Shown: piece after piece, positions 1 through 64,000 of the stretch
How positions within the stretch are numbered: the first letter of the stretch is position 1
Layout: each line of letters starts with the position of its first letter
From: Gammaproteobacteria bacterium
Lineage (GTDB): Bacteria; Pseudomonadota; Gammaproteobacteria; Eutrophobiales; Eutrophobiaceae
Length of the DNA: 64,000 nt
Assembly: GCA_965222155.1 (NCBI GenBank)
Contig: CBDCTH010000004.1
Location: 64,001 to 128,000 of the forward strand
Direction: 5' to 3'
Notes under the pieces: generated by a model
Told to the model about the DNA's origin: nothing
What the model saw: only the letters and a program-made list of their open reading frames with translations
The model's database searches: none
Made by a program: the position numbers and the translations under genes

Positions 1-66
1 GTGGCGGAGTGACGCCATGCTGTGGTGGGGTGACACCGTGCTGTGGTGGAGTGACACTGTGCTGTG
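1..66. repeat. 21-bp minisatellite, ~3 copies (gtggYggRgtgacRcYRtgct)
   Basis: Direct reading of tandem units. Confidence 0.8.
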
Positions 67-521
67 TAGCAGTGAGAGGTGAGCCTTGTAGAGTGACTGA
101 GCCCTGTGGACTGCCTGATGCAGAAATCAATTGCCAGCTACACAAAAACAAAGCCAGTGAGATGACGTAATTTAAGGAATGAGGAGAGCGTCACCTGCCA
201 TAAAGCGAGTTTGTTGAGTTCTATAAAGTAACAGGCACATTTGTTAACACTAAACTAGCTGTTCATGTTCAACATACAAGACAGGTTGAGGAGATGCACA
301 AACTGCAGGCACATTTAGAAAATATGGATATACTGTGTATGTCTGATCTGGTTTAAAGATGACTTATGTACTGTACACTCTGTGGTTAGACACACGTAAA
401 TTCTGCAGTTGTGTACGTTCATCAGTCCGTCTCTGTTTCAATACAAGTGTCTTTGTCAACTTTACACTACAAGAAACTACCACCTCCTACAAAATCAATA
501 CTATTATTGTGCACAAGACAC

Positions 522-855
522 CTCTGCTCTGTTAGCAGCTGTTGATGATAGGGGGACTGAGATGGGATTTGACTTGTCAGCCCTTGCTACTGCTGGAACA
601 CTCTTTGGTCCAACATCATTTCTAAAGAAAGGTGGCTTCTTTCTTGGCTGTTGTGGCAACCTACAGCAACAACAACGTTGACATACGCAGTGATCTCACA
701 CGTCTCTTCAGCTTACGAGTGGCAAGATGGCCTTAAGCCATCACTTTGTCCTACAGCTTCAGCTCCAACCACAGCTGCACTGCTTGCAACACTGCCACTG
801 CCACTGCTGCCTGTGCTACTCAAACTGCTTGTACTACCAGCTAGATGGCTTGATC
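522..855 (-). CDS. Two exons (855-717, 660-522) of an unidentified eukaryotic gene, Ser/Gly/Pro-rich
   Basis: Acceptor ttttgttgtag; 56-nt intron gtaagc...gctgtag (716-661). Spliced product stays open: ...SSHLAGSTSSLSSTGSSGSG...CHS/LPQQPRRKPPFFRND...NRAE. Unspliced frame stops at the donor. Confidence 0.6.
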
Positions 856-3446
856 CTACAACAAAAGACTTTCAGCACTGAAGAAGAGAATGTGAAGCTA
901 TTAAATTAACCGTTTATTCACTTCAGCTTCAACACTTGCATGGATAGAATAACACTAATGTTTCCAACTTGTAATATGATGTATATTGAAGTCTACAACT
1001 CCCTACAGGCGGAGGATTGTATACCTACGTAATACCATAGGTAGATTCACATACTTTCTATCCTGCATCCAAGGTTTGTTGAATCTAACAAACAGTCATT
1101 TTTTCAAAAGCCTACTGGTCATACCTTCCCCCCAGGCTAACAGCACTCTGACATTAGAACCTCTGTACATGAGACCTTGCAAAGGACAAAGAAGGTTCTG
1201 CTAAGAGGCCATATCTGCAAACCATATTCTGAACAGAAGAGTGATTCATAGAACTTCCACTGCCACAGGATACCAACAGACAGCCAAACCATACATCTTC
1301 AACTACAGTCATTCCTATCACTAAACCTGCTCAACCAAATCAATCTGTCTAAAGTCTACTGCTAGTGTGAAGTTGCTGGAAGCAAATCCCAAAGCACAGC
1401 TTTCTGTATACAAGTACTACAGGTTGTGTTGACCTGGAATACTGTCCAGCTGTGATCTGGTATTAGCTAAAGGCAGCAGGGTATCTGTAGCACAACAGCA
1501 CACAGCTACCTATCATTGTTACACAGTACTAATGACAGGAAAACAGAGAAATGACACTGATATTCACAAATTATGCCACCCAGTTAATTGAAAATCTACC
1601 CGTTTGGTCTCACTAAAAACAGACTTCAGTCCCAGTTTACCTAAGTATTTTAATTGCCTAAGACTTAATTAATTAATTAAGATCTGGTAGTGGCTGACAA
1701 GAACGCTTAATCTATGGCAACAGGTATCAGACAACTTGCCTTGCAGGACTCCTTCAGCAGCCACCTCTGAATCACACTGACTGATACGATTTCTGTAGAG
1801 TTTTTACTTGCATTGAACATAAACAGTGTAGTGGAAGGTGAGCAGTGACCAACCTGTGGACACTGAACAGTGAATACTCATCAGAATATATTTGGTTCAA
1901 GAAATGAAAACAAAAGAACAAAATCTGCAACGGTCAAATTGTGACAAAAACATATCAAGATTTCAGCCAGGCATCTTACTTCCTCCCCTTTATTAAGTCT
2001 TGTTGACAGCTGGTGCCTAGGATGTTACTCCTATCAGCTATGAATGCACTACATCATGTACAACAAATGACAACTCACCCAAAGAGCAGCCAGTCATAGG
2101 CCAATGTTAAATAGAGAATTTCTGATGCGTTCAGAGACTGGTGAATCAAATTGTCCTATCACAGAGACAAGACTTCACAACAAAGGCCTAAGAAAGTTTG
2201 AAACACATCCACAGCAACTTACTGCCCACAGTGAGAGTCTAATGAGTGAAATAAACAGTGGTGTCCTGTCCCAGCCTGAGATGCAGTGAACAAGGAGACC
2301 ACCATCTCCTGAGAAAGTTCACAAATACTACACTGTATGACATGCTGAATGCAACTTCAGCCACACTATCAATATATGGACACTGGAAAATACAAGGACC
2401 TCAAGACAGGCAGACAGAGATAGACCAACAGACAGACAAACAATCAAACTGACAAACAGGTTGCTTATAAGCAACAACATGAAATTCACAAAACCTACCT
2501 GTGCGTAGAAGATACAAGAAGAGTTTCAAGTAGTTCTGAGTTATTTTTGTCAGATTCCACATCTAAACAGCGCAGCATTCACCATACATTGCCATCACAG
2601 TCAAAGTAGGTTACCACCTATGTCAGCCATTCACCTTATAATCTTTCCACTGTATTGAAAGTTTGTCCTTCACATCAGCAGGAATATCCATGGTTGTATT
2701 GATAAAAGGCTGACAGGCCACAAGGACTACTGACTAACTGATAGCAAAGCACAGTCTACTGCAACAACCAACCTGTGTCCAATCAAAGTGAACTCTGTCA
2801 CACACATAATCGTGAGTTTTGAGCTCACCGAATAGTTCACAACCTGAGACAAGAAGTGCTTAGTGAATCTGTCACATCACGTCCACACATCACATCTTTG
2901 TGTTTGTCTGTTTGTCTGCTTGTAGGCATATCATGAAATGGAAATGAAATGGAAATGGTGGAAATGGAATGGAATGGAAAACGCGTGCGTTTTTACTGTA
3001 TACCTTCATCTAAATCTAGTTCTATACATTCTTTTCAACATCTGTGCTAGATACTTTACAGTTTGTGCTGACTAAAAGAGTTTTGTCTGGCCAACTTCCC
3101 TGTCTACCTGTCTATCTATTTCTCATTCCTTTGTCTACGCTATATACTATAGAAAATAAATCACCTGGGTAGGGAACTGACAAAACCCTGAAGTCAGCAT
3201 AGCGCCGTTCTTTGTCAACCTTCTCAGATGACGTCACTCTACAAACACAACTGCAAGACTTTCCTTCACAGCTAGTCAATACACCAACTTACGTCATTCC
3301 AAACTTTACTTTCTTCTGTTCAACCATCAGATCACAGATATACTCAACTCCAAGCAATTTCAACAGCCGGATATCTTCTCCCCGAACACGGTCAAACAGC
3401 TCCCAGTCACCAACAGCAGCTCTACAAATCAACTCTGTCTCAATTT

Positions 3447-3479
3447 ACAGACACAGACACAGACACAGACACAGACACA
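3447..3479. repeat. (ACAGAC)n microsatellite
   Basis: Direct reading. Confidence 0.9.
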
Positions 3480-6400
3480 AGGCACATCCACACCAGGCAG
3501 GCTTATGTTTGATCTGGACCTGATCTAGGACTTGACCAGTGTCTCAGAACTATCTGCCACTCTTACACTGAGTCTACAGGGCTACAGTAAAAATGTGGCA
3601 AAGCAGAAGCAAACATGGCTACATAAGAGACAGAGCTCATGCTCAACATCCAGCCAGATGTGGCTGTCAATCTCCAAGATTTTTGGTGCCACTTGACAAT
3701 ACAGCTATAGCTTTGGAGAAATCTCTGCTGTCTGTGAGCACATCCCATGGCTTTACTGCAGTCGCTAAACCATATTTCCGAGATCAACAGCATTCTTCCC
3801 AAGCACATCTCACATGCATCACCAAACAAGGAAACTTGACAGAAGTTGGGAAATAAGGTACACAATGAAGTTCCTAGAATTAGGAGAAGTACGGACACTT
3901 AAGGCTACTGTAAATGTAAACATGTTCGAACTTCAAGGACACTTCATGAAGGGTGAAAATACAAGGTGGCTCAACCCTCAGTGTGAATGCACCTTTAGAC
4001 ACAGACAAAGTCTTAGGCACTCCCAAAAACCTTGATGGGGCACACGTAGTTGGAACAAAGGCATAGGAAACACCATGTTTAGGTATCACAGATACTGTAC
4101 TCTATATAATTTCCCCCTCTGATGAGAAAAAGATTGGAAGATATGAATTCAATTGATACCACCCTATACTAAAGACTGTGTTCCACTTCATGAACATGAA
4201 AAGTTGGAAATTCTCGAGCTCAACATATGGATGTGGTGGCAACACTTGCAGGGCCAGCTCCTCCTCTTTTACTACAAAAAGGGAAGAATTGACTATTAAC
4301 TTGTACTGCCAGCACTTCACCTCCATCTCTGGCATGCCTCAGTTGAGTCAATGTTCTCTGATGCCATTGACATAAAAGAATCTATGCTTGCTGAAAAGGC
4401 CCGTTATTGTTTTTGTACAATCCTGCATGACTGCCATTTTCAGGCACTTTCTAGTTACAGTAGAACAGTTCAATGGAACACACTATTAAGCTAAATGTTC
4501 TAACCTTGCTATGGACTTCAGAACAGCTGGTTCACCGTTGTCATTACTACCATTATCTGTTGATGACGAGTCACCCCCTTAGAAACAATGAATGGCTAAT
4601 GGTAACAGTTTGGACTCACAACTAAAAAGTAGAAACCCACCTCTAGAGAAGAGCCAACCAAGACCTGACCGGCCATACATTTCTGCTCCACTGGAGAGAG
4701 TTGACGAACGACAAATGTACTGTATACACCAAACAGACAGTCAATATCAATTAATCAAACTGTGCTGGTCTGCACTCATGCTGCACTGTCATTGCCAATA
4801 GCCATAGTTCTAGCCAGAGCCAATCAAGCTGGCAAAATGCCAGCTGGCTCATTACTCTGCCGTCTAGGGAAGTTCTACGAGTTGAATTTGCCGGCTGTTA
4901 GCATCAATAGTTGCCAGAGCAGAAGAACTATGGTGTCTTTTAGTGTTGCTGTCTGTCAGTTGCTAAGCTGAACCTGTTGCTGTGCCATATACAGTGGTAT
5001 ACAAGTGTTGTCGGCACATACACAATGGTCTCATGTAACCAGACCCTCTGCGCCTCTTTCTGTTCCTGCTACACAGAGTGTAGTCTAATTCGTCAGTAAT
5101 GGCATTGCACTCACACCATCTGAGAAGCTACCTGCTGGACTGCACCTGCATGCATGCAGGAATGGCCAAGACACGACCACAGTTGGAATGCTCTGTGAGA
5201 GAACCAGTCTACTATTACACCTATAGGTGGGCAACCGGTTCCTAAAGTCATGGATGCATATGTCTAAACTTTGCTTCTTGATCGCTGTAGATCCTGAGAG
5301 AAATGTAATGTTATGAATCCTAGGTCCTTCATTCATGAGTGGTTCATTTAGGTCAAATTAATGTTTAGAATAGACTGACTTTTTTAGTTGCTAATGGAAT
5401 TTCAGGACAAGTGGGCTGAGTCATAGATTTCCAACTTTGCCAGCTGGGAATAATTTCTGGCTAGAACACTGATATTAACCATGCTCTAGAAATGAGCATT
5501 TCACTGTCACTATGATGCTTCACCGTATCTGCCCATAACTTCAACATGTGATAGAGCATACCCCTTCCACGTGATACATTTGGCAATGCATATCATAACT
5601 AGTGACTTCCTAGAAGGTTCTGGGAACCAGATAGAATTGAACACTTCTGATTTGCTGCAAAGGTAGGTGGAGTTTGCAGCAATTGGTACTGTAGTTATCT
5701 TATTGCCCTGCTTACTGAAATAGTCTTTTGTTCTTCACCCACCTATAATTCAAATTGGAAGCAAAACCATGCACAAGAGAAGCTGAAACATGCATGGGAG
5801 TGTAGAAAGAAGATCAAAGAAAATGAATCCAAACCACCACTGGGAAGTAACCTGATCAACAGCTTTGTCTCTTAGACCCCATGTTGCCATTGCATGCACC
5901 TGGGAGAGTCTCAGTTTCGTAGATTGTCCCATTATCACTACAACAGCAGGTGCATAACAGGAGCAATGTTCAATCATATCAGCTTTGGTGATACTCCATC
6001 TCTGCTTCTATATAAATATTCAAAATGCTGTAGTGTACACTTTTCCTTGACCGCTGGCAGAGGAGTCATCATCAAAAGTCTACTCCATTGCTGCTGCTTT
6101 TCCACAAATCTACTGTATAAGGCCATATTAAATTGCTATTGGGCACCTCTTTCAAAGAATGAAAAAGCCAAGACAAAATCAGAAACTTTGTTTTTCAATG
6201 AGGCCAAGTGCATATACCATCCATCACTTAAGCAGTGACCTATACTGTAATTCAGTCCCTACTGTACAGTTCCAAACCTCTTGTGTACCTTTCCTCTTAC
6301 TTTAGACTCCCACCACATCAAAATGCCTGGGGACAACTTCACATGCAGTACAAGAACAGTGAGCATGTACTGTAAAGGTTGCCTCTATAAAATGAGCATC

Positions 6401-7207
6401 CACAGGTCCAACTGCAGCTTCTAAAATACCAAGTTACAATAACAAATAAATTCTACTGTGTAAATTGGGGTCTTCTTGGCTGGACAAATCCACAATGAAA
6501 TGGCTGCATGCACAAGTGTACTTGGGATACTCATACAAGTGCAGTGCACGGTATACACCTTTTGTTACCATCAAAAGCCCAATATCATGTATGTTTCAAT
6601 GCTGAGTAATGATTACAGCAGGATTCCGCATTTGTGACTGTTAGGAGGAGAACTTCTCTAGTTGTACACCTACTAGGCTAGTACATTAGAAGTTGGAAAT
6701 ACAGCCTAAAAGTAAAGGTGGATAATGCCACATAAATTTACAATAACAGCTGTTGTCATCACTTTACTAATTCGACTGTGCCATGCCAATGACTGAATCA
6801 AACACAGGTCATTGACAACACTTCATAATTGACACCGCACATTCACCTTGTTTCCATAAAGAATAACAGGAACAACAAATCGAGAACGACATCTTGCAAA
6901 ACGAGCCTTCTGCATGATGTCACTCAGATGATTGGCAGCAGCGCCTGGTCCTTCAACGCCTGCACTGCTGAACAGTCTCTTACTAGAAGCACTGGCTGTC
7001 GATAAAATCTCACTAAAACTTAGCAGCAGTTCCACAATAAAAAGTAGGTAAAGCCAGGAGACAAAACTATTCACTTGCTTGCTCTTTCTGAATGATTTCT
7101 GTCAGGAATGATAAGCTTTCCTGGATAATGGGAACATAGCTCACCTGATGTGTTGGAAATTGTCTGCATCAAGCCAAGGGACCAATTAAATAATGAAGAG
7201 ACAATTG

Positions 7208-7465
<258 letters not shown>

Positions 7466-8088
7466 ACATAATTAATTATATTATGTCTTAAAATTATCAT
7501 TTGACATTAATTCATTTATCTTGATACTTTAGACACTTAGTCTGATGACTTTTGCTGTTTGACTCTAATTATGTATGAGAGGACTTTATTGGTCCTATAT
7601 ATGACTCAAGTAGTTTAGTTCCTTATGATTGTAATAGCTCTCATGTTTGAAAATATATGTATTGGACAGACAGACAGACAGACAGACAGACATTCTTCAA
7701 GTTTCACACTCTGTCAGAAATGTGACTTGGAGTCTATGTAGGCTAGGTTGCAATGTACCAATGCAAACTGTGGACTGTCGTGTATAAAGAGCTTGGTGAA
7801 GATGGCTAACATCTAATCACACACAAAACAGAAGGTGGTCTCTTTAACATGCACAGCTCAGTTTTGTCTACATCATCCAAATACTTAAAGGGACACTCAG
7901 TTGAAGTGCGTAGATGTGGCCAAGCAGGAACCATACCACAAAATAGTAACTCTCCAAAATCCATTCCATTTTGATTTGGAGCCAGACCAGAGAAAAAGTT
8001 CAATGATAAACAATTCTATACATCACAGCTAAATGTCCCCAGTTCACTTCCACCTAGACTTCTTTAGATCAGAATCAGGAGCAGTACC

Positions 8089-9621
8089 ATGACAGACAAA
8101 TTAATTATCTTTGATACCACCTTGCGTGACGGCGAGCAAAGTCCCGGCGCGTCCATGACCCGTGGTGAGAAAATGCGCATAGCCAAGGCGCTGGAGAAAT
8201 TGCGGGTGGACGTGATTGAGGCGGGCTTCCCGATTGCCAGCGGCGGGGATTTCGAGGCCGTCAGGTCGGTGGCGGAAATTATCAAAGACAGCACGGTTTG
8301 CGGCCTGGCGCGTACCGGCTACCAGGACATCGACGCGGCGGCAGAGGCCCTCAAGCCGGCGCGCTCTGCGCGCATCCATACGTTTATCGCCACTTCGCCC
8401 ATCCATATGGAGCGAAAGTTGATGATGCAGCCGGACGAGGTGGTCGAGGCTGCGGTAAAGGCGGTAAAAAGGGCAAAAAAATATACCGATGACGTCGAGT
8501 TTTCACCTGAGGATGCCGGTCGCTCGGAGCTCGATTTCCTGTGCCGGATCATTGAGGCGGTCATCGCCGCCGGCGCCACTACCGTCAACATCCCGGATAC
8601 GGTGGGCTACAGCATCCCCACCCAGTTCGGGGAAACTATCGGCAGTATTATCGAGCGGGTGCCCAATTCCGACAAGGCGGTGTTTTCGGTACATTGCCAC
8701 AACGACCTGGGTCTTGCCGTGGCCAATTCCCTGGCCGCGGTCATGCACGGCGCCAGGCAGGTGGAGTGCACCATCAACGGGCTGGGAGAGCGCGCGGGGA
8801 ATGCCTCCCTGGAAGAGATTGTCATGGCAGTGAAGACACGCAAGGATTATTTCCCTTGCAGCACCGGGCTGGATACGACCGAGATCGTGAACTGCTCAAA
8901 ACTGGTATCGAACGTGACGGGTTTCCCGGTACAACCGAACAAGGCCGTGGTAGGCGCCAATGCCTTTGCCCACGAAGCCGGCATTCACCAGGATGGCGTG
9001 ATCAAGAGCCGGGAGACCTACGAGATCATGCGCGCCCAGGACGTCGGCTGGTCAACCAATCGCCTGGTTCTAGGTAAACATTCGGGCCGCAATGCATTCC
9101 GCACCAGATTAAAGGAAATCGGGTTTGAATTCTCCAGTGAAAAAGAACTGAATAACGCCTTTATCAAGTTCAAGGACCTGGCAGACAAGAAACATGAAAT
9201 TTATGATGAGGACCTCCAGGCTATCGTTACCGATAACATGCAGGGCGAGGAAGAAAAAATCAGGCTGGTGTCACTGAGGGTGGTAACGGAAACTGGCGAG
9301 ACGCCCCAGGCCGAATTGACCTTGTCCATTGACGGCGAGGAAACGCCGGGCATATCCCAGGGAGACGGTCCTGTCGACGCGGTTTTCAAGGCCATAGAGA
9401 CTTTAGTGTCCAGCGGCTGTGAATTACAGTTGTTCTCCGTTAACAATATTACCGGTGGGACCGATTCCCAGGGAGAAGTGACGGTGCGCGTGAACAAAGA
9501 CGGCCATGTCATAAATGGCCGGGGTTCGGATACGGACATCGTCACAGCGTCGGCAAAAGCGTATATCAACGCGATAAACCGGGCTTATTCGATCAGCAGC
9601 AAAATTCATCCCCAGGTATGA
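8089..9621 (+). CDS. leuA: 2-isopropylmalate synthase
   Basis: [27 protein letters not shown] motifs; C-terminal regulatory domain GDGPVDA; RBS aggag upstream. Confidence 0.97.
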
Positions 9622-10382
9622 GGTTGACACCCCGGCAACATCATTATATTCAGGCCCTCGGCATCGAGGTATACAGGGTTCGAAATACAGAGCATAAAGA
9701 ACAGAGTCTAAAGGGGACAGATTTGAAATCTGTCCCCGGTCGTACACTGGATACCGGCGTGATTGACGAGGGCCATTCCGTTAGAGCAGGTGGGATTGCC
9801 GTGCAGCAGGGAGACGGGATGGCGCTTGACTGGGAGGCTTTGCAGCGTAAGGTGGCCGGGTGTCGCTTGTGTCAGCTGCATGAAGGCAGGACGCAGACGG
9901 TGTTTGGGGTGGGTGACGTGAATGCGGACTGGATGCTGATCGGCGAGGCGCCGGGGGCCGAGGAGGACCGGCGCGGCGAACCCTTTGTCGGCAGGGCCGG
10001 AAAGTTACTTGATGCCATGCTTCAGGCGGTGGGTCTTGCCCGGGATGAGGTGTTCATTGCCAACATCCTCAAATGCCGCCCGCCCAATAATCGCGACCCC
10101 AGGCCCGAGGAAGTCCTGTCCTGCGAGAATTATCTCGTGCAACAGATAAACACCATTAAACCCAGGCTGATACTGGCCCTCGGCCGGGTTGCCGCCCAGA
10201 ATCTGCTCAAGAGCGAAACCCCCATCGGAAAAATGCGCGGCAAGCGTTACCACTACGGTGATCCCCCCGTTCCGGTCGTGGTAACATATCACCCTGCCTA
10301 CCTGTTACGTTCACCGCGGGAGAAAAAGAAATCCTGGCAGGATTTGCAGTTGGCAATGACGATATATAAAGAGCAATCGTGA
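9618..10382 (+). CDS. Uracil-DNA glycosylase family 4
   Basis: CRLCQL Fe-S cysteines, [27 protein letters not shown]. Confidence 0.93.
9713..9737. repeat. REP-like palindrome ggggacagattt-g-aaatctgtcccc inside the UDG gene
   Basis: Perfect 12-bp arms; near-identical copy at 12632-12656, related copy at ~63728-63745. Confidence 0.85.
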
Positions 10383-10846
10383 GCGCAGCGCTGAATGATG
10401 TCCAACTGGATTTGCGACCTATGGTGGAAACCGATTTAAGTGGTATATTGCAGATTGAGTATGCGGCGTATGCGTTTCCGTGGAACAGGAACATCTTCAA
10501 GGGTTGCTTGCGGGATGACTATTGCTGCCGGGTCGTGGAACTGGATGGGGATTTAGCCGGTTATGCGATCATGTCCATGGGCAAGGATGAGGCGCATCTC
10601 CTGAATTTGTGTGTGGACCCCGGACGACACAGGATGGGGCTGGGGGGCTATTTATTGAATTTCATGCTTGACTCCGCCCGAAAGAACAAAGCCGAAACCA
10701 CGTTTTTAGAGGTGCGTCCGTCCAATACGGCTGCGCGGGGGTTTTATGAAAGGAGCGGTTTTGTAGAAGTAGGGTTGCGCGCCAATTATTATCCCGCCAT
10801 GTTCGGCCGGGAAGACGCCATCATCATGGCTCGGGAAACGGTGTAA
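10379..10846 (+). CDS. rimI: Ribosomal protein S18 alanine N-acetyltransferase
   Basis: GNAT: AFPW, EAHLLNLCV, FLEVRPSN, REDAIIM. Confidence 0.93.
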   Translation: MSAALNDVQLDLRPMVETDLSGILQIEYAAYAFPWNRNIFKGCLRDDYCCRVVELDGDLAGYAIMSMGKDEAHLLNLCVDPGRHRMGLGGYLLNFMLDSARKNKAETTFLEVRPSNTAARGFYERSGFVEVGLRANYYPAMFGREDAIIMARETV

Positions 10847-10850
10847 GGCA

Positions 10851-11768
10851 ATGTCTGCGATAACGTCAGCCGGTGGCGGGGATTATCCGACTATCGACTC
10901 CAGCATCGGCAATACCCCGCTGGTAAGACTGCAACGCCTGCCCGGCGCTACCACCAATACCATCCTGGCAAAGCTGGAAGGGAATAACCCGGCAGGTTCG
11001 GTCAAGGACCGGCCCGCGTTGAGCATGATCCAACGGGCAGAATCACGCGGCGAAATCAAACCCGGTGATGTGTTGATCGAGGCGACCAGCGGCAACACGG
11101 GTATCGCTTTGGCGATGGCGGCTGCCATTCGCGGCTACCGGATGATCCTGATCATGCCGGACAACCTGAGCGGTGAGCGCAGACGCACCATGCGGGCCTT
11201 CGGCGCCGAGCTTATACTGGTTACCAAGAAAGAAGGCATGGAAGGCGCCCGCGACCTGGCTGAGAATATGGAAAAAGAAGGGAAGGGGAGGATACTGGAC
11301 CAGTTTGCCAACCCGGATAATCCGTTGGCCCACTACGAAGGTACCGGTCCGGAAATCTGGCGCGACACACAAGGCAGCGTGACCCATTTTGTCAGTGCCA
11401 TGGGCACGACAGGGACAATTATGGGGGTATCGAGATATTTAAAGGAAAAGAATGACCAGGTGCAAATCGTCGGGGTACAACCGGCAGGCGATGAAAATAT
11501 CCCCGGCATCCGGCGCTGGCCGAAGGCGTATCTGCCCAGGATCTTCCAGAAAGAGCGGGTTGACAGAATAATTGACGTCACACCGGCGGAAGCGGAAGAC
11601 ATGACCCGGCGACTGGCGGATGAGGAAGGCATATTTGCAGGTATTTCCTCAGGCGGCGCCATATCCGCCGCATTGCGATTGTCCGGCGAAATAGAAAACG
11701 CCATTATCGTAGTTATCATCTGTGACCGCGGTGACCGCTATCTTTCCTCAACAGTCTTCCCGGATTGA
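10851..11768 (+). CDS. cysM: Cysteine synthase B
   Basis: IGNTPLV, KLEGNNPAGSVKDRPA, MGTTGT, IPGIRRWP, CDRGDRYLS. Confidence 0.95.
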   Translation: MSAITSAGGGDYPTIDSSIGNTPLVRLQRLPGATTNTILAKLEGNNPAGSVKDRPALSMIQRAESRGEIKPGDVLIEATSGNTGIALAMAAAIRGYRMILIMPDNLSGERRRTMRAFGAELILVTKKEGMEGARDLAENMEKEGKGRILDQFANPDNPLAHYEGTGPEIWRDTQGSVTHFVSAMGTTGTIMGVSRYLKEKNDQVQIVGVQPAGDENIPGIRRWPKAYLPRIFQKERVDRIIDVTPAEAEDMTRRLADEEGIFAGISSGGAISAALRLSGEIENAIIVVIICDRGDRYLSSTVFPD

Positions 11769-11827
11769 ATACCCACCACCATACCGGCGAAAGCCGGTAT
11801 CCAGTGAATAGGCTACCCACATGAACT

Positions 11828-12610
11828 ATGAATACCCTCGTATTTGACATCGAAACCATCCCGGATCTGGCAAGCGGCCGGCGTCTGTACAACCTGGACG
11901 GTCTTCCGGACAGGGACACCGCGGAAGTTATGTTCAAAAACCGCCGCCAGGAGACGGATAACACCTCTGACTTCCTGCGCCTGCACTTACACCGGGTCGT
12001 AGCGATCTCAGTCGTGCTGGCGACCCGCGATAATGTCAGTGTCTGGTCACTGGGCGCGCCGGAATCCGAAGAGGTGGAACTGGTACAGCGTTTTTTTGAC
12101 GGGATTGAAAAATATACGCCGACGCTGGTGTCCTGGAACGGGCGCGGTTTTGACCTTCCCGTACTGCATTATCGCTCATTGCTGCACGGCATTCAGGCGC
12201 CGAGGTACTGGGAGACCGGCGATGAGGATCAGAGTTTTCGCTGGAATAATTACATCAACCGCTTTCACCAGCGCCATACGGACTTGATGGACGTGCTGGC
12301 CGGCTACGAGATGCGCGCCGCCGCACCGTTGAACGAAATTGCCTCCATGCTGGGTTTCCCCGGTAAAATGGGGATGGCGGGAGGCAAGGTATGGGATTGC
12401 TACCAGTCCGGTGATATCGAGGCGATCCGCGCTTACTGTGAAACGGATGTCCTGAATACGTATCTCGTCTACCTGCGCTACCAGCTCATCTGCGGGCGTT
12501 ATTCCGATCAGACCTTCCAGGCAGAATGTGATCGCCTGAAACAGGTGCTGGCAGGCGAAAACAAAGCGCACCTGACGGCATTTCTCGAAGCCTGGGAAAG
12601 TGCTGAATAG
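11828..12610 (+). CDS. PolB-like 3'-5' exonuclease family protein
   Basis: FDIETIP, WNGRGFDLPVL, HTDLMD, YCETDV (DEDDy motifs). Confidence 0.9.
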   Translation: MNTLVFDIETIPDLASGRRLYNLDGLPDRDTAEVMFKNRRQETDNTSDFLRLHLHRVVAISVVLATRDNVSVWSLGAPESEEVELVQRFFDGIEKYTPTLVSWNGRGFDLPVLHYRSLLHGIQAPRYWETGDEDQSFRWNNYINRFHQRHTDLMDVLAGYEMRAAAPLNEIASMLGFPGKMGMAGGKVWDCYQSGDIEAIRAYCETDVLNTYLVYLRYQLICGRYSDQTFQAECDRLKQVLAGENKAHLTAFLEAWESAE

Positions 12611-12631
12611 CCTGTACAGGCTCAGATATCC

Positions 12632-12656
12632 GGGGACAGATTTCAAATCTGTCCCC
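12632..12656. repeat. REP-like palindrome between convergent genes
   Basis: ggggacagattt-c-aaatctgtcccc. Confidence 0.85.
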
Positions 12657-12667
12657 GATCAGCAATA

Positions 12668-13651
12668 TCAATAGCGGGGGTTCTTTTCCCAGTTGTAACT
12701 GGTCCTGATGATAAACTCCGGATCATCATAACGGGGCTGCCAGCCCAACGTTTCCCGGGTTGAACTGCCGTCCGCGACCAGTTGCGGAGGGTCGCCGGGT
12801 CTTCGGCCTGTTTCCATTACAGGTATGGGACGACCATGCACTTGTTCCACCGCCCGCACCACTTCACGGACGCTGTAACCATGACCATAGCCGCAATTCA
12901 GGGTGATTGAGCCTCCACCTGCTTCCAGGTAACGCAAAGCCAGGGTGTGTGCGGTAGCCAGGTCACTCACGTGGATGTAGTCCCTGACGCCGGTGCCGTC
13001 CGCTGTCGGGTAATCCGTGCCGTAAATATACAGCTGGTCGCGTTTGCCCAGAGCCGTTTCACAGGCAAGTTTGATCAACAGGGTACAATCGGGTGTCGAC
13101 TGTCCGATGCGACCGTCCGGGTCGGCTCCTGCCACGTTGAAATAGCGCAAGGAGGCATAGTTCAGCGGCGCCGTTCTGGATAAATCCCTGAGCATGATCT
13201 CAGTCATGAGTTTGGACATTCCGTAAGGATTCACGGGTTCAATGGGGCTTTCAAGGCTGACCAGCCCCGCCTCCGGGATGCCGTAAACCGCGGCAGTGGA
13301 GGAGAATATAAAGTGCCTGACGCCGCATTCCACACAGGCTTCCATCAGGTTGCGGGACTTGACGGTATTGTTCTCGTAATACATCAAGGGTTTTTCAACG
13401 GATTCCGGTACGATGGTGGAACCGGCAAGATGCAATACCGCGCCTATATCATGCTTATCCAGCAACGCGGTAACGAGTCCCTTATCGCCGACATCACCCT
13501 GGACCAGCTCACAATCGGTGACCGCCTCGGCGAAGCCCTTGGACAGGTCGTCCAGTATGATGACCTCGTAACCCTCCATGAGCAGGTCCAGGGCAACGTG
13601 GCTGCCGATGTAACCGGCGCCACCAGTCAGCAATACTACTTTATCACCCAT
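12668..13651 (-). CDS. galE: UDP-glucose 4-epimerase
   Basis: GGAGYIGSH, FSSTAAVYG, YGMSK, LRYFN, RDYIHV, RRPGDP. Confidence 0.93.
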   Translation of the reverse strand: MGDKVVLLTGGAGYIGSHVALDLLMEGYEVIILDDLSKGFAEAVTDCELVQGDVGDKGLVTALLDKHDIGAVLHLAGSTIVPESVEKPLMYYENNTVKSRNLMEACVECGVRHFIFSSTAAVYGIPEAGLVSLESPIEPVNPYGMSKLMTEIMLRDLSRTAPLNYASLRYFNVAGADPDGRIGQSTPDCTLLIKLACETALGKRDQLYIYGTDYPTADGTGVRDYIHVSDLATAHTLALRYLEAGGGSITLNCGYGHGYSVREVVRAVEQVHGRPIPVMETGRRPGDPPQLVADGSSTRETLGWQPRYDDPEFIIRTSYNWEKNPRY

Positions 13652-13731
13652 GACAATCTTTCATGAAATAATCCATCCCTGCGGGAGCAGGAATCCACTA
13701 CGCGACATCCACCTTAAAAACATGAACTCCC

Positions 13732-14223
13732 TCACTCAAACAAAATTACTTCACATCCTACCGCAACCAACTCAAACAACTCGACCACGTCGCGGTTGCG
13801 CATACGTATGCACCCGGCTGAACCGGGCTCACCCATGGTTACATCGTCGGGTGCTCCGTGTATGTAAATGTAGCGGCTATAGGTATCTACCGATCCGTCC
13901 CGGTTGACCCCGGGTTCTTCTCCGTGCAACCAGATAATCCGGGTGAGTATCCAGTCACGTCCGGGGTATTGCCGGCGCAGTTCCGGATTATATAGCTCGC
14001 CGGTGGCTTGCCTGCCGACAAACACCGTATTAGGCACGCACCCTGCGCCGATCATCTTTGCGATGCTGTGTCTGCCCCGGGGCGTACGACCACTGTCAAG
14101 CTCCTCACCGCTGCCGTTTTTTCCGGTCGACACAGGGTATTCGCGGCTGACGCCTGCAGTTCCATGCAGTTGCAGAACCTGTCTGGCTAAGTCAATATAA
14201 ATCTTGTAGTCAGTATGTCTCAT
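13732..14223 (-). CDS. L,D-transpeptidase (YkuD family)
   Basis: YPVSTG, TPRG, IYIHG...GSAGCIRM. Confidence 0.9.
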   Translation of the reverse strand: MRHTDYKIYIDLARQVLQLHGTAGVSREYPVSTGKNGSGEELDSGRTPRGRHSIAKMIGAGCVPNTVFVGRQATGELYNPELRRQYPGRDWILTRIIWLHGEEPGVNRDGSVDTYSRYIYIHGAPDDVTMGEPGSAGCIRMRNRDVVELFELVAVGCEVILFE

Positions 14224-14235
14224 TGATTTTGTACC

Positions 14236-15558
14236 TTACTCAAACAAGGCGATGGATTCAACATGGGACGTGTGGGGAAACATGTCCATTACGCCAGCCG
14301 CTTTCAAGTATAAGCCTGCTTGTTTCACCAGGATACCTGCATCCCGGGCCAGGGTTGCGGGGTTGCAGGATACATAGACCAGTTTTTCCACCCGTTGTAA
14401 ATCCAGATGTTCGATAATCTCCCGGGCGCCGCTGCGTGGGGGATCAAGTAAAACCTTATTGTAATCGCGCCCAAGGAGCACAACGCCGGCGTCCTGTCCT
14501 GACAAGTCACACACACTGAAATTGACGTTGGATAAGCTGTTTTTCTGCGCATTCCTGTTTGCGCGACTCACCAGTTCTTCCGACCCTTCAACCCCGGTTA
14601 CGTAGTTTGCATATCTCGCTATAGGCAGGGTGAAGTTACCCAGGCCGCAAAACAGGTCAAGCACCGTGTCAGCGGCGGACAGGTCCAGTAATGAGATAAC
14701 CCTGTCAACCAGCAAAGGGTTAAGATCAAAATTTACCTGGGTAAAATCAACGGGAGAGAATTCTATGCTGACATCGTGGTTGTCCAACCGGTAATACAGG
14801 TCTTGTTCATCCTGCTCGGATAAGCTGTGTACGCTGTCCAGCCCGGCAGGCTGCAGGTAAAACCTGACAGGATTTGTTTTCTCATACTCGGCCAGTACCC
14901 TCATGTCACTCTCGGTCAAAGGGGCTATATGCCGGATAATTATGGCAGCGAACGCATCGCTTATCGCCACCTCCAACTGGGGGATGTGCCGGTAAGCCGA
15001 CAGGCCGCGGATCAGTTCCTTCAGTTGGCCGATCGTTTCCCCAAGGAACGGATGCAGGACCTCGCAGGAATCAATATCGGCAATGAAACGGCTGTTCTTT
15101 TCCCTGAAACCCACCAGCACTTTTTCCTTCCCGGCGACGTATTTCACGCCCATTCTGGCTTTCCGCCGGTAGCCCCAGTGAGACGCTGACAGGGGCGGGA
15201 TAACCCGCTCCGGCGCCAGCCCGCCAATGTGCTGCAACTGTTCCAGTAAAACCGTTTGTTTGTGTAAAACCTGCTGTCCGCTGTCCAGGTGCATCAGGCT
15301 GCAGCCGCCGCATAGCGCGTAATGCGGGCAGCGGGGTTCAACCCGCAGCGCCGATGATTCGACCACGTCAACCACCCGGCCCTCATCGAATTGTCCGCGC
15401 TTGCGGGTATACTGAAACAGTACTTGCTCTCCCGGTAGAGCGCCGTCTATAAAAACGGTCTTGCCATTGATATGGGCTATGCCCCGGCCTTCATGGGAAA
15501 GGGATTCTACTGTTGCCGACATTGGTTCGGCAGGGAGTTTGCTACGTCCGCGGGACAT
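14236..15558 (-). CDS. rlmD: 23S rRNA m5U1939 methyltransferase
   Basis: TRAM domain, CxxxxxCGGC, FTQVN, LDLFCGLGNF, LDPPRSG, YVSCNPATLARD, DMFPHT. Confidence 0.95.
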   Translation of the reverse strand: MSRGRSKLPAEPMSATVESLSHEGRGIAHINGKTVFIDGALPGEQVLFQYTRKRGQFDEGRVVDVVESSALRVEPRCPHYALCGGCSLMHLDSGQQVLHKQTVLLEQLQHIGGLAPERVIPPLSASHWGYRRKARMGVKYVAGKEKVLVGFREKNSRFIADIDSCEVLHPFLGETIGQLKELIRGLSAYRHIPQLEVAISDAFAAIIIRHIAPLTESDMRVLAEYEKTNPVRFYLQPAGLDSVHSLSEQDEQDLYYRLDNHDVSIEFSPVDFTQVNFDLNPLLVDRVISLLDLSAADTVLDLFCGLGNFTLPIARYANYVTGVEGSEELVSRANRNAQKNSLSNVNFSVCDLSGQDAGVVLLGRDYNKVLLDPPRSGAREIIEHLDLQRVEKLVYVSCNPATLARDAGILVKQAGLYLKAAGVMDMFPHTSHVESIALFE

Positions 15559-15639
15559 TGACCGTACAAGGATTTTTATTTAAACCATGTGTATCATACA
15601 CGCTGATAATCGATAATTATCTGTTTTGAAGAGAGAATT

Positions 15640-15679
15640 TTGACGTATTAATTGATATAGTCTATATTAGACTATATCA
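15640..15679 (+). promoter_or_regulatory. Sigma70 promoter with overlapping palindromic operator of the Phd-VapC operon
   Basis: TTGACG-17bp-TATATT; perfect 12-bp inverted repeat tgatatagtcta-tat-tagactatatca (15653-15679). Confidence 0.75.
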
Positions 15680-15694
15680 TTAGTTGAAGGAGTA

Positions 15695-15979
15695 TTGACC
15701 GTGGACCATTCCAAACCATATCCAGTCTGGACAGTTGCCCAGGCCAAAGCGCGGCTTTCGGAAATCCTGCGCCTTGCCGAAAAGGAAGGGCCGCAACGCA
15801 TCGGCGCCAGGAAGGCTTTCATCGTAGTGCCGGAACATACATGGCGGAGACAGACTTCACATCGTAAGCCCCTGGGCCGGTGGCTGGTCGACAACATGCC
15901 GCGTGGGACTGATCTTGAGGCAGCGGACCGTCACGAACCCGTACGCGAGATCTCATTCGTGTCTCAGGATGATGAATGA
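15695..15979 (+). CDS. Phd/YefM-family antitoxin
   Basis: WTVAQAKARLSEIL...EGPQRI; overlaps the PIN toxin start. Confidence 0.85.
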   Translation: MTVDHSKPYPVWTVAQAKARLSEILRLAEKEGPQRIGARKAFIVVPEHTWRRQTSHRKPLGRWLVDNMPRGTDLEAADRHEPVREISFVSQDDE

Positions 15980-16395
15980 GCGGCTATCTTATTGATACCA
16001 ATGTGGTATCAGAACTGACGAAAACATTGCCGGACTCAGGGGTCGTTGCTTTTCTGTCAGAACACGATGATCTGTGGCTGTCGTCGGTCGTGCTGCATGA
16101 ACTGGAGTTCGGATTGCTATCTCTTCCCGAAGGGCGTCGCCGCGATGACTTGCAGCAGGTTCTGTCAGATTTCATCGCCGAGTTTGACGACCGCATCTTA
16201 CCCCTGGAGCGTATCGAGGCGGAGTGGGCCGCCCGACTGAGAGCAGAGGCCCACCTGTCAGGCCGAGTGCTGCACCTGGGCGATGCGCTGATCGCCGGAA
16301 CGGCTAAGGCGCATGGACTCTCGGTCGCAACACGGAATGTAAAAGATTTCGACGGGCTGGATGTCAACGTCGCCAATCCCTGGCAAACACCATGA
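15976..16395 (+). CDS. vapC: VapC/PIN toxin
   Basis: YLIDTNVVSE, DALIAGTA, TRNVKDF. Confidence 0.9.
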   Translation: MSGYLIDTNVVSELTKTLPDSGVVAFLSEHDDLWLSSVVLHELEFGLLSLPEGRRRDDLQQVLSDFIAEFDDRILPLERIEAEWAARLRAEAHLSGRVLHLGDALIAGTAKAHGLSVATRNVKDFDGLDVNVANPWQTP

Positions 16396-16467
16396 TGGCC
16401 ATCTCCGAATTCATTATCGGCGATGTTGTGCTTGATGAAATCAACCCGGAGCATAAGGATTAACCGG

Positions 16468-17637
16468 ATGAGTGGTCGCTTGAATGTGCTTCACGTTACA
16501 CCGAGCATGTCGCCTTCATGGGGAGGGCCGGCGGTTGTTGCTTCGGAATTGACAACGGAACTCGTTCGGAAAGGGGTACGATGCGAGATTGTGACGTCTC
16601 ATGGGTACAGGGTGGGTACCGGTCAGGTGCCGGCACCCGGCGTGCCTGTTACCAGCTTTGCGACAGAACTACCGGCGCGGCTTTGGGTCGGTTATTCGAG
16701 AGAATTATCACGGTTTCTGAAGGACAGGGCGAACAGCTTCGATCTTATCCATATCCATGAGATATGGCATTACCCCGCCTTTGCGGCGTTTTGCGCCGCC
16801 AGAAAATACAGGATTCCCTATGTGGTGACCATTCATGGCGAACTCAGCGAGTGGTGCCTTCGACAGAAAGTGCTGAAGAAACGAATCTACAGGCTGTGCC
16901 TGTTGGACAGGATGTTACGCGCTGCCGGCACACTTCACGCGATTACCGACGCTGAAAAAAAACAGATTCTCAATCTGGGTTATGATACCCCTTTGGTCGT
17001 AACTCCAAACGGCATTGAACCGTCCAGGTTTGAGGCACTGCCCTCTCCCCGCAGTTTTATTCAACGCTTTCCAGAATTAAAAGGAAAACGTGTCGTTCTT
17101 TTTATGGGTCGATTACATCCCAAAAAAGGGCTGGATATACTTGCCCGGAGTTTTTCCATGATTGCCCGGCGTTTTGACAACGCTGTCCTGTTGGTCGTCG
17201 GCCCGGATAAATTCGGGACTAGGGCGTATATGCAGTCTATCCTGCATGCGGAAGGAATACTGGACAGAGCGGTGTTTACCGGTCTGCTGACAGGCCGGGA
17301 CAAGCTGGCTGCGCTGAGTTGTGCCGACCTTTTCGTGTTGCCGTCACACTCCGATGTTCTGGGGATCGCCGTACTTGAAGCAATGGCCGCGCGGCTGCCT
17401 GTGGTGATTACTACGAAGTGTGAATTTCCCGAGGTCTCCGAAAACAAGGCGGGCCTCGTGGTCGAAACAGATGAGGCGTCAATTGCCGCAGCGATGAGCC
17501 GGTTGCTGGAGGATGCAGCGCTACGCAAGCGTATGGGTCAACAGGGATACAAACTGGTCACCGACCATTATACCTGGCCTGCCGCCGCCGTGATGGCCGA
17601 CCTTTATAAGGGTCTTGCAGCAGGTCAGCATGAATAA
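16468..17637 (+). CDS. GT4 glycosyltransferase (cassette copy 1)
   Basis: FMGRLHPKKG, PSHSDVLGIAVLEAMA. Confidence 0.9.
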   Translation: MSGRLNVLHVTPSMSPSWGGPAVVASELTTELVRKGVRCEIVTSHGYRVGTGQVPAPGVPVTSFATELPARLWVGYSRELSRFLKDRANSFDLIHIHEIWHYPAFAAFCAARKYRIPYVVTIHGELSEWCLRQKVLKKRIYRLCLLDRMLRAAGTLHAITDAEKKQILNLGYDTPLVVTPNGIEPSRFEALPSPRSFIQRFPELKGKRVVLFMGRLHPKKGLDILARSFSMIARRFDNAVLLVVGPDKFGTRAYMQSILHAEGILDRAVFTGLLTGRDKLAALSCADLFVLPSHSDVLGIAVLEAMAARLPVVITTKCEFPEVSENKAGLVVETDEASIAAAMSRLLEDAALRKRMGQQGYKLVTDHYTWPAAAVMADLYKGLAAGQHE

Positions 17638-19177
17638 TCATGATGCGGGCGGGATGAGCCTCAGCGCACGTACGCTCAGTGGGCTTGGCTGGTCTTATCT
17701 GGCTACCTCCATCAAGGCTTTGCTGTCATTACTGGTATTGGTTATCCTCGCCCGGCTGCTCGCACCGGTTGAATTTGGTCTGCTCGGCATTGCCTGGATT
17801 TTTATCATGCTGGGAGCCAGGTTCGGCCAAGCATTTATCGGACCGGCCGTAGTCCAGCGGAGCGAGTTGACCGACCGTCATATTCAAGTCGGTTTTACCC
17901 TATCAGTGATAATCGGTATCGCCTTGGCGGGGATTATCCTGTTGCTTACGCCGATTATCGGTGAATTCTTTAATGAATCGACGGCAGCGCGGGTTCTCCA
18001 AGCGTTATCAATAATATTCCTCATCAATGGCATTGGAAACGTACCCACCAACCTGCTGCGACGGGCTCTCCGTTTCAGAGAATTGATGGTTGCCGACGTA
18101 CTGGCCTATTCCGTCGGCTACGGGCTTACGGCAATAGCCCTCGCTCTCCAGGGCTATGGCGTATGGTCTCTTGTCTGGGGCGAGATCATGCACAGGGTCA
18201 TCCATACGATAATGGTAGTCCGCTATACACATATGCATCTTTATCCCCGCTGGGCACTTAGCGAGGCGACAGATCTCCTGTCCCGCGGGGCCGGCTTTTC
18301 GCTGGCCCGGTTTTTCGAGTTCATTGCCCGGCAAGGCGGCTACTTTGTTATAGGGCGCTGGCTGGGCGCCGCGTCACTGGGTTTTTACTCGCGGGCGGAC
18401 AAGCTCATCCTGTTGCCGAGGAACTACGTCAGCCAGAGTTTGTTTCATGTACTGTTCCCGGTCATGGCACAGCGCCAGCAGAGGACGGAGCGGCTTGCAG
18501 GCATTTACCTGCATGGTTCCGAGATATTATCACTGGTGGCATTACCGGTAAGTGCCTTGTTGTTTGTGGGGGCTCCGGAGATTGTATCGGTGATCCTGGG
18601 AGGGCAGTGGGACCCGGTTGTCGATCTTCTCCGGATTCTTGCATTTGCTGTCCTGTTCCAGATGTGCGACATCCTGAATATCGCCGCCATCGGCGCGTTA
18701 GGCGCGGTTTATCGCCAGGCCTGGCGGCAAGGGTTACACGCTTTTCTTGTTGTCGGCGGCGCCTGGTTTGCAAGCCGGTGGGGTCTGGAAGGCGTAGTTA
18801 TCGTTATTGTCGGCGCTCAGGTTATCGCTTATTTGTTGTTGACGCAGTTGACGGTTTCACTTCTGAATATGCGGTGGCGCCATTTAATCCGCAGTTGCCT
18901 GCCGGCATTATGGGTCGGTTTCTGGGCTGGCGCGGCACTGTGGCTGGCGGCAGGACTAGCGCGGGCCATGGCCTTGCCGGCGCTACCGGCGCTGATTGTC
19001 GAGGTCCTTATCTGGTTCACGGCGGCGACCGCGGCGCTATACTTTGCCCCGTCTTGTGTACGGCCTTTCTCCCTGCACTGGACACTGGGCAACGTTCCCT
19101 TTGAGGTACTGGGAACGCCGGGAAGTTACCTGAGAACAGGACTTGGATGGTTGTCACGGGAACGGGAGGATTGTTGA
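17630..19177 (+). CDS. Wzx/PST-family polysaccharide flippase (copy 1)
   Basis: ILARLLAPVEFGL, GYGVWSLVWG, multi-TM. Confidence 0.9.
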   Translation: MNNHDAGGMSLSARTLSGLGWSYLATSIKALLSLLVLVILARLLAPVEFGLLGIAWIFIMLGARFGQAFIGPAVVQRSELTDRHIQVGFTLSVIIGIALAGIILLLTPIIGEFFNESTAARVLQALSIIFLINGIGNVPTNLLRRALRFRELMVADVLAYSVGYGLTAIALALQGYGVWSLVWGEIMHRVIHTIMVVRYTHMHLYPRWALSEATDLLSRGAGFSLARFFEFIARQGGYFVIGRWLGAASLGFYSRADKLILLPRNYVSQSLFHVLFPVMAQRQQRTERLAGIYLHGSEILSLVALPVSALLFVGAPEIVSVILGGQWDPVVDLLRILAFAVLFQMCDILNIAAIGALGAVYRQAWRQGLHAFLVVGGAWFASRWGLEGVVIVIVGAQVIAYLLLTQLTVSLLNMRWRHLIRSCLPALWVGFWAGAALWLAAGLARAMALPALPALIVEVLIWFTAATAALYFAPSCVRPFSLHWTLGNVPFEVLGTPGSYLRTGLGWLSREREDC

Positions 19178-19203
19178 CATCAGTGCTGGAACAGTCATAC
19201 TTT
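19174..19203 (+). promoter_or_regulatory. Putative internal promoter before the sugar transferase
   Basis: TTGACA-16bp-CATACT; conserved in copy 2 (26188-26217) while neighbouring intergenic DNA diverges. Confidence 0.5.
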
Positions 19204-19262
19204 GCAGGTCATTACACGATAATCGTGGAGAGTCCCCGCACCTGATATCTGGTTAAAAAAGC

Positions 19263-19910
19263 GTGAAAGAAAGCACTGATGTATGTGACGGATACAAGCG
19301 CGTCTTCGATCTGGCGATAATAATTATCGCTTATATATTGTTTTTTCCGGTATGGCTGATTATTTGGTCCATAGTGCCCGTTGCCATCTGGCTGGAAGAC
19401 CGGGGCCCGGTTTTCTATGCGCAGGAACGGGTTGGCCGACGCGGTAAGCATTTCAATGTCTTCAAGTTTCGTACCATGATCCAGAACGCCGAAAGTCTGA
19501 CGGGACAGGTCTGGGCAACGGAAGATGATCCCCGGCTGACCCGGGTCGGGAAGATATTGCGCAGGTTTCATCTTGACGAGATACCGCAAGTAATCAATAT
19601 CGTGAGGGGTGAGATGAGCCTGGTGGGGCCGCGCCCCGAGCGCCCGGTCCTGGCACAACAGTTCAACCGCGAAGTGCCCGGATTCTCCCAGCGCCTGAGG
19701 GTCAGGCCGGGTATTGCGGGGCTGGCCCAGGTGCGCGGCAGCTACTGGACAGATCCGGGTTACAAACTGAAATATGACAACCTGTACATCGAAACAATGA
19801 GTCCCTGGTTGGATTTAAAGCTGCTTTTTCTCGCCGTCTGGGTCGCCATCAAGCGTGTCTTTTGTGGTCCGGACGCTTCCGTTGCAGATAACGGCGCTGA
19901 AAAGGATTAA
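19263..19910 (+). CDS. Polyprenyl-phosphate sugar phosphotransferase (bacterial sugar transferase), copy 1
   Basis: KRVFD, KFRTM, DPRLT, DEIPQ, GEMSLVGPRPE, RPGIAGLAQV. Confidence 0.92.
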   Translation: MKESTDVCDGYKRVFDLAIIIIAYILFFPVWLIIWSIVPVAIWLEDRGPVFYAQERVGRRGKHFNVFKFRTMIQNAESLTGQVWATEDDPRLTRVGKILRRFHLDEIPQVINIVRGEMSLVGPRPERPVLAQQFNREVPGFSQRLRVRPGIAGLAQVRGSYWTDPGYKLKYDNLYIETMSPWLDLKLLFLAVWVAIKRVFCGPDASVADNGAEKD

Positions 19911-19944
19911 ACCTGATGACGCGACGAAACAGGTAGGCAACCAT

Positions 19945-20731
19945 TTGGAAACCGGGCATAAGAAGGCACAGCAGGTCACCGTTTCAATTATTATCCTGAC
20001 CTGGAATTCCGAGCAGCAGGTCGGTGCCTGTTTAACCTCACTGGATCAGGGGTTGAATTCGTTTTCGTCCGAAGTCATTGTGATTGACAACGGTTCACAG
20101 GATCGGACCTGCAGCATCGTCAGGGAAACCCGGCCTGGGGCGCAGTTGCTATGCAATCCGAAAAATCGTGGCGTTGCCCCGGCTCGCAACCAGGGAATAC
20201 GACTTGCCCAGGGCGAATATGTACTTATCCTGGATGACGACACGATCGTGCAGCCCGGAGCATTGGACCGTCTTATCCGTTACATGGAGGATCAGCCCGA
20301 GGCAGGACTATGCGGACCCAAACTGACTGACGCTGCCGGCGAGCTACAGTTATCGTGCCGGCTGTTTCCGACCCTGATTGATAAACTGGCCCGGCGCTTG
20401 CCAGGCGATTCGCCACAGCGCTTTACGGGAGGTGGGCCTGTTTGACGAGCGTATTTTTTATGGCCCGGAGGACATCGATATGTGTCTGCGCCTGCAACTG
20501 GCTGGCTGGTCGGTAGTGTATAACCCTGAAGCTGTGGTTATGCACGAGGAACGCAGGATGACCCGCTCCCTGGGATCCGGCCTGGTGTGGAAACACGTTT
20601 GCGCTCTGGGCTATTATTTCTGGAAGCATGGCTATTTGCTGTCGTGTCAACGGTTGTATTCGCAGCTCACACACCCAGGGCAGCCTTTCAGTCAAGGACA
20701 GAAATCCAGTCAATCATCGACCCAGGAATGA
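19945..20731 (+). pseudogene. GT2 glycosyltransferase copy 1, frameshifted by internal deletion
   Basis: Versus copy 2, ~95 bp is missing between repeated ggcgyytgcc-like words near 20400; split into ORFs 19855-20445 and 20378-20731. Confidence 0.85.
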
Positions 20732-21413
20732 TCAGCTTCGTAACCCAGATCTATCAGTGCCTGTCCGGCATAATGGTCAAATACTTCCCTTGCCTCCCGC
20801 GTGAAGTGGTTCTTCCAGTCCCCGACGATACCTTTGCGAACAAAGCAGTACGCATTTTCATTACCCGGTTTACGACCTGTGACGTTCTCAAAAGAGAATT
20901 TTGAAATACACGCGCCAAGCTTCGCATCATCAACACTGTATACCGACAGATACTCGAGGATTTTTTTCAATTCTCGTCCAGGATTCTCCCGCATGGATTC
21001 ATAACTGGTTTCCACGTAATTAGTCCGATTTTTCCAGGTTTTTATGAAACTGGTCCAGGTCATATTGAATGGTGGCCCCTCTGTGAAGCAATAATCGATG
21101 TACCTCGGTAAGTATTGTTGTATATCCTGGGCATCTTTAATCCCAAGTCGTTCCTGCTGCGATTCCGCCCAGCCCGGCATAACCGTACGTCTGTGAAACA
21201 AGTGATAGTAATAGTGGGACACAACCACATCTCTTCCATCGCGCCACATGACAATAGTATCGTTTGAATCGGCGACGTCCAGGTAGTGCCCATGCAGGAT
21301 ACAACGGCTGCGCGGCGGCAACGATCGCGCGTATTTGGCATGTCCAGGTACTCGGCAATCATTTGGCACACCCAGGTTCCGCCGGATTTTGGATATTCCG
21401 TCAGCACAACCAT
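20710..21413 (-). pseudogene. Sulfotransferase (Sulfotransfer_1-like), frameshifted near 21320
   Basis: YPKSGGTW in one frame; RDGRDVVVS and RKGIVGDWKNHF in another; intact paralog at 49332-50069. Confidence 0.85.
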
Positions 21414-21502
21414 ATTGCATTTAGCTTATTCCTCCTTAAACTGTACACATACTCGTTGCCAGTTGTTGATTGTTCCAGCTTTAATATCCATCCATAACAG
21501 AA

Positions 21503-21964
21503 TTGAACCAAACTAATCCAGTAGATTTTCTCGTAGTCGGCGCCGCAAAATCAGGTACAACGACATTGTTCGAGACTCTGGGCAAACACCCTGGGATATA
21601 TATTCCCCAGCGCAAGGAGTGCCGTTATTTTTCTTGCACGCTTGGCGAATTTGCTGAGCCCGGGCCGCAATATGCAAACAATGTAATTCGAACTCTGGAA
21701 GAATATCGGGCTTTATTTAAAAAGGCAAAACCAACTCAGGTTTGTGGAGATATCTCATCGGATTATCTCTATTATTATCGAAATGCCGTTCCCAAAATTC
21801 TTGAAGAAAAGAATGCGCAGACCCCGATTGTCATTGTTCTGCGTAATCCTATTGACCGGGCTTATTCGAGTTATCTCTATCATGTTCGCGATGGGCGGGA
21901 GAAGTTGAGTTTTGAAGATACCTTGGATGCGGAAGAAGAACGTCGTACCGCAAATTGGGCCTAG
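21503..21964 (+). pseudogene. Sulfotransferase (GAAKSGTT type), C-terminally truncated
   Basis: Matches the first half of 27965-28888; ends at NWA*. Confidence 0.85.
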
Positions 21965-22015
21965 GGCTGCAAATCGACGCCACGTAGCGGGCTGGGCTTT
22001 GCTGCCGGCTATTTA

Positions 22016-23569
22016 GTCGCCCCTGAAAAACCCTGTTTCAGGCCGCCATTGAGGTCGCCGGCAGCCATGACAAACAGCGCGGTGCGCTCCACAGACGCAG
22101 CCAAGCCAGTATAAGTATCCTTTTTTTGAGACAAAAAAACCTGAGCCGCCTCAGGATCAAGCGCAGGTTGTGGCCGGCACAACTCAACAGGACATTTAAT
22201 TGGTCGCCGTCTGTCCCGTTCAGGTGATTGCGCCCTAACAGCCCATCGGCTTTCAAATGACCGATCACCGGTTCAATCGCCTGGCGGCGTTTGAGTGACT
22301 GTTTTAACCGCTGTGTCTTAATACCGCGCTTCTGCCCGGAGATGTACACCGTGGACTCGGTTTCATCATGCCCCCGATAGCCCCGGTCCACAAACGCCTC
22401 ATCAATACTCGTCCCGGTCAAGCGCCGTACCTGCTCCAATGCTTGTTTCAAGGTGTGCCCGTCATACGGGCTGCCCGGCAAGGCCATACCCCCCACCACA
22501 AAGTTACTCTTGTTCGTGGTGGCAATGCTCGCCTTCACCCCGAATTCATAACGTTTAGCCACCTTACCCTTACTGATACATTCCACCTCCGGGGCGTGCA
22601 GGCTGTACAGCTTGTTTTTATCCTGCTTCTGCTGCGCCAGCAGCCGCTTGGCTAAGGCCAATTCATCGGCAAAGATACGCTGCTGTGCCGGATTGCCCGC
22701 GGTGTTACGCTCACTGTCACGCACCACCCGGCCCAGAGCCTGCCCCTGTATGGAGTTGAGCAGGGGGAGGTGCGTAACCGCTTCACCTCGCGCCGCAGCC
22801 GCCGATACTGTTTGGCATGGCCGTAGCGGTTCGCCTGCTGCAACGCCCGCGGCCCCTTGCGGGCAGTGCTCTGGCGTAACACCACCCCCTGTTTGTGACA
22901 TAACCGTACCCACCGCACCCGGGACCGATTCAGCAACTTGCTGTCGGTCGGATAACTCACCGCTTATCTCCTGTACCGTGGTGTCCACCGTCACCCGTTT
23001 GAAGTCCGTCGTCTTCACTGCCTTGCTCTGCACCCCCAGCGCCACCGTCACCTGTAAAATCCGCGCACACCCCGACTCCCCAATGCGTCGGCGAAAGCGC
23101 GTCAGACTGCTCGGGTCGACCGGCACCTCGTGCTGAAAGTACACCGCCCCGCAGACGTACTGCCAGTACGGATTCTCCACCCAGCCCGACACCACCGCCT
23201 CATCGGATAACCCATAACAATGCTTCAGATAGTGCAACCCCACCATTAACCGGGTCGGTTTCCCCGGACAACCGTTATCCGGACAGTACAGCGCACCGAA
23301 TGCCTTATCAAAACCGACTAGTCCACCCGGTCGGCCAGGCGATATAAGGCATGGCGTTGATTGAGCATAGTGTCCAGGCGTTCGCGGAACAGGTCGGTTG
23401 AGGTGCGGGTTGCGGCGTCAGGTTGTCTGGGGGTCATTTTTTCCTCCGAAATTGCAAGAAAATGAAGGTCCATGATACCAAAACCGGCACTATCAGTCCA
23501 GGAATAAATGCAGGTTACATAATTATAATCAATAGGTTAGAATAGCTTTTGGGGTTATTCAGGGACGAC
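22016..23569 (-). mobile_element. IS5-family element with frameshifted transposase
   Basis: Imperfect IRs gtcgYccctgaaWaaccc; 6-bp flanking duplication TATTTA; transposase motifs ENPYWQY, DTTVQE, DRGYRG, IEPVIGHLK split over frames. Confidence 0.85.
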
Positions 23570-23754
23570 TATTTACATGATACATCGGGTTGTGCAATTT
23601 TCAGATTCTCAGCCAGGGCTGGCTGATTTCGGCCCCTGGCTTTTTTTCCCTCAGCGAGCGACATCTTCGCGACGATGTCCGCGGCTTTAGCCTTCGCAGC
23701 AGCCCGCACCTCCGGCTTAATGTTTTCTCTATGTTCATTCAGTGGCTTGGCCAT
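23569..23754 (-). pseudogene. XRE/HigA-type antitoxin, truncated at the IS5 end
   Basis: SLAEGKKARGRNQPALAENLKIAQPDVS HTH start, then stop; downstream of HigB-like toxin. Confidence 0.7.
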
Positions 23755-23767
23755 GATGTCCCTCCGC

Positions 23768-24127
23768 CTATTTGAACCCTTCATTATCCAGGTGATTTAA
23801 AAATTCATTCTCCGCCAACGGGATCATCCGATCATAAAATCGCTTATCCTTTTTACCGTCTTTACGTCCACCGCATAGCAAGACAGCACGTCGTTTTGGA
23901 TCAAAGGCATAAAAGACGCGGTAGGGTTTCCCGGCATGCTGAATTATCAACTCTTTCAGGTTCTTGACCGTACGTGTACCTTTCAAGGTATCCGCATAAG
24001 GCCGTGCCAGCCAGGGACCTGTCATCTCCAATACTTCAACCATTGCCAGTACGTCTTCCTGTTCCCCGTCCGTTAAAGCCAGAAACCACTTTTCATACTC
24101 CTCAGTGACCAGAATTTTCCATGTCAT
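23768..24127 (-). CDS. RelE/HigB (Gp49-like) toxin
   Basis: GPWLARPYADTLKG, RVFYAFDPKRRAVLLCGGRK. Confidence 0.88.
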   Translation of the reverse strand: MTWKILVTEEYEKWFLALTDGEQEDVLAMVEVLEMTGPWLARPYADTLKGTRTVKNLKELIIQHAGKPYRVFYAFDPKRRAVLLCGGRKDGKKDKRFYDRMIPLAENEFLNHLDNEGFK

Positions 24128-24249
24128 ATTGCATGCTCCCTACTCCATGGATAGAGCATACATTTAACATATATATTGTCAAATTATTGTCAGGGAATTG
24201 TCAGGCACTGTAGATAGCGCACGGGGCGAGATCATACTTTTGTCGTAAA

Positions 24250-24365
24250 CAATAGGGTTTGAAGCCAGGAGCGGAGTACCTTGCCTTGCGTTGAATCTCG
24301 ACGTTCTACCAATAGCACACCCGTTTCAAGTTCCAAAATTGTAATAACCGACAAGAAAAGACTCG
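24250..24365 (-). pseudogene. VapC/PIN internal relic
   Basis: Manual translation SLFLSVITILELETGVLLVERRDSTQGKVLRSWL. Confidence 0.7.
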
Positions 24366-24537
24366 TGGTTGAAACTTCATTGGACAAACCACGTTTTTTC
24401 TATCAAGCCAAAAGGCTCAATAATGAAAACGGTATCATGTATCTGGATACAAATGAGGATAAACTAACCATACACAATGCTTTACCAGACAGGTGGTTTA
24501 AGCTATTAAACTGAACTATCATCCGGAAACAGATTCA

Positions 24538-24615
24538 CTTGCAGTGGCAGAACTGACGTCGGAGTTTTCCCGGCAAGGTATATGCTGTGAGGTCGTAACG
24601 ATTCGTCGTTGTTAT
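24538..24615 (+). pseudogene. GT4 N-terminal relic preceding cassette copy 2
   Basis: AVAELTSEFSRQGICCEVVT vs AVAELTSELSRQGVGCEIVT of 38346-39533. Confidence 0.75.
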
Positions 24616-24643
24616 ACGCCAACATAGAGCAAAGCAGATCAAC

Positions 24644-26179
24644 ATGAATAGTAATGATGCGCGTGAGACCAGCCTGAGCGCGCGCACGCTGAGCGGGATT
24701 GGATGGTCTTATCTGTCTACTTTCATCAAGGCATTGTTGTCGTTGCTGGTCCTGGTGATCCTGGCCCGGTTGTTAACGCCGATTGACTTTGGGTTACTTG
24801 GTATTGCCTGGATTTTTATTATGTTGGGGGCTAGGTTCGGTCAGGCAGTCGTCGGTCCCGCAATAGTTCAACGGAGCGAGTTGACCGATCGTCATATTCA
24901 GGTCGGTTTTACGCTCTCAATGCTTATCGGCATTGTCATAATGGGTATAATCTGGTTGCTTGCGCCGCTTATCGGTGAGTTCTTCAAGGAAGCAATGGCA
25001 GCGCAGGTCCTCCAGGTGTTATCAGTGGTATTTGTTATTAATGGAGTGGGGGCTATACCTACTCACCTGCTGCGCCGTAATCTCCAATTTAAGCAATTGA
25101 TGGTGGCTGACATCCTGGCGTATTCGATTGGCTACGGATTTATAGCAGTAGTTCTGGCTTTTCAGGGATTTGGTGTATGGTCCCTGGTCTGGGGCGAGAT
25201 CATGCACAAGGTGATCCATACAGCCGTGGTAATCCGTTATTCTCCAGAGCATCTCCGGCCCCGCTGGGCGATTCGTGAGGCAACTGAGCTGCTCTCGCGT
25301 GGGGCCGGGTTTTCGTTAGCCGGGTTTTTTGAGTTCGTCGCCCGGCAAGGCGGTTACTTCGTCATCGGGCGGTGGCTGGGTGCTACCTCTCTCGGTTATT
25401 ACACTCGGGCTGACCGACTAATTCTTCTGCCGAGAAACTACGTCAGTCAGAGTTTATTCCAGGTCCTGTTTCCAGCCATGGCACAGAGACAGCAGGGAAC
25501 AGATCGTCTTGCAATCATTTACCTGCACGGCACCGAGATATTGTCATTGGTGGCATTGCCGGTTGGCGCCATGCTGTTTGTATGTGCCCCCGAGATTGTC
25601 TCGGTCATTCTGGGAGGACAGTGGGGTCCGGTTGTTATTCTGCTCCAGATTCTTGCATTTGCTGTTCTGTTCCAAATGTGTGACATCCTGAATATTGCAG
25701 CAGCAGGCGCAATCGGTGCAGTCTATCGTCAGGCCTGGCGACAAGGGGTACACGCTTTTCTTATTGTCGGCAGCGCCTGGTTCGCAAGTCGTTGGGGTCT
25801 GGAAGGCGTAGTGATTGCTATTGTCGGCGCCCAGGTTGTCGCTTATCTACTGTTGACACAATTGACAGTGTCGCTTTTAAAACTGCACTGGCGGCGTCTC
25901 CTGCGTTGCTGTCTGCCGGCGTTATGGGTCGGCGCCTGGGTTGTCATGACGCTGTGGCTGGCCGCCGGCCAGGTACGGGCTATGCACCTGTCTGCCGGGC
26001 TATCGCTGTTAATCGAGGTACTCATCTGGTCCGCGACAATTATAGCGGCGGTATATTACGCTCCATCATTCGCTCGTCCCTTGTCCGTTCCCTGGGCAAT
26101 GACGAATATACCCTTTGAGGTTTTGGGAACCACCGGACATTACTTTAAAAAGGGACTGAAATGGCTGTCACGAGATTAA
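24644..26179 (+). CDS. Wzx flippase (copy 2)
   Basis: Close paralog of 17630-19177. Confidence 0.9.
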   Translation: MNSNDARETSLSARTLSGIGWSYLSTFIKALLSLLVLVILARLLTPIDFGLLGIAWIFIMLGARFGQAVVGPAIVQRSELTDRHIQVGFTLSMLIGIVIMGIIWLLAPLIGEFFKEAMAAQVLQVLSVVFVINGVGAIPTHLLRRNLQFKQLMVADILAYSIGYGFIAVVLAFQGFGVWSLVWGEIMHKVIHTAVVIRYSPEHLRPRWAIREATELLSRGAGFSLAGFFEFVARQGGYFVIGRWLGATSLGYYTRADRLILLPRNYVSQSLFQVLFPAMAQRQQGTDRLAIIYLHGTEILSLVALPVGAMLFVCAPEIVSVILGGQWGPVVILLQILAFAVLFQMCDILNIAAAGAIGAVYRQAWRQGVHAFLIVGSAWFASRWGLEGVVIAIVGAQVVAYLLLTQLTVSLLKLHWRRLLRCCLPALWVGAWVVMTLWLAAGQVRAMHLSAGLSLLIEVLIWSATIIAAVYYAPSFARPLSVPWAMTNIPFEVLGTTGHYFKKGLKWLSRD

Positions 26180-26278
26180 CCCGATTATTGACATCAATGC
26201 CGGAACAGTCATACTTTGTATCTCATTACGTGGTGGTCGTGGAAAGTCTTGATACCTGAATCATCTGGTCAAAAAAGC

Positions 26279-26935
26279 ATGAACGAAAGCATTGTCGTGC
26301 GTGACGGATATAAACGCGTCTTCGACCTGGCGCTTATTATTATCGCCTATATCCTGCTGTTTCCCCTGTGGCTGATCGTTTGGGTTGTGGTGCCCCTTGC
26401 CATCTGGCTGGAGGATCGCGGGCCGGTTTTCTATGCGCAAGAACGGATCGGCAGGCAGGGAAAGCATTTCAAAGTCCTCAAGTTTCGCACGATGATACCG
26501 GATGCCGAGAGTCAGACCGGGCAGGTTTGGGCGGCGGAAGACGACCCGCGCTTAACAAAAGTCGGAAAGTTGTTACGCAGGTTGCATTTTGACGAGATAC
26601 CGCAGGTCATAAATATCGTAAGGGGTGAGATGAGCTTGGTGGGACCGCGACCCGAACGCCCGGCTCTGGCCGAACAGTTCAACCGTGAAGTGCCGGGATT
26701 TTCCGAACGTCTCAGGGTCAGGCCGGGTATCGCAGGCTTGGCCCAGGTGCGCGGCAGTTATTGGACGGATCCAAGTTACAAGCTGAAGTACGACAACCTG
26801 TATATTGAAACAATGAACCCCTGGCTGGACATCAAGCTGCTCTTTCTTGCCGTTTGGGTTGCCATCAAACGCGTGCTCAGTGGTTCGGAAGTCTCTGTCA
26901 TTGAAGCCAGCGGTGAGGAAGGTCAAACCCAGTGA
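26279..26935 (+). CDS. Sugar phosphotransferase (copy 2)
   Basis: Close paralog of 19263-19910. Confidence 0.9.
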   Translation: MNESIVVRDGYKRVFDLALIIIAYILLFPLWLIVWVVVPLAIWLEDRGPVFYAQERIGRQGKHFKVLKFRTMIPDAESQTGQVWAAEDDPRLTKVGKLLRRLHFDEIPQVINIVRGEMSLVGPRPERPALAEQFNREVPGFSERLRVRPGIAGLAQVRGSYWTDPSYKLKYDNLYIETMNPWLDIKLLFLAVWVAIKRVLSGSEVSVIEASGEEGQTQ

Positions 26936-26960
26936 GAGGGCGAAGCGTGGAGGTAGACAC

Positions 26961-27809
26961 TTGGCGACTGAACAGATGCAGGGCCAACAAGTCACCGTTT
27001 CAATTGTAATCCTGACCTGGAATTCTGAGCGGCAGATTGAGGCGTGTTTAGCCTCCCTGGCTCAGGGATTGAGCGCGTTTCCTTCCGAGATCATTGTGAT
27101 AGACAATGACTCACAGGATGAGACCCGTGCCGTCGTCAAAAAAACCTGGCCCCAGGTGCAGTTGGTGTGTAACACGGAAAACCGTGGTGTTGCCCCTGCC
27201 CGTAACCAGGGTATACGCTTGGCTAGTGGAGAATACGTCGTTATCCTGGATGACGACACGGTTGTACAGCCGGGGGCTTTGGACTGCCTCATCCGCTATA
27301 TGGAGGACCAGCCTGAGGTAGGTTTGTGCGGACCTAAACTGACTGACGCTGACGGAGAATTGCAGTTGTCGTGCCGGTGGTTTCCGACCCTGGTCGATAA
27401 ACTGGCCCGACGTCTGCCCTTAGCCGCGGCCCGGAAAGTGACTAGCAAAGTGGAAATGGCGGACTGGGACCACCAGACGATTCGCGCGGTAGATTACGTG
27501 ATCGGCGCCTGCCAGGTCATTCGTCGCCGTGCTTTACAGGAGGTGGGACCGTTTGACGAGCGCATCTTTTATGGTCCGGAAGACGTCGATCTGTGTCTGC
27601 GGTTGCAACAGGCCGGCTGGCAGGTAATGTATAACCCCGATGCTGTCGTTGTGCATAAAGAGCGGCGGCTGACCCGCTCGCTACAGTCTGACCTGATGTG
27701 GAAACACGTATGGGGACTCGGCTATTTTTTCTGGAAGCACGGCTACTTGCTGTCCCGCCGACGGCTGTACGCGCAGCTTGCCCAGTCCAGGCCGTCCGGT
27801 CAGGCTTAA
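26961..27809 (+). CDS. GT2 glycosyltransferase (copy 2, intact)
   Basis: IVIDNDSQD, LDDD, GPEDVDLC; RBS ggagg before TTG start. Confidence 0.88.
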   Translation: MATEQMQGQQVTVSIVILTWNSERQIEACLASLAQGLSAFPSEIIVIDNDSQDETRAVVKKTWPQVQLVCNTENRGVAPARNQGIRLASGEYVVILDDDTVVQPGALDCLIRYMEDQPEVGLCGPKLTDADGELQLSCRWFPTLVDKLARRLPLAAARKVTSKVEMADWDHQTIRAVDYVIGACQVIRRRALQEVGPFDERIFYGPEDVDLCLRLQQAGWQVMYNPDAVVVHKERRLTRSLQSDLMWKHVWGLGYFFWKHGYLLSRRRLYAQLAQSRPSGQA

Positions 27810-27964
27810 AGGGGTTACCAGAGGTAGTGAATGTCGTATTGGTCGAAAAGCGTCTCAATTACTGGCATGATGATATTGCACTTTGCTTATTCTTCCCTAC
27901 ACTGTACAAGGAACCGCTGACAGCGGCTGATTTAACCCGACTTTAACACCCACTCACCAGACCA

Positions 27965-28888
27965 TTGAACCAAAGTAATCCAGTCGATTTTCTCGTTGTT
28001 GGCGCCGCAAAATCAGGAACAACGACTTTGTTCGAGACTCTTAGTAAGCACCCTGGGATTTTTATTCCACAGCGTAAAGAGTGTCGATATTTTTCTTGTA
28101 CTCTTGGCGAGTTCGCAGGGCCAGGGCTGCAATATGCAGATAATGTAATTCGATCCTTAGAAGAGTATCGACGTCTGTTTAAAAAGGCCAAACCGGCTCA
28201 GCTCTGTGGGGATATTTCACCTGACTACCTGTATTATTACCAGAATGCCGTCCCCAAAATTCTTAACGAAACAAATGCGCAGATCCCGATTATTATCGTT
28301 TTGCGCAATCCCATAGACCGGGCACATTCAAGTTACCTCTACCATGTACGCGATGGGCGGGAGAGATTGAGTTTTGAAGATGCCCTGAATGCGGAAGAAG
28401 AACGCCGTGCTGCAAATTGGGCTTGGGGGTGGTTATATGTGGCTGGTGGGTTATACGCTGAACAGGTCAAGGCATATACCGACAATTTTGAGCGGGTTTT
28501 ACTTCTTTTGTTTGAAGAAGACATTGTAACGGGGCAGGCAGCAGAAAAGATTTTGAATTTCTTAAATCTCGATTTTCTCCCGGAAGACCTGGGTAATATA
28601 CACGAAAATGTTTCAGGTTATCCCAAAAATCGTCTGTTGCATCGGGTGACTACGCGAGTTATGGTGGATGAATTGATCGTCAGAAAAGTCAAGAATGCGA
28701 TCAAGGCGACTCCATTATATGCCGGCTCAAGGCGAATTTACCGAAAAATACTGGAAGCAAATTTGAAAAAGGAAGAAATGGCCACAAAGACGAGGGAGAT
28801 GCTCAAAGAAAAGTTTCAGGGAGATGTGGCCCTGTTGGCAGAGCGAACTAAACTTCCCGTTCAAAAGTTCTGGACGGATTTTCAATGA
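27965..28888 (+). CDS. PAPS-dependent sulfotransferase (intact)
   Basis: 5'-PSB GAAKSGTT, 3'-PB LRNPIDRAHS. Confidence 0.9.
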   Translation: MNQSNPVDFLVVGAAKSGTTTLFETLSKHPGIFIPQRKECRYFSCTLGEFAGPGLQYADNVIRSLEEYRRLFKKAKPAQLCGDISPDYLYYYQNAVPKILNETNAQIPIIIVLRNPIDRAHSSYLYHVRDGRERLSFEDALNAEEERRAANWAWGWLYVAGGLYAEQVKAYTDNFERVLLLLFEEDIVTGQAAEKILNFLNLDFLPEDLGNIHENVSGYPKNRLLHRVTTRVMVDELIVRKVKNAIKATPLYAGSRRIYRKILEANLKKEEMATKTREMLKEKFQGDVALLAERTKLPVQKFWTDFQ

Positions 28889-29005
28889 GTAGTCCCCTTC
28901 TATTTGCGCTCAAGATCACCCTCAAGCCGTACGATACCGTCTTCGCCGGGATACTCCCGTAGCTGCACCAGACCGATCGAACGTGGTGAAATCGGTATAC
29001 TGGGG

Positions 29006-29168
29006 CATCCAGGGTCAGACCAGTATAAAAAGTATAACTGTTTGATTTTAATTGATAATCCGTCTGTACATGACCTTTTCAAATCGTTAGAACACGCGTT
29101 TTATTACGAAAAAAGACATTGTAAGAAATGTCACTTGCTTAACATGATATTTTCCGCCGTGAAAACCC
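29006..29168. repeat. ~245-bp REPIN/MITE-like element, copy A (3' truncated)
   Basis: Near-identical to copies at 31339, 33046, 45545, 52105. Confidence 0.9.
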
Positions 29169-29292
29169 AGTACTTGTTTGAACCAGAAAGGACATTTATA
29201 CTCCACATATACACGCGTCAAACGCGAATCTGCAATGGCCACAAGCTCAGACTGTAAGCGAAAGATAGGAATCATGGTATGCTTGGACTATT

Positions 29293-29763
29293 ATGCCCTG
29301 GAAGACAAGAGGGACAAGCACCCGACCGAGAAATGTTGGAGAATTGGTGATGGATGAGAAAGATAGCGCAGTCAATCAGAAGGCCGAGAGCACAAATAGA
29401 GTCTTTGCAGAATTCTTTAATAAAATTACTGATCGGTTTGTGCCAGCTACCTCCGAAGACGACAATGCCTCTTCATGGATAAGGTATGGTGTAACACCTC
29501 TGGGATTGTTTGTTTGGTGTGCCTACGCGTATTTATACGTGAAAATTGCCAGCGTAACAGAGAATCAAAATGATATGCTATTTAAAGAACTTCCACCTGA
29601 CTGGGCAGGATCAACCTCAGTAGTTCTTTGGAGTATGGCCATCATGCTGTGGTTTTTGATAGGTAAGAGCTTTAAACGTGGGCAAGCACTGACCTTCTTT
29701 TTCTACGGTCTGATTTTCCCCACGTTAGCCTTGCAAATTCTGAGGTTCGCATTCCCATCGTAA
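29293..29763 (+). CDS. Hypothetical membrane protein (~3 TM)
   Basis: ORF with hydrophobic segments; start may be 29350. Confidence 0.55.
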   Translation: MPWKTRGTSTRPRNVGELVMDEKDSAVNQKAESTNRVFAEFFNKITDRFVPATSEDDNASSWIRYGVTPLGLFVWCAYAYLYVKIASVTENQNDMLFKELPPDWAGSTSVVLWSMAIMLWFLIGKSFKRGQALTFFFYGLIFPTLALQILRFAFPS

Positions 29764-29778
29764 TGAGGCTCCGGACAA

Positions 29779-30396
29779 ATGAATATATGGGCAACACAGG
29801 TATTAGTATTAATGATGGTCCTAGGTTGGACAGCACAAGTCGTTTCCCAAGGCAAACGCGATAATGCAATAGATACGGAATACAGTGCCCAACTCGCCAA
29901 CGCCAAACCGAACGATGTTGATCGTGCGACGCTTCCCAGAAAACTGCTTTGGGCGGGAATCTCATTGATCAATCCTGACGAGCGATACAAGCTTGTCCCT
30001 CTATTCGGTTATTCCATTTCCAATTTGGATGAAAAATGGTCAGAAGAACATTTGGGCAATGTGCTGGCTAAGGTAGAGGCGGGCAGTGTCCGTCTTGCCA
30101 TACTGAAACTAGATGCAGTTGCATCAGATTCTGGGAACACTTATAAAGGGCAGGGCATCCAAGTCAGCAGTAAAAAAAACAGTAATTTCCCAGTATATAC
30201 TCAGGCACAGGTGTCCAATTTCCTGAAGGCTAATAGCATAGATATAAGTTATAAAGACATGATCGCATTCAGCCAACCCCTTAGCGATGTGGATTTCAAG
30301 GAAGAATTCATTGCCAATTCAACTCTCTGGGCCAACGATAGCAGTGTGCGTCTACCTGACAAGGATACGGCTTCTACATCATTAGTAAAAAAATAA
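29779..30396 (+). CDS. Hypothetical secreted protein
   Basis: Signal-peptide-like N-terminus; follows the membrane protein by 15 bp. Confidence 0.6.
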   Translation: MNIWATQVLVLMMVLGWTAQVVSQGKRDNAIDTEYSAQLANAKPNDVDRATLPRKLLWAGISLINPDERYKLVPLFGYSISNLDEKWSEEHLGNVLAKVEAGSVRLAILKLDAVASDSGNTYKGQGIQVSSKKNSNFPVYTQAQVSNFLKANSIDISYKDMIAFSQPLSDVDFKEEFIANSTLWANDSSVRLPDKDTASTSLVKK

Positions 30397-30743
30397 GAAG
30401 ATACCTGTTAGGCGGATTCAAGTCATAAGTGCAACAAGTGGTTTGGTATTGTTCTGAACCAGCTCAGCGAATACCTCCCACGGGGTCTTAAACCCCAAAC
30501 TTATACGCAAAATTAATGTCTTTTGCTATCAGATACAAAAGTATGCGTTTGCCCTGCTTTACCGGCCCGAATCCCGGAACGTTCTGCACCATGGCGTACT
30601 TTATGGTATTATCAAGTTTGCGCCGCGAACGCGTGTTTCTTCGTTCAAATGTCATTTATTAGTAGTGGGCAGGGAGCAGTTATGTGTAAGTGTGTTAGTC
30701 AAACCAGGATGACCTGTAATTATAAGCAAAGGAGTTCAACACA

Positions 30744-31061
30744 ATGCAACTACTCATAGAATCTATGGCAATTATCATACCCTTGACCGCGATCATGGTG
30801 ACGCTGTTTTCCTGGTTGCGTCAGGACATCAGGGCACAAGGTGATCGTCTCGATAGACGCATCGACGAACAGGGCAAGGAGATCAGGACGCAAGGTGATC
30901 GTCTTAATGAACGCGTCGACGAACAGGGCAAGGATGTCAAGATTCTGATCGCTGACATATCCGCCCTGAAAGCCACGCTGGAAACTTTCTTCCGACTGCG
31001 CGTGGACCCGCCCCAGCCACCGGACAATACTAACCCTGATCAGGTCAGCAAGGTCGCATGA
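30744..31061 (+). CDS. Small TM-anchored coiled-coil protein with an 18-aa tandem repeat
   Basis: RBS aggag; 54-bp repeat IRAQGDRLDRRIDEQGKE/IRTQGDRLNERVDEQGKD. Confidence 0.7.
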   Translation: MQLLIESMAIIIPLTAIMVTLFSWLRQDIRAQGDRLDRRIDEQGKEIRTQGDRLNERVDEQGKDVKILIADISALKATLETFFRLRVDPPQPPDNTNPDQVSKVA

Positions 31062-31157
31062 ACGACATTCCCGTCGTACAGCACCACTATAAGGTATCTA
31101 AGTCCGATGCCTCTGTCGCACTCATACGTGTACTGAGTAGCGGTCTGGTTACGCCGC

Positions 31158-31218
31158 TGAACCGGAATCGGTGTTCACCTTCAACCGGAATCAGTGTTCA
31201 TCTTCACCGGAATACGCA
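31158..31218. mobile_element. Orphan IS21-family end
   Basis: Repeats ccggaatcRgtgttca ending ccggaatacgca; same as 48241-48276 and complementary to the end at 54109. Confidence 0.75.
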
Positions 31219-31245
31219 GTCCTGGCGGTAGAAGTCGCTCAGGCG

Positions 31246-31581
31246 CATCCAGGGTCAGACCAGCATAAAAAGTATAACTGTTTGATTTTAATTGATAATC
31301 CGTCTGTACATGACCTTTTCCAATCGTTAATGGCAGTGCATCCAGGGTCAGACCAGTATAAAAACTATAACTGTTTGATTTTAATTGATAATCCGTCTAT
31401 ACATGACCTTTTCCAATCGTTAGAACACGCGTTTTATTACGAAAAAAGACATTGTAAGAAATGTCACTTGCTTAACATGATATTTTCCGCCGTGAAAACC
31501 CTGTTCTAATCCTTAAAACGGCGCGCTATTGAGAATTTTATCCTCTATAATCATAGAGTTATATTGGTCCGACCCCCTCGT
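31246..31581. repeat. REPIN-like element: partial copy (31246-31329) plus full copy B (31339-31581)
   Basis: Direct sequence identity. Confidence 0.9.
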
Positions 31582-31781
31582 GTCGTCGTATCACTGCAGC
31601 CTGCAAGTTGTACACTGGGCGACTATATCAGGCACTCAAGAGTTTCCGCACCGGTGTGGTCATCGCACCTGCGGTCTGATGTGATTTAACATAGATAATT
31701 GCACGTTACGTGAGAATTTGCGAAAAATTTACGAATAATGCTATAATTGTGTCATCTAAATGCCCCAAAAGGAATAAGCCA

Positions 31782-33068
31782 ATGCTGTTACGTTTTGCTG
31801 TAGCAAATCACCTTTCCATTCGCGAGAGTCAGGAATTGTCCTTCGCTGCATCTTCGTTGAGAGACCGAGGCGATGGGCTAATTGACTGCAAAGCGGTGCA
31901 GAGCGGGTCAGTTTTGCCCGCGATAGTGATCTATGGCGCCAATGCATCAGGCAAATCCAATATCGTGAATGCAATAGCCGCCATGATGAAAATGGTATTG
32001 AGGTCGCATACCCAGGGTGAACCCGGTGGTGGCGTACCACGCCATGCATTTAAGCTTGATTCAACTTGTTCGCAAACCCCGTCCAGATTCGAAATCGACT
32101 TCGTCATCGATGACGTAAGATACCATTATGGATTTGAAACAACGGATGAAGTTTTTGCTGCGGAGTGGCTGTACACTTTTCCCAAATCACATCGCAGAAA
32201 GATGTTCGAGCGCGACAACAGCGAATTTGAATTTGGACGCTGGTTGAGAGGGCAGAACAATAATATTGCTGGATTGACTAGACCCAATAGCCTATTTTTA
32301 TCAGCTGCCGCACAGAATGGTCATGAGCAGTTATCAAAAATATACGAATATTTTAGGTCAATTAAGTTTGCTAGTACGATTTCAATACCAGGTATAGAGG
32401 CTTCAGCGCGATTTGTAGGAGATGACCCAGATTCACGGGTGATCGATTTCTTAGCATCGATCAATACTGGGGTTATTGGTTACCAAAAAAGGACAGATGA
32501 AATTTCGGAAAAAGATCGAGCAATACGTCGAGAGCTAATCGCTATAGTTGAAAAGTTTTCAGATGGTCCTATAAAATTTGAACCCGACGAGGATGATAAG
32601 CATGTTGCTATTGAACTGGCTCATCGTGGTCGGCAGGGAGAGTCGGTTTATCTTGACTTAGATTCGGAAAGCGCTGGTACACGGCGGTTATTGATAGTGC
32701 TTGGCCTGGTATACCAAGCATTGGATAAGGGTGTCCCGCTATGCGTAGACGAAGTGGATGCCAGTCTGCATACCCATGCTAGTGAAGCGATATTGAAGTT
32801 ATTCTGCCTACCAGAGATAAATCAAAGCGGTGCGCAGCTTATTGCTACAACTCACGATACTAACTTAATGAAATCGTCAGTATTGAGACGCGATCAACTT
32901 TGGTTTACTGAAAAGACCTCGGAGGGAGCTACGGAGCTTTATCCGCTAACGGATATTCGAACGCGCAAGGGCGACAATATTGAATTAGGGTATTTGCAAG
33001 GCCGATTTGGAGCGCTTCCAAGTGACGACATAACATTGGAGCAGGCATCCAGGGTCAGACCAGCATAA
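31782..33068 (+). CDS. AAA_21/RloA-like ABC ATPase; C-terminal residues supplied by the repeat
   Basis: YGANASGKS, ESAGTRR, VDEVDASLH, TTHDT, LRRDQLWFTEK, YLQGRFGA. Confidence 0.88.
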   Translation: MLLRFAVANHLSIRESQELSFAASSLRDRGDGLIDCKAVQSGSVLPAIVIYGANASGKSNIVNAIAAMMKMVLRSHTQGEPGGGVPRHAFKLDSTCSQTPSRFEIDFVIDDVRYHYGFETTDEVFAAEWLYTFPKSHRRKMFERDNSEFEFGRWLRGQNNNIAGLTRPNSLFLSAAAQNGHEQLSKIYEYFRSIKFASTISIPGIEASARFVGDDPDSRVIDFLASINTGVIGYQKRTDEISEKDRAIRRELIAIVEKFSDGPIKFEPDEDDKHVAIELAHRGRQGESVYLDLDSESAGTRRLLIVLGLVYQALDKGVPLCVDEVDASLHTHASEAILKLFCLPEINQSGAQLIATTHDTNLMKSSVLRRDQLWFTEKTSEGATELYPLTDIRTRKGDNIELGYLQGRFGALPSDDITLEQASRVRPA

Positions 33069-33298
33069 AAAGCGCTGAAGTATAACTGTTTGATTTTAAT
33101 TGATAATCCGTCTGTACATGACCTTTTCCAATCGTTAGAACACGCGTTTTATTACGAAAAAAGACACTGTAAGAAATGTCACTTGCTTAACATGATATTT
33201 TCCGCCGTGAAAACCCTGTTCTAATCCTTAAAACAGCGCGCTATTGAGAATTTTATCCTCTATAATCATAGAGTTATATTGGTCCGACCCCCTCGTAT
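33046..33298. repeat. REPIN-like element copy C
   Basis: Direct identity; 8-bp internal insertion. Confidence 0.9.
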
Positions 33299-33460
33299 GC
33301 CGGTGCAGTTTTCGTCGATCAGATCGCGGTATTGCTGATTGGCCGCCGTAGTGACTGCGTAAAACTTGCGAGCGGGGCGAGTGTGGGTATAGTCGGCGAA
33401 GAGCCGGTCGTGGAATTGAGCTTCTCGTTGCAGGCGGGTATCTTTATCAAAATCAATCAC
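33299..33460 (-). pseudogene. N-terminal relic, probably of a class I SAM methyltransferase, cut by the repeat
   Basis: RLQREAQFHDRLF...RKFYAV; overlaps the Uma2 gene end; runs into the repeat. Confidence 0.45.
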
Positions 33461-34229
33461 CGGGTTCTCTATCAGAATCAGGCGCTACATAGATGTTTTG
33501 TTTTTGGAGGACTTTTATGATTGTCTGCTGGTAATCTTTTGATGAACTGAGTTTTGGGTCTTGAAAAGCTAATAAACCAGCTTCTACGTCTTTATTCCGC
33601 AAGCCAGGTAATACGCCGGATATGGCCAAAGTGCGTGGCTCAGGATGTTGTAATGCCAGAAAGGTTACCGTTATTAATTCATTGCGGTTTTTATTTTGAT
33701 TAACCTGCCAATGTTCTGCTACACCTAATTCGCGATATTGGGCCTGCTTACCTTTATCGATGGATGTAATCCCGACTTCTACTACCAGATCCGGGGCGTG
33801 GTTAAGAACAAAGTTATCGCCAGCCTGTACACTATGCGCTCTAGCAAGTCGATACGCGCGGGCTTTTGGCCCGAGGTAATAACAGCAATCAGGTTCCAGG
33901 CCCGTATTCTCTGGATCGTTTGAACGGCGCCATCGATTTGCACGCAAAGCACTTCTTGATATAGAAAATTCGTCTACTACGGCTTTGATAAGGGTATCTA
34001 TGTCTTCTGCGAGTTGTTCGTGTGTTGCGCTGGGTGACATCAACATAACCAGGCCACGTACTGGATCTAATATTACCCGTCGAAAGACCTTCTCAAGCGG
34101 TAAACGAGCCAGGTTTAGCACCAGATCTTTATTCGCCAGGAAAGCGACGTACTCAGAATCCAACGAGTTTTTTCTGTGGACAAGTTCTGCTAAGTCGTCA
34201 ACATTAATGGTTGTAGTTGTTAAATTCAT
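33453..34229 (-). CDS. Uma2-family (PD-(D/E)XK-like) endonuclease
   Basis: MSPSATHE, GLEPDCCYY, PDLVVEVGITS, YRELGVAEHW. Confidence 0.85.
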   Translation of the reverse strand: MNLTTTTINVDDLAELVHRKNSLDSEYVAFLANKDLVLNLARLPLEKVFRRVILDPVRGLVMLMSPSATHEQLAEDIDTLIKAVVDEFSISRSALRANRWRRSNDPENTGLEPDCCYYLGPKARAYRLARAHSVQAGDNFVLNHAPDLVVEVGITSIDKGKQAQYRELGVAEHWQVNQNKNRNELITVTFLALQHPEPRTLAISGVLPGLRNKDVEAGLLAFQDPKLSSSKDYQQTIIKVLQKQNIYVAPDSDREPGD

Positions 34230-34261
34230 GGTGGTAATTCCTTAGTTGTAATGTGTACATC

Positions 34262-34807
34262 TTATTTGATGTAATTGTATAAAGTTGCCCTGGAGATTTT
34301 ATAACGTTCTGTAATGGTTTTGATGGGGATGGCCGGGTTCTGTTTTAAAGTTTTGATCTCAGTGATTTGCGCGGGAGTCAGGGCTTGTGGTCTGCCGCCG
34401 CCGCGGCCGCGCGCGCGGGCTGCTTTGAGGCCGGCCAGGGTGCGTTCGCGGATCAGTTCACGTTCGTATTCTGCCAGCGCGTCGACGACGTGGAACATGA
34501 GTTTGCCGGCAGGCGTGGTGGTATCGATATTTTCTTTCAGGATTTTGAAATGGATGGCTCTGTTTTCAAGATCCTGGAGTATTTTGATGAGGTGGCTGAG
34601 ACTGCGATCTAACCGGTCCAGGTGCCAGACGATGAGGATATCGGCGGCTCTGAGTACTTTCAGACACTGGTTAAGTTGCGGCCGATCGCGGTCTTTCCCA
34701 CTGGTAACATCCGTGTAGATCTGTTCGCACTGGGCGTTTTGCAGGGCGTCATGCTGTAATGCCAGGGATTGATCACCGGTGGATACCCGCGCATAACCTA
34801 TTTTCAT
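34262..34807 (-). CDS. Serine resolvase/invertase
   Basis: MKIGYARVST, LDRL, GKLMFHV, C-terminal HTH ISRATLY. Confidence 0.92.
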   Translation of the reverse strand: MKIGYARVSTGDQSLALQHDALQNAQCEQIYTDVTSGKDRDRPQLNQCLKVLRAADILIVWHLDRLDRSLSHLIKILQDLENRAIHFKILKENIDTTTPAGKLMFHVVDALAEYERELIRERTLAGLKAARARGRGGGRPQALTPAQITEIKTLKQNPAIPIKTITERYKISRATLYNYIK

Positions 34808-34871
34808 TTTCTGCCCGTTTTTTGTACGTTGATAAATATACGGGTTGTTAGACAAATGATCAAGCAACATC

Positions 34872-36244
34872 AGTATTTTCCAATATGAAATGAGCCTGAC
34901 ATAATCTGTGTTTCTGCTCATTGCGCCCATCCCCCTGCTCAACTCCATACAGAGCCTGCCCCCCTGCTTACAACCGCAGGGGCAGGCTCTGTATGGAGTT
35001 GAGCAGGGGGGTGGCCTTTGAGGTAGCCGGTGACAAACAGAGACGTTATGACTGGCTACGTCGGACACTGGTTAAATTCAACTATTCAGGCTGTGGTAAA
35101 GCGGACAAGGGGGTGCTGATACGTTACCTGATGAAGGTCAGCGGGTATTCCCGATCGCAAGTGAAGCGGCTGATTAAACACTACCGGGAGACCGGGCGGC
35201 TGGTGCCTCGGCAACGCACGATACGCGGCTTTGCCCGGCGCTATAGCAAGGCGGACATTCGCCTGCTGGCGGCCATGGACGAACGCCACAACACCCCCAA
35301 CGGGCTGACCTTGAAGAAGCTCTGTGAGCGCGCCTATGAGGTCTTCGGTCAGGCCGAGTATGCGCGCCTGGCCGGTATCTCGGTGTCCCACCTGTACAAC
35401 CTGCGCCAATCGCAGACCTACCGGCGTCAGCGGCACACGGTGGAGAAGACCCGTCCGGTCAACCGTGACATCGGCGAACGACGTAAGCCGCAGAGTGACG
35501 GTCAGCCGGGCACTATCCGTATCGATACCGTGCACCAGGGCGATGTAGACGGGGAAAAAGGCGTCTATCATATCAATGCGGTGGATGAGGTGACCCGGTT
35601 CGAGGTCGTGGTCAGTGTCGAGCGCATCAGCGAGGTGTATCTCATCCCGGCCCTGGAACACCTGCTGGAGGCCTTTCCGTTCGTGGTCCTGGGATTCCAT
35701 ACCGACAACGGCTCGGAATATATCAACCACCGGGTCGCCCGGCTGCTGGAGAAACTGCGCATCGAGTTCACCAAGTCCCGCGCCCGGCACAGCAACGACA
35801 ACGCCCTGGTGGAATGCAAGAACGGCCATGTCGTGCGCAAGCTCCTCGGCCATGCCCACATCCCGCAGCGCTGGGCCGGCCTGCTCAATGCCTTCCATCG
35901 CCAGCACCTCAATCCGTACGTCAACGACCACCGGCCCTGCCTGTTCCCGGTCACGGTCACCGATAAGACCGGGAAACAACGAAAATGCTATCCCTACGCG
36001 TCCCTGATGACCCCGTATGAGAAACTCAAATCCCTTACCGATGCAAAGACGCACTTGAAACCGGGCGTAAGCTTTGACAGACTGGACACCATCGCTTACC
36101 GGCTCCGCGACAACGCGGACGCCGAGGCCTTGCAACAGGCGCGCCGACAACTCTTTACGACCATTGATGAACAGGAGCAGAAACGGGCTTGAGATGGAGT
36201 CAGAATCTCTCTCTCTTCAGGCTCAGTCCGAATTGGAAAACACT
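34872..36244 (+). mobile_element. ISNCY-type element with rve transposase (5' part disrupted)
   Basis: Imperfect 28-bp IRs agtRttttccaat...tgagcctga; IDTVHQG, HTDNGSEY, NDNALVECKN. Confidence 0.8.
34929..35011. repeat. Long hairpin ccccctgctcaactccatacagagcctgcccc...ggggcaggctctgtatggagttgagcagggg
   Basis: ~32-bp arms; a shorter related unit is inserted in the IS5 transposase at ~22738-22768. Confidence 0.85.
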
Positions 36245-36437
36245 CCAGGTGCGCGGCAGTTACTGGACCGACCCGGGTTACAAGTTGAAGTACGACAAGC
36301 TGTACATCGAAACTATGAGTCCCTGGCTGGATATCAAACTGCTCTTCCTCTCCGTCTGGGTCGCTATCAAGCGCGTGCTCAACGGTTCGGATGTCTCCGT
36401 CATCAAAGAGGGTTCCGGGGAGAATCAAGCAAAATGA
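36245..36437 (+). pseudogene. 3' relic of sugar phosphotransferase (cassette copy 3)
   Basis: QVRGSYWTDPGYKLKYD... begins exactly at the ISNCY right end. Confidence 0.88.
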
Positions 36438-36598
36438 GAAGATACAGAATGGCAAGCTCGCCATACTATGCAAATGCCATTAAGCGCCGGGGAAGATCAA
36501 ACCGAATGAGAAGACGCAGGGCAGTCGGCCACTGTGCTCAATGTGCGCCATGATACTGAGCGCAAACACCACACTGAAGCAAGAGGAGAAAGACACCG

Positions 36599-37456
36599 GT
36601 GACTGAGCAGAAGCAGGACCGACAAGTCAGCGTTTCAATAGTCATCCTGACTTGGAATTCCGAGCGGCATATTATGGCCTGTCTGGCCTCCCTGGAGCAG
36701 GGCTTGCGCGCGTTCAGTTCCGAAGTCATCGTGGTTGACAACGGTTCGCGGGACTCAAGCTGCGCCGTCATCGAAAACAGCTGGCCCGGCGTGCGCCTGG
36801 TGCGTAACGCTGAAAACCGCGGCGTTGCCGCGGCCCGTAACCAGGGTATCCGCCTGGCCGGGGGGGACTATGTACTGGTCCTGGATGATGATACGGTCGT
36901 GCAGGCCGGTGCGCTTGACTGCCTGGCGCGTTATATGGAGGGCCGGCCCGAGGTCGGGCTGTGCGGGCCGAGACTGACCGGCGCCGACGGGGCATTGCAG
37001 TTGTCATGCCGGCAGTTTCCAACCTTGACGGATAAATTAGCCCGGCGTCTGCCCCCCTTCGCGGGCAGGAGGATGACTCAAACGGTAGAAATGGCGGACT
37101 GGGACCACCAGACGGTGCGCGCGGTGGATTACGTGATTGGCGCCTGCCAGATGATACGCCGGCGCGCCTTGCAGGAAGTGGGTCTGTTTGATGAACGCAT
37201 CTTTTACGGCCCGGAGGATATCGACATGTGCCTGCGGCTGCGACAGGCCGGCTGGCAGGTCGTGTACCACCCCGAGGCTGTGGTTATGCACAATGAGCGC
37301 CGGCTGACCCGATCGCTACGCTCCGGCCTGACCTGGAAACACCTGTGGGGACTCGGCTATTTTTTCCGTAAGCATGGCTACCTGCTGTCCCGCCGGCGGT
37401 TGTACGCGCAACTCCCCGAAGTCATGCGCCGGTCCGGCCCGGAGGTGGCGAATTGA
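36599..37456 (+). CDS. GT2 glycosyltransferase (copy 3)
   Basis: Paralog of 26961-27809. Confidence 0.9.
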   Translation: MTEQKQDRQVSVSIVILTWNSERHIMACLASLEQGLRAFSSEVIVVDNGSRDSSCAVIENSWPGVRLVRNAENRGVAAARNQGIRLAGGDYVLVLDDDTVVQAGALDCLARYMEGRPEVGLCGPRLTGADGALQLSCRQFPTLTDKLARRLPPFAGRRMTQTVEMADWDHQTVRAVDYVIGACQMIRRRALQEVGLFDERIFYGPEDIDMCLRLRQAGWQVVYHPEAVVMHNERRLTRSLRSGLTWKHLWGLGYFFRKHGYLLSRRRLYAQLPEVMRRSGPEVAN

Positions 37457-37495
37457 ATCTGCCCGGTCACGCGACAAAGTTAACGGCATATTGTT

Positions 37496-38248
37496 ATGGA
37501 TAAAGTATCCGTTGTCATACCTAGCTACAACTCCTCAGCGTACATCACGCGCGCCGTAGAATCTGCCCTGAACCAGACTTACGATAACCTGGAAGTGATC
37601 GTTTCCGATGACGCCTCCACCGACGACACCTGTGCCCTGGTGCGCAAGACAGACGACCCACGCGTCCGGTTGCTGGAACATACGGAGAAAAGCAGCGCCG
37701 CCTCCGTGCGGAATTCAGCCATAGACGCGGCGACCGGGCGCTATATCGCGTTTCTCGATTCAGACGATTACTGGTTGCCCGATAAACTGACTGTACAAAT
37801 CAGCAAAATGCAGGCGGCTTCAAAGAGCTTCTCCTATACCAGCTTTATAGCCAAATCGAAAACGGGGGAGGTATTGATTGACGTGCAGGAACAAGTGGAT
37901 TACAAGACCCTGTTGAAAGGAAATATAATCGGCGCCTCAACAGTCGTTTATGATGCCGGCGCGCTGGGCAAGATGTACATGCCGTTGTTGCCCATGACGG
38001 AAGATTACGCGACCTGGCTGAACATACTGAGGCAGTGCGGTTCAGGGCTGGGGATATGCGAACCGCTGACGTATTATACGATACGCAGCGGTTCACTGTC
38101 TTCGCGGTTTGTGGTGGCTGTGTATTTCAATTACCAGATGTATAGAAAAACGCAAGGTTTGTCGCCAGCCATGGCACTGTATTACCTGTCCCGGAATTCG
38201 CTGAGGGCGCTACGGAAACGAGCGCAGTATTTGACGAGTAATTTATAA
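37496..38248 (+). CDS. GT2 glycosyltransferase (TuaG-like)
   Basis: VSVVIPSYN, DDASTD, FLDSDD, EDYATW. Confidence 0.9.
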   Translation: MDKVSVVIPSYNSSAYITRAVESALNQTYDNLEVIVSDDASTDDTCALVRKTDDPRVRLLEHTEKSSAASVRNSAIDAATGRYIAFLDSDDYWLPDKLTVQISKMQAASKSFSYTSFIAKSKTGEVLIDVQEQVDYKTLLKGNIIGASTVVYDAGALGKMYMPLLPMTEDYATWLNILRQCGSGLGICEPLTYYTIRSGSLSSRFVVAVYFNYQMYRKTQGLSPAMALYYLSRNSLRALRKRAQYLTSNL

Positions 38249-38345
38249 ATGTTACGTCGGACGGGCTTCCCCGAATGACGCGCCGGGTTTCCGGTCTCGA
38301 TTCCGTGGCGCGCACTGAGCGATGATGTAACGGCATACCAGCAAA

Positions 38346-39533
38346 ATGTTAAACGTCCTCCACGTTACGGCCAGCATGTCGCCCACCTGGACCGGGCCTG
38401 CCTTTGCCGTGGCGGAACTCACTTCGGAGCTGTCCCGGCAAGGCGTGGGCTGCGAGATTGTCACGACCCGTGGCTACCGGGTGGGCAGCAACCCCATGTC
38501 CCCTCCCGGCGTGCCCGTGCACAGTTTCGACGCGGGGCTGCCGGCGCGCCTCTGGACCGCTTATGCGAAGGAATTGTCCCGCTTTATCGATGACAGGGCG
38601 GCCGACTATGACCTCATCCACGTCCACGAGGTATGGCATTACCCCGGCTACGTCGCTTTGCGCGCCGCCGCAAGACATCAACTCCCCTGCGTGCTGAGCC
38701 TCCACGGCGGACTCAGCCAGTGGGGCCTGCGGCAGAAGGCGCTGAAGAAACGCATCTACCGGTTTGTCCTGCAGGACCGGATGTTGCGCAATGCCGGTGT
38801 GTTGCATGCGATTACCCGCGCCGAACGGGAACAGCTCGCCCGGTTGGGCTTCGCAACCCCGACGGTGGTCATCCCGAACGGGGTAGTACCCGCCTCGTTC
38901 GAGGCGTTGCCGGAACCGGCTGCGCTGACGCGGCGCTTTCCGCCTTTGGCGGGAAAACGCGTTGTCCTGTTTTTGGGCCGGCTGCATCCTGTCAAGGGCC
39001 TGGACGTGCTGGTGCGCAGTTTCGCCACCATTGCCCGGCGTTTTGAAGACGCCGCGTTACTGCTCGCGGGGCCGGACAAGTTCGGAACCCGGCAATACCT
39101 GGAATCTGTCCTGCGTGAACTCGGCCTGCTGGACCGGGCAGTGTTTACCGGCATGCTGACGGGCAGGGACAAGCTGGCAGCCCTGAGTTGTGCCGAGCTC
39201 CTGGTGCTGTCGTCCCATACCGAGGCGCTGGGGATAGCCGCGCTGGAAGCGATGGCGGCGCGCCTGCCCGTGGTGGTCAGCGAAGGCTGCGGGTTCCCGG
39301 AAGTCGCCGAGCGCGGCGCCGGCCTGGTCGTGAAAACCGACGAGACGGCCATCGCCGAAGCGGTATGCAGGTTGCTGGCGGATGCCCCGCTTCGGCACCG
39401 TATGGGAGAGCAGGGGCGCAAACTGGTATGTGAAAGTTATACTTGGCAGATAACCGCGAATCAGATAACCAATCTATATAAGAGTCTTATGGCAGGCAAG
39501 CCGGTAAAAGGCAACTATGACTGTGACCCCTAA
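38346..39533 (+). CDS. GT4 glycosyltransferase (copy 3)
   Basis: Paralog of 16468-17637; stop codon lies in the IS1380-like end. Confidence 0.9.
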   Translation: MLNVLHVTASMSPTWTGPAFAVAELTSELSRQGVGCEIVTTRGYRVGSNPMSPPGVPVHSFDAGLPARLWTAYAKELSRFIDDRAADYDLIHVHEVWHYPGYVALRAAARHQLPCVLSLHGGLSQWGLRQKALKKRIYRFVLQDRMLRNAGVLHAITRAEREQLARLGFATPTVVIPNGVVPASFEALPEPAALTRRFPPLAGKRVVLFLGRLHPVKGLDVLVRSFATIARRFEDAALLLAGPDKFGTRQYLESVLRELGLLDRAVFTGMLTGRDKLAALSCAELLVLSSHTEALGIAALEAMAARLPVVVSEGCGFPEVAERGAGLVVKTDETAIAEAVCRLLADAPLRHRMGEQGRKLVCESYTWQITANQITNLYKSLMAGKPVKGNYDCDP

Positions 39534-39809
39534 TCCCGCATTAGAGATTTGAAACGGTCATTCAAGGCGCATTCTGTCTGTTTGCCAAATCAATCGAGTC
39601 TGACCCCATTGATTTCGGCCGCAGCAACTCAGCCACACACACCAAGCCGCCGCGCCCGGTCAATAAATCGTTGGTATTTGCGATTCTGTACGGTACGATT
39701 TGCATAAGCCTTGTCTGTTGCACCCAGCGGGTGATAGTCATTGATCGTACAACCTATTATACAGGCAAGGCTTTTTTGATTCCTGCACTTTCTAATGCGG
39801 GATTAGGGG
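39527..39809 (-). mobile_element. Internally deleted IS1380-like element
   Basis: Perfect 19-bp IRs cccctaatcccgcattaga; relic MQIVPYRIANTNDLLTGRGGLVCVAELL; REP-like aatcaatcgagtctgaccccattgatt at the deletion point. Confidence 0.65.
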
Positions 39810-39992
39810 GATGGATAGGTATTGACTTATGGAGCGAGTTGTGCATTAGTTATTATTGGTGATCTTTATTGTAATCCCTGGCGTTGGTATGCAGATCTCC
39901 AGTGAGACATCTGTTCAAATCGCGGCTTCAATTCGGTCAGGATATGGACATTTAGTACGTGATTTATCAATAGGACCTGAGGTAAACGAATA

Positions 39993-40175
39993 ATGAGATT
40001 CATTCATGCCGTCGATATCCACCTCGGCAGAGCCCTGCACGTCCTCGAGAGTGCTCCCGTTGAAGAAATCCGCGGCGCAACTCGCCGATCTTTCGACAAC
40101 CTGAACGAGCTTGCGGTTAGTGATGTGGAGATGGCGCAAACGGATATCGTAGGGATTTCGGCTATTACGCCTTAA
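39993..40175 (+). pseudogene. SbcD/Mre11-like metallophosphoesterase N-terminal relic
   Basis: MRFIHAVDIHLG...IRGATRRSFDNL, then an unrelated tail. Confidence 0.7.
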
Positions 40176-40321
40176 ATCGCCCTGTTGGCCGAGAGAAGCC
40201 GTCTGCGTCTCGGGCGTGAGGTGGGAGTGTGGATTTAAACCGTGCTAGTCTTGCCGGGTATTGATGACGTTACATACCCTTCTGACGGAGTTGAAACGGT
40301 AGCGAGTAGACTGGAGGTTTC

Positions 40322-40918
40322 TTGATGCCCCAACTACCCCATTGGCTGGAACAGTTACGCCGCACCGAAATCATACAGCGCGTAAAGAACGATCCTCGTT
40401 CCGGGCCAGAACAATACCTTGGAGTCAGTAGCTCGGATGCGACGCACGAAGTTGCCGGGTGGGGTCAGGCGGACTTCGACAAACCTTGGCGTCATCTGTC
40501 GCCTGATGACCGTGTCCTTCTTTACGCTTACTTCTTTCAGCTTGGGCACTTGGAAGAACTTGTCGAGGCGTTTGGTATGCTCTTTGCCAAAACCCGTCCT
40601 GCGGAACAACCCATTGTCGTCGATTTAGGTTGTGGACCGTTCACAGGCGGACTTGCTTTTGCCAGCGCACTTGGCTCCGAACAGCAATTTGATTATATCG
40701 GCGTGGACCGATCTGAGGCTATGCGCAGACTAGGCGAACGGCTCGCAATCGCCGCCGAACATCACAATACAGCACTTCAAATTGGTCGCCAATGGGCATC
40801 CGACATCTCCTCGATTTCCTGGCATCAACCACTGACTTGGCATCCGGTATTTGTCATTGTGTCGTACCTTCTGGCTAGCCCGACGGTGGACGTGGTGGGC
40901 ACCACGTATAGTAGCTAG
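40322..40918 (+). CDS. Class I SAM-dependent methyltransferase-like protein, probably truncated
   Basis: VVDLGCGPFTGG, YIGVDRS. Confidence 0.7.
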   Translation: MMPQLPHWLEQLRRTEIIQRVKNDPRSGPEQYLGVSSSDATHEVAGWGQADFDKPWRHLSPDDRVLLYAYFFQLGHLEELVEAFGMLFAKTRPAEQPIVVDLGCGPFTGGLAFASALGSEQQFDYIGVDRSEAMRRLGERLAIAAEHHNTALQIGRQWASDISSISWHQPLTWHPVFVIVSYLLASPTVDVVGTTYSS

Positions 40919-41110
40919 AATCGAGGACTTCGATCACATACGCAACGCCATGAGAAATCATTGATAACGATGGTGAACACAATAACGGATTGGGATACCT
41001 GATAAGAATTGCAAGCGCCAACCTGTTCGGGTTATGATCACACGAAGCCGTCAAGATAGATACAATTATAGTGGACAGATGATATTGTATGGAATAATGA
41101 GCTTACGATC

Positions 41111-41965
41111 ATAAAAACGGTTGCAACAATCAATTTCAAAGGCGGCGTGGGCAAAACAACTGTTACTTGGTGTTTGGGAGACGTGCTTTCAACCTTTGGT
41201 AATTCTAATGTTCTTCTTTTTGACCTTGATGCTCAGATGTCGCTCACCCAGGCTATTGCTCTGGATGCTGATGGGTCCTCGTCAGGGAAATTTGATCAAT
41301 GGTATGAAAAGAGTATCAACAATCAAAGAAATATTTTCTCCGTTCTTCGCCGGCATTTGGAAGACGACCTGACGAAATTCGAACCTGATAACGGATTTGT
41401 CTACAGGTTAAAGAAAAACTATCACTTCGTTCCGTCAACCGAGCAATTGTATTGGCTTGAACTTGAAACCCCGGACCCTGGCAAAGGAAAGTTTTTCGTC
41501 AAAAACCTTCTGGGCCGAATCCAGAACTCCGGTAGTCTGCCGGAATATGACTACGTTCTATTTGATTGTCCGCCGTCATTTACGCTTCTGTCGTACAGCG
41601 TTCTTACGTGTTGCGACCTCATTCTTATTCCATTTAATCCGGATTTCTTTGCTGCTCGTGGTATCGGTTTGCTGATTGCCGGTTTGCGTCATCGAATACA
41701 ACCACACCCATTACCGCGGCTCGGAGTATTCGCAAATCGAGTGCGAACATACCGCCAACCTACAAGACTTGCGCGAGCTTGGATTAACGATGTTAAGGAA
41801 GCATGTAGACAGGCCAGTGATCAAAATAATCTTGATATCCGCTTTATGGATACTTGGATTCCTGACCGTACTTCGCTACGCGATGCCATAACGAATCGTA
41901 TGACGCCCACCGAACTTGTTCATGAGTTCAGGTCGCTCTGGTCCGAAGCGGAGAATATGCTATGA
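41111..41965 (+). CDS. ParA/Soj-family ATPase 1 (apparent ATA start)
   Basis: Frame extends upstream of the called GTG: KTVATINFKGGVGKTT; FDLDAQMSLT; FDCPP. Confidence 0.88.
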   Translation: MKTVATINFKGGVGKTTVTWCLGDVLSTFGNSNVLLFDLDAQMSLTQAIALDADGSSSGKFDQWYEKSINNQRNIFSVLRRHLEDDLTKFEPDNGFVYRLKKNYHFVPSTEQLYWLELETPDPGKGKFFVKNLLGRIQNSGSLPEYDYVLFDCPPSFTLLSYSVLTCCDLILIPFNPDFFAARGIGLLIAGLRHRIQPHPLPRLGVFANRVRTYRQPTRLARAWINDVKEACRQASDQNNLDIRFMDTWIPDRTSLRDAITNRMTPTELVHEFRSLWSEAENML

Positions 41966-42426
41966 GCATTGATAAGAAGATATATGCCGATAACCAGGAT
42001 GAACTGGAACTGCTTGTGCTTGAACTCTCGGAAGTCAAAGGTATCCTGCGAGAATTATCACAACAGGTGCTACGGGTAGAAAGACGGGTAAAAGCTGCAT
42101 TGCCTGCGTCTCAAAAGCCGTCAAAATCAAATCCTCGTCAGCGGCTTGATGAAAGCGCTGCGCGCCGTACCATCAGTCGTTTGAGGGAACGCGCCAGGGG
42201 CGGAGAGCAAATCGAAAACGAGCTCAGGAACATGAAGGTTAAGGACGAACTGGCAGTTATGGCCAGGGAACTGGGGATGACAAACGCGAAGTTACCGCCA
42301 AAGGATGATCTCATCCGCCGAATTTCGACCCGGCTTCGTCAAAGCGCATCGGTTGTAAGTAGTATCCATGAAGGGGTACGAGAGGACAGTGAAAGTCTTC
42401 CTGGTGAAGACCGGGTAGATACGTGA
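41962..42426 (+). CDS. ParA partner 1: coiled coil plus HeH/Rho-N-like C-terminal motif
   Basis: ATGA overlap; KDELAVMARELGMTNAKLPPKDDLIRRI. Confidence 0.7.
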   Translation: MSIDKKIYADNQDELELLVLELSEVKGILRELSQQVLRVERRVKAALPASQKPSKSNPRQRLDESAARRTISRLRERARGGEQIENELRNMKVKDELAVMARELGMTNAKLPPKDDLIRRISTRLRQSASVVSSIHEGVREDSESLPGEDRVDT

Positions 42427-42454
42427 GGCGATTATCGTAAATCCAAATCCAGCT

Positions 42455-42958
42455 ATGACTTGCCAAACCGGTGTAAACTTTTTATGGGGTATGGCATCAA
42501 CAGTCTTTGGAGGTGTGTTGCTTGCCATTCTCTTTTTTCTCTCAAGAGAAATATAGTTCCCGCTACCCAATGTAACTGGAAAATGGCATGTTGAAATGCG
42601 CACGTCCAAAACGGCTTACGAACCGTATGAAGGCATGGTATTGAGATATATAGCGATAGTCTGGCGCGAGGGCTCTGTTATCAAGGGTACCGTGGAGCAA
42701 GTCTATGAAAACTCTTCGACAGGCGAACGTGAATATGTGGGCAAGAACAGGACTCGTGGTCAGGTCGAGGGGCACATTGAGAAACGATATTTTTTGAAGA
42801 ACGGGGTGTCTCTACATATCGTTGAGGATGGTCACGGACGACAGTCAACATGTTTTTATGAACTTGTTGTATAGAGAAACGACCGTATGACAGGCACTTT
42901 TTTTGCGATGGCAGCAGCTTCTCAAGGTGAAGTAACTTGGCAACGAGAACCATTCTGA
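42455..42958 (+). pseudogene. TM plus beta-rich protein with two in-frame TAG stops
   Basis: MTC...GGVLLAILFFLSREI*FPLPNVTGKWHVEM...ELVV*RNDRMTGTF...WQREPF. Confidence 0.6.
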
Positions 42959-43151
42959 AAGTTGTATGCGGTTCAGGCGCGCCGGTTGGGATGAAAGAAT
43001 CTGAGTGGGAAGATCCCTTTGTAAAAGGTGGTCCTCAGGACCTGCTTGATCAGCTTATTTCGTCTGGTTTTCCATGGGGAATGTTGGGCAAAGAAAAACG
43101 GTTGGTTTTTTATGAACCCGCTGAAGCGTCTTGCTGGTGCAATTAAATTAA

Positions 43152-44302
43152 GGAAGCTCTGATTAAGCCCCGTTTTTAAAAATATTGTCTTGTTTCAGGC
43201 AAAACCGGCGTATAACAGACCTGACAACTACGCTTTTGCATCGCTGTGAAGCGATGTTCTCATTCCCGTCCAACCTGCAGACAGATTAATCCTCATGTCT
43301 CTGCCAATGCCTGCCTGACCAGGTAGAAGTTGGCCAGGGCGAACAGGGTAAACACCTGTGCCGCATTCTTCTCCAACCCCCGATAACGCACCTTCCGATA
43401 CCCCCATAGATGCTTGACCACGCCACAGGCATGTTCCACCCGGGAGCGGGGCCGATTACTCTTCCGGTTAAACGACCGGTCCGCGTTAACGTCAGTCGCT
43501 TGCCCCGTCTCGCCTTGCGGCTCACCCGCCCGTCAATGCCCCGGGCCAACGCCGCCTGCCGGCGTGCCGCATCGGCATACGCCTTGTCGCCGTAGATGAC
43601 GCCCTCCTCACCATGCAGACAGTCCGCCATCACCACCGAATCATGCACGACGGCATGCGTCACCACCACACTATGAACCCGTCCCTGCACATCACTGCCA
43701 CTAGGTGCCTTCATGCCAAAATACCAGGCATTCCCCTTTTTCGTCTGTTTCATTTCAGTGTCCCGTTTCCTGTCCCGTTTCTTCGTCGAACTCGGCGCAT
43801 TGATAATGCTGGCATCCACAATCGTCCCTGCACTCAGCAGCAAGCCTTGTTCCGACAGATAGCGCCGGGTCAGCCGAAACAACTCCGCCGTTAGCCGGTG
43901 ACGTGCCAGACAGTGCCGGAACTTCAAAATCGTGCTCTCAGCCGGCACCGACTCCAAATCCACCCCCGCAAACCGACGCATCGACTCCACGTCATACAAA
44001 CTGTCTGCCATCCCCGGGTCACTTAACCCATACCACTGTTGCAGAAAGTAAATCCGTAACATCACCGCCGCCGGAATGGGTTGCCGGCCCTGACCGGCTT
44101 TCGGATACTTCTTCAAGATCGGCTTCAGAAGCTCCTGCCAAGGCAATATCGCATCCATCTCCCCAAGAAACCGCTCTTTGCGTGTCGTTTTCTTCTTATG
44201 CTCATAGGCCAAGTCCGAAAAACTCGATTGTTTCATACGTGTTCCCCTGATGGTTTACTTTTGCCTATGATCTCATATTATGAAGACTTGATCAGAGTTT
44301 CC
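43152..44302 (-). mobile_element. IS5-family element, transposase frameshifted near the C-terminus
   Basis: IRs ggaaRctctgatYaag; TTAA target duplication; GTIVDAS, WYFGMK, YGDKAY. Confidence 0.92.
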
Positions 44303-44523
44303 TTAAACGTTATACCTATAATCCTTTAGATAATACCGAAACAGAATATCCTGGTTTGAGGTCTAGTATCTGTCAGTCATCTGCTTGATTGGCAAGCTCC
44401 ACAATGTGCAATGTGACCGATTCTGGAAGCCAGTGTGTGTGACCGTATTGACTAGCAGCCCAGTCAGCGGGTGGCCTTGTTTCACAATTAATGGTGCATG
44501 GTATGAAAGGACGCCGATGGGAG

Positions 44524-44958
44524 TCAATGGTCGTTTGTCTGATCATCCTTCTTATCCTTTTTGTTCGTTATCAGCTGTTCCAATTCAGACTCGATGGTTG
44601 TTACGATTTTCTCAGCCATATCATAGATTTTGCCGGCTTCAGCAGCATCAATAAGCTTGCCGCTATAGTCTGCCACAAGTCTTGCATTCTCTGTTTTAGA
44701 TAAATAATCCGATATATCTAAATCTACCATGCCGGCATTGACAATATGCCGGTGAAACTGGATATTCACCCCCTTGTGTGTTTTCGGAACAGCAAGCCCC
44801 CGCGCGATCAAAGCGCTGCAAACCGCATTATAGGCAGCATAATACGCACTTGTGCATGTATCGCGATAAAAACCGTTGTCCAGCGCAGAGCGTGATGCAC
44901 CGAGACGCTCATAGGCAAGCGCCATATATTGCTCAGGCGTTAATTGCTGTTCGTCCAC
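44524..44958 (-). CDS. HEPN-domain protein
   Basis: AYYAAY, PKTHKG, RLVADY. Confidence 0.85.
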   Translation of the reverse strand: MDEQQLTPEQYMALAYERLGASRSALDNGFYRDTCTSAYYAAYNAVCSALIARGLAVPKTHKGVNIQFHRHIVNAGMVDLDISDYLSKTENARLVADYSGKLIDAAEAGKIYDMAEKIVTTIESELEQLITNKKDKKDDQTNDH

Positions 44959-45350
44959 GTTATATCCACCCCGTCGGCCAGCACGTTGCGGTAGAAATCA
45001 GGATTGCGTTGTTTACTCGGTTGGCGCAGTTCGTCTTCCCAGACGACAAAGGCTTCCACGTACATCGGGTTGTCCATCCCCATCATGATTCTGGACCTGA
45101 CCACAGCCAATTGCATCATGAGATCAAAGAAGGTGCCATCGCCCGGATCTGAACCGGACAACACCACCGCGATATCCACGTCGCTGTCCGTCTGATGGTC
45201 GCCGCGGGCGCGGCTGCCGTACAGCAGCACCTTAGAGATGCTAGGCAACTCAAGATCATGAAGGCGAGTCATGAATAATTTAACGGCCTGTCTCGTGTCG
45301 GGAGACAGTACATCATCAGGCCTTGCAGCATTGGTCAGTGTTGTCTCCAT
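44940..45350 (-). CDS. Minimal nucleotidyltransferase (MNT)
   Basis: LYGSRARGD...SDVDIAV; overlaps the HEPN gene. Confidence 0.88.
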   Translation of the reverse strand: METTLTNAARPDDVLSPDTRQAVKLFMTRLHDLELPSISKVLLYGSRARGDHQTDSDVDIAVVLSGSDPGDGTFFDLMMQLAVVRSRIMMGMDNPMYVEAFVVWEDELRQPSKQRNPDFYRNVLADGVDITWTNSN

Positions 45351-45544
45351 TATGGGTGTATTATACCTGACCGTTCGGAATTTTTGGAAATACGGCTGCC
45401 TGCCGTCCCGTCAACTGGAAGATTCGGGATTCCTGATGATCGATGTTCTCCTGCAAAATCGGCTGATAATTCCGTCAAAGTAGTTATCAGCCTGGTGCAA
45501 GCCGAATGTCAGAACGCCGTATTGGTATAATCGATATAGATCCG

Positions 45545-45799
45545 CATCCAGGGTCAGACCAGTATAAAAAGTATAACTGTTTGATTTTAATTGATAATCC
45601 GTCTGTACATGACCTTTTCCAATCGTTAGAACACGCGTTTTATTACAAAAAAAGACATTGTAAGAAATGTCACTTGCTTAACATGATATTTTCCGCCGTG
45701 AAAACCCTGTTCTAATCCTTAAAACAGCGCGCTATTGAGAATTTTATCCTCTATAATCATAGAGTTATATTGGTCCGACCCCCTCGTATCCCCTCGTAT
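45545..45799. repeat. REPIN-like element copy D, with tandem cccctcgtat at the right end
   Basis: Direct identity. Confidence 0.9.
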
Positions 45800-46051
45800 G
45801 TACCTCTAAGGGGGGTGGCTTTGTAAAACGCTTGTTGAGTACACCTGCTCTCTAACTCAAATTTTGTTGATTTTAGTTTTATTAAAATTTTTCATTAGTG
45901 TCCCAAGAATTAATCGAATAAATTCAACTGGTTAAGTATATCATGGCGGTCTGTTTTGTAATCGGTCTGCGTAAGTAATTGATACAGAGGTACTTTTTCA
46001 AACAGGGTCAGGCTTAAAACCTGTAACATTGTGTAGAGTTCTGCAATTCAG

Positions 46052-46214
46052 CAATTCAGGGGACACAATAATTAATTATCGCCGTCACAAAAGAAAACAT
46101 CCCGACGGCGGTTCTCCCGTTGCGTCATGTAGTGGGGATACTCAGGTAGAACGATCATTGCCAGCCTTGACATATTGGCAGTATTCCAGAATTAAGTATT
46201 GTGTCCCCAGAACT
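46052..46214. repeat. Second REPIN-like family: aattcaggggacacaata ... tattgtgtcccc inverted pair
   Basis: Same ends at 61254-61426 with a different spacer. Confidence 0.75.
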
Positions 46215-46258
46215 CCTATTGTTTAACGTGGGGCCGTCAGCTATACTTGTCATACCCC

Positions 46259-46729
46259 ATGACCTCACCGGATATTTTATCACCTGATGTACTGGGTTAC
46301 GACCCGCGTCCCGACCAGCACGATTGGCGCGGCACGCCCATTCCCAAGGTAAACAATCCTTTGCCCGCCACCCCCGAACTGGTGGAGATTGCGGACAAGA
46401 TGTGGTGGAACGGGGACCCCTGGACCATCCTGCGCAACCGGGTTGTCTTTCTCCGCCACGCGCTGGATTATGCCTTGGAGGGGCACTGCGAGTTCCTGTG
46501 GCGGACAATCCCGCGCGAGGACTGGGTGCATATGCTCACCACAGCAAGGCCCGGCCAGGTGTCCATGCGCTCCTGGAAGTACTGGTCCTGGCGCGCGGGC
46601 CTGCTGGATGAGCGTCTTCGCATCCCCGAAGAATGGCACCAGCCCAGACATATCATAGACCTGATATATAACAATCAACAGACCTGGGCTGACATAAAAC
46701 AGGAATTGCTTTCCAGTGAAAGTGGCTGA
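46259..46729 (+). CDS. Hypothetical Trp-rich protein, putative antitoxin
   Basis: Overlaps the downstream nucleotidyltransferase; MWW...SWKYW motif. Confidence 0.65.
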   Translation: MTSPDILSPDVLGYDPRPDQHDWRGTPIPKVNNPLPATPELVEIADKMWWNGDPWTILRNRVVFLRHALDYALEGHCEFLWRTIPREDWVHMLTTARPGQVSMRSWKYWSWRAGLLDERLRIPEEWHQPRHIIDLIYNNQQTWADIKQELLSSESG

Positions 46730-47450
46730 TATAAATTTAGAGCCTGTTCATATGGATTTCATGGATCAGGACATGATTGATTTGTGGGAGAGGATGGTAG
46801 CCCACGATCTGAAAACATATCGGCTCTACGGCGGCACGGCGCTCGCCATGTACTTGAATCACAGAAATTCTACGGATTTCGATTTCTTCCGGGACGGTTC
46901 GGTGACAAAAGCCGAGATTGAAAAATTCACATGGCTGAGAGGCGCACAATTCAGAGGGACCAGTGGCATGGTGGATGCCATGATGCCGGCCTCAAAAAGA
47001 AGTATCACAATAAATTTCATTAGCACAAGATCATTTAATGGCATCCCCCCCACACAGAGTCCGATACGTGCGGCAAATGGCATATTTGTGGCGCATCCCG
47101 TTGATATTCTGACCGGGAAGCTGTCTGCCATGTCACGACGAAAAGAAGTACGTGATTTTATTGATATTGCCAGCGCGCACGATGTTATCCCAGACATGCT
47201 GCAAGATGCAATTGATGTCTATTTGCAGGATTCTATGACACAGGAGGCGTCACGCAGGGAACTGGCCAAAACTATCATAGCTTGCCCACAGGCTGTCGAA
47301 TACGAACTGTCTGATCAGTTATTGAAATCGCTGAGCGCATTGACAGAGTCTCTCAGCGCACCTGAAGATGGCAATGGCAGGGGGCGCAAAAACGTTCACG
47401 CTTCGTCAAAGAACGCCGATAAAACGACAAAAAGGACTGATCGTCGTTAA
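46716..47450 (+). CDS. AbiEii/MenT-like nucleotidyltransferase
   Basis: LYGGTALAMYLNHRNSTDFDFF; KLSAMSRR..RDFIDI. Confidence 0.85.
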   Translation: MKVADINLEPVHMDFMDQDMIDLWERMVAHDLKTYRLYGGTALAMYLNHRNSTDFDFFRDGSVTKAEIEKFTWLRGAQFRGTSGMVDAMMPASKRSITINFISTRSFNGIPPTQSPIRAANGIFVAHPVDILTGKLSAMSRRKEVRDFIDIASAHDVIPDMLQDAIDVYLQDSMTQEASRRELAKTIIACPQAVEYELSDQLLKSLSALTESLSAPEDGNGRGRKNVHASSKNADKTTKRTDRR

Positions 47451-47978
47451 TGCGCTCTGCGCGCGTAAGTAAAACTAGTCAAAGACGTTCCATGTGTTCA
47501 GGTACAGTGTAAAATACCAGTCAGTTACAGAGTTTATCCCCAATGAAACGGAACGTCTTTACTGCCGCCTGTGCCGCATTCAAAACATACGTGCGTGGGT
47601 TACCCTGCCTGAACACGCGTATTTTTGATATCGATGAGTTCCTTTTCAGCCCCGAAATACAATATCGCCAAGGGGGGGTCAAGGGGGAGATGCCCCCTTG
47701 CCCGACCTTTTGAGGCACGATAAAGGTTTACCGGGCTTTGGCGGGGCGAACGGAGTGAGGCACGGCGACACAGCTGAGCTGAGGACTGGCGGTGTTTTTT
47801 CCGACTTCAACGGTGTAGAGCGCCCGGAAGGGCTGAAAATTCCTTATAAATCAAAGCGGGTTTTAGGGCAGGTTGTTGTAGTGCCTAGTGCTATGTCATA
47901 ATTAAAAGTTATAGAACATAATGTCCTTATCTGCAATACTATCAGGCACTCACTCTGACCGACAGCGAGGTGCATGGT

Positions 47979-48181
47979 ATGCACAAGAAATATATCGTTC
48001 GGCTCACCGACGCAGAACGCGCGATTTGTCGCGAGACGATTCACCGACTCAAGGGGAGCAGCGAGAAAGTGCGGCGTGCGCAGATGTTGTTGAAGGCGGA
48101 TGTCGACGGGCCGGGCTGGAGCGACCGGCAGATTGCCGAGGCGTTCGGCTGTCGCACGAAGACGGTGGAGAATCTGCGTCG
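47979..48181 (+). pseudogene. IS630-family transposase HTH fragment
   Basis: KKYIVRLTDAER...RRAQMLLKAD...WSDRQIAEAF; truncated. Confidence 0.85.
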
Positions 48182-48237
48182 GGGTGTTCGGTCAGCACGA
48201 CCTTTGCCGGCCCGAATCCCGGAACGTTCTGCACCAT
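48181..48237 (-). pseudogene. Sulfotransferase N-terminal relic
   Basis: MVQNVPGFGPAKVVLTEHP vs MVHNIPGFGPPKIVLTEHP; part repeated at 30557-30593. Confidence 0.8.
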
Positions 48238-48261
48238 GTAAACCGGAATCAGTGTTCACCT

Positions 48262-48993
48262 TCACCGGAATACGCAGTCCTGGCGGTAGAAGTCGCTCAG
48301 GCGCCTGTAGACGGCAGGGTAGGCGCTGTCAAGTACAGCTGGCGCATCAAAAAAATACTCGCTGGTAACAGCGAAGAACTCAGCAGGGTCCTCGGCGGCG
48401 TACTCGTCTATCACCAGCGTCTCGCCGGCATCGATACGGCGGTTCATATCCTCGAAAGCCGCGCCGAAGTCCCGGTTCCAGGCTTCGAGGTCCATACCCC
48501 GGTGCAGCGACGGGCAGCCGTTTGCCCCACCATGCAACATGTCAAGTTTGTGAGCCATCTCATGGATTATGACGTTATAACCCTCGCCCTGCCCTGAGGC
48601 TGCGATATCTTCCCAGGAAAGGATAACCGGGCCACACAACCAGGCCTCGCCGGCTCGGGCTTCCTCCCACTCATGTTCAACGCCAGCCTCATCCATCTCG
48701 TATTCCCGCGCGACAAAGCTGCCGGGATAGACTACGATACTATGCCACGAACTGTAGGCGCCAAGACCAGGAACAAGAACAGGCAGACAGGCCTGGGCCG
48801 CGATCACAACCAGGTCCAGCGCATCAAGGCACTGTCCGCGTACCGGTTCGATGGACTTGCCGGCGATAAAACGAGCGGAAAGTTCCCGCAACCTGGCGCG
48901 TTCGCTTGCATCCAGCGGTGCAAGCGCAGGAAGGGCGTCAAGCGCCGCTCTCCATACGGATTCATCAATTGGTTTTTGCCGATGCGGCCACAT
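48262..48993 (-). CDS. mtfA: MtfA/M90 zinc peptidase family; last codons replaced by an IS21 end
   Basis: GEAW..GPVILSW, HEMAHKLD, YAAEDPAEFFAV. Confidence 0.85.
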   Translation of the reverse strand: MWPHRQKPIDESVWRAALDALPALAPLDASERARLRELSARFIAGKSIEPVRGQCLDALDLVVIAAQACLPVLVPGLGAYSSWHSIVVYPGSFVAREYEMDEAGVEHEWEEARAGEAWLCGPVILSWEDIAASGQGEGYNVIIHEMAHKLDMLHGGANGCPSLHRGMDLEAWNRDFGAAFEDMNRRIDAGETLVIDEYAAEDPAEFFAVTSEYFFDAPAVLDSAYPAVYRRLSDFYRQDCVFR

Positions 48994-49059
48994 AAGCGAT
49001 CACAATACAGGTTCCCAAAAGTCAATATAGCATCGTTTCCAGCAGGTGTTCCCGCTAAC

Positions 49060-49324
49060 TTCCCGGGGGCGCGGGCGTCCGCCCGCATGGCGTGCTGGAC
49101 GTGCCCCACGACTCCCGCCAACTGGTGATCAGCTACTCCCCGGTACGGGCCGAGAAAGACCGCCACGACCGGGACAAGGCCCTCAGCAAACTGCTCCGGC
49201 ACACCTTACGAACTCAAATAATTCCCTGCCTTCCTGCTTTGAACATAGGGCATTTGTAGTGCCTACGGGCAAACTCGTCTTCAACAAAATCAATCAGTTA
49301 GAAAAATAAACCGTCGAAGTCGGG
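49060..49324 (+). mobile_element. IS1634-like remnant
   Basis: Manual translation RQLVISYSPVRAEKDRHDRDKALSKL; end-like gtcgaagtcggg. Confidence 0.55.
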
Positions 49325-49331
49325 ATGTTTA

Positions 49332-50069
49332 TCAGACATCCACCCAAGAGTGATCTGTTTCATAGCCCAGATCTATCAGCGCATGACCGGCATAATGATC
49401 GAATACTTCCCGTGCTTCCCGCGTAAAATGGTTCTTCCAGTCCCCGACGATGCCTTTACGGACAAAGCAGTGAGCATTTTCCTCGCCAGGTTTGCGGCCC
49501 GTGACGTTCTCAAATGAGAATTTTGAAATACATGAGACAAGTTTCTCATCATCGATCTTTTGCTCCGAGATATATTGAAGAATCTTTTTCATCTCGCGTC
49601 TGGGATTTTCCCTCATTGCCTCATAGCTGGTCTTCACGCATCCTGTCCGGTTCTTCCACGTTTCGATAAAACTTGTCCATGTCATATGGAGTGGGGGCCC
49701 ATCAGTGAAACAATACTCGATGTATCTCGGTAAGTAGCGTTGTACGTCGCGCGGGTCTTTGATACCGAGTCGTTGCTGCTGCTCTTCTGCCCAGCCCCGC
49801 ATCGTCGTTCTTCTATGAAACAGATGATAGTAATAGTGTGATACGATTACGTCTCTCCCGTCGCGCCACATAACGATAGTATCATTGGCACTGTCGACGT
49901 AGAGGTAATGACCATGCAGTATGCACCGGCGCCGTGTCGGTAAATGATCGCGCGGATTGGGCATGTCCATATATTCGGCTACCATCTGGCTCACCCAGGT
50001 TCCGCCTGACTTGGGGTGTTCGGTCAGTACAATCTTCGGAGGACCAAAACCCGGAATATTGTGTACCAT
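49332..50069 (-). CDS. Sulfotransferase (Sulfotransfer_1-like, intact)
   Basis: HPKSGGTW, RDGRDVIVS, RKGIVGDWKNHF. Confidence 0.9.
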   Translation of the reverse strand: MVHNIPGFGPPKIVLTEHPKSGGTWVSQMVAEYMDMPNPRDHLPTRRRCILHGHYLYVDSANDTIVMWRDGRDVIVSHYYYHLFHRRTTMRGWAEEQQQRLGIKDPRDVQRYLPRYIEYCFTDGPPLHMTWTSFIETWKNRTGCVKTSYEAMRENPRREMKKILQYISEQKIDDEKLVSCISKFSFENVTGRKPGEENAHCFVRKGIVGDWKNHFTREAREVFDHYAGHALIDLGYETDHSWVDV

Positions 50070-50431
50070 GGCGCGCTTGATCAGTATGTTCAGTCTACGC
50101 CACCAGAGAGTGTTTTTCCGGTCGCCTATCACCCTGCACCCCAAACTTTGATGCGTTTAAGAATTTTACTGTCTCCTACTATATAAATATTTACAATCGA
50201 TACGACGCAGCCAATGCGATTACGTTCTTCTCTCTATGGCCACACTGCATCGCTACAACTCTTTTATTGTTGATGGCGCAGATTTTACCGCATAAAACAT
50301 ACCTGATAAATCGCTGATATATGATTATTTTCAACACAGCATTGCACTTTATTCATTCTTCCTTACGCCATATGAAAAGCCGTTGTCAGCGGCTGATATA
50401 ATCCGGCTTTAACAGCAACCCCGGAAGAACA

Positions 50432-51342
50432 TTGAAACAAAATAAAATGGCTGATTTTCTCGTTGTCGGCGCCGCTCAGTCAGGGACAACGACATTGTTC
50501 GAGATTCTCCGTGAGCATCCCCGAATTTTTATGCCTCAGCGCAAGGAATCTCGATATTTTTCTTGTATGCCGAGAGATATTGCGGGGCCAAGGACAGTAT
50601 CACCGATTGATAATCCTCAAACTTTAGATGAATATAAAAAACTATTTATAAATGCAAAACCCGACCAACTCAGTGGGGATATATCACCTGATTACCTGTA
50701 TCATTGCCAAGTTTCAGTTCCTAAAATTCTTAACGAAATCAATGCGCAGATACCGATTATTATTATTTTGCGAAATCCCGTTGAAAGGGCTTATTCGAAC
50801 TACCTCCACCATGTGCGCGACGGTTGGGAGAATTTGAGTTTTGAGGATGCTCTGGATGCGGAGGAGCAACGTCGTACAGCAAATTGGGCTTGGGGGTGGA
50901 ATTACGTCGGCGTCGGATTATACGCCGAACAGGTCAAAGCCTATCTGGACAATTTTGAACGAGTGTTGTTGCTTCTGTTTGAAGAAGACATCGTAACGGG
51001 CCTGGCAACGGACAAGGTGTTGGATTTTCTGAACATCGGACCCTTCCAGGCAGGCCCCGGTAAAGTTCATGCAAACATTTCGGATATCCGCAAAATCGCC
51101 TCTTGCACTGGATTATGACGGACAAACTGGTTGTCAGAAAAGTCAAGAATGCGGTCAAGACAACGCCTTTGTATGCCTGCTCAAAGCAGATATACCGGAA
51201 AGTGATGGAGGCGAACCTTAAGAAAGAGGAAATGGCCCCGCACACCAGGCAGATGCTCAAAGAGAAGTTTCAGGATGATGTTGCCCTGCTGGCCGAGTAC
51301 ACCGGACTTCCGGTGCAGAAGTTCTGGGCGGATTTTCAATGA
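50432..51342 (+). pseudogene. Sulfotransferase (GAAQSGTT), frameshift near 51085
   Basis: Two ORFs together match 27965-28888; PSB Lys changed to Gln. Confidence 0.85.
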
Positions 51343-51372
51343 GATAAGTCTTGTAACCGAAGTCGCCCAGGG

Positions 51373-51759
51373 TTACCAAAGTCGGCGAACGCCGTATCGG
51401 TCGAACGGCGTTTCAATCGAGATTAAGACAAGGTTGCGTGCAAGCGCCTGTGATATGAGCATTCTATCGAACGGGTCGCGTAGAGGGCCAGGCAGTTCGC
51501 CGGCGCGTCCGGCGTCATCCACGCTAACCGCCAGTTCCTCAAAACCCTGACTGGCAATGGTGCCTGCAATGTCTTGGGCGACCATTTCAGCGCCTTGAAG
51601 TTTACCGAGGCGATGCTTGGTTGCTATCTCCCAGGCAGAGGCTGCGCTCACCAGTACGTCGTTTGCTTCATCCGCAATCGCCTGGCGGGCTGATTGCGAC
51701 AGCTTTTCGCTTCCGGCAAGCCACCACAGGAATGCGTGGGTGTCGAGCAAAAGTTGCAA
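51373..51759 (-). CDS. vapC: VapC/PIN toxin
   Basis: LLLDTHAFLWW, SAASAWEI, DPFDRMLISQA. Confidence 0.9.
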   Translation of the reverse strand: MQLLLDTHAFLWWLAGSEKLSQSARQAIADEANDVLVSAASAWEIATKHRLGKLQGAEMVAQDIAGTIASQGFEELAVSVDDAGRAGELPGPLRDPFDRMLISQALARNLVLISIETPFDRYGVRRLW

Positions 51760-51762
51760 TGC

Positions 51763-51993
51763 TCACGTATTCCAGGCAGTCAGTTCCGCTTCCGGAAGCG
51801 GATCAAAAAAGTTGTCGTCAATCGAGACCTGCCCTGCGAGGGAACCGAATTCACGCTTGCCGCGGCTATTGCAACTCACGAGCCGAGCTACCGGTTTGCC
51901 GTTACGGGCTATGACGACCTCCTGGCCGTCCTCGACTTGCGCGAGCAAACGCGACAATTGGGTCTTTGCTTCATGTACATTCACTAAAGGCAT
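51763..51993 (-). CDS. Phd/YefM antitoxin
   Basis: VNVHEAKTQLSRLL, IARNGKPVARL. Confidence 0.9.
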   Translation of the reverse strand: MPLVNVHEAKTQLSRLLAQVEDGQEVVIARNGKPVARLVSCNSRGKREFGSLAGQVSIDDNFFDPLPEAELTAWNT

Positions 51994-52104
51994 CGCCGGT
52001 TCCTTGATATAACAGTTAGCTAATTATATGACTAAGAGCTATAATGTGTCAAGCGGCCTGAGAGAATTCACTCCGTTTGTCAGAACTCTTGGGAAAGACT
52101 TGTT

Positions 52105-52359
52105 CATCCAGGGTCAGACCAGTATAAAAACTATAACTGTTTGATTTTAATTGATAATCCGTCTGTACATGACCTTTTCCAATCGTTAGAACACGCGTTT
52201 TATTACGAAAAAAGACATTGTAAGAAATGTCACTTGCTTAACATGATATTTTCCGCCGTGAAAACCCTGTTCTAATCCTTAAAACAGCGCGCTATTGAGA
52301 ATTTTATCCTCTATAATCATTGAGTTATATTGAGTTATATTGGTCCGACCCCCTCGTAT
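52105..52359. repeat. REPIN-like element copy E (10-bp internal tandem duplication)
   Basis: Direct identity. Confidence 0.9.
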
Positions 52360-52369
52360 CGCGTAGTGA

Positions 52370-53473
52370 TTAAATTTTTCGATATTGCGTGGACCGACCC
52401 TGCCCGATTCTTTCAATCTTTTTGAGACGCAAAAGCTTATCCAGTGCCTGTCTCACTGTTGGTTGCACAACGTTTGTATTCTCAGCAATTTCACCAGGTC
52501 GTGCACTGTCAACTTTCCGAAGATACTCCCAGACTGCCATTTGCTTTGCGGTGAGCAACTTCTCAAGTTTTTCTTTTGCGAGTAATTCAACTGCCATCTG
52601 GGCCTGCTTGAGGAGCATGGTGAGGAAGAAATCAAGCCACGCTACGATATTATCTTTTTTCGCATCAAGCATTTTCTGAGTTTGACGAAGAGCGATATAG
52701 TATTCCGGCTTATTATCTTCAATCAGTTTCTCATGGGAGATGTAGGGCATGTACACATAACCCTCTTTGAGCAGAAGGAGATTTGTCAGGATGCGGCTAA
52801 GTCTGCCATTGCCATCCTGGAATGGATGAATAGCCAGGAACTGAACAAGAAAGTGCCCGATGATGAGCAGAGGATGATACCTTTTTTCTGCAAGCGATTG
52901 CTTGCTCCACTCAACCAACTCCTGCATCTCTTTGGGGGTGAGATAGGGCTCAGTGGTATTAAAGAGGATAGCAAGCGATTGGCCAGCCTCATCAACCATA
53001 TGCACCTTGTTCTCCCGCTTTTTGTAATTACCGCGATGTGGTTTGTCTTTTTCAACATATTTGAGAAGTTCCTGGTGGAAGTGCTTAATGGTATTCTCGT
53101 TAAAAGACAGTGTCCTCCATGAATTAAAAACGTTCTCAAGGAGTTCGTAGTATCCCTTCACTTCCTGTTTGTCCCGATTGGTGAATTTCTGAATATCAAT
53201 ACCACGCATCAGATTCTCAACATCCTTGTCTGAAAGGCGTGCACCCTCTATACGAGTCGATGCGCCGGTGGAGGTAATCAGAACAGAACGCTTAAGACGT
53301 CCTAACACCTGGACGCCAAGCTGTGCTCCGGCGACCCATCGTCCCTTCAACTCATCAATTTGAGCGAGTTTTAAGACGATTTCAGCCGGGATATACTTCA
53401 GCCGATGATCAAATTTTGTGCTTTTTCCCGTCATAGCAAATAATCTGATATACCCGACTATATCATTTTGCAT
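52370..53473 (-). CDS. Fic-domain protein with C-terminal wHTH
   Basis: HPFQDGNGRLSR; inhibitory-type STRIEG. Confidence 0.92.
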   Translation of the reverse strand: MQNDIVGYIRLFAMTGKSTKFDHRLKYIPAEIVLKLAQIDELKGRWVAGAQLGVQVLGRLKRSVLITSTGASTRIEGARLSDKDVENLMRGIDIQKFTNRDKQEVKGYYELLENVFNSWRTLSFNENTIKHFHQELLKYVEKDKPHRGNYKKRENKVHMVDEAGQSLAILFNTTEPYLTPKEMQELVEWSKQSLAEKRYHPLLIIGHFLVQFLAIHPFQDGNGRLSRILTNLLLLKEGYVYMPYISHEKLIEDNKPEYYIALRQTQKMLDAKKDNIVAWLDFFLTMLLKQAQMAVELLAKEKLEKLLTAKQMAVWEYLRKVDSARPGEIAENTNVVQPTVRQALDKLLRLKKIERIGQGRSTQYRKI

Positions 53474-53654
53474 CAGAATAACTTGATATATACAACTATA
53501 TCAGATTATAACAGATTAGAGAATACCTGTCTGGGTGACACCGGGCGGTGCTGGAACAGAAAAATAAACGACCGAAGCATTCAGTCAATGGTTACATAAC
53601 TACAGTAGGCTTCAGGTTTTTCTTTCTCCAGCTAAATACGCATCTGCAAGCTAA

Positions 53655-53830
53655 TCAAATTCCGGCGGATCAATTCCACTGCAATATCCAAATCGAGTGT
53701 AGCCCATGCCCAATCTGTGGTAACAACCCTGGTCTTCTCTCGAATTGCCAGGGCCAGGCAGGCACGATCGCCAAGCAACAGGCCCGTATCCCGCGTTGCT
53801 GTTCGCACAAGACCCGTTGTGATCGCAAGA
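53655..53830 (-). pseudogene. VapC/PIN C-terminal relic
   Basis: Manual translation [13 protein letters not shown]...[21 protein letters not shown]. Confidence 0.7.
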
Positions 53831-53948
53831 GATCTGCCCTGAATTTTGGTGGAGACAATGCTTTGGAAAAGACGCCCGGCAAGACACAGACACGAAAGCG
53901 CCTCAAGGTGTTGAGATCAGCTTGCCGGCAATGTATCAGCGACATGAT

Positions 53949-54108
53949 TCATCCAACGCTTTTGGCGACTCCCCACAAACAGCTTATTGGAAGGGCATAG
54001 GCCCTCTGACCGAAGGTCAGCTTCTGGTCGCCCAGGTAAAATACAATGGAAGTGACGCGCCGACGTTTTCCCGGCCCAATGTTACAGAACCAGTTCAAGT
54101 GCTTGAAG
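53949..54108 (-). pseudogene. C-terminal relic of AAA+/DUF4143 protein, cut by IS21
   Basis: FKHLNWF...[24 protein letters not shown]; paralog of 63735-64000. Confidence 0.8.
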
Positions 54109-56525
54109 TGCGGATTCCGGTCGAACGTGAACACTGATTCCGGTTGAACGTGAACACTTTTCGGGCCTTTCCGGAATCGGTGTTCACATTCCCGGAATCA
54201 GTGTTCACGTTGAACCGGAATCACCCCCAACGCATGGGACTTGTAACCCGGTGGTACGGTATCTCCTTTTTTTGGGAGAACCTGCCATGTCAAACAAGAG
54301 AACCACCCTGCGTACACTACGAGAGATACTACGGCGCCGGCTGCTGGCCGGTCTATCCATCCGCGCCATCAGCCGCAGCACCAAACTGAGTGTCGGCGGC
54401 GTACAGAAGCTCATCAGCCGGGCGGAGACGTTGCACCTGAGTTGGCCCTTGCCGGCCGAGCTGGATGATGCCCGCCTGGCCGAGCTGTTCTACCCCGGCG
54501 CCGACACCGGCACGGGGTCGCGTTGTGAGGCACCGGACTGGGCGGCGGTCCACGAGGAGTTGAAGCGTCCGCACATGACCCGGCAACTGGTGTGGGAAGA
54601 CTATACCCAGCGCGACCCGAACCGGTGTTGCAGCTACTCCCAGTTCTGTGACCGCTACCGCCACTGGCTCGGCCAACAACCGCGCACCATGCGCCAGGGG
54701 CATAAGGCCGGCGAGAAGTGCTTTGTCGATTACGGCGGTGACACCGTGCCCAGCATCGACGCCAGCACCGGCGAGGTGCGCCCGGCACCACTCTTCGTCG
54801 CCGTGCTGGGTGCCTCCGATTATACCTTCGCCGAGGCCACCTGGACCCAATCACTCCCCGACTGGCTCGCCAGCCACACCCGCGCCCTGTCCTTCTTCGG
54901 CGTCGTCCCCGCCCTCATCGTCCCCGACACCCTGCGCAGCGGCGTCAGCCGTGCCTGCCGCTACGACCCCGACATCAACCCCAGCTACCAGCAATGGGCC
55001 GAGCACTACCAGACCGCCATCCTCCCCGCACGCCCCTATACACCCCGCGACAAGGCCAAGGCCGAGCAGGGCGTGCTGCTGGGGCAGCGCTGGATCCTGG
55101 CCCGCCTGCGCCACCACCGCTTCTTCGCCCTGGACGAGTTGAACCGTCATAGCGCCGCCTGACTGGACGATCTTAATAACCGTCCCTTCAAACGCACGCC
55201 CGGCTGCCGCCGCAGCGCCTTTGAGTCCCTCGCCCCACCGGCATTAAAACCGTTGCCCCCTCAACCCTACCATTACCTCCACATCAAACCGGTGACCGTG
55301 CATATCGACTACCACGTTCAATATCAACAGCATGACTACTCCGTGCCGCACCAGTACGTGGGCGAGAGACTGGAGTTACACGCCGGTAACTCGTTGATTG
55401 AACTCTACGTCCACCAACGCTGCATCGCCACGCATGCGCGCCGGCACGCCCCCGGCTTCACCACGAACCCGGCCCACCTGCCCGCACGCCACCGCGCCCA
55501 GCAACAGTGGTCCCCCAAGCGCCGCACCCACCCCGAGCAGGCCTATCGCACCTGCTTAGGATTGCTCCAACTCAGCAAACGCTACCCTGACAGCCGCCTC
55601 AATGCCGCCTGCCAAATAGCCAACCAGAACGGCCTGGTGCGCCTCAAACAGGTCAAGCACCTGCTGGAGTCGAACCAGGACTCACTCATCGACACCCCCG
55701 AGCCGGATACCGCAGCTACCCCCCCGCTGCCCCAAGACCACGAGACTGTCCGCAGGCCGCAACACGTCAACTAACCGGAGACACCACCATGACCACCACC
55801 GCACACACCCTGACACGCCTGCGCGACCTCAGACTGCCCGGTATGGCACAGGCCCTCACTCAACAAACCGAACAGCCCGCCACCTACGACCCCCTCCCGT
55901 TCCTCGACCGACTCGCCCTCCTGCTCGAGCAAGAATGCCTGCAACGGGAACAACGTAACCAAGCGCGCCTCATCCGCCAGGCGCGCTTCAAACTGCACGC
56001 ATCCCGCCAGGCTATCGACTACCAATCATCCCGTGACCTGCAACCGGCACAGATAGCCCAACTCGCTCAGGGCGAGTGGCTGCAACGCGCCCATAACCTG
56101 CTCATCACCGGCCCCTGTGGCTCAGGTAAAACCTTCATCGCCTGCGCCCTCGGCCACCCGGCCTGCCGGCAAGGATACGCCACCCGCTACTTCCGCCTCC
56201 CCCGCCTGTTCCTCACCCTCACCCAGGCCAAGGCCAACGGCAGCTACCACAAACTCCTGCACCCGTTCACCAAGACCCAACTGCTCATCCTCGATGACTG
56301 GGGCATGGACACCCTCAACACCGCTCAGCGCCATGACCTCATGCCCCTCATGGATGACCGCTATCAGTCCGCCTCCACCCTGATAGCCAGCCAACTCCCC
56401 GTCGACCAATGGTATGCCGCCATCGGCGATAACACCCTCGCCGATGCCATCCTCGACCGGCTGGTGCATAATGCGCATCGACTGACATTAAAGGGGGAAT
56501 CCATGCGAAAAAAGCAGGGGATGAT
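54109..56525 (+). mobile_element. Degenerate IS21-family element: istA in pieces (54287-55774), istB 55789 to ~56525, right end missing
   Basis: Left end tgcggattccgg with internal repeats; IstA VDYGG, IVPDT, RDKAKAE; IstB GPCGSGKT, LILDDWG, AILDRLVH. Confidence 0.9.
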
Positions 56526-56737
56526 GCTGTGGGTTGGATTTGCGCTTCACACCAACTCATCAACTCATCCCGGCAAGTCGTCAGCCGGGGGCATGTTTTG
56601 CGACCAAGTTGGGAACCCACAAGTATATGAATATGCAACTGCTGAAAGAGATGGATAAAGAGGCTATTTACTCAGCAGCATGAATGACTACCGGGATCAC
56701 CCCAGAGAAAAAAATGCGAAAGATTCTTGACACTACC

Positions 56738-56830
56738 TGCGTATTTCACTGAATCCTGCCGCCCATCACACGTGAAAGCTGCCACCCGGAACGGGGCAAA
56801 GCTGCCACCCATCGGAGCGTAGCGACGCGG
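56738..56830 (+). mobile_element. Orphan end of a second IS21-family element
   Basis: tgcgtatttc start, repeated aaagctgccaccc, ggagcgtagcgacg. Confidence 0.6.
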
Positions 56831-57719
56831 GTTTTGGTCGACAATGTTCCGTGTCTCCGAACCAGAATACGAGATAAATTCCATAACTATCTGCGCCCGG
56901 GTCCCGAGTGTATTTGGCAATCAACTGCGTTTTTATCGCACTCCAAAGATCGCGATGACAGCTTCTCTTAACCTCCACCGGAGCGTTGAAACTACCGTAA
57001 CATACGTGAATGTCTGACCGTTTGTCGTTGGCGTAACGACCCTCCGGTTGGGCGTCGATACCCAATTGCTTTAACCTGTCTTGTAAAGCTGATAACAGTG
57101 CATCCCGGCACGCGTCTTCCGGTTTCGGGTTCTGTGGTCGATTGTAAGAGTCTACGTTCCAATACTGGCGCCAGTCGGATGTGTTTCCATAGCGGATGTT
57201 TTTTGATATTACGCGTAAATATTCAAACGTCAGCGCGGCGAGGTCGTTAGCGTTCGCAGGATTGCGATTATCGAGTACCTCAAGCACCTGCTCGACCTCG
57301 GGATGCTGAAATTCGACTTCACGTCGCGTGATGTTCTGTTGATATTTGGCATCGTTGAGATAGGACCGCCAAGGGAGCAGCTCATCGTCGGACGACAGCG
57401 TTTCGAGAGCATCGGTAGCGGCCCGGGTTGGGACGGATGCCAGTTGATTGATGAATCTCCGAATGTGGTCCGGCGCTGTCATGGCCGCTGTCACAGTAAT
57501 GTCTTCTTCCGAAGTGGAATCAAGAGAATAAGGTCTGCAGGAAGGACCGATCAGCCGGACCAGAAGTTGCAGTATCGGAACAGTCAGGCGTTCGATGACC
57601 CCTTGGGTTTGGACCGCCGCCAAGCATCGAAGTCGGCGTTCATTACCGGCTGTATAGGATGCCAGCCTTTCGAGATACGAGTCCGGCGAAGCAAGAAGAC
57701 CGGCGGGAGTTTGGGACAC
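56830..57719 (-). pseudogene. Fragment with PD-(D/E)XK-like nuclease domain, probably the C-terminus of a large defence NTPase
   Basis: KPEDACRD...PEGRYANDKRSDI...VEVKR...YGIYLVFWFG; cut by the IS21 end. Confidence 0.55.
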
Positions 57720-57765
57720 TCATAAAATAGCGAATTCATGCCACTGAGTCTTATCGCCAGACCGA

Positions 57766-58101
57766 CTAATTAATCTTGCAAAGGATCCTTATATGATTGC
57801 CTTTCATTTCTGCCTGGTATTTCGGAGGATCCCGGAAGGGCCATGGGCAATCGCCCCGCTTTTTCATCCAATTACCGATGCTTTGGCTACGAATTTCCGA
57901 GCATGTGCGCCAGAATGATGGGCTTAGTTCGATATTCAGGGGCTGCACTTCACCGTTGCAGAGAGGCAGTTCGAGGACAACTTCACTCAGCCCTTTGAAC
58001 AGTTTATTACGATCCATTAGCTTTACTCCGAACCCCAATGCTCCTGGTGCCTCCCTTGTTCCCGATTTCCAACCAGTCAATTCTATAATCGCCATGTTCA
58101 T
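57766..58101 (-). CDS. Hypothetical protein
   Basis: ORF with motif SFWRTCSEIRSQSIGNWM...PWP...PPK; start uncertain. Confidence 0.55.
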   Translation of the reverse strand: MNMAIIELTGWKSGTREAPGALGFGVKLMDRNKLFKGLSEVVLELPLCNGEVQPLNIELSPSFWRTCSEIRSQSIGNWMKKRGDCPWPFRDPPKYQAEMKGNHIRILCKIN

Positions 58102-58243
58102 CCACTCAGTGTTTTTGGATATAGAAAGTATAAACCCCGTTATTCTCGCAAATCCATACTCATTTTTTGTCAGCCTTTCCCTCTTCTTCACTGGAAGCTG
58201 ATATAAGTTTGTCCAATATGTATTGCACCCGGACAATGTATTG

Positions 58244-59529
58244 GGAACTTCTATTTATTGACGTTTTCTGGCACATTGCCTACGTGAGCAGGCAAGCGGA
58301 CTATTTTGTATATAAAGCTATGCCATACATGCGCTGATGGGCCTCTGTCTACCCACCAAACGGGCTGTTTGACCCCTTCAGGTGTCTGTTTAACACCCTT
58401 TTATGCCTGTTCCCCGTCATGCGGGCGCGCTGACCCCTTCCAGGTAACACAATCGTCGCATGTTATACACCAGGTTCAGCATCCCAATGGCCAACTCACT
58501 GCGCGCCAGCCCGATACAGCGTATCAGCTTGGCCCGGGTCGCACACTGCGCCCCGAACACGTGTTCCACCCGCACCCGCACCTTGGCCCGCGTGCGGTTG
58601 CCCTGCTGCGCCCACGCCGTCAACGGCTTGTTGCGGCGCCCCTTGCGCTGAATGTGGCTGCGGTAGCGCTGGGCCTGCAAGCGTTCCTCCTGCTCCCTGG
58701 AACGGTAGGCGCGGTCCGCCCATAACGCCTTGCTGCTGTTGTGCTCATCCAACAACTCATCGAGCAGTTGGGAATCATGCACAGTCGCCGCGCTCACCGC
58801 ATACGTGCGTATCAGCTTGTGCTTGTTGTCCACGTTCACGTGATTCTTGTACCCGTAATGACTCCTGCCCCGCTGCTTCGTCCAACGTGCCTCCACGTCC
58901 TTCTGCCGCCGCTTGGATTTGGCTGCCTCATCGTCCCAGCCCGCCGGTGCCTCCCCCGCCTTTATCGCCGCATTCTCCTCGCGCGTGTTGCGCTGCACCG
59001 GCGCCGGCACCAGGGACGCATCCACCCACTGCCCCGTGCGCGCCCGATACCCCAAGTCTGCTAACTGCTCGGCAAACCGTGCAAACAGTTCCTCCATCAA
59101 TTTCAGCTCCACCAACTTCTCACGAAACGCCCAGAAGGTCTTCGCAGCCGGCGCCCGATGATAGTTATCCAACCCCATAAACCGCTGAAAACTGCGCCGG
59201 TCTTCAAGCTGATATTCCAACTGCTCATCACTCAACCCGTACAAATGCTGTATCACCAACCCCTTGAACAGCAGCACCTCATCCCGACGCGGCGCACCCG
59301 CCTTGCGCTTGCGGGTCGTGGGACGGATACGCACCAATAGCGGACGAAATGCCTCCCAGTCCACTACCTCACCCAACCGCACCAGGGGATCCTTCAGTTT
59401 ATTCAAGCGGGTGTCTTGCAAGTCAAACAACGAACCGAATATGTCTTGTGTCTTCATGAAACCACCTTGAGGAAAGAGTTGAAATAAGTCACCGCTATTA
59501 TATCATCTGACCGAATAAATAGAGGTTCC
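58244..59529 (-). mobile_element. IS5-family element with intact 346-aa transposase (58417-59457)
   Basis: IRs ggaacYtctatttatt; VDASL, YGYKNH, WADRAY, RVEHVFG; no clear target duplication. Confidence 0.9.
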
Positions 59530-59701
59530 TTATTGACTGTTTTATGAAGCATGTTATAAGATCAGGACAACTATTTGAGCTTGTGCAAGGGTAGTATATC
59601 CGATGGGTGAAGATTGGCATTTACCTGTATCGGAGCAGAAAAAAGCCTCATTAGACGGCTGATATCAACGGACCAACGGGATTTTTGCAGGAGGAATTGA
59701 A

Positions 59702-60631
59702 ATGGCCAAACGTATAAGTATTATCAACTTCAAAGGTGGGGTTGGTAAAACCACCCTTGCATATCACCTCGGCACTGGACTGGCAAAGTATCATAATGCC
59801 AGAGTACTGCTGATAGACGTGGACCACCAAAGCAGTTTATCCATTGTTTGCTTAAAGGCTGATAAATGGCAAAAAGCAGTCGATGAAAAATGTACGATTA
59901 ATGAGGTCTTTCAACCGTTTGTTGGCCAATCATCTGGCCCACCCGGTGATGAAATTATTCTCAGAGAGCCAATCAGGAATAGGGGCTATAACAGCATGGA
60001 CCTCGTTCCTGCCAGCCTGCAACTTGATGATACCGAAATTGAACTGACGGCTTCACATCAGGGTAACGCTATCCACTCGGAATGGAACAAGAGAACTCTT
60101 ATATGTCGTTGGATTGAAGATGTCGGAATTAATGATGAATACGATTATATTATTTTCGATTGTCCACCCGCGACGAAAATCGTTTCCCAGAACGCCATTG
60201 CAGCTAGCCATGGTTATATCATTCCCGTTGTTCCGGAAGCAGTGATGGAGCGTGGAGCACCCCATCTGTACGAAATGGTACGGACTGGCATTGATACCCG
60301 ATTGAATGCGCTAGCTGCAATGGGAGAACCAAGAAAGATGTACGTGTCCGAGACTAAACTTGTCGGGTTGGTAATCACTCGAATACAGACTGCTGGGGGC
60401 TACTCTGGATATACCAATGATCACACTCAGCATCTCGATTCGCTGAAAAGGCGTTGGAAAAATATGTTGGTAAAACCCTATATTGTTCAGGGAACAGGTC
60501 TGTCTCAGGCCTTGGCAGATGGCGTTCCGGTTTATGATCGGAGTTCGACCCAGAACGTAGGTGGGCGAGGAATTCATAAACAGTTTGAGAAACTGACAAC
60601 CGAACTTAAACAGAGGGTTGACAGCCTATGA
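59702..60631 (+). CDS. ParA/Soj-family ATPase 2
   Basis: INFKGGVGKTT, IDVDHQSSLS, FDCPP; RBS aggagg. Confidence 0.9.
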   Translation: MAKRISIINFKGGVGKTTLAYHLGTGLAKYHNARVLLIDVDHQSSLSIVCLKADKWQKAVDEKCTINEVFQPFVGQSSGPPGDEIILREPIRNRGYNSMDLVPASLQLDDTEIELTASHQGNAIHSEWNKRTLICRWIEDVGINDEYDYIIFDCPPATKIVSQNAIAASHGYIIPVVPEAVMERGAPHLYEMVRTGIDTRLNALAAMGEPRKMYVSETKLVGLVITRIQTAGGYSGYTNDHTQHLDSLKRRWKNMLVKPYIVQGTGLSQALADGVPVYDRSSTQNVGGRGIHKQFEKLTTELKQRVDSL

Positions 60632-61146
60632 ATGACGAACAGCAGAATTCGGTTAGAGAACCTGATCCCAATGCCCAGGCAAATTATTTGCTGGTTGACG
60701 ATATCGTTCGATACTTATCGCGCCTGGCGAACCTGTACAGTGAAGCAAAAACAGGCAACTCGGAATTAAGTGATGGGCTTCGACAGTTGGTCAATGCCTT
60801 ACGGCCTTATTCAAACCGCCCTGTTCCTGATCTTGCCGATATTATCAGAGAGGCAACTCTACGGAGATTCCGTGAAACTTCCCCAAAGAAGATTAAAGCA
60901 ATACTTCCATCTAATCTGGAATCTCTTCCGCCACAGGAGGTCGAAAAAATACTGGATGATGAAAACTACACAAAGGATCAGGTGATTAACCTCGGGGTCC
61001 AACGTTTTGGTATTTCCTCTGCGAAGCTCACACGCCTTGGCAAGAAAAATGTACTGGAGTCAATACGTGCTGCGCTAAACCATGAAAAATCACTCGAAGT
61101 GATTTCCAAGGAAGCACAACGCGGAGGTGAAATGAGGTCATCTTAG
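60628..61146 (+). CDS. ParA partner 2: helical protein with HeH-like C-terminal motif
   Basis: ATGA overlap; KDQVINLGVQRFGISSAKLTRLGKKNVLESI. Confidence 0.72.
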   Translation: MNDEQQNSVREPDPNAQANYLLVDDIVRYLSRLANLYSEAKTGNSELSDGLRQLVNALRPYSNRPVPDLADIIREATLRRFRETSPKKIKAILPSNLESLPPQEVEKILDDENYTKDQVINLGVQRFGISSAKLTRLGKKNVLESIRAALNHEKSLEVISKEAQRGGEMRSS

Positions 61147-61167
61147 GCAGTATAATTCTGAATATAG

Positions 61168-61246
61168 GTTGTTGACGCCGCACAATCAGGAACAGCGACG
61201 TTGTTCGAGGCTCTTAATTAGCACCCTCGGATTTTTATTCCTCAGG
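61168..61246 (+). pseudogene. Sulfotransferase N-terminal relic
   Basis: VVDAAQSGTATLFEALN*HPRIFIPQ; ends at the REPIN-like pair. Confidence 0.75.
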
Positions 61247-61253
61247 AAATTCA

Positions 61254-61426
61254 GAAATTCAGGGGACACAATACTTAATTATCCTGCCGTTGTTTTGGCC
61301 TTGGTTTTTTCTTTTTCAGCGACCGGCCCAACACCCCCTCAATCCTGCCAATAAATCCCTCATCCCCCAAGGGTCTGCCCGTACGCGCATGGGTATTCCA
61401 GAATTAAGTATTGTGTCCCTAGAACT
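61254..61426. repeat. Second REPIN-like family, copy 2
   Basis: aattcaggggacacaatacttaatt ... aattaagtattgtgtccctagaact. Confidence 0.75.
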
Positions 61427-61585
61427 GGTTCAGAACTGGTTGAAGGTTAATGATAGGCGGTTTACACAGTTTTTGTTACAGTCGCAATATAGCCCGCCCC
61501 AGCACGCGGACCTGTCACAATTTTTTCACGCCAGCAACTAACGCCGCCGCTGTAGTGAGTTACGGAGACCGGTAAGACCCCTGAC

Positions 61586-61616
61586 AAAAAAAGCCAAAGG
61601 CCTCCGAAGAGGCCTT
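61586..61616 (-). terminator. Putative intrinsic terminator
   Basis: aaggcctc-ttcg-gaggcctt hairpin, then tggc and U7 on the minus strand. Confidence 0.6.
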
Positions 61617-61772
61617 ATCGAAACCCCGGCAGGCTTGGCATCACCAACGCCAGGATTTGCTACCGACAAATCTGCCTGGAGCAGATTTGGACGCTCGAAG
61701 AGCGCCTGAAGGGTGCGTCCCATGGATGGGACGCATCAGGTAGTCTCACTTGCCCGGAATTCACGGGAACGG
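61586..61772 (-). ncRNA. Candidate structured sRNA
   Basis: Promoter TTGACT-17-CATGAT (61806-61778), nested hairpins, terminator, no credible ORF. Confidence 0.45.
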
Positions 61773-61806
61773 AATCGATCATGGCGCGTTACATGTTAAT
61801 AGTCAA

Positions 61807-61847
61807 GAATATTTATTGCTGACAACAGGAATATTTATTGCTGACAA
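61807..61847. repeat. 19-bp perfect direct repeat gaatatttattgctgacaa x2 (22-bp period)
   Basis: Direct reading; abuts the -35 of the sRNA candidate. Confidence 0.85.
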
Positions 61848-61865
61848 ATGAAAAATAGGAACAAA

Positions 61866-62261
61866 TTAGAGAGTCAGCCAGAATCTCACACCATCTTTTA
61901 TGGCTAAGAAATCATGCATCGTGATGCAAGAGGTTGAATACATACGTTTTCCTCGAGGATCACGACCTATCAATATCCTGTCAAGACGGTTTATTGAAAC
62001 AGTTGTTACCATGTCACATTTAGCCCAAGTCTCATCCCTTGTAAACTTGCCCGCAAGAGATGCCGAATCCATCAAATGATGATATGGCTGTGGACCATCC
62101 GGCGGACTGGTTGAGAGTGGTATTACAGTACAGGTTAACGACTTTCGCGACCTTCTCGACAGTACGACAACAGGCCGTCTTTTTGTCATTTCTGGCGGCA
62201 CAAAACCGGAAAAATCACAAATCAATAATTGTCCCGGGTGCGGGCAAGCTGACAATCCCAT
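61866..62261 (-). CDS. PemK/MazF-family (YifN-like) protein with no protein antitoxin
   Basis: GQLLICDF, PPEMTKRRPVVVLS, VIPLST, WAKCDMVTTVS..RL. Confidence 0.85.
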   Translation of the reverse strand: MGLSACPHPGQLLICDFSGFVPPEMTKRRPVVVLSRRSRKSLTCTVIPLSTSPPDGPQPYHHLMDSASLAGKFTRDETWAKCDMVTTVSINRLDRILIGRDPRGKRMYSTSCITMHDFLAIKDGVRFWLTL

Positions 62262-62381
62262 AATAAACAATCCGTATTATCCGTAATTTGAATTCTAGCT
62301 TATATCTTGTTCGCCGATTCACTCCCACCATAACCGGACAAGCCTCCATCAATAAGGCCTTGTGACTTATTGATGGAGGCT

Positions 62382-62470
62382 TGGCGGAGAGTGTGGGATT
62401 CGAACCCACGAAGGGCATTACCCTTGCCGGGTTATCAACCCGGGGCATTAAACCACTCTGCCAACTCTGG
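62382..62470 (-). tRNA. Atypical tRNA: serine-type body, GAU anticodon, C1:C72 and C2:C71 mismatches
   Basis: D arm GCA-GAGUGGUUUAA-UGC; anticodon arm CCGGG-UUGAUAA-CCCGG; long variable arm AAGGG/CCCUU; T arm GUGGG-UUCGAAU-CCCAC; G73; encoded CCA. Confidence 0.8.
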
Positions 62471-62534
62471 AAAGAGGTATCGCTTTCCAGAGTTGGCTAT
62501 ACTCTAAGACAATGTAACTCAATCATTAAAAATA

Positions 62535-62759
62535 TCAAGTCGTACAGTCGGAGTCTGAAAATCGATAACCCTCGATCCAACAACGTCGTAAGGCGGTGCC
62601 GCCTTTAAACGCCAGTTTTTTGCGCAGTGGATGATCAGCCAAGCCGGTCAGGAACCACGCTAACATATAGTCTCGTTCGATCACAGCTTCAGGAGTACGT
62701 CGTCCGCTGTCTGTCGTCAGTGTATTTGCAATGAGTGAAATATTCCGTTGGGGGATCAT
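62535..62759 (-). pseudogene. AbiEii nucleotidyltransferase toxin, truncated
   Basis: IERDY...FKGGTALRRC...YRFS, then ends. Confidence 0.85.
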
Positions 62760-63595
62760 CAGCCGAGTCTCACGGTATTCAGTTCTTCCGGGGATACATT
62801 TAATTGAAGTCGCCAACGTGAAAAATACTGTCCACCCGCTGGTAACACCGGATCGAGGCGCTGATACGTATTTGTTAACATTGAGCGCAGGTATTCAAGC
62901 GTGTCGGCATTGGTCAATTCATAGAACTCAAGTAAGTACCCAAGCCGACGTACTACTGCACCGACGCCGAGACGCTCCGCATATTCCAACAAACGTTCCA
63001 CGTTCAGTGAATCACGCTTCATCCACATACCTTTACCCACCTCCGTGATTCCACCGACATGGGCAGGGTGACGCAAACTATCAATGACGGTACGCTCCAA
63101 GTCACTGATCATCACAAACCGTTGTCCATCCACCCAGTGTTTCATTGTCCCGAATGTTTTAGCTTCGCTGACATGAATGAATTTGAACGGGTAGCCGCCA
63201 ACTGTTTGAGGGCGTATCCTTTTTGCACATGACACATACATGGTCAAAATCGGCTGTGTCACCATGCGATGGAACTCAAACGCTGTGCCGTGGGACAGGA
63301 AGTACCGATTTGCCCCCACCATTTCATGGGCTATCAGGTAGGGGCTATCGACATGTTCATGCGCTCGACCCATTTGAAATGGAACCAGGTTATACAAACC
63401 TGGTTTGAGCCGTGTCACAAGACCCCGCCGCTCTGCCTTATGTACCAGGTTGCGGGCGGCAGCCGGTGACAGGCCAGTGATGGATTCCACGTCTGCCAGC
63501 ATGAACGTCGACCGACGCCGTTCATTCAAGTCAGTAAACAGTTGTGCGGCCCGCGGTCCCAGCGTCTTAAATGTAGACTTATATTTTAAACCCAT
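62759..63595 (-). CDS. AbiEi-family (type IV TA) antitoxin
   Basis: N-terminal wHTH, RLKPGLY, YFLSHGTA, SDLERTVID, RRLGYLLE. Confidence 0.88.
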   Translation of the reverse strand: MGLKYKSTFKTLGPRAAQLFTDLNERRRSTFMLADVESITGLSPAAARNLVHKAERRGLVTRLKPGLYNLVPFQMGRAHEHVDSPYLIAHEMVGANRYFLSHGTAFEFHRMVTQPILTMYVSCAKRIRPQTVGGYPFKFIHVSEAKTFGTMKHWVDGQRFVMISDLERTVIDSLRHPAHVGGITEVGKGMWMKRDSLNVERLLEYAERLGVGAVVRRLGYLLEFYELTNADTLEYLRSMLTNTYQRLDPVLPAGGQYFSRWRLQLNVSPEELNTVRLG

Positions 63596-63601
63596 TTCGT
63601 A

Positions 63602-63677
63602 TCTCTTATAGAAATATATTGCGCGAAAAATATAACATTAGTTATATTTAATGGCAAATATGTTTCTATAATAGAGA
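63602..63677. promoter_or_regulatory. Inverted repeats upstream of abiEi (probable autorepression operator)
   Basis: ttatagaaatatattgc ... gcaaatatgtttctataa flanking aaatataac/gttatattt. Confidence 0.55.
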
Positions 63678-63734
63678 TATTATTATCATATAATATAAAA
63701 AAATAGGGACAGACTGGAAGAAAGGGAGACAGGT

Positions 63735-64000
63735 TTAAACCTGTCCCCACAAACAGCTTATCGGCAGGGCGTATCTCCGTTCACCGAATGTCAGTTGCTG
63801 GTCGCCGAGATAAAATACAATAGAGGTGACCTGTCGACGTTTACCCGGTCCATCGCTGCCGAACCAGTCCAGGTGCTTGAAGCTTCCAGTGCCTACCGAT
63901 AATGACGCTTTGACTTCAATTGCTACCAGGTGGTTGGCGCTTTCCGCGAGTATGTCTATTTCATGACCCCTTTGATCGCGCCAGTGATAGAAGCGGAAAC
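63735..64000 (-). CDS. AAA+/DUF4143 protein, 3' part only
   Basis: Manual translation FYHWRDQRGHEIDIL...AIEVKAS...[11 protein letters not shown]; stop lies in the palindrome gacaggtttaaacctgtc. Confidence 0.85.
   Translation of the reverse strand, partial: FRFYHWRDQRGHEIDILAESANHLVAIEVKASLSVGTGSFKHLDWFGSDGPGKRRQVTSIVFYLGDQQLTFGERRYALPISCLWGQV

What the first reader, a model, noticed from the sequence alone, without database searches (positions are those of the whole stretch)
61866..62540. Hairpin-caged Ser-body/Ile-anticodon tRNA upstream of an orphan PemK/MazF gene: candidate RNA-antitoxin or decoy system
Seen (minus strand, in order): a possible promoter (TTGATA-16-TACATT, 62538-62511); a leader perfectly complementary over 15 bp to the tRNA 5' end (62460-62474 vs 62483-62497); an 89-nt tRNA with long variable arm and G73 but a GAU anticodon; an 18-bp hairpin overlapping the CCA (62339-62383); then a YifN-like PemK gene with no protein antitoxin. 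Established: type III TA loci have the order promoter, RNA antitoxin, hairpin, MazF-fold toxin, and some MazF/VapC RNases cut tRNAs. Inference: the tRNA mimic may be the antitoxin, substrate decoy or sensor of this toxin. The alternative is a decayed tRNA/att remnant next to an unrelated gene.
Basis: partly seen in the sequence, partly recalled or inferred. Interest (0 to 1): 0.88.

Follow-up and report, generated by a model that had tools for sequence, protein, structure and literature searches.

The report
Decayed tRNA beside PemK–sRNA module
The odd tRNA is most likely a broken leftover at the edge of mobile DNA, but the toxin-like gene beside it is paired, in most of its relatives examined from bacteria, viral contigs and plasmids, with a structured RNA just downstream that matched no catalogued RNA family and may be its antidote.

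Summary
The promoter match is no better than chance.

The tRNA-like is a diverged copy (86%) of the genome's own tRNA-Ser(UGA). Its first two acceptor pairs are broken, and it abuts a truncated AbiEii gene in DNA rich in insertion sequences and toxin-antitoxin genes. The closest PemK loci (about 75-77% DNA identity) have no tRNA-like sequence upstream.

PemK does have a conserved partner, but it lies downstream. It is a structured RNA of about 120 nt (window 61587-61776, minus strand) with a promoter-like match and a terminator. A covariance model finds it beside 220 of 240 PemK homologue loci, and 18 of its 19 pairs covary. It matched no Rfam family and no paper in my searches. I read it as a likely RNA antitoxin, which is inference.

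tRNAs and tRNA fragments are enriched next to the module, which fits an island or prophage edge. One puzzle remains. Three distant loci carry Leu-body tRNA-likes with a UGG anticodon just upstream of PemK, so a tRNA-linked role is not excluded.

The parts
62759..63595 (-). AbiEi-type antitoxin/regulator gene, upstream neighbour
   Evidence: Pfam AbiEi_4, E 1.1e-06
62535..62816 (-). 5' stump of an AbiEii toxin gene. Homology stops at about 62545, which marks a rearrangement junction
   Evidence: Pfam AbiEii matches only profile positions 1-34 of 238. Contigs from two other studies break at 62540-62555
62511..62538 (-). Promoter-like match TTGATA-16-TACATT, at chance level
   Evidence: 9 of 12 positions; 4 sites found against 2.0 +/- 1.5 in shuffles
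62460..62497 (-). Perfect 15-bp hairpin whose 3' arm covers tRNA-like positions 1-11
   Evidence: I3; forms in the minimum-energy fold
62382..62470 (-). tRNA-like sequence: Ser(UGA)-type class-II body, anticodon loop UUGAUAA (GAU), C:C mismatches at 1:72 and 2:71. Probable pseudogene
62339..62383 (-). Perfect 18-bp hairpin overlapping the CCA. It is also present upstream of the PemK homologue in G007, which has no tRNA there
   Evidence: I1. G007 keeps 15 of 16 pairs, with one compensated and one disruptive change (read by eye). It is not called a terminator
61866..62261 (-). YifN-type PemK/MazF-fold gene, 131 aa, intact
   Evidence: Pfam PF02452, E 1.4e-12; family alignment A1; model and Foldseek matches to MazF structures
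61804..61847 (.). 22-nt direct repeat in two copies, overlapping the -35 of the sRNA promoter-like site. Contigs from two other studies have only one copy
   Evidence: D1; 22 nt left out at 61807 in X3 and X6
61778..61806 (-). Promoter-like site TTGACT-17-CATGAT in front of the sRNA. The sequence is conserved in G007, G002 and G018
61587..61776 (-). PemK-associated structured sRNA: four helices plus a terminator. This is the conserved partner of the PemK family
   Evidence: Model R1 scores 69.1 bits, E about 5e-23. Covariation. No Rfam match
61665..61738 (-). 74-nt repeat element (MITE/REP-like) inserted in the loop of helix 2 of the sRNA
   Evidence: Many copies across the genus; G007 and G002 lack it at this site. 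The fold keeps helix 2 around it
61597..61616 (-). Intrinsic terminator of the sRNA
   Evidence: 8-bp stem followed by a T tract

Best explanation
The locus holds two things of different standing.

(1) The tRNA-like sequence is a decaying, redundant copy of a tRNA-Ser(UGA) gene. It lies at a rearrangement junction in mobile DNA. It marks the tRNA-proximal edge where a PemK cassette sits, as tRNAs and tRNA fragments do next to many relatives of this cassette. It is not a dedicated antitoxin.

(2) The functional unit is a two-gene module: a YifN-type MazF-fold PemK gene plus an independently transcribed structured sRNA of about 120 nt immediately downstream.

Shown:
- the association of PemK and the sRNA;
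- the RNA-level selection on the sRNA;
- the promoter-like site and terminator of the sRNA;
- the lack of a conserved protein partner;
- the mobile-element context.

Inferred: the sRNA binds and neutralises the RNase, in a type III-like way. This would make the pair an addiction or defence module carried at the ends of islands and prophages and on small plasmids. The 18-bp hairpin belongs to the cassette's 5' boundary; I infer an insulator or terminator role. The 15-bp hairpin is probably a scar of the rearrangement, also by inference.
For: tRNA-like as a relic:
- It is 86% identical to the genome's own tRNA-Ser(UGA) at C12:1281133-1281221.
- The genome already has four tRNA-Ser genes (CGA, GCU, GGA, UGA) and tRNA-Ile(GAU).
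- Pairs 1:72 and 2:71 are C:C. All 7 genus tRNA-Ser(UGA) genes aligned start GGAGAGG.
- It abuts an AbiEii gene cut to 34 of 238 profile positions.
- The surrounding 20 kb holds two IS5-type transposases, IS21 genes, a second AbiEii and a Fic gene, and GC varies from 42 to 64%.
- G007 has the hairpin, PemK and sRNA but no upstream tRNA. G002 has a 5'-cut PemK plus the sRNA.

Island or prophage edge:
- In 160 PemK loci there are 18 tRNAs in 14 loci within 500 nt. That is 12.7 and 10.7 per 100 kb in the 0-250 and 250-500 nt bins, against 0.7-4.1 in three farther bins and 9.2 in one. The own genome has about 1 per 100 kb.
- 17 of those 18 tRNAs have their 3' end facing PemK, and the isotypes vary.
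- L036 carries a 3' tRNA-Glu fragment and L016 a 5' tRNA-Val fragment.
- In viral contigs, 3' tRNA fragments lie downstream of the module.
- PemK is the terminal gene of a Vibrio phage-like element.
- A cluster of P4-type integrase ORFs (my reading of the sequence, not run against Pfam) lies within 700 nt of PemK in 4 of 80 loci.

The sRNA partner:
- R1 hits 77 of 80 genome loci, 69 of 80 metagenome loci plus the window and 74 of 80 viral-contig loci.
- Most hits are on the same strand as PemK, typically within about 200 nt downstream. 8 of the 146 genome and metagenome loci with a hit have it on the opposite strand, so it is its own gene.
- On 100 distinct sequences, 94.5% of cells are paired, 18 of 19 pairs have double changes, and 421 cells covary against 102.5 +/- 8.6 in shuffles. 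Slid controls pair in at most 50% of cells.
- In an RNA-first search of 150 other genomes of the class, 4 had hits and 3 of the 4 have PemK adjacent.
- It is present beside PemK on E. coli plasmid p5217 and a Polaromonas plasmid.

Other points:
- No conserved neighbouring ORF.
- No cognate antisense signal against the PemK start region (p = 0.36), which favours protein binding over base pairing.
- The K-x-R-P and P-L-S motifs are invariant in the family and align to the same motifs in MazF7. That these are catalytic residues in MazF is recalled, not tested.
Against: - The tRNA-like sequence keeps well-formed anticodon, variable and T arms. It has two compensated stem changes relative to the genus tRNA-Ser(UGA) (7:66 and 31:39). 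Two perfect flanking hairpins are not what neutral decay predicts.
- Three loci (L108, L114, L117) carry Leu-body class-II tRNA-likes with the same UGG anticodon 31-96 nt upstream of PemK. Their PemK proteins are only 45-50% identical to each other. The stems differ between the three while staying paired.
- Irregular Ser-identity tRNAs with Ile anticodons have been reported near toxin-antitoxin loci (PMC5389517, section read).
- No integrase lies within the window; the nearest Pfam hit is about 14 kb away. No att direct repeat was found.
- For the sRNA as antitoxin there is no binding or rescue evidence.
- The sRNA occurs alone in G018 and G071.
- Some members have a small ORF directly upstream that could be a protein antitoxin. 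Three loci have an HTH-like ORF (my reading, not run against Pfam), and p5217 has an 86-aa ORF.
- The window's own sRNA copy carries a 74-nt insertion.
Confidence: 0.6

Rival explanations
1. The upstream tRNA-like RNA is a functional third component of the PemK system: an antitoxin, a decoy substrate or a sensor. In this reading PemK is an anticodon-loop RNase, and the element carries a class-II tRNA body displaying the target's anticodon loop.
For: - Class-II bodies with non-cognate anticodons lie directly 5' of PemK in the window (Ser/GAU) and in L108, L114 and L117 (Leu/UGG). In the latter three the stems covary and the anticodon loop is conserved.
- Other irregular tRNAs lie near the module in viral contigs: a UUA suppressor in L203-L205 and L207, and tRNAs with 6-nt anticodon loops in L216, L255, L262 and L265.
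- There is a precedent in PMC5389517.
- The hairpins are perfect and thermodynamically extreme.
Against: - It is absent from the closest PemK loci.
- It is present in only a small minority of loci. ARAGORN and model R2 on 160 loci found class-II tRNA-likes with a non-cognate anticodon in 3.
- Most adjacent tRNAs are ordinary or are fragments.
- The window's copy has a broken acceptor stem, and L114's T arm is degenerate.
- No RNA contig covers its unique part. That is uninformative rather than evidence against.
Confidence: 0.12
2. The downstream sRNA is a real partner but not an antitoxin. It could regulate PemK expression. It could be a substrate or guide in a non-toxic ribonucleoprotein. Or it could have its own trans targets, with PemK processing it.
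For: - The association and covariation are the same as in the best explanation.
- Solo sRNA copies persist without PemK in G018 and G071.
- Orientation and side vary: opposite strand in 8 loci, and upstream in L149, L154, L180, L208 and L211.
- Some members have candidate protein antitoxins.
Against: - No conserved protein antitoxin across the family.
- The module rides on plasmids, phage-like elements and island ends, as addiction or defence modules do.
- Retention of the antidote after loss of the toxin is the expected pattern of toxin-antitoxin decay.
- No cognate base-pairing signal with the PemK start region.
Confidence: 0.25
3. The tRNA-like is an active mistranslating tRNA, charged with serine and reading Ile codons.
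For: It has a Ser-type long variable arm and G73 together with a GAU anticodon. That SerRS ignores the anticodon is established knowledge, recalled here.
Against: - Two C:C mismatches lie at the top of the acceptor stem, where all 7 genus tRNA-Ser(UGA) genes aligned have G:C.
- A 15-bp leader hairpin sequesters positions 1-11.
- The gene is single-copy and sits at a rearrangement junction.
Confidence: 0.03

Closest known systems
Type III toxin-antitoxin systems (ToxIN, CptIN, TenpIN)
   Same: An endoribonuclease-type toxin without a protein antitoxin, next to a structured non-coding RNA with its own terminator, carried on mobile elements. I propose the same mode of action, in which the RNA binds the protein.
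   Different: - The toxin is Pfam PemK with a MazF fold, and no ToxN-type structure is among the top fold matches listed.
- The RNA is a single four-helix sRNA, not a tandem repeat array.
- It lies downstream with its own promoter-like site, not upstream behind a shared promoter.
- Its orientation can flip.
Type II MazEF / PemIK
   Same: The toxin fold, and conserved K-x-R-P and P-x-S motifs.
   Different: There is no conserved co-transcribed protein antitoxin. Sequence similarity to solved MazF proteins is only marginal (E about 0.007). NCBIfam gives no match.
Irregular or allo-tRNAs near toxin-antitoxin loci (Mukai et al. 2017, PMC5389517; abstract and the section on toxin-antitoxin association read)
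   Same: A Ser-type class-II body with an isoleucine anticodon, stem-destabilising changes, a position next to toxin-antitoxin and transposon genes, and a suggested non-translational role.
   Different: - The window's copy has ordinary 7/5 acceptor/T geometry, not 8/4 or 9/3.
- It has GAU, not UAU.
- It is clearly derived from tRNA-Ser(UGA).
- The paper's Figure 4A and its supplements, which name the toxin families, could not be seen.
tRNA genes as attachment sites of integrative elements (general knowledge, recalled)
   Same: tRNAs or tRNA fragments flank the cassette with their 3' ends towards it. Isotypes vary, with many minor isoacceptors that have C at position 34. 3' fragments occur in prophage contigs.
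   Different: The window has no integrase and no direct repeat. Its tRNA-like sequence is nearly full length rather than a 3' fragment.
pemK RNA motif of Rfam (name recalled, and only indirectly seen in the listings)
   Same: A structured RNA associated with pemK genes.
   Different: No Rfam family matched the sRNA at E up to 1 in the window or in 10 loci that carry it. If that motif is in the library, it is a different RNA.

Membership tests
Type III toxin-antitoxin (ToxIN-like) | Toxin belongs to the ToxN/AbiQ, CptN or TenpN families | tested here: not met
   Pfam reports only PemK_toxin. The best fold matches are MazF structures.
Type III toxin-antitoxin (ToxIN-like) | Antitoxin is an array of tandem RNA repeats upstream of the toxin gene | tested here: not met
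   No array between 62270 and 62545. What lies upstream is a single tRNA-like sequence.
Type III toxin-antitoxin (ToxIN-like) | Terminator between the RNA and the toxin gene | tested here: inconclusive
   An 18-bp hairpin is present but has no T tract and is not called by the terminator scan.
Type III toxin-antitoxin (ToxIN-like) | RNA binds and neutralises the toxin protein | not testable with these tools
   Needs rescue and pull-down experiments.
Type II MazEF/PemIK | MazF/PemK-fold endoribonuclease | tested here: met
   Pfam E 1.4e-12; model pLDDT 88.4; MazF matches with TM 0.63-0.71.
Type II MazEF/PemIK | Adjacent, co-oriented protein antitoxin gene | tested here: not met
   No ORF in the 70 nt upstream. 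No shared neighbouring ORF in the 80 loci clustered, apart from Pseudomonas synteny and a few small clusters.
Functional tRNA (Ser or Ile) | Cloverleaf with an intact 7-bp acceptor stem | tested here: not met
   Pairs 1:72 and 2:71 are C:C.
Functional tRNA (Ser or Ile) | Anticodon agrees with the body and identity elements | tested here: not met
   Ser-type body, 86% identical to tRNA-Ser(UGA), with a GAU anticodon.
Functional tRNA (Ser or Ile) | Expressed, processed and aminoacylated | not testable with these tools
   The two RNA runs laid gave only contigs and none over the unique 5' part. This is not informative.
allo-tRNA (Mukai et al. 2017) | 8/4 or 9/3 acceptor/T-stem geometry | tested here: not met
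   The alignment to tRNA models shows 7/5 geometry.
tRNA-flanked genomic island | Tyrosine integrase next to the tRNA | tested here: not met
   No PF00589 hit inside C4:64001-128000. The nearest is at C4:140595.
tRNA-flanked genomic island | Direct repeat of the tRNA 3' end at the far end | tested here: inconclusive
   Only two 10-mer matches in the window, at 16766 and 38635. By my arithmetic about 3 are expected by chance. They were not followed up.
tRNA-flanked genomic island | Mosaic mobile-DNA content on the 3' side of the tRNA | tested here: met
   IS5-type and IS21 genes, AbiE, Fic and a ParA-like gene; GC 42-64%.
PemK-sRNA module (defined here) | YifN-type PemK gene with an R1-type structured RNA close by, typically within about 200 nt | tested here: met
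   The window's RNA scores 69.1 bits and begins about 90 nt after the PemK stop codon. 220 of 240 homologue loci have an R1 hit in the fetched flanks.

The most novel reading that the evidence does not exclude
YifN-type PemK plus the downstream sRNA is a large, undescribed family of RNA-antitoxin (type III-like) modules built on a MazF-fold RNase. In some lineages, mobile-element-borne class-II tRNA bodies with swapped anticodons (Ser/GAU here; Leu/UGG in L108, L114 and L117) act as a third component. They would serve as decoys or triggers presenting the anticodon loop that the RNase cuts.
Probability: 0.1. Interest if true: 0.9.

Novelty: new variant of a known kind. Interest (0 to 1): 0.7.

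Why it matters
MazF/PemK toxins are textbook type II toxins with protein antidotes. Here a whole subfamily is found across many bacterial phyla, in prophage contigs and on small plasmids. It lacks a conserved protein partner and instead keeps a covarying structured RNA next door. That would extend RNA-antitoxin (type III-like) control to the MazF fold.

It would also explain hundreds of genes annotated as orphan toxins. It offers tractable test systems: a 5.2-kb E. coli plasmid and Pseudomonas chromosomes.

The recurring irregular tRNAs beside the module bear on an open question raised in 2017: why anticodon-switched, non-translating tRNAs cluster with toxin-antitoxin loci.

Tried and rejected
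- Antisense (type I-like) model. Duplex energies between the sRNA and the cognate PemK start region were no better than for non-cognate pairs in 87 loci (-35.8 against -34.8 kcal/mol, p = 0.36).
- Shared GCCAAGCCT motif. It occurs in both the upstream hairpin and the sRNA in this genus, but this is not general (observed about equal to control in 113 loci).
- 21-nt insertion idea. One alignment suggested that the 15-bp hairpin arose by a 21-nt insertion into a native-like 5' flank. Aligning 7 genus tRNA-Ser(UGA) flanks did not uphold this, because the flanks are not conserved.
- Direct repeats of tRNA 3' ends. None was found within 2-3 kb around the 15 tRNA-adjacent PemK cases tested in 14 loci.
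- Relaxed ARAGORN thresholds. They gave many-80 nt upstream, but on inspection only L108 and L114 look tRNA-like.
- Expression. The two metatranscriptome runs gave one low-depth contig over 62149-62326. There was no cover of the tRNA-like's unique part or of the sRNA apart from its repeat element, so nothing can be concluded. A joint 61811 to 62540 in one DNA run would delete the tRNA-like and PemK, but it has only 29 nt on one side and is weak.
- The E. coli K-12 yifN pseudogene locus has no R1 match.
- NCBIfam and PADLOC gave no match for PemK.
- Literature searches for YifN, pemK RNA motifs, orphan MazF with an RNA antitoxin, and tRNA-like decoys found no description of this module (listings and abstracts only).
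Full report
**What is there**

On the minus strand, ARAGORN finds one tRNA in the whole window: tRNA-Ile(GAT) at 62382-62470, 89 nt. Rfam's tRNA model scores it 45.2 bits, E 1.9e-07, and flags the first two acceptor pairs as non-standard. My own tRNA model gives 52.2 bits.

The two inverted repeats are perfect. One has 15-nt arms (62460-74 and 62483-97), the other 18-nt arms (62339-56 and 62366-83). The 176-nt RNA folds at -92.5 kcal/mol with z = -11.2. Both hairpins form, and the anticodon, variable and T arms persist.

The promoter match TTGATA-16-TACATT is one of 4 such sites in the region, where shuffles give 2.0 +/- 1.5. It carries no weight.

The ORF 61866-62261 is a PemK/MazF-family protein by Pfam (E 1.4e-12). 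An AlphaFold model (pLDDT 88.4) best matches MazF structures with TM 0.63-0.71. NCBIfam and PADLOC have no model for it.

**Origin of the tRNA-like sequence**

The genome (12 contigs, 46 tRNA genes by ARAGORN) already has tRNA-Ser with CGA, GCU, GGA and UGA anticodons, and tRNA-Ile(GAU). The tRNA-like is 86% identical over 87 nt to tRNA-Ser(UGA) on contig 12.

I aligned it with that gene and with the tRNA-Ser(UGA) genes of six genus relatives. All seven genes start GGAGAGG and have identical arm sequences. Against them the tRNA-like shows:
- two compensated stem changes (7:66 and 31:39);
- a shorter variable loop;
- an altered anticodon loop, UUGAUAA instead of CUUGAAA;
- CC instead of GG at positions 1-2, which breaks two acceptor pairs.

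So it evolved for a time as a working tRNA-Ser in another lineage and then took disabling changes.

Directly 5' of it lies an AbiEi gene and an AbiEii gene cut down to profile positions 1-34 of 238. The tRNA-like therefore sits at a rearrangement junction. Contigs from two other studies break at 62540-62555. The 20 kb on the other side holds two IS5-type transposases, IS21 genes, another AbiEii, a Fic gene and a ParA-like gene, with GC swinging between 42 and 64%.

Among 40 relatives' genomes, only two carry a close PemK locus. In G007 (75% DNA identity), homology to the window starts at the last five bases of the tRNA-like. It runs through a homologous hairpin, PemK and the downstream region. 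Upstream is an ORF that I read as an acylphosphatase (not run against Pfam), not a tRNA. A normal tRNA-Pro(CGG) lies about 480 nt downstream, convergent. In G002, PemK is 5'-truncated and again has no tRNA upstream.

The G007 hairpin keeps 15 of 16 pairs. Relative to the window it has one compensated change and one disruptive change (read by eye). The hairpin therefore belongs to the PemK cassette, not to the tRNA.

Close homologues thus lack the tRNA-like. This is the stated refutation criterion.

**An unexpected conserved partner**

What G007, G002 and G018 do share with the window, at 94-97% identity against 75-77% for PemK, is a stretch just downstream of PemK. It has a promoter-like site (TTGACT-17-CATGAT) and an intrinsic terminator.

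- An HMM built from four copies found this stretch next to distant PemK homologues.
- An alignment of 36 copies gave a four-helix consensus in which 16 of 19 pairs show compensatory changes.
- The covariance model R1 hits 77 of 80 PemK loci from species-representative genomes.
- It hits 69 of 80 loci from metagenomes plus the window itself (61587-61776, 69.1 bits). Several of the 11 misses have little or no downstream flank.
- It hits 74 of 80 loci from viral contigs.

On 100 distinct sequences, 94.5% of cells pair and 18 of 19 pairs have double changes. 421 cells covary against 102.5 +/- 8.6 in shuffles, and sliding the partners drops pairing to 38-50%. The alignment was fitted to the model, which favours the structure.

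The RNA is usually on PemK's strand, within about 200 nt downstream. It lies on the opposite strand in 8 of the 146 genome and metagenome loci with a hit (L053, L095, L108, L114, L121, L129, L173, L180) and upstream in a few (L149, L154, L180, L208, L211). So it is an independent gene, not a 3' UTR.

In an RNA-first search of 150 other genomes of the class, 4 had hits, and 3 of the 4 have PemK adjacent. Solo copies exist in G071 and G018.

The RNA also sits next to PemK on E. coli plasmid p5217, on a Polaromonas plasmid, and in a Vibrio phage-like element where PemK is the terminal gene.

No Rfam family matched it at E up to 1 in the window or in 10 loci that carry it. Five literature searches found no description.

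In the window, a 74-nt repeat element that is multi-copy in the genus sits in the loop of helix 2. The predicted fold keeps helix 2 closed around it.

**How the pair probably works**

- No neighbouring ORF is conserved across the 80 loci clustered.
- The family's invariant K-x-R-P and P-L-S motifs align with those of MazF7. Their catalytic role in MazF is recalled, not tested.
- Cognate sRNA and start-region pairs show no better duplex energy than non-cognate pairs (p = 0.36).

My best reading, by inference, is a type III-like arrangement: the sRNA binds and holds an RNase in check, on elements that benefit from addiction or defence. It fails the membership tests for ToxIN-type systems because the toxin family, repeat array and gene order are all different. 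It also fails for type II because there is no protein antitoxin.

**Why tRNAs keep turning up**

In the 160 genome and metagenome loci, 18 tRNAs in 14 loci lie within 500 nt of PemK. That is 12.7 and 10.7 per 100 kb in the two nearest bins. Three farther bins give 0.7-4.1, and one bin with tRNA clusters gives 9.2. The own genome has about 1 per 100 kb. 17 of the 18 have their 3' end facing PemK, and the isotypes are varied.

Model R2 added three more loci:
- a 3' tRNA-Glu fragment in L036;
- degenerate or odd copies in L114 and L117.

It also found a 5' tRNA-Val fragment beside the solo sRNA of G018.

In viral contigs, 3' tRNA fragments lie 600-1700 nt downstream, and phage tRNA clusters follow the sRNA in L216, L255, L262 and L265.

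This is the signature of cargo at the att-proximal end of integrated elements, and the window fits it. However, no integrase lies in the window and no att repeat was found.

**What remains unexplained**

L108, L114 and L117 each carry a Leu-type class-II body (A73, long variable arm) with a UGG anticodon loop 31-96 nt upstream of PemK. Their stems differ while staying paired, yet their PemK proteins are only 45-50% identical to each other. With the window's Ser/GAU copy, that makes two kinds of anticodon-switched class-II tRNA beside this gene family.

Mukai et al. (PMC5389517; abstract and one section read) reported irregular Ser-identity tRNAs with an Ile anticodon and weakened stems near toxin-antitoxin loci, and suggested a non-translational role. 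Their figure and supplements, which would name the toxins, could not be seen.

I therefore leave about 12% for a functional tRNA-like partner.

**Verdict**

- The tRNA-like is most likely a relic.
- The PemK-sRNA module is the noteworthy result.

Noticed in passing
window 61665-61738: A 74-nt repeat element, present in many copies across the genus, is inserted in the loop of helix 2 of the sRNA. The predicted fold keeps the helix closed around three small hairpins.
   Followed up: partly
window 61804-61847: A 22-nt tandem duplication overlaps the -35 of the sRNA promoter-like site. Contigs from two other studies have a single copy, so it is a strain polymorphism. It may be an operator.
   Followed up: partly
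L108 1395-1479; L114 1886-1965; L117 1804-1905: Leu-body class-II tRNA-likes with a UGG (Pro) anticodon loop lie 31-96 nt upstream of three distantly related PemK genes. Their stems covary. L114's T arm is degenerate, and L117 has an odd T loop and a 27-nt variable arm.
   Followed up: partly
L216 2026-2100; L255 3263-3340; L262 and L265 3263-3336: Phage tRNA clusters directly after the sRNA contain a conserved irregular tRNA that starts CCGCC and has a 6-nt anticodon loop of variable sequence.
   Followed up: no
L203, L204, L205, L207 1709-1784: A suppressor-type tRNA (anticodon UUA) lies about 715 nt upstream of PemK in one viral-contig lineage.
   Followed up: no
L016 1488-1605 (G018); L185 1501-1622 (G071): These are solo copies of the sRNA without PemK. 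In G018 it is followed by an ORF that looks like an Xre/ParS-type antitoxin (my reading). In G071 it sits next to an ORF that looks like a Panacea/SocA-type protein (my reading). Neither ORF was run against Pfam.
   Followed up: partly
window 59702-61146: A ParA-like ATPase (AAA_31, E 4e-32) overlaps by 4 nt with a 172-aa ORF that has no Pfam family. PADLOC gives only a weak PDC-M28B match to the ATPase.
   Followed up: no
window 43286-59457: This stretch is dense in mobile and toxin-antitoxin content: two IS5-type transposases, IS21 istA/istB-like genes, a second AbiEii, a Fic/DOC gene and sulfotransferases. GC ranges from 42 to 64%.
   Followed up: partly
window 61811/62540 (run X3): One contig joins 61811 directly to 62540. 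That would be a variant lacking the tRNA-like, the hairpin and PemK but keeping the sRNA. Only 29 nt lie on one side, so it is weak.
   Followed up: no
L086 3957-4043; L054 621-677: A C4 antisense RNA (78.9 bits) lies about 400 nt after the module in a Pseudomonas putida locus. A DUF3800-VI RNA lies in another PemK locus.
   Followed up: no
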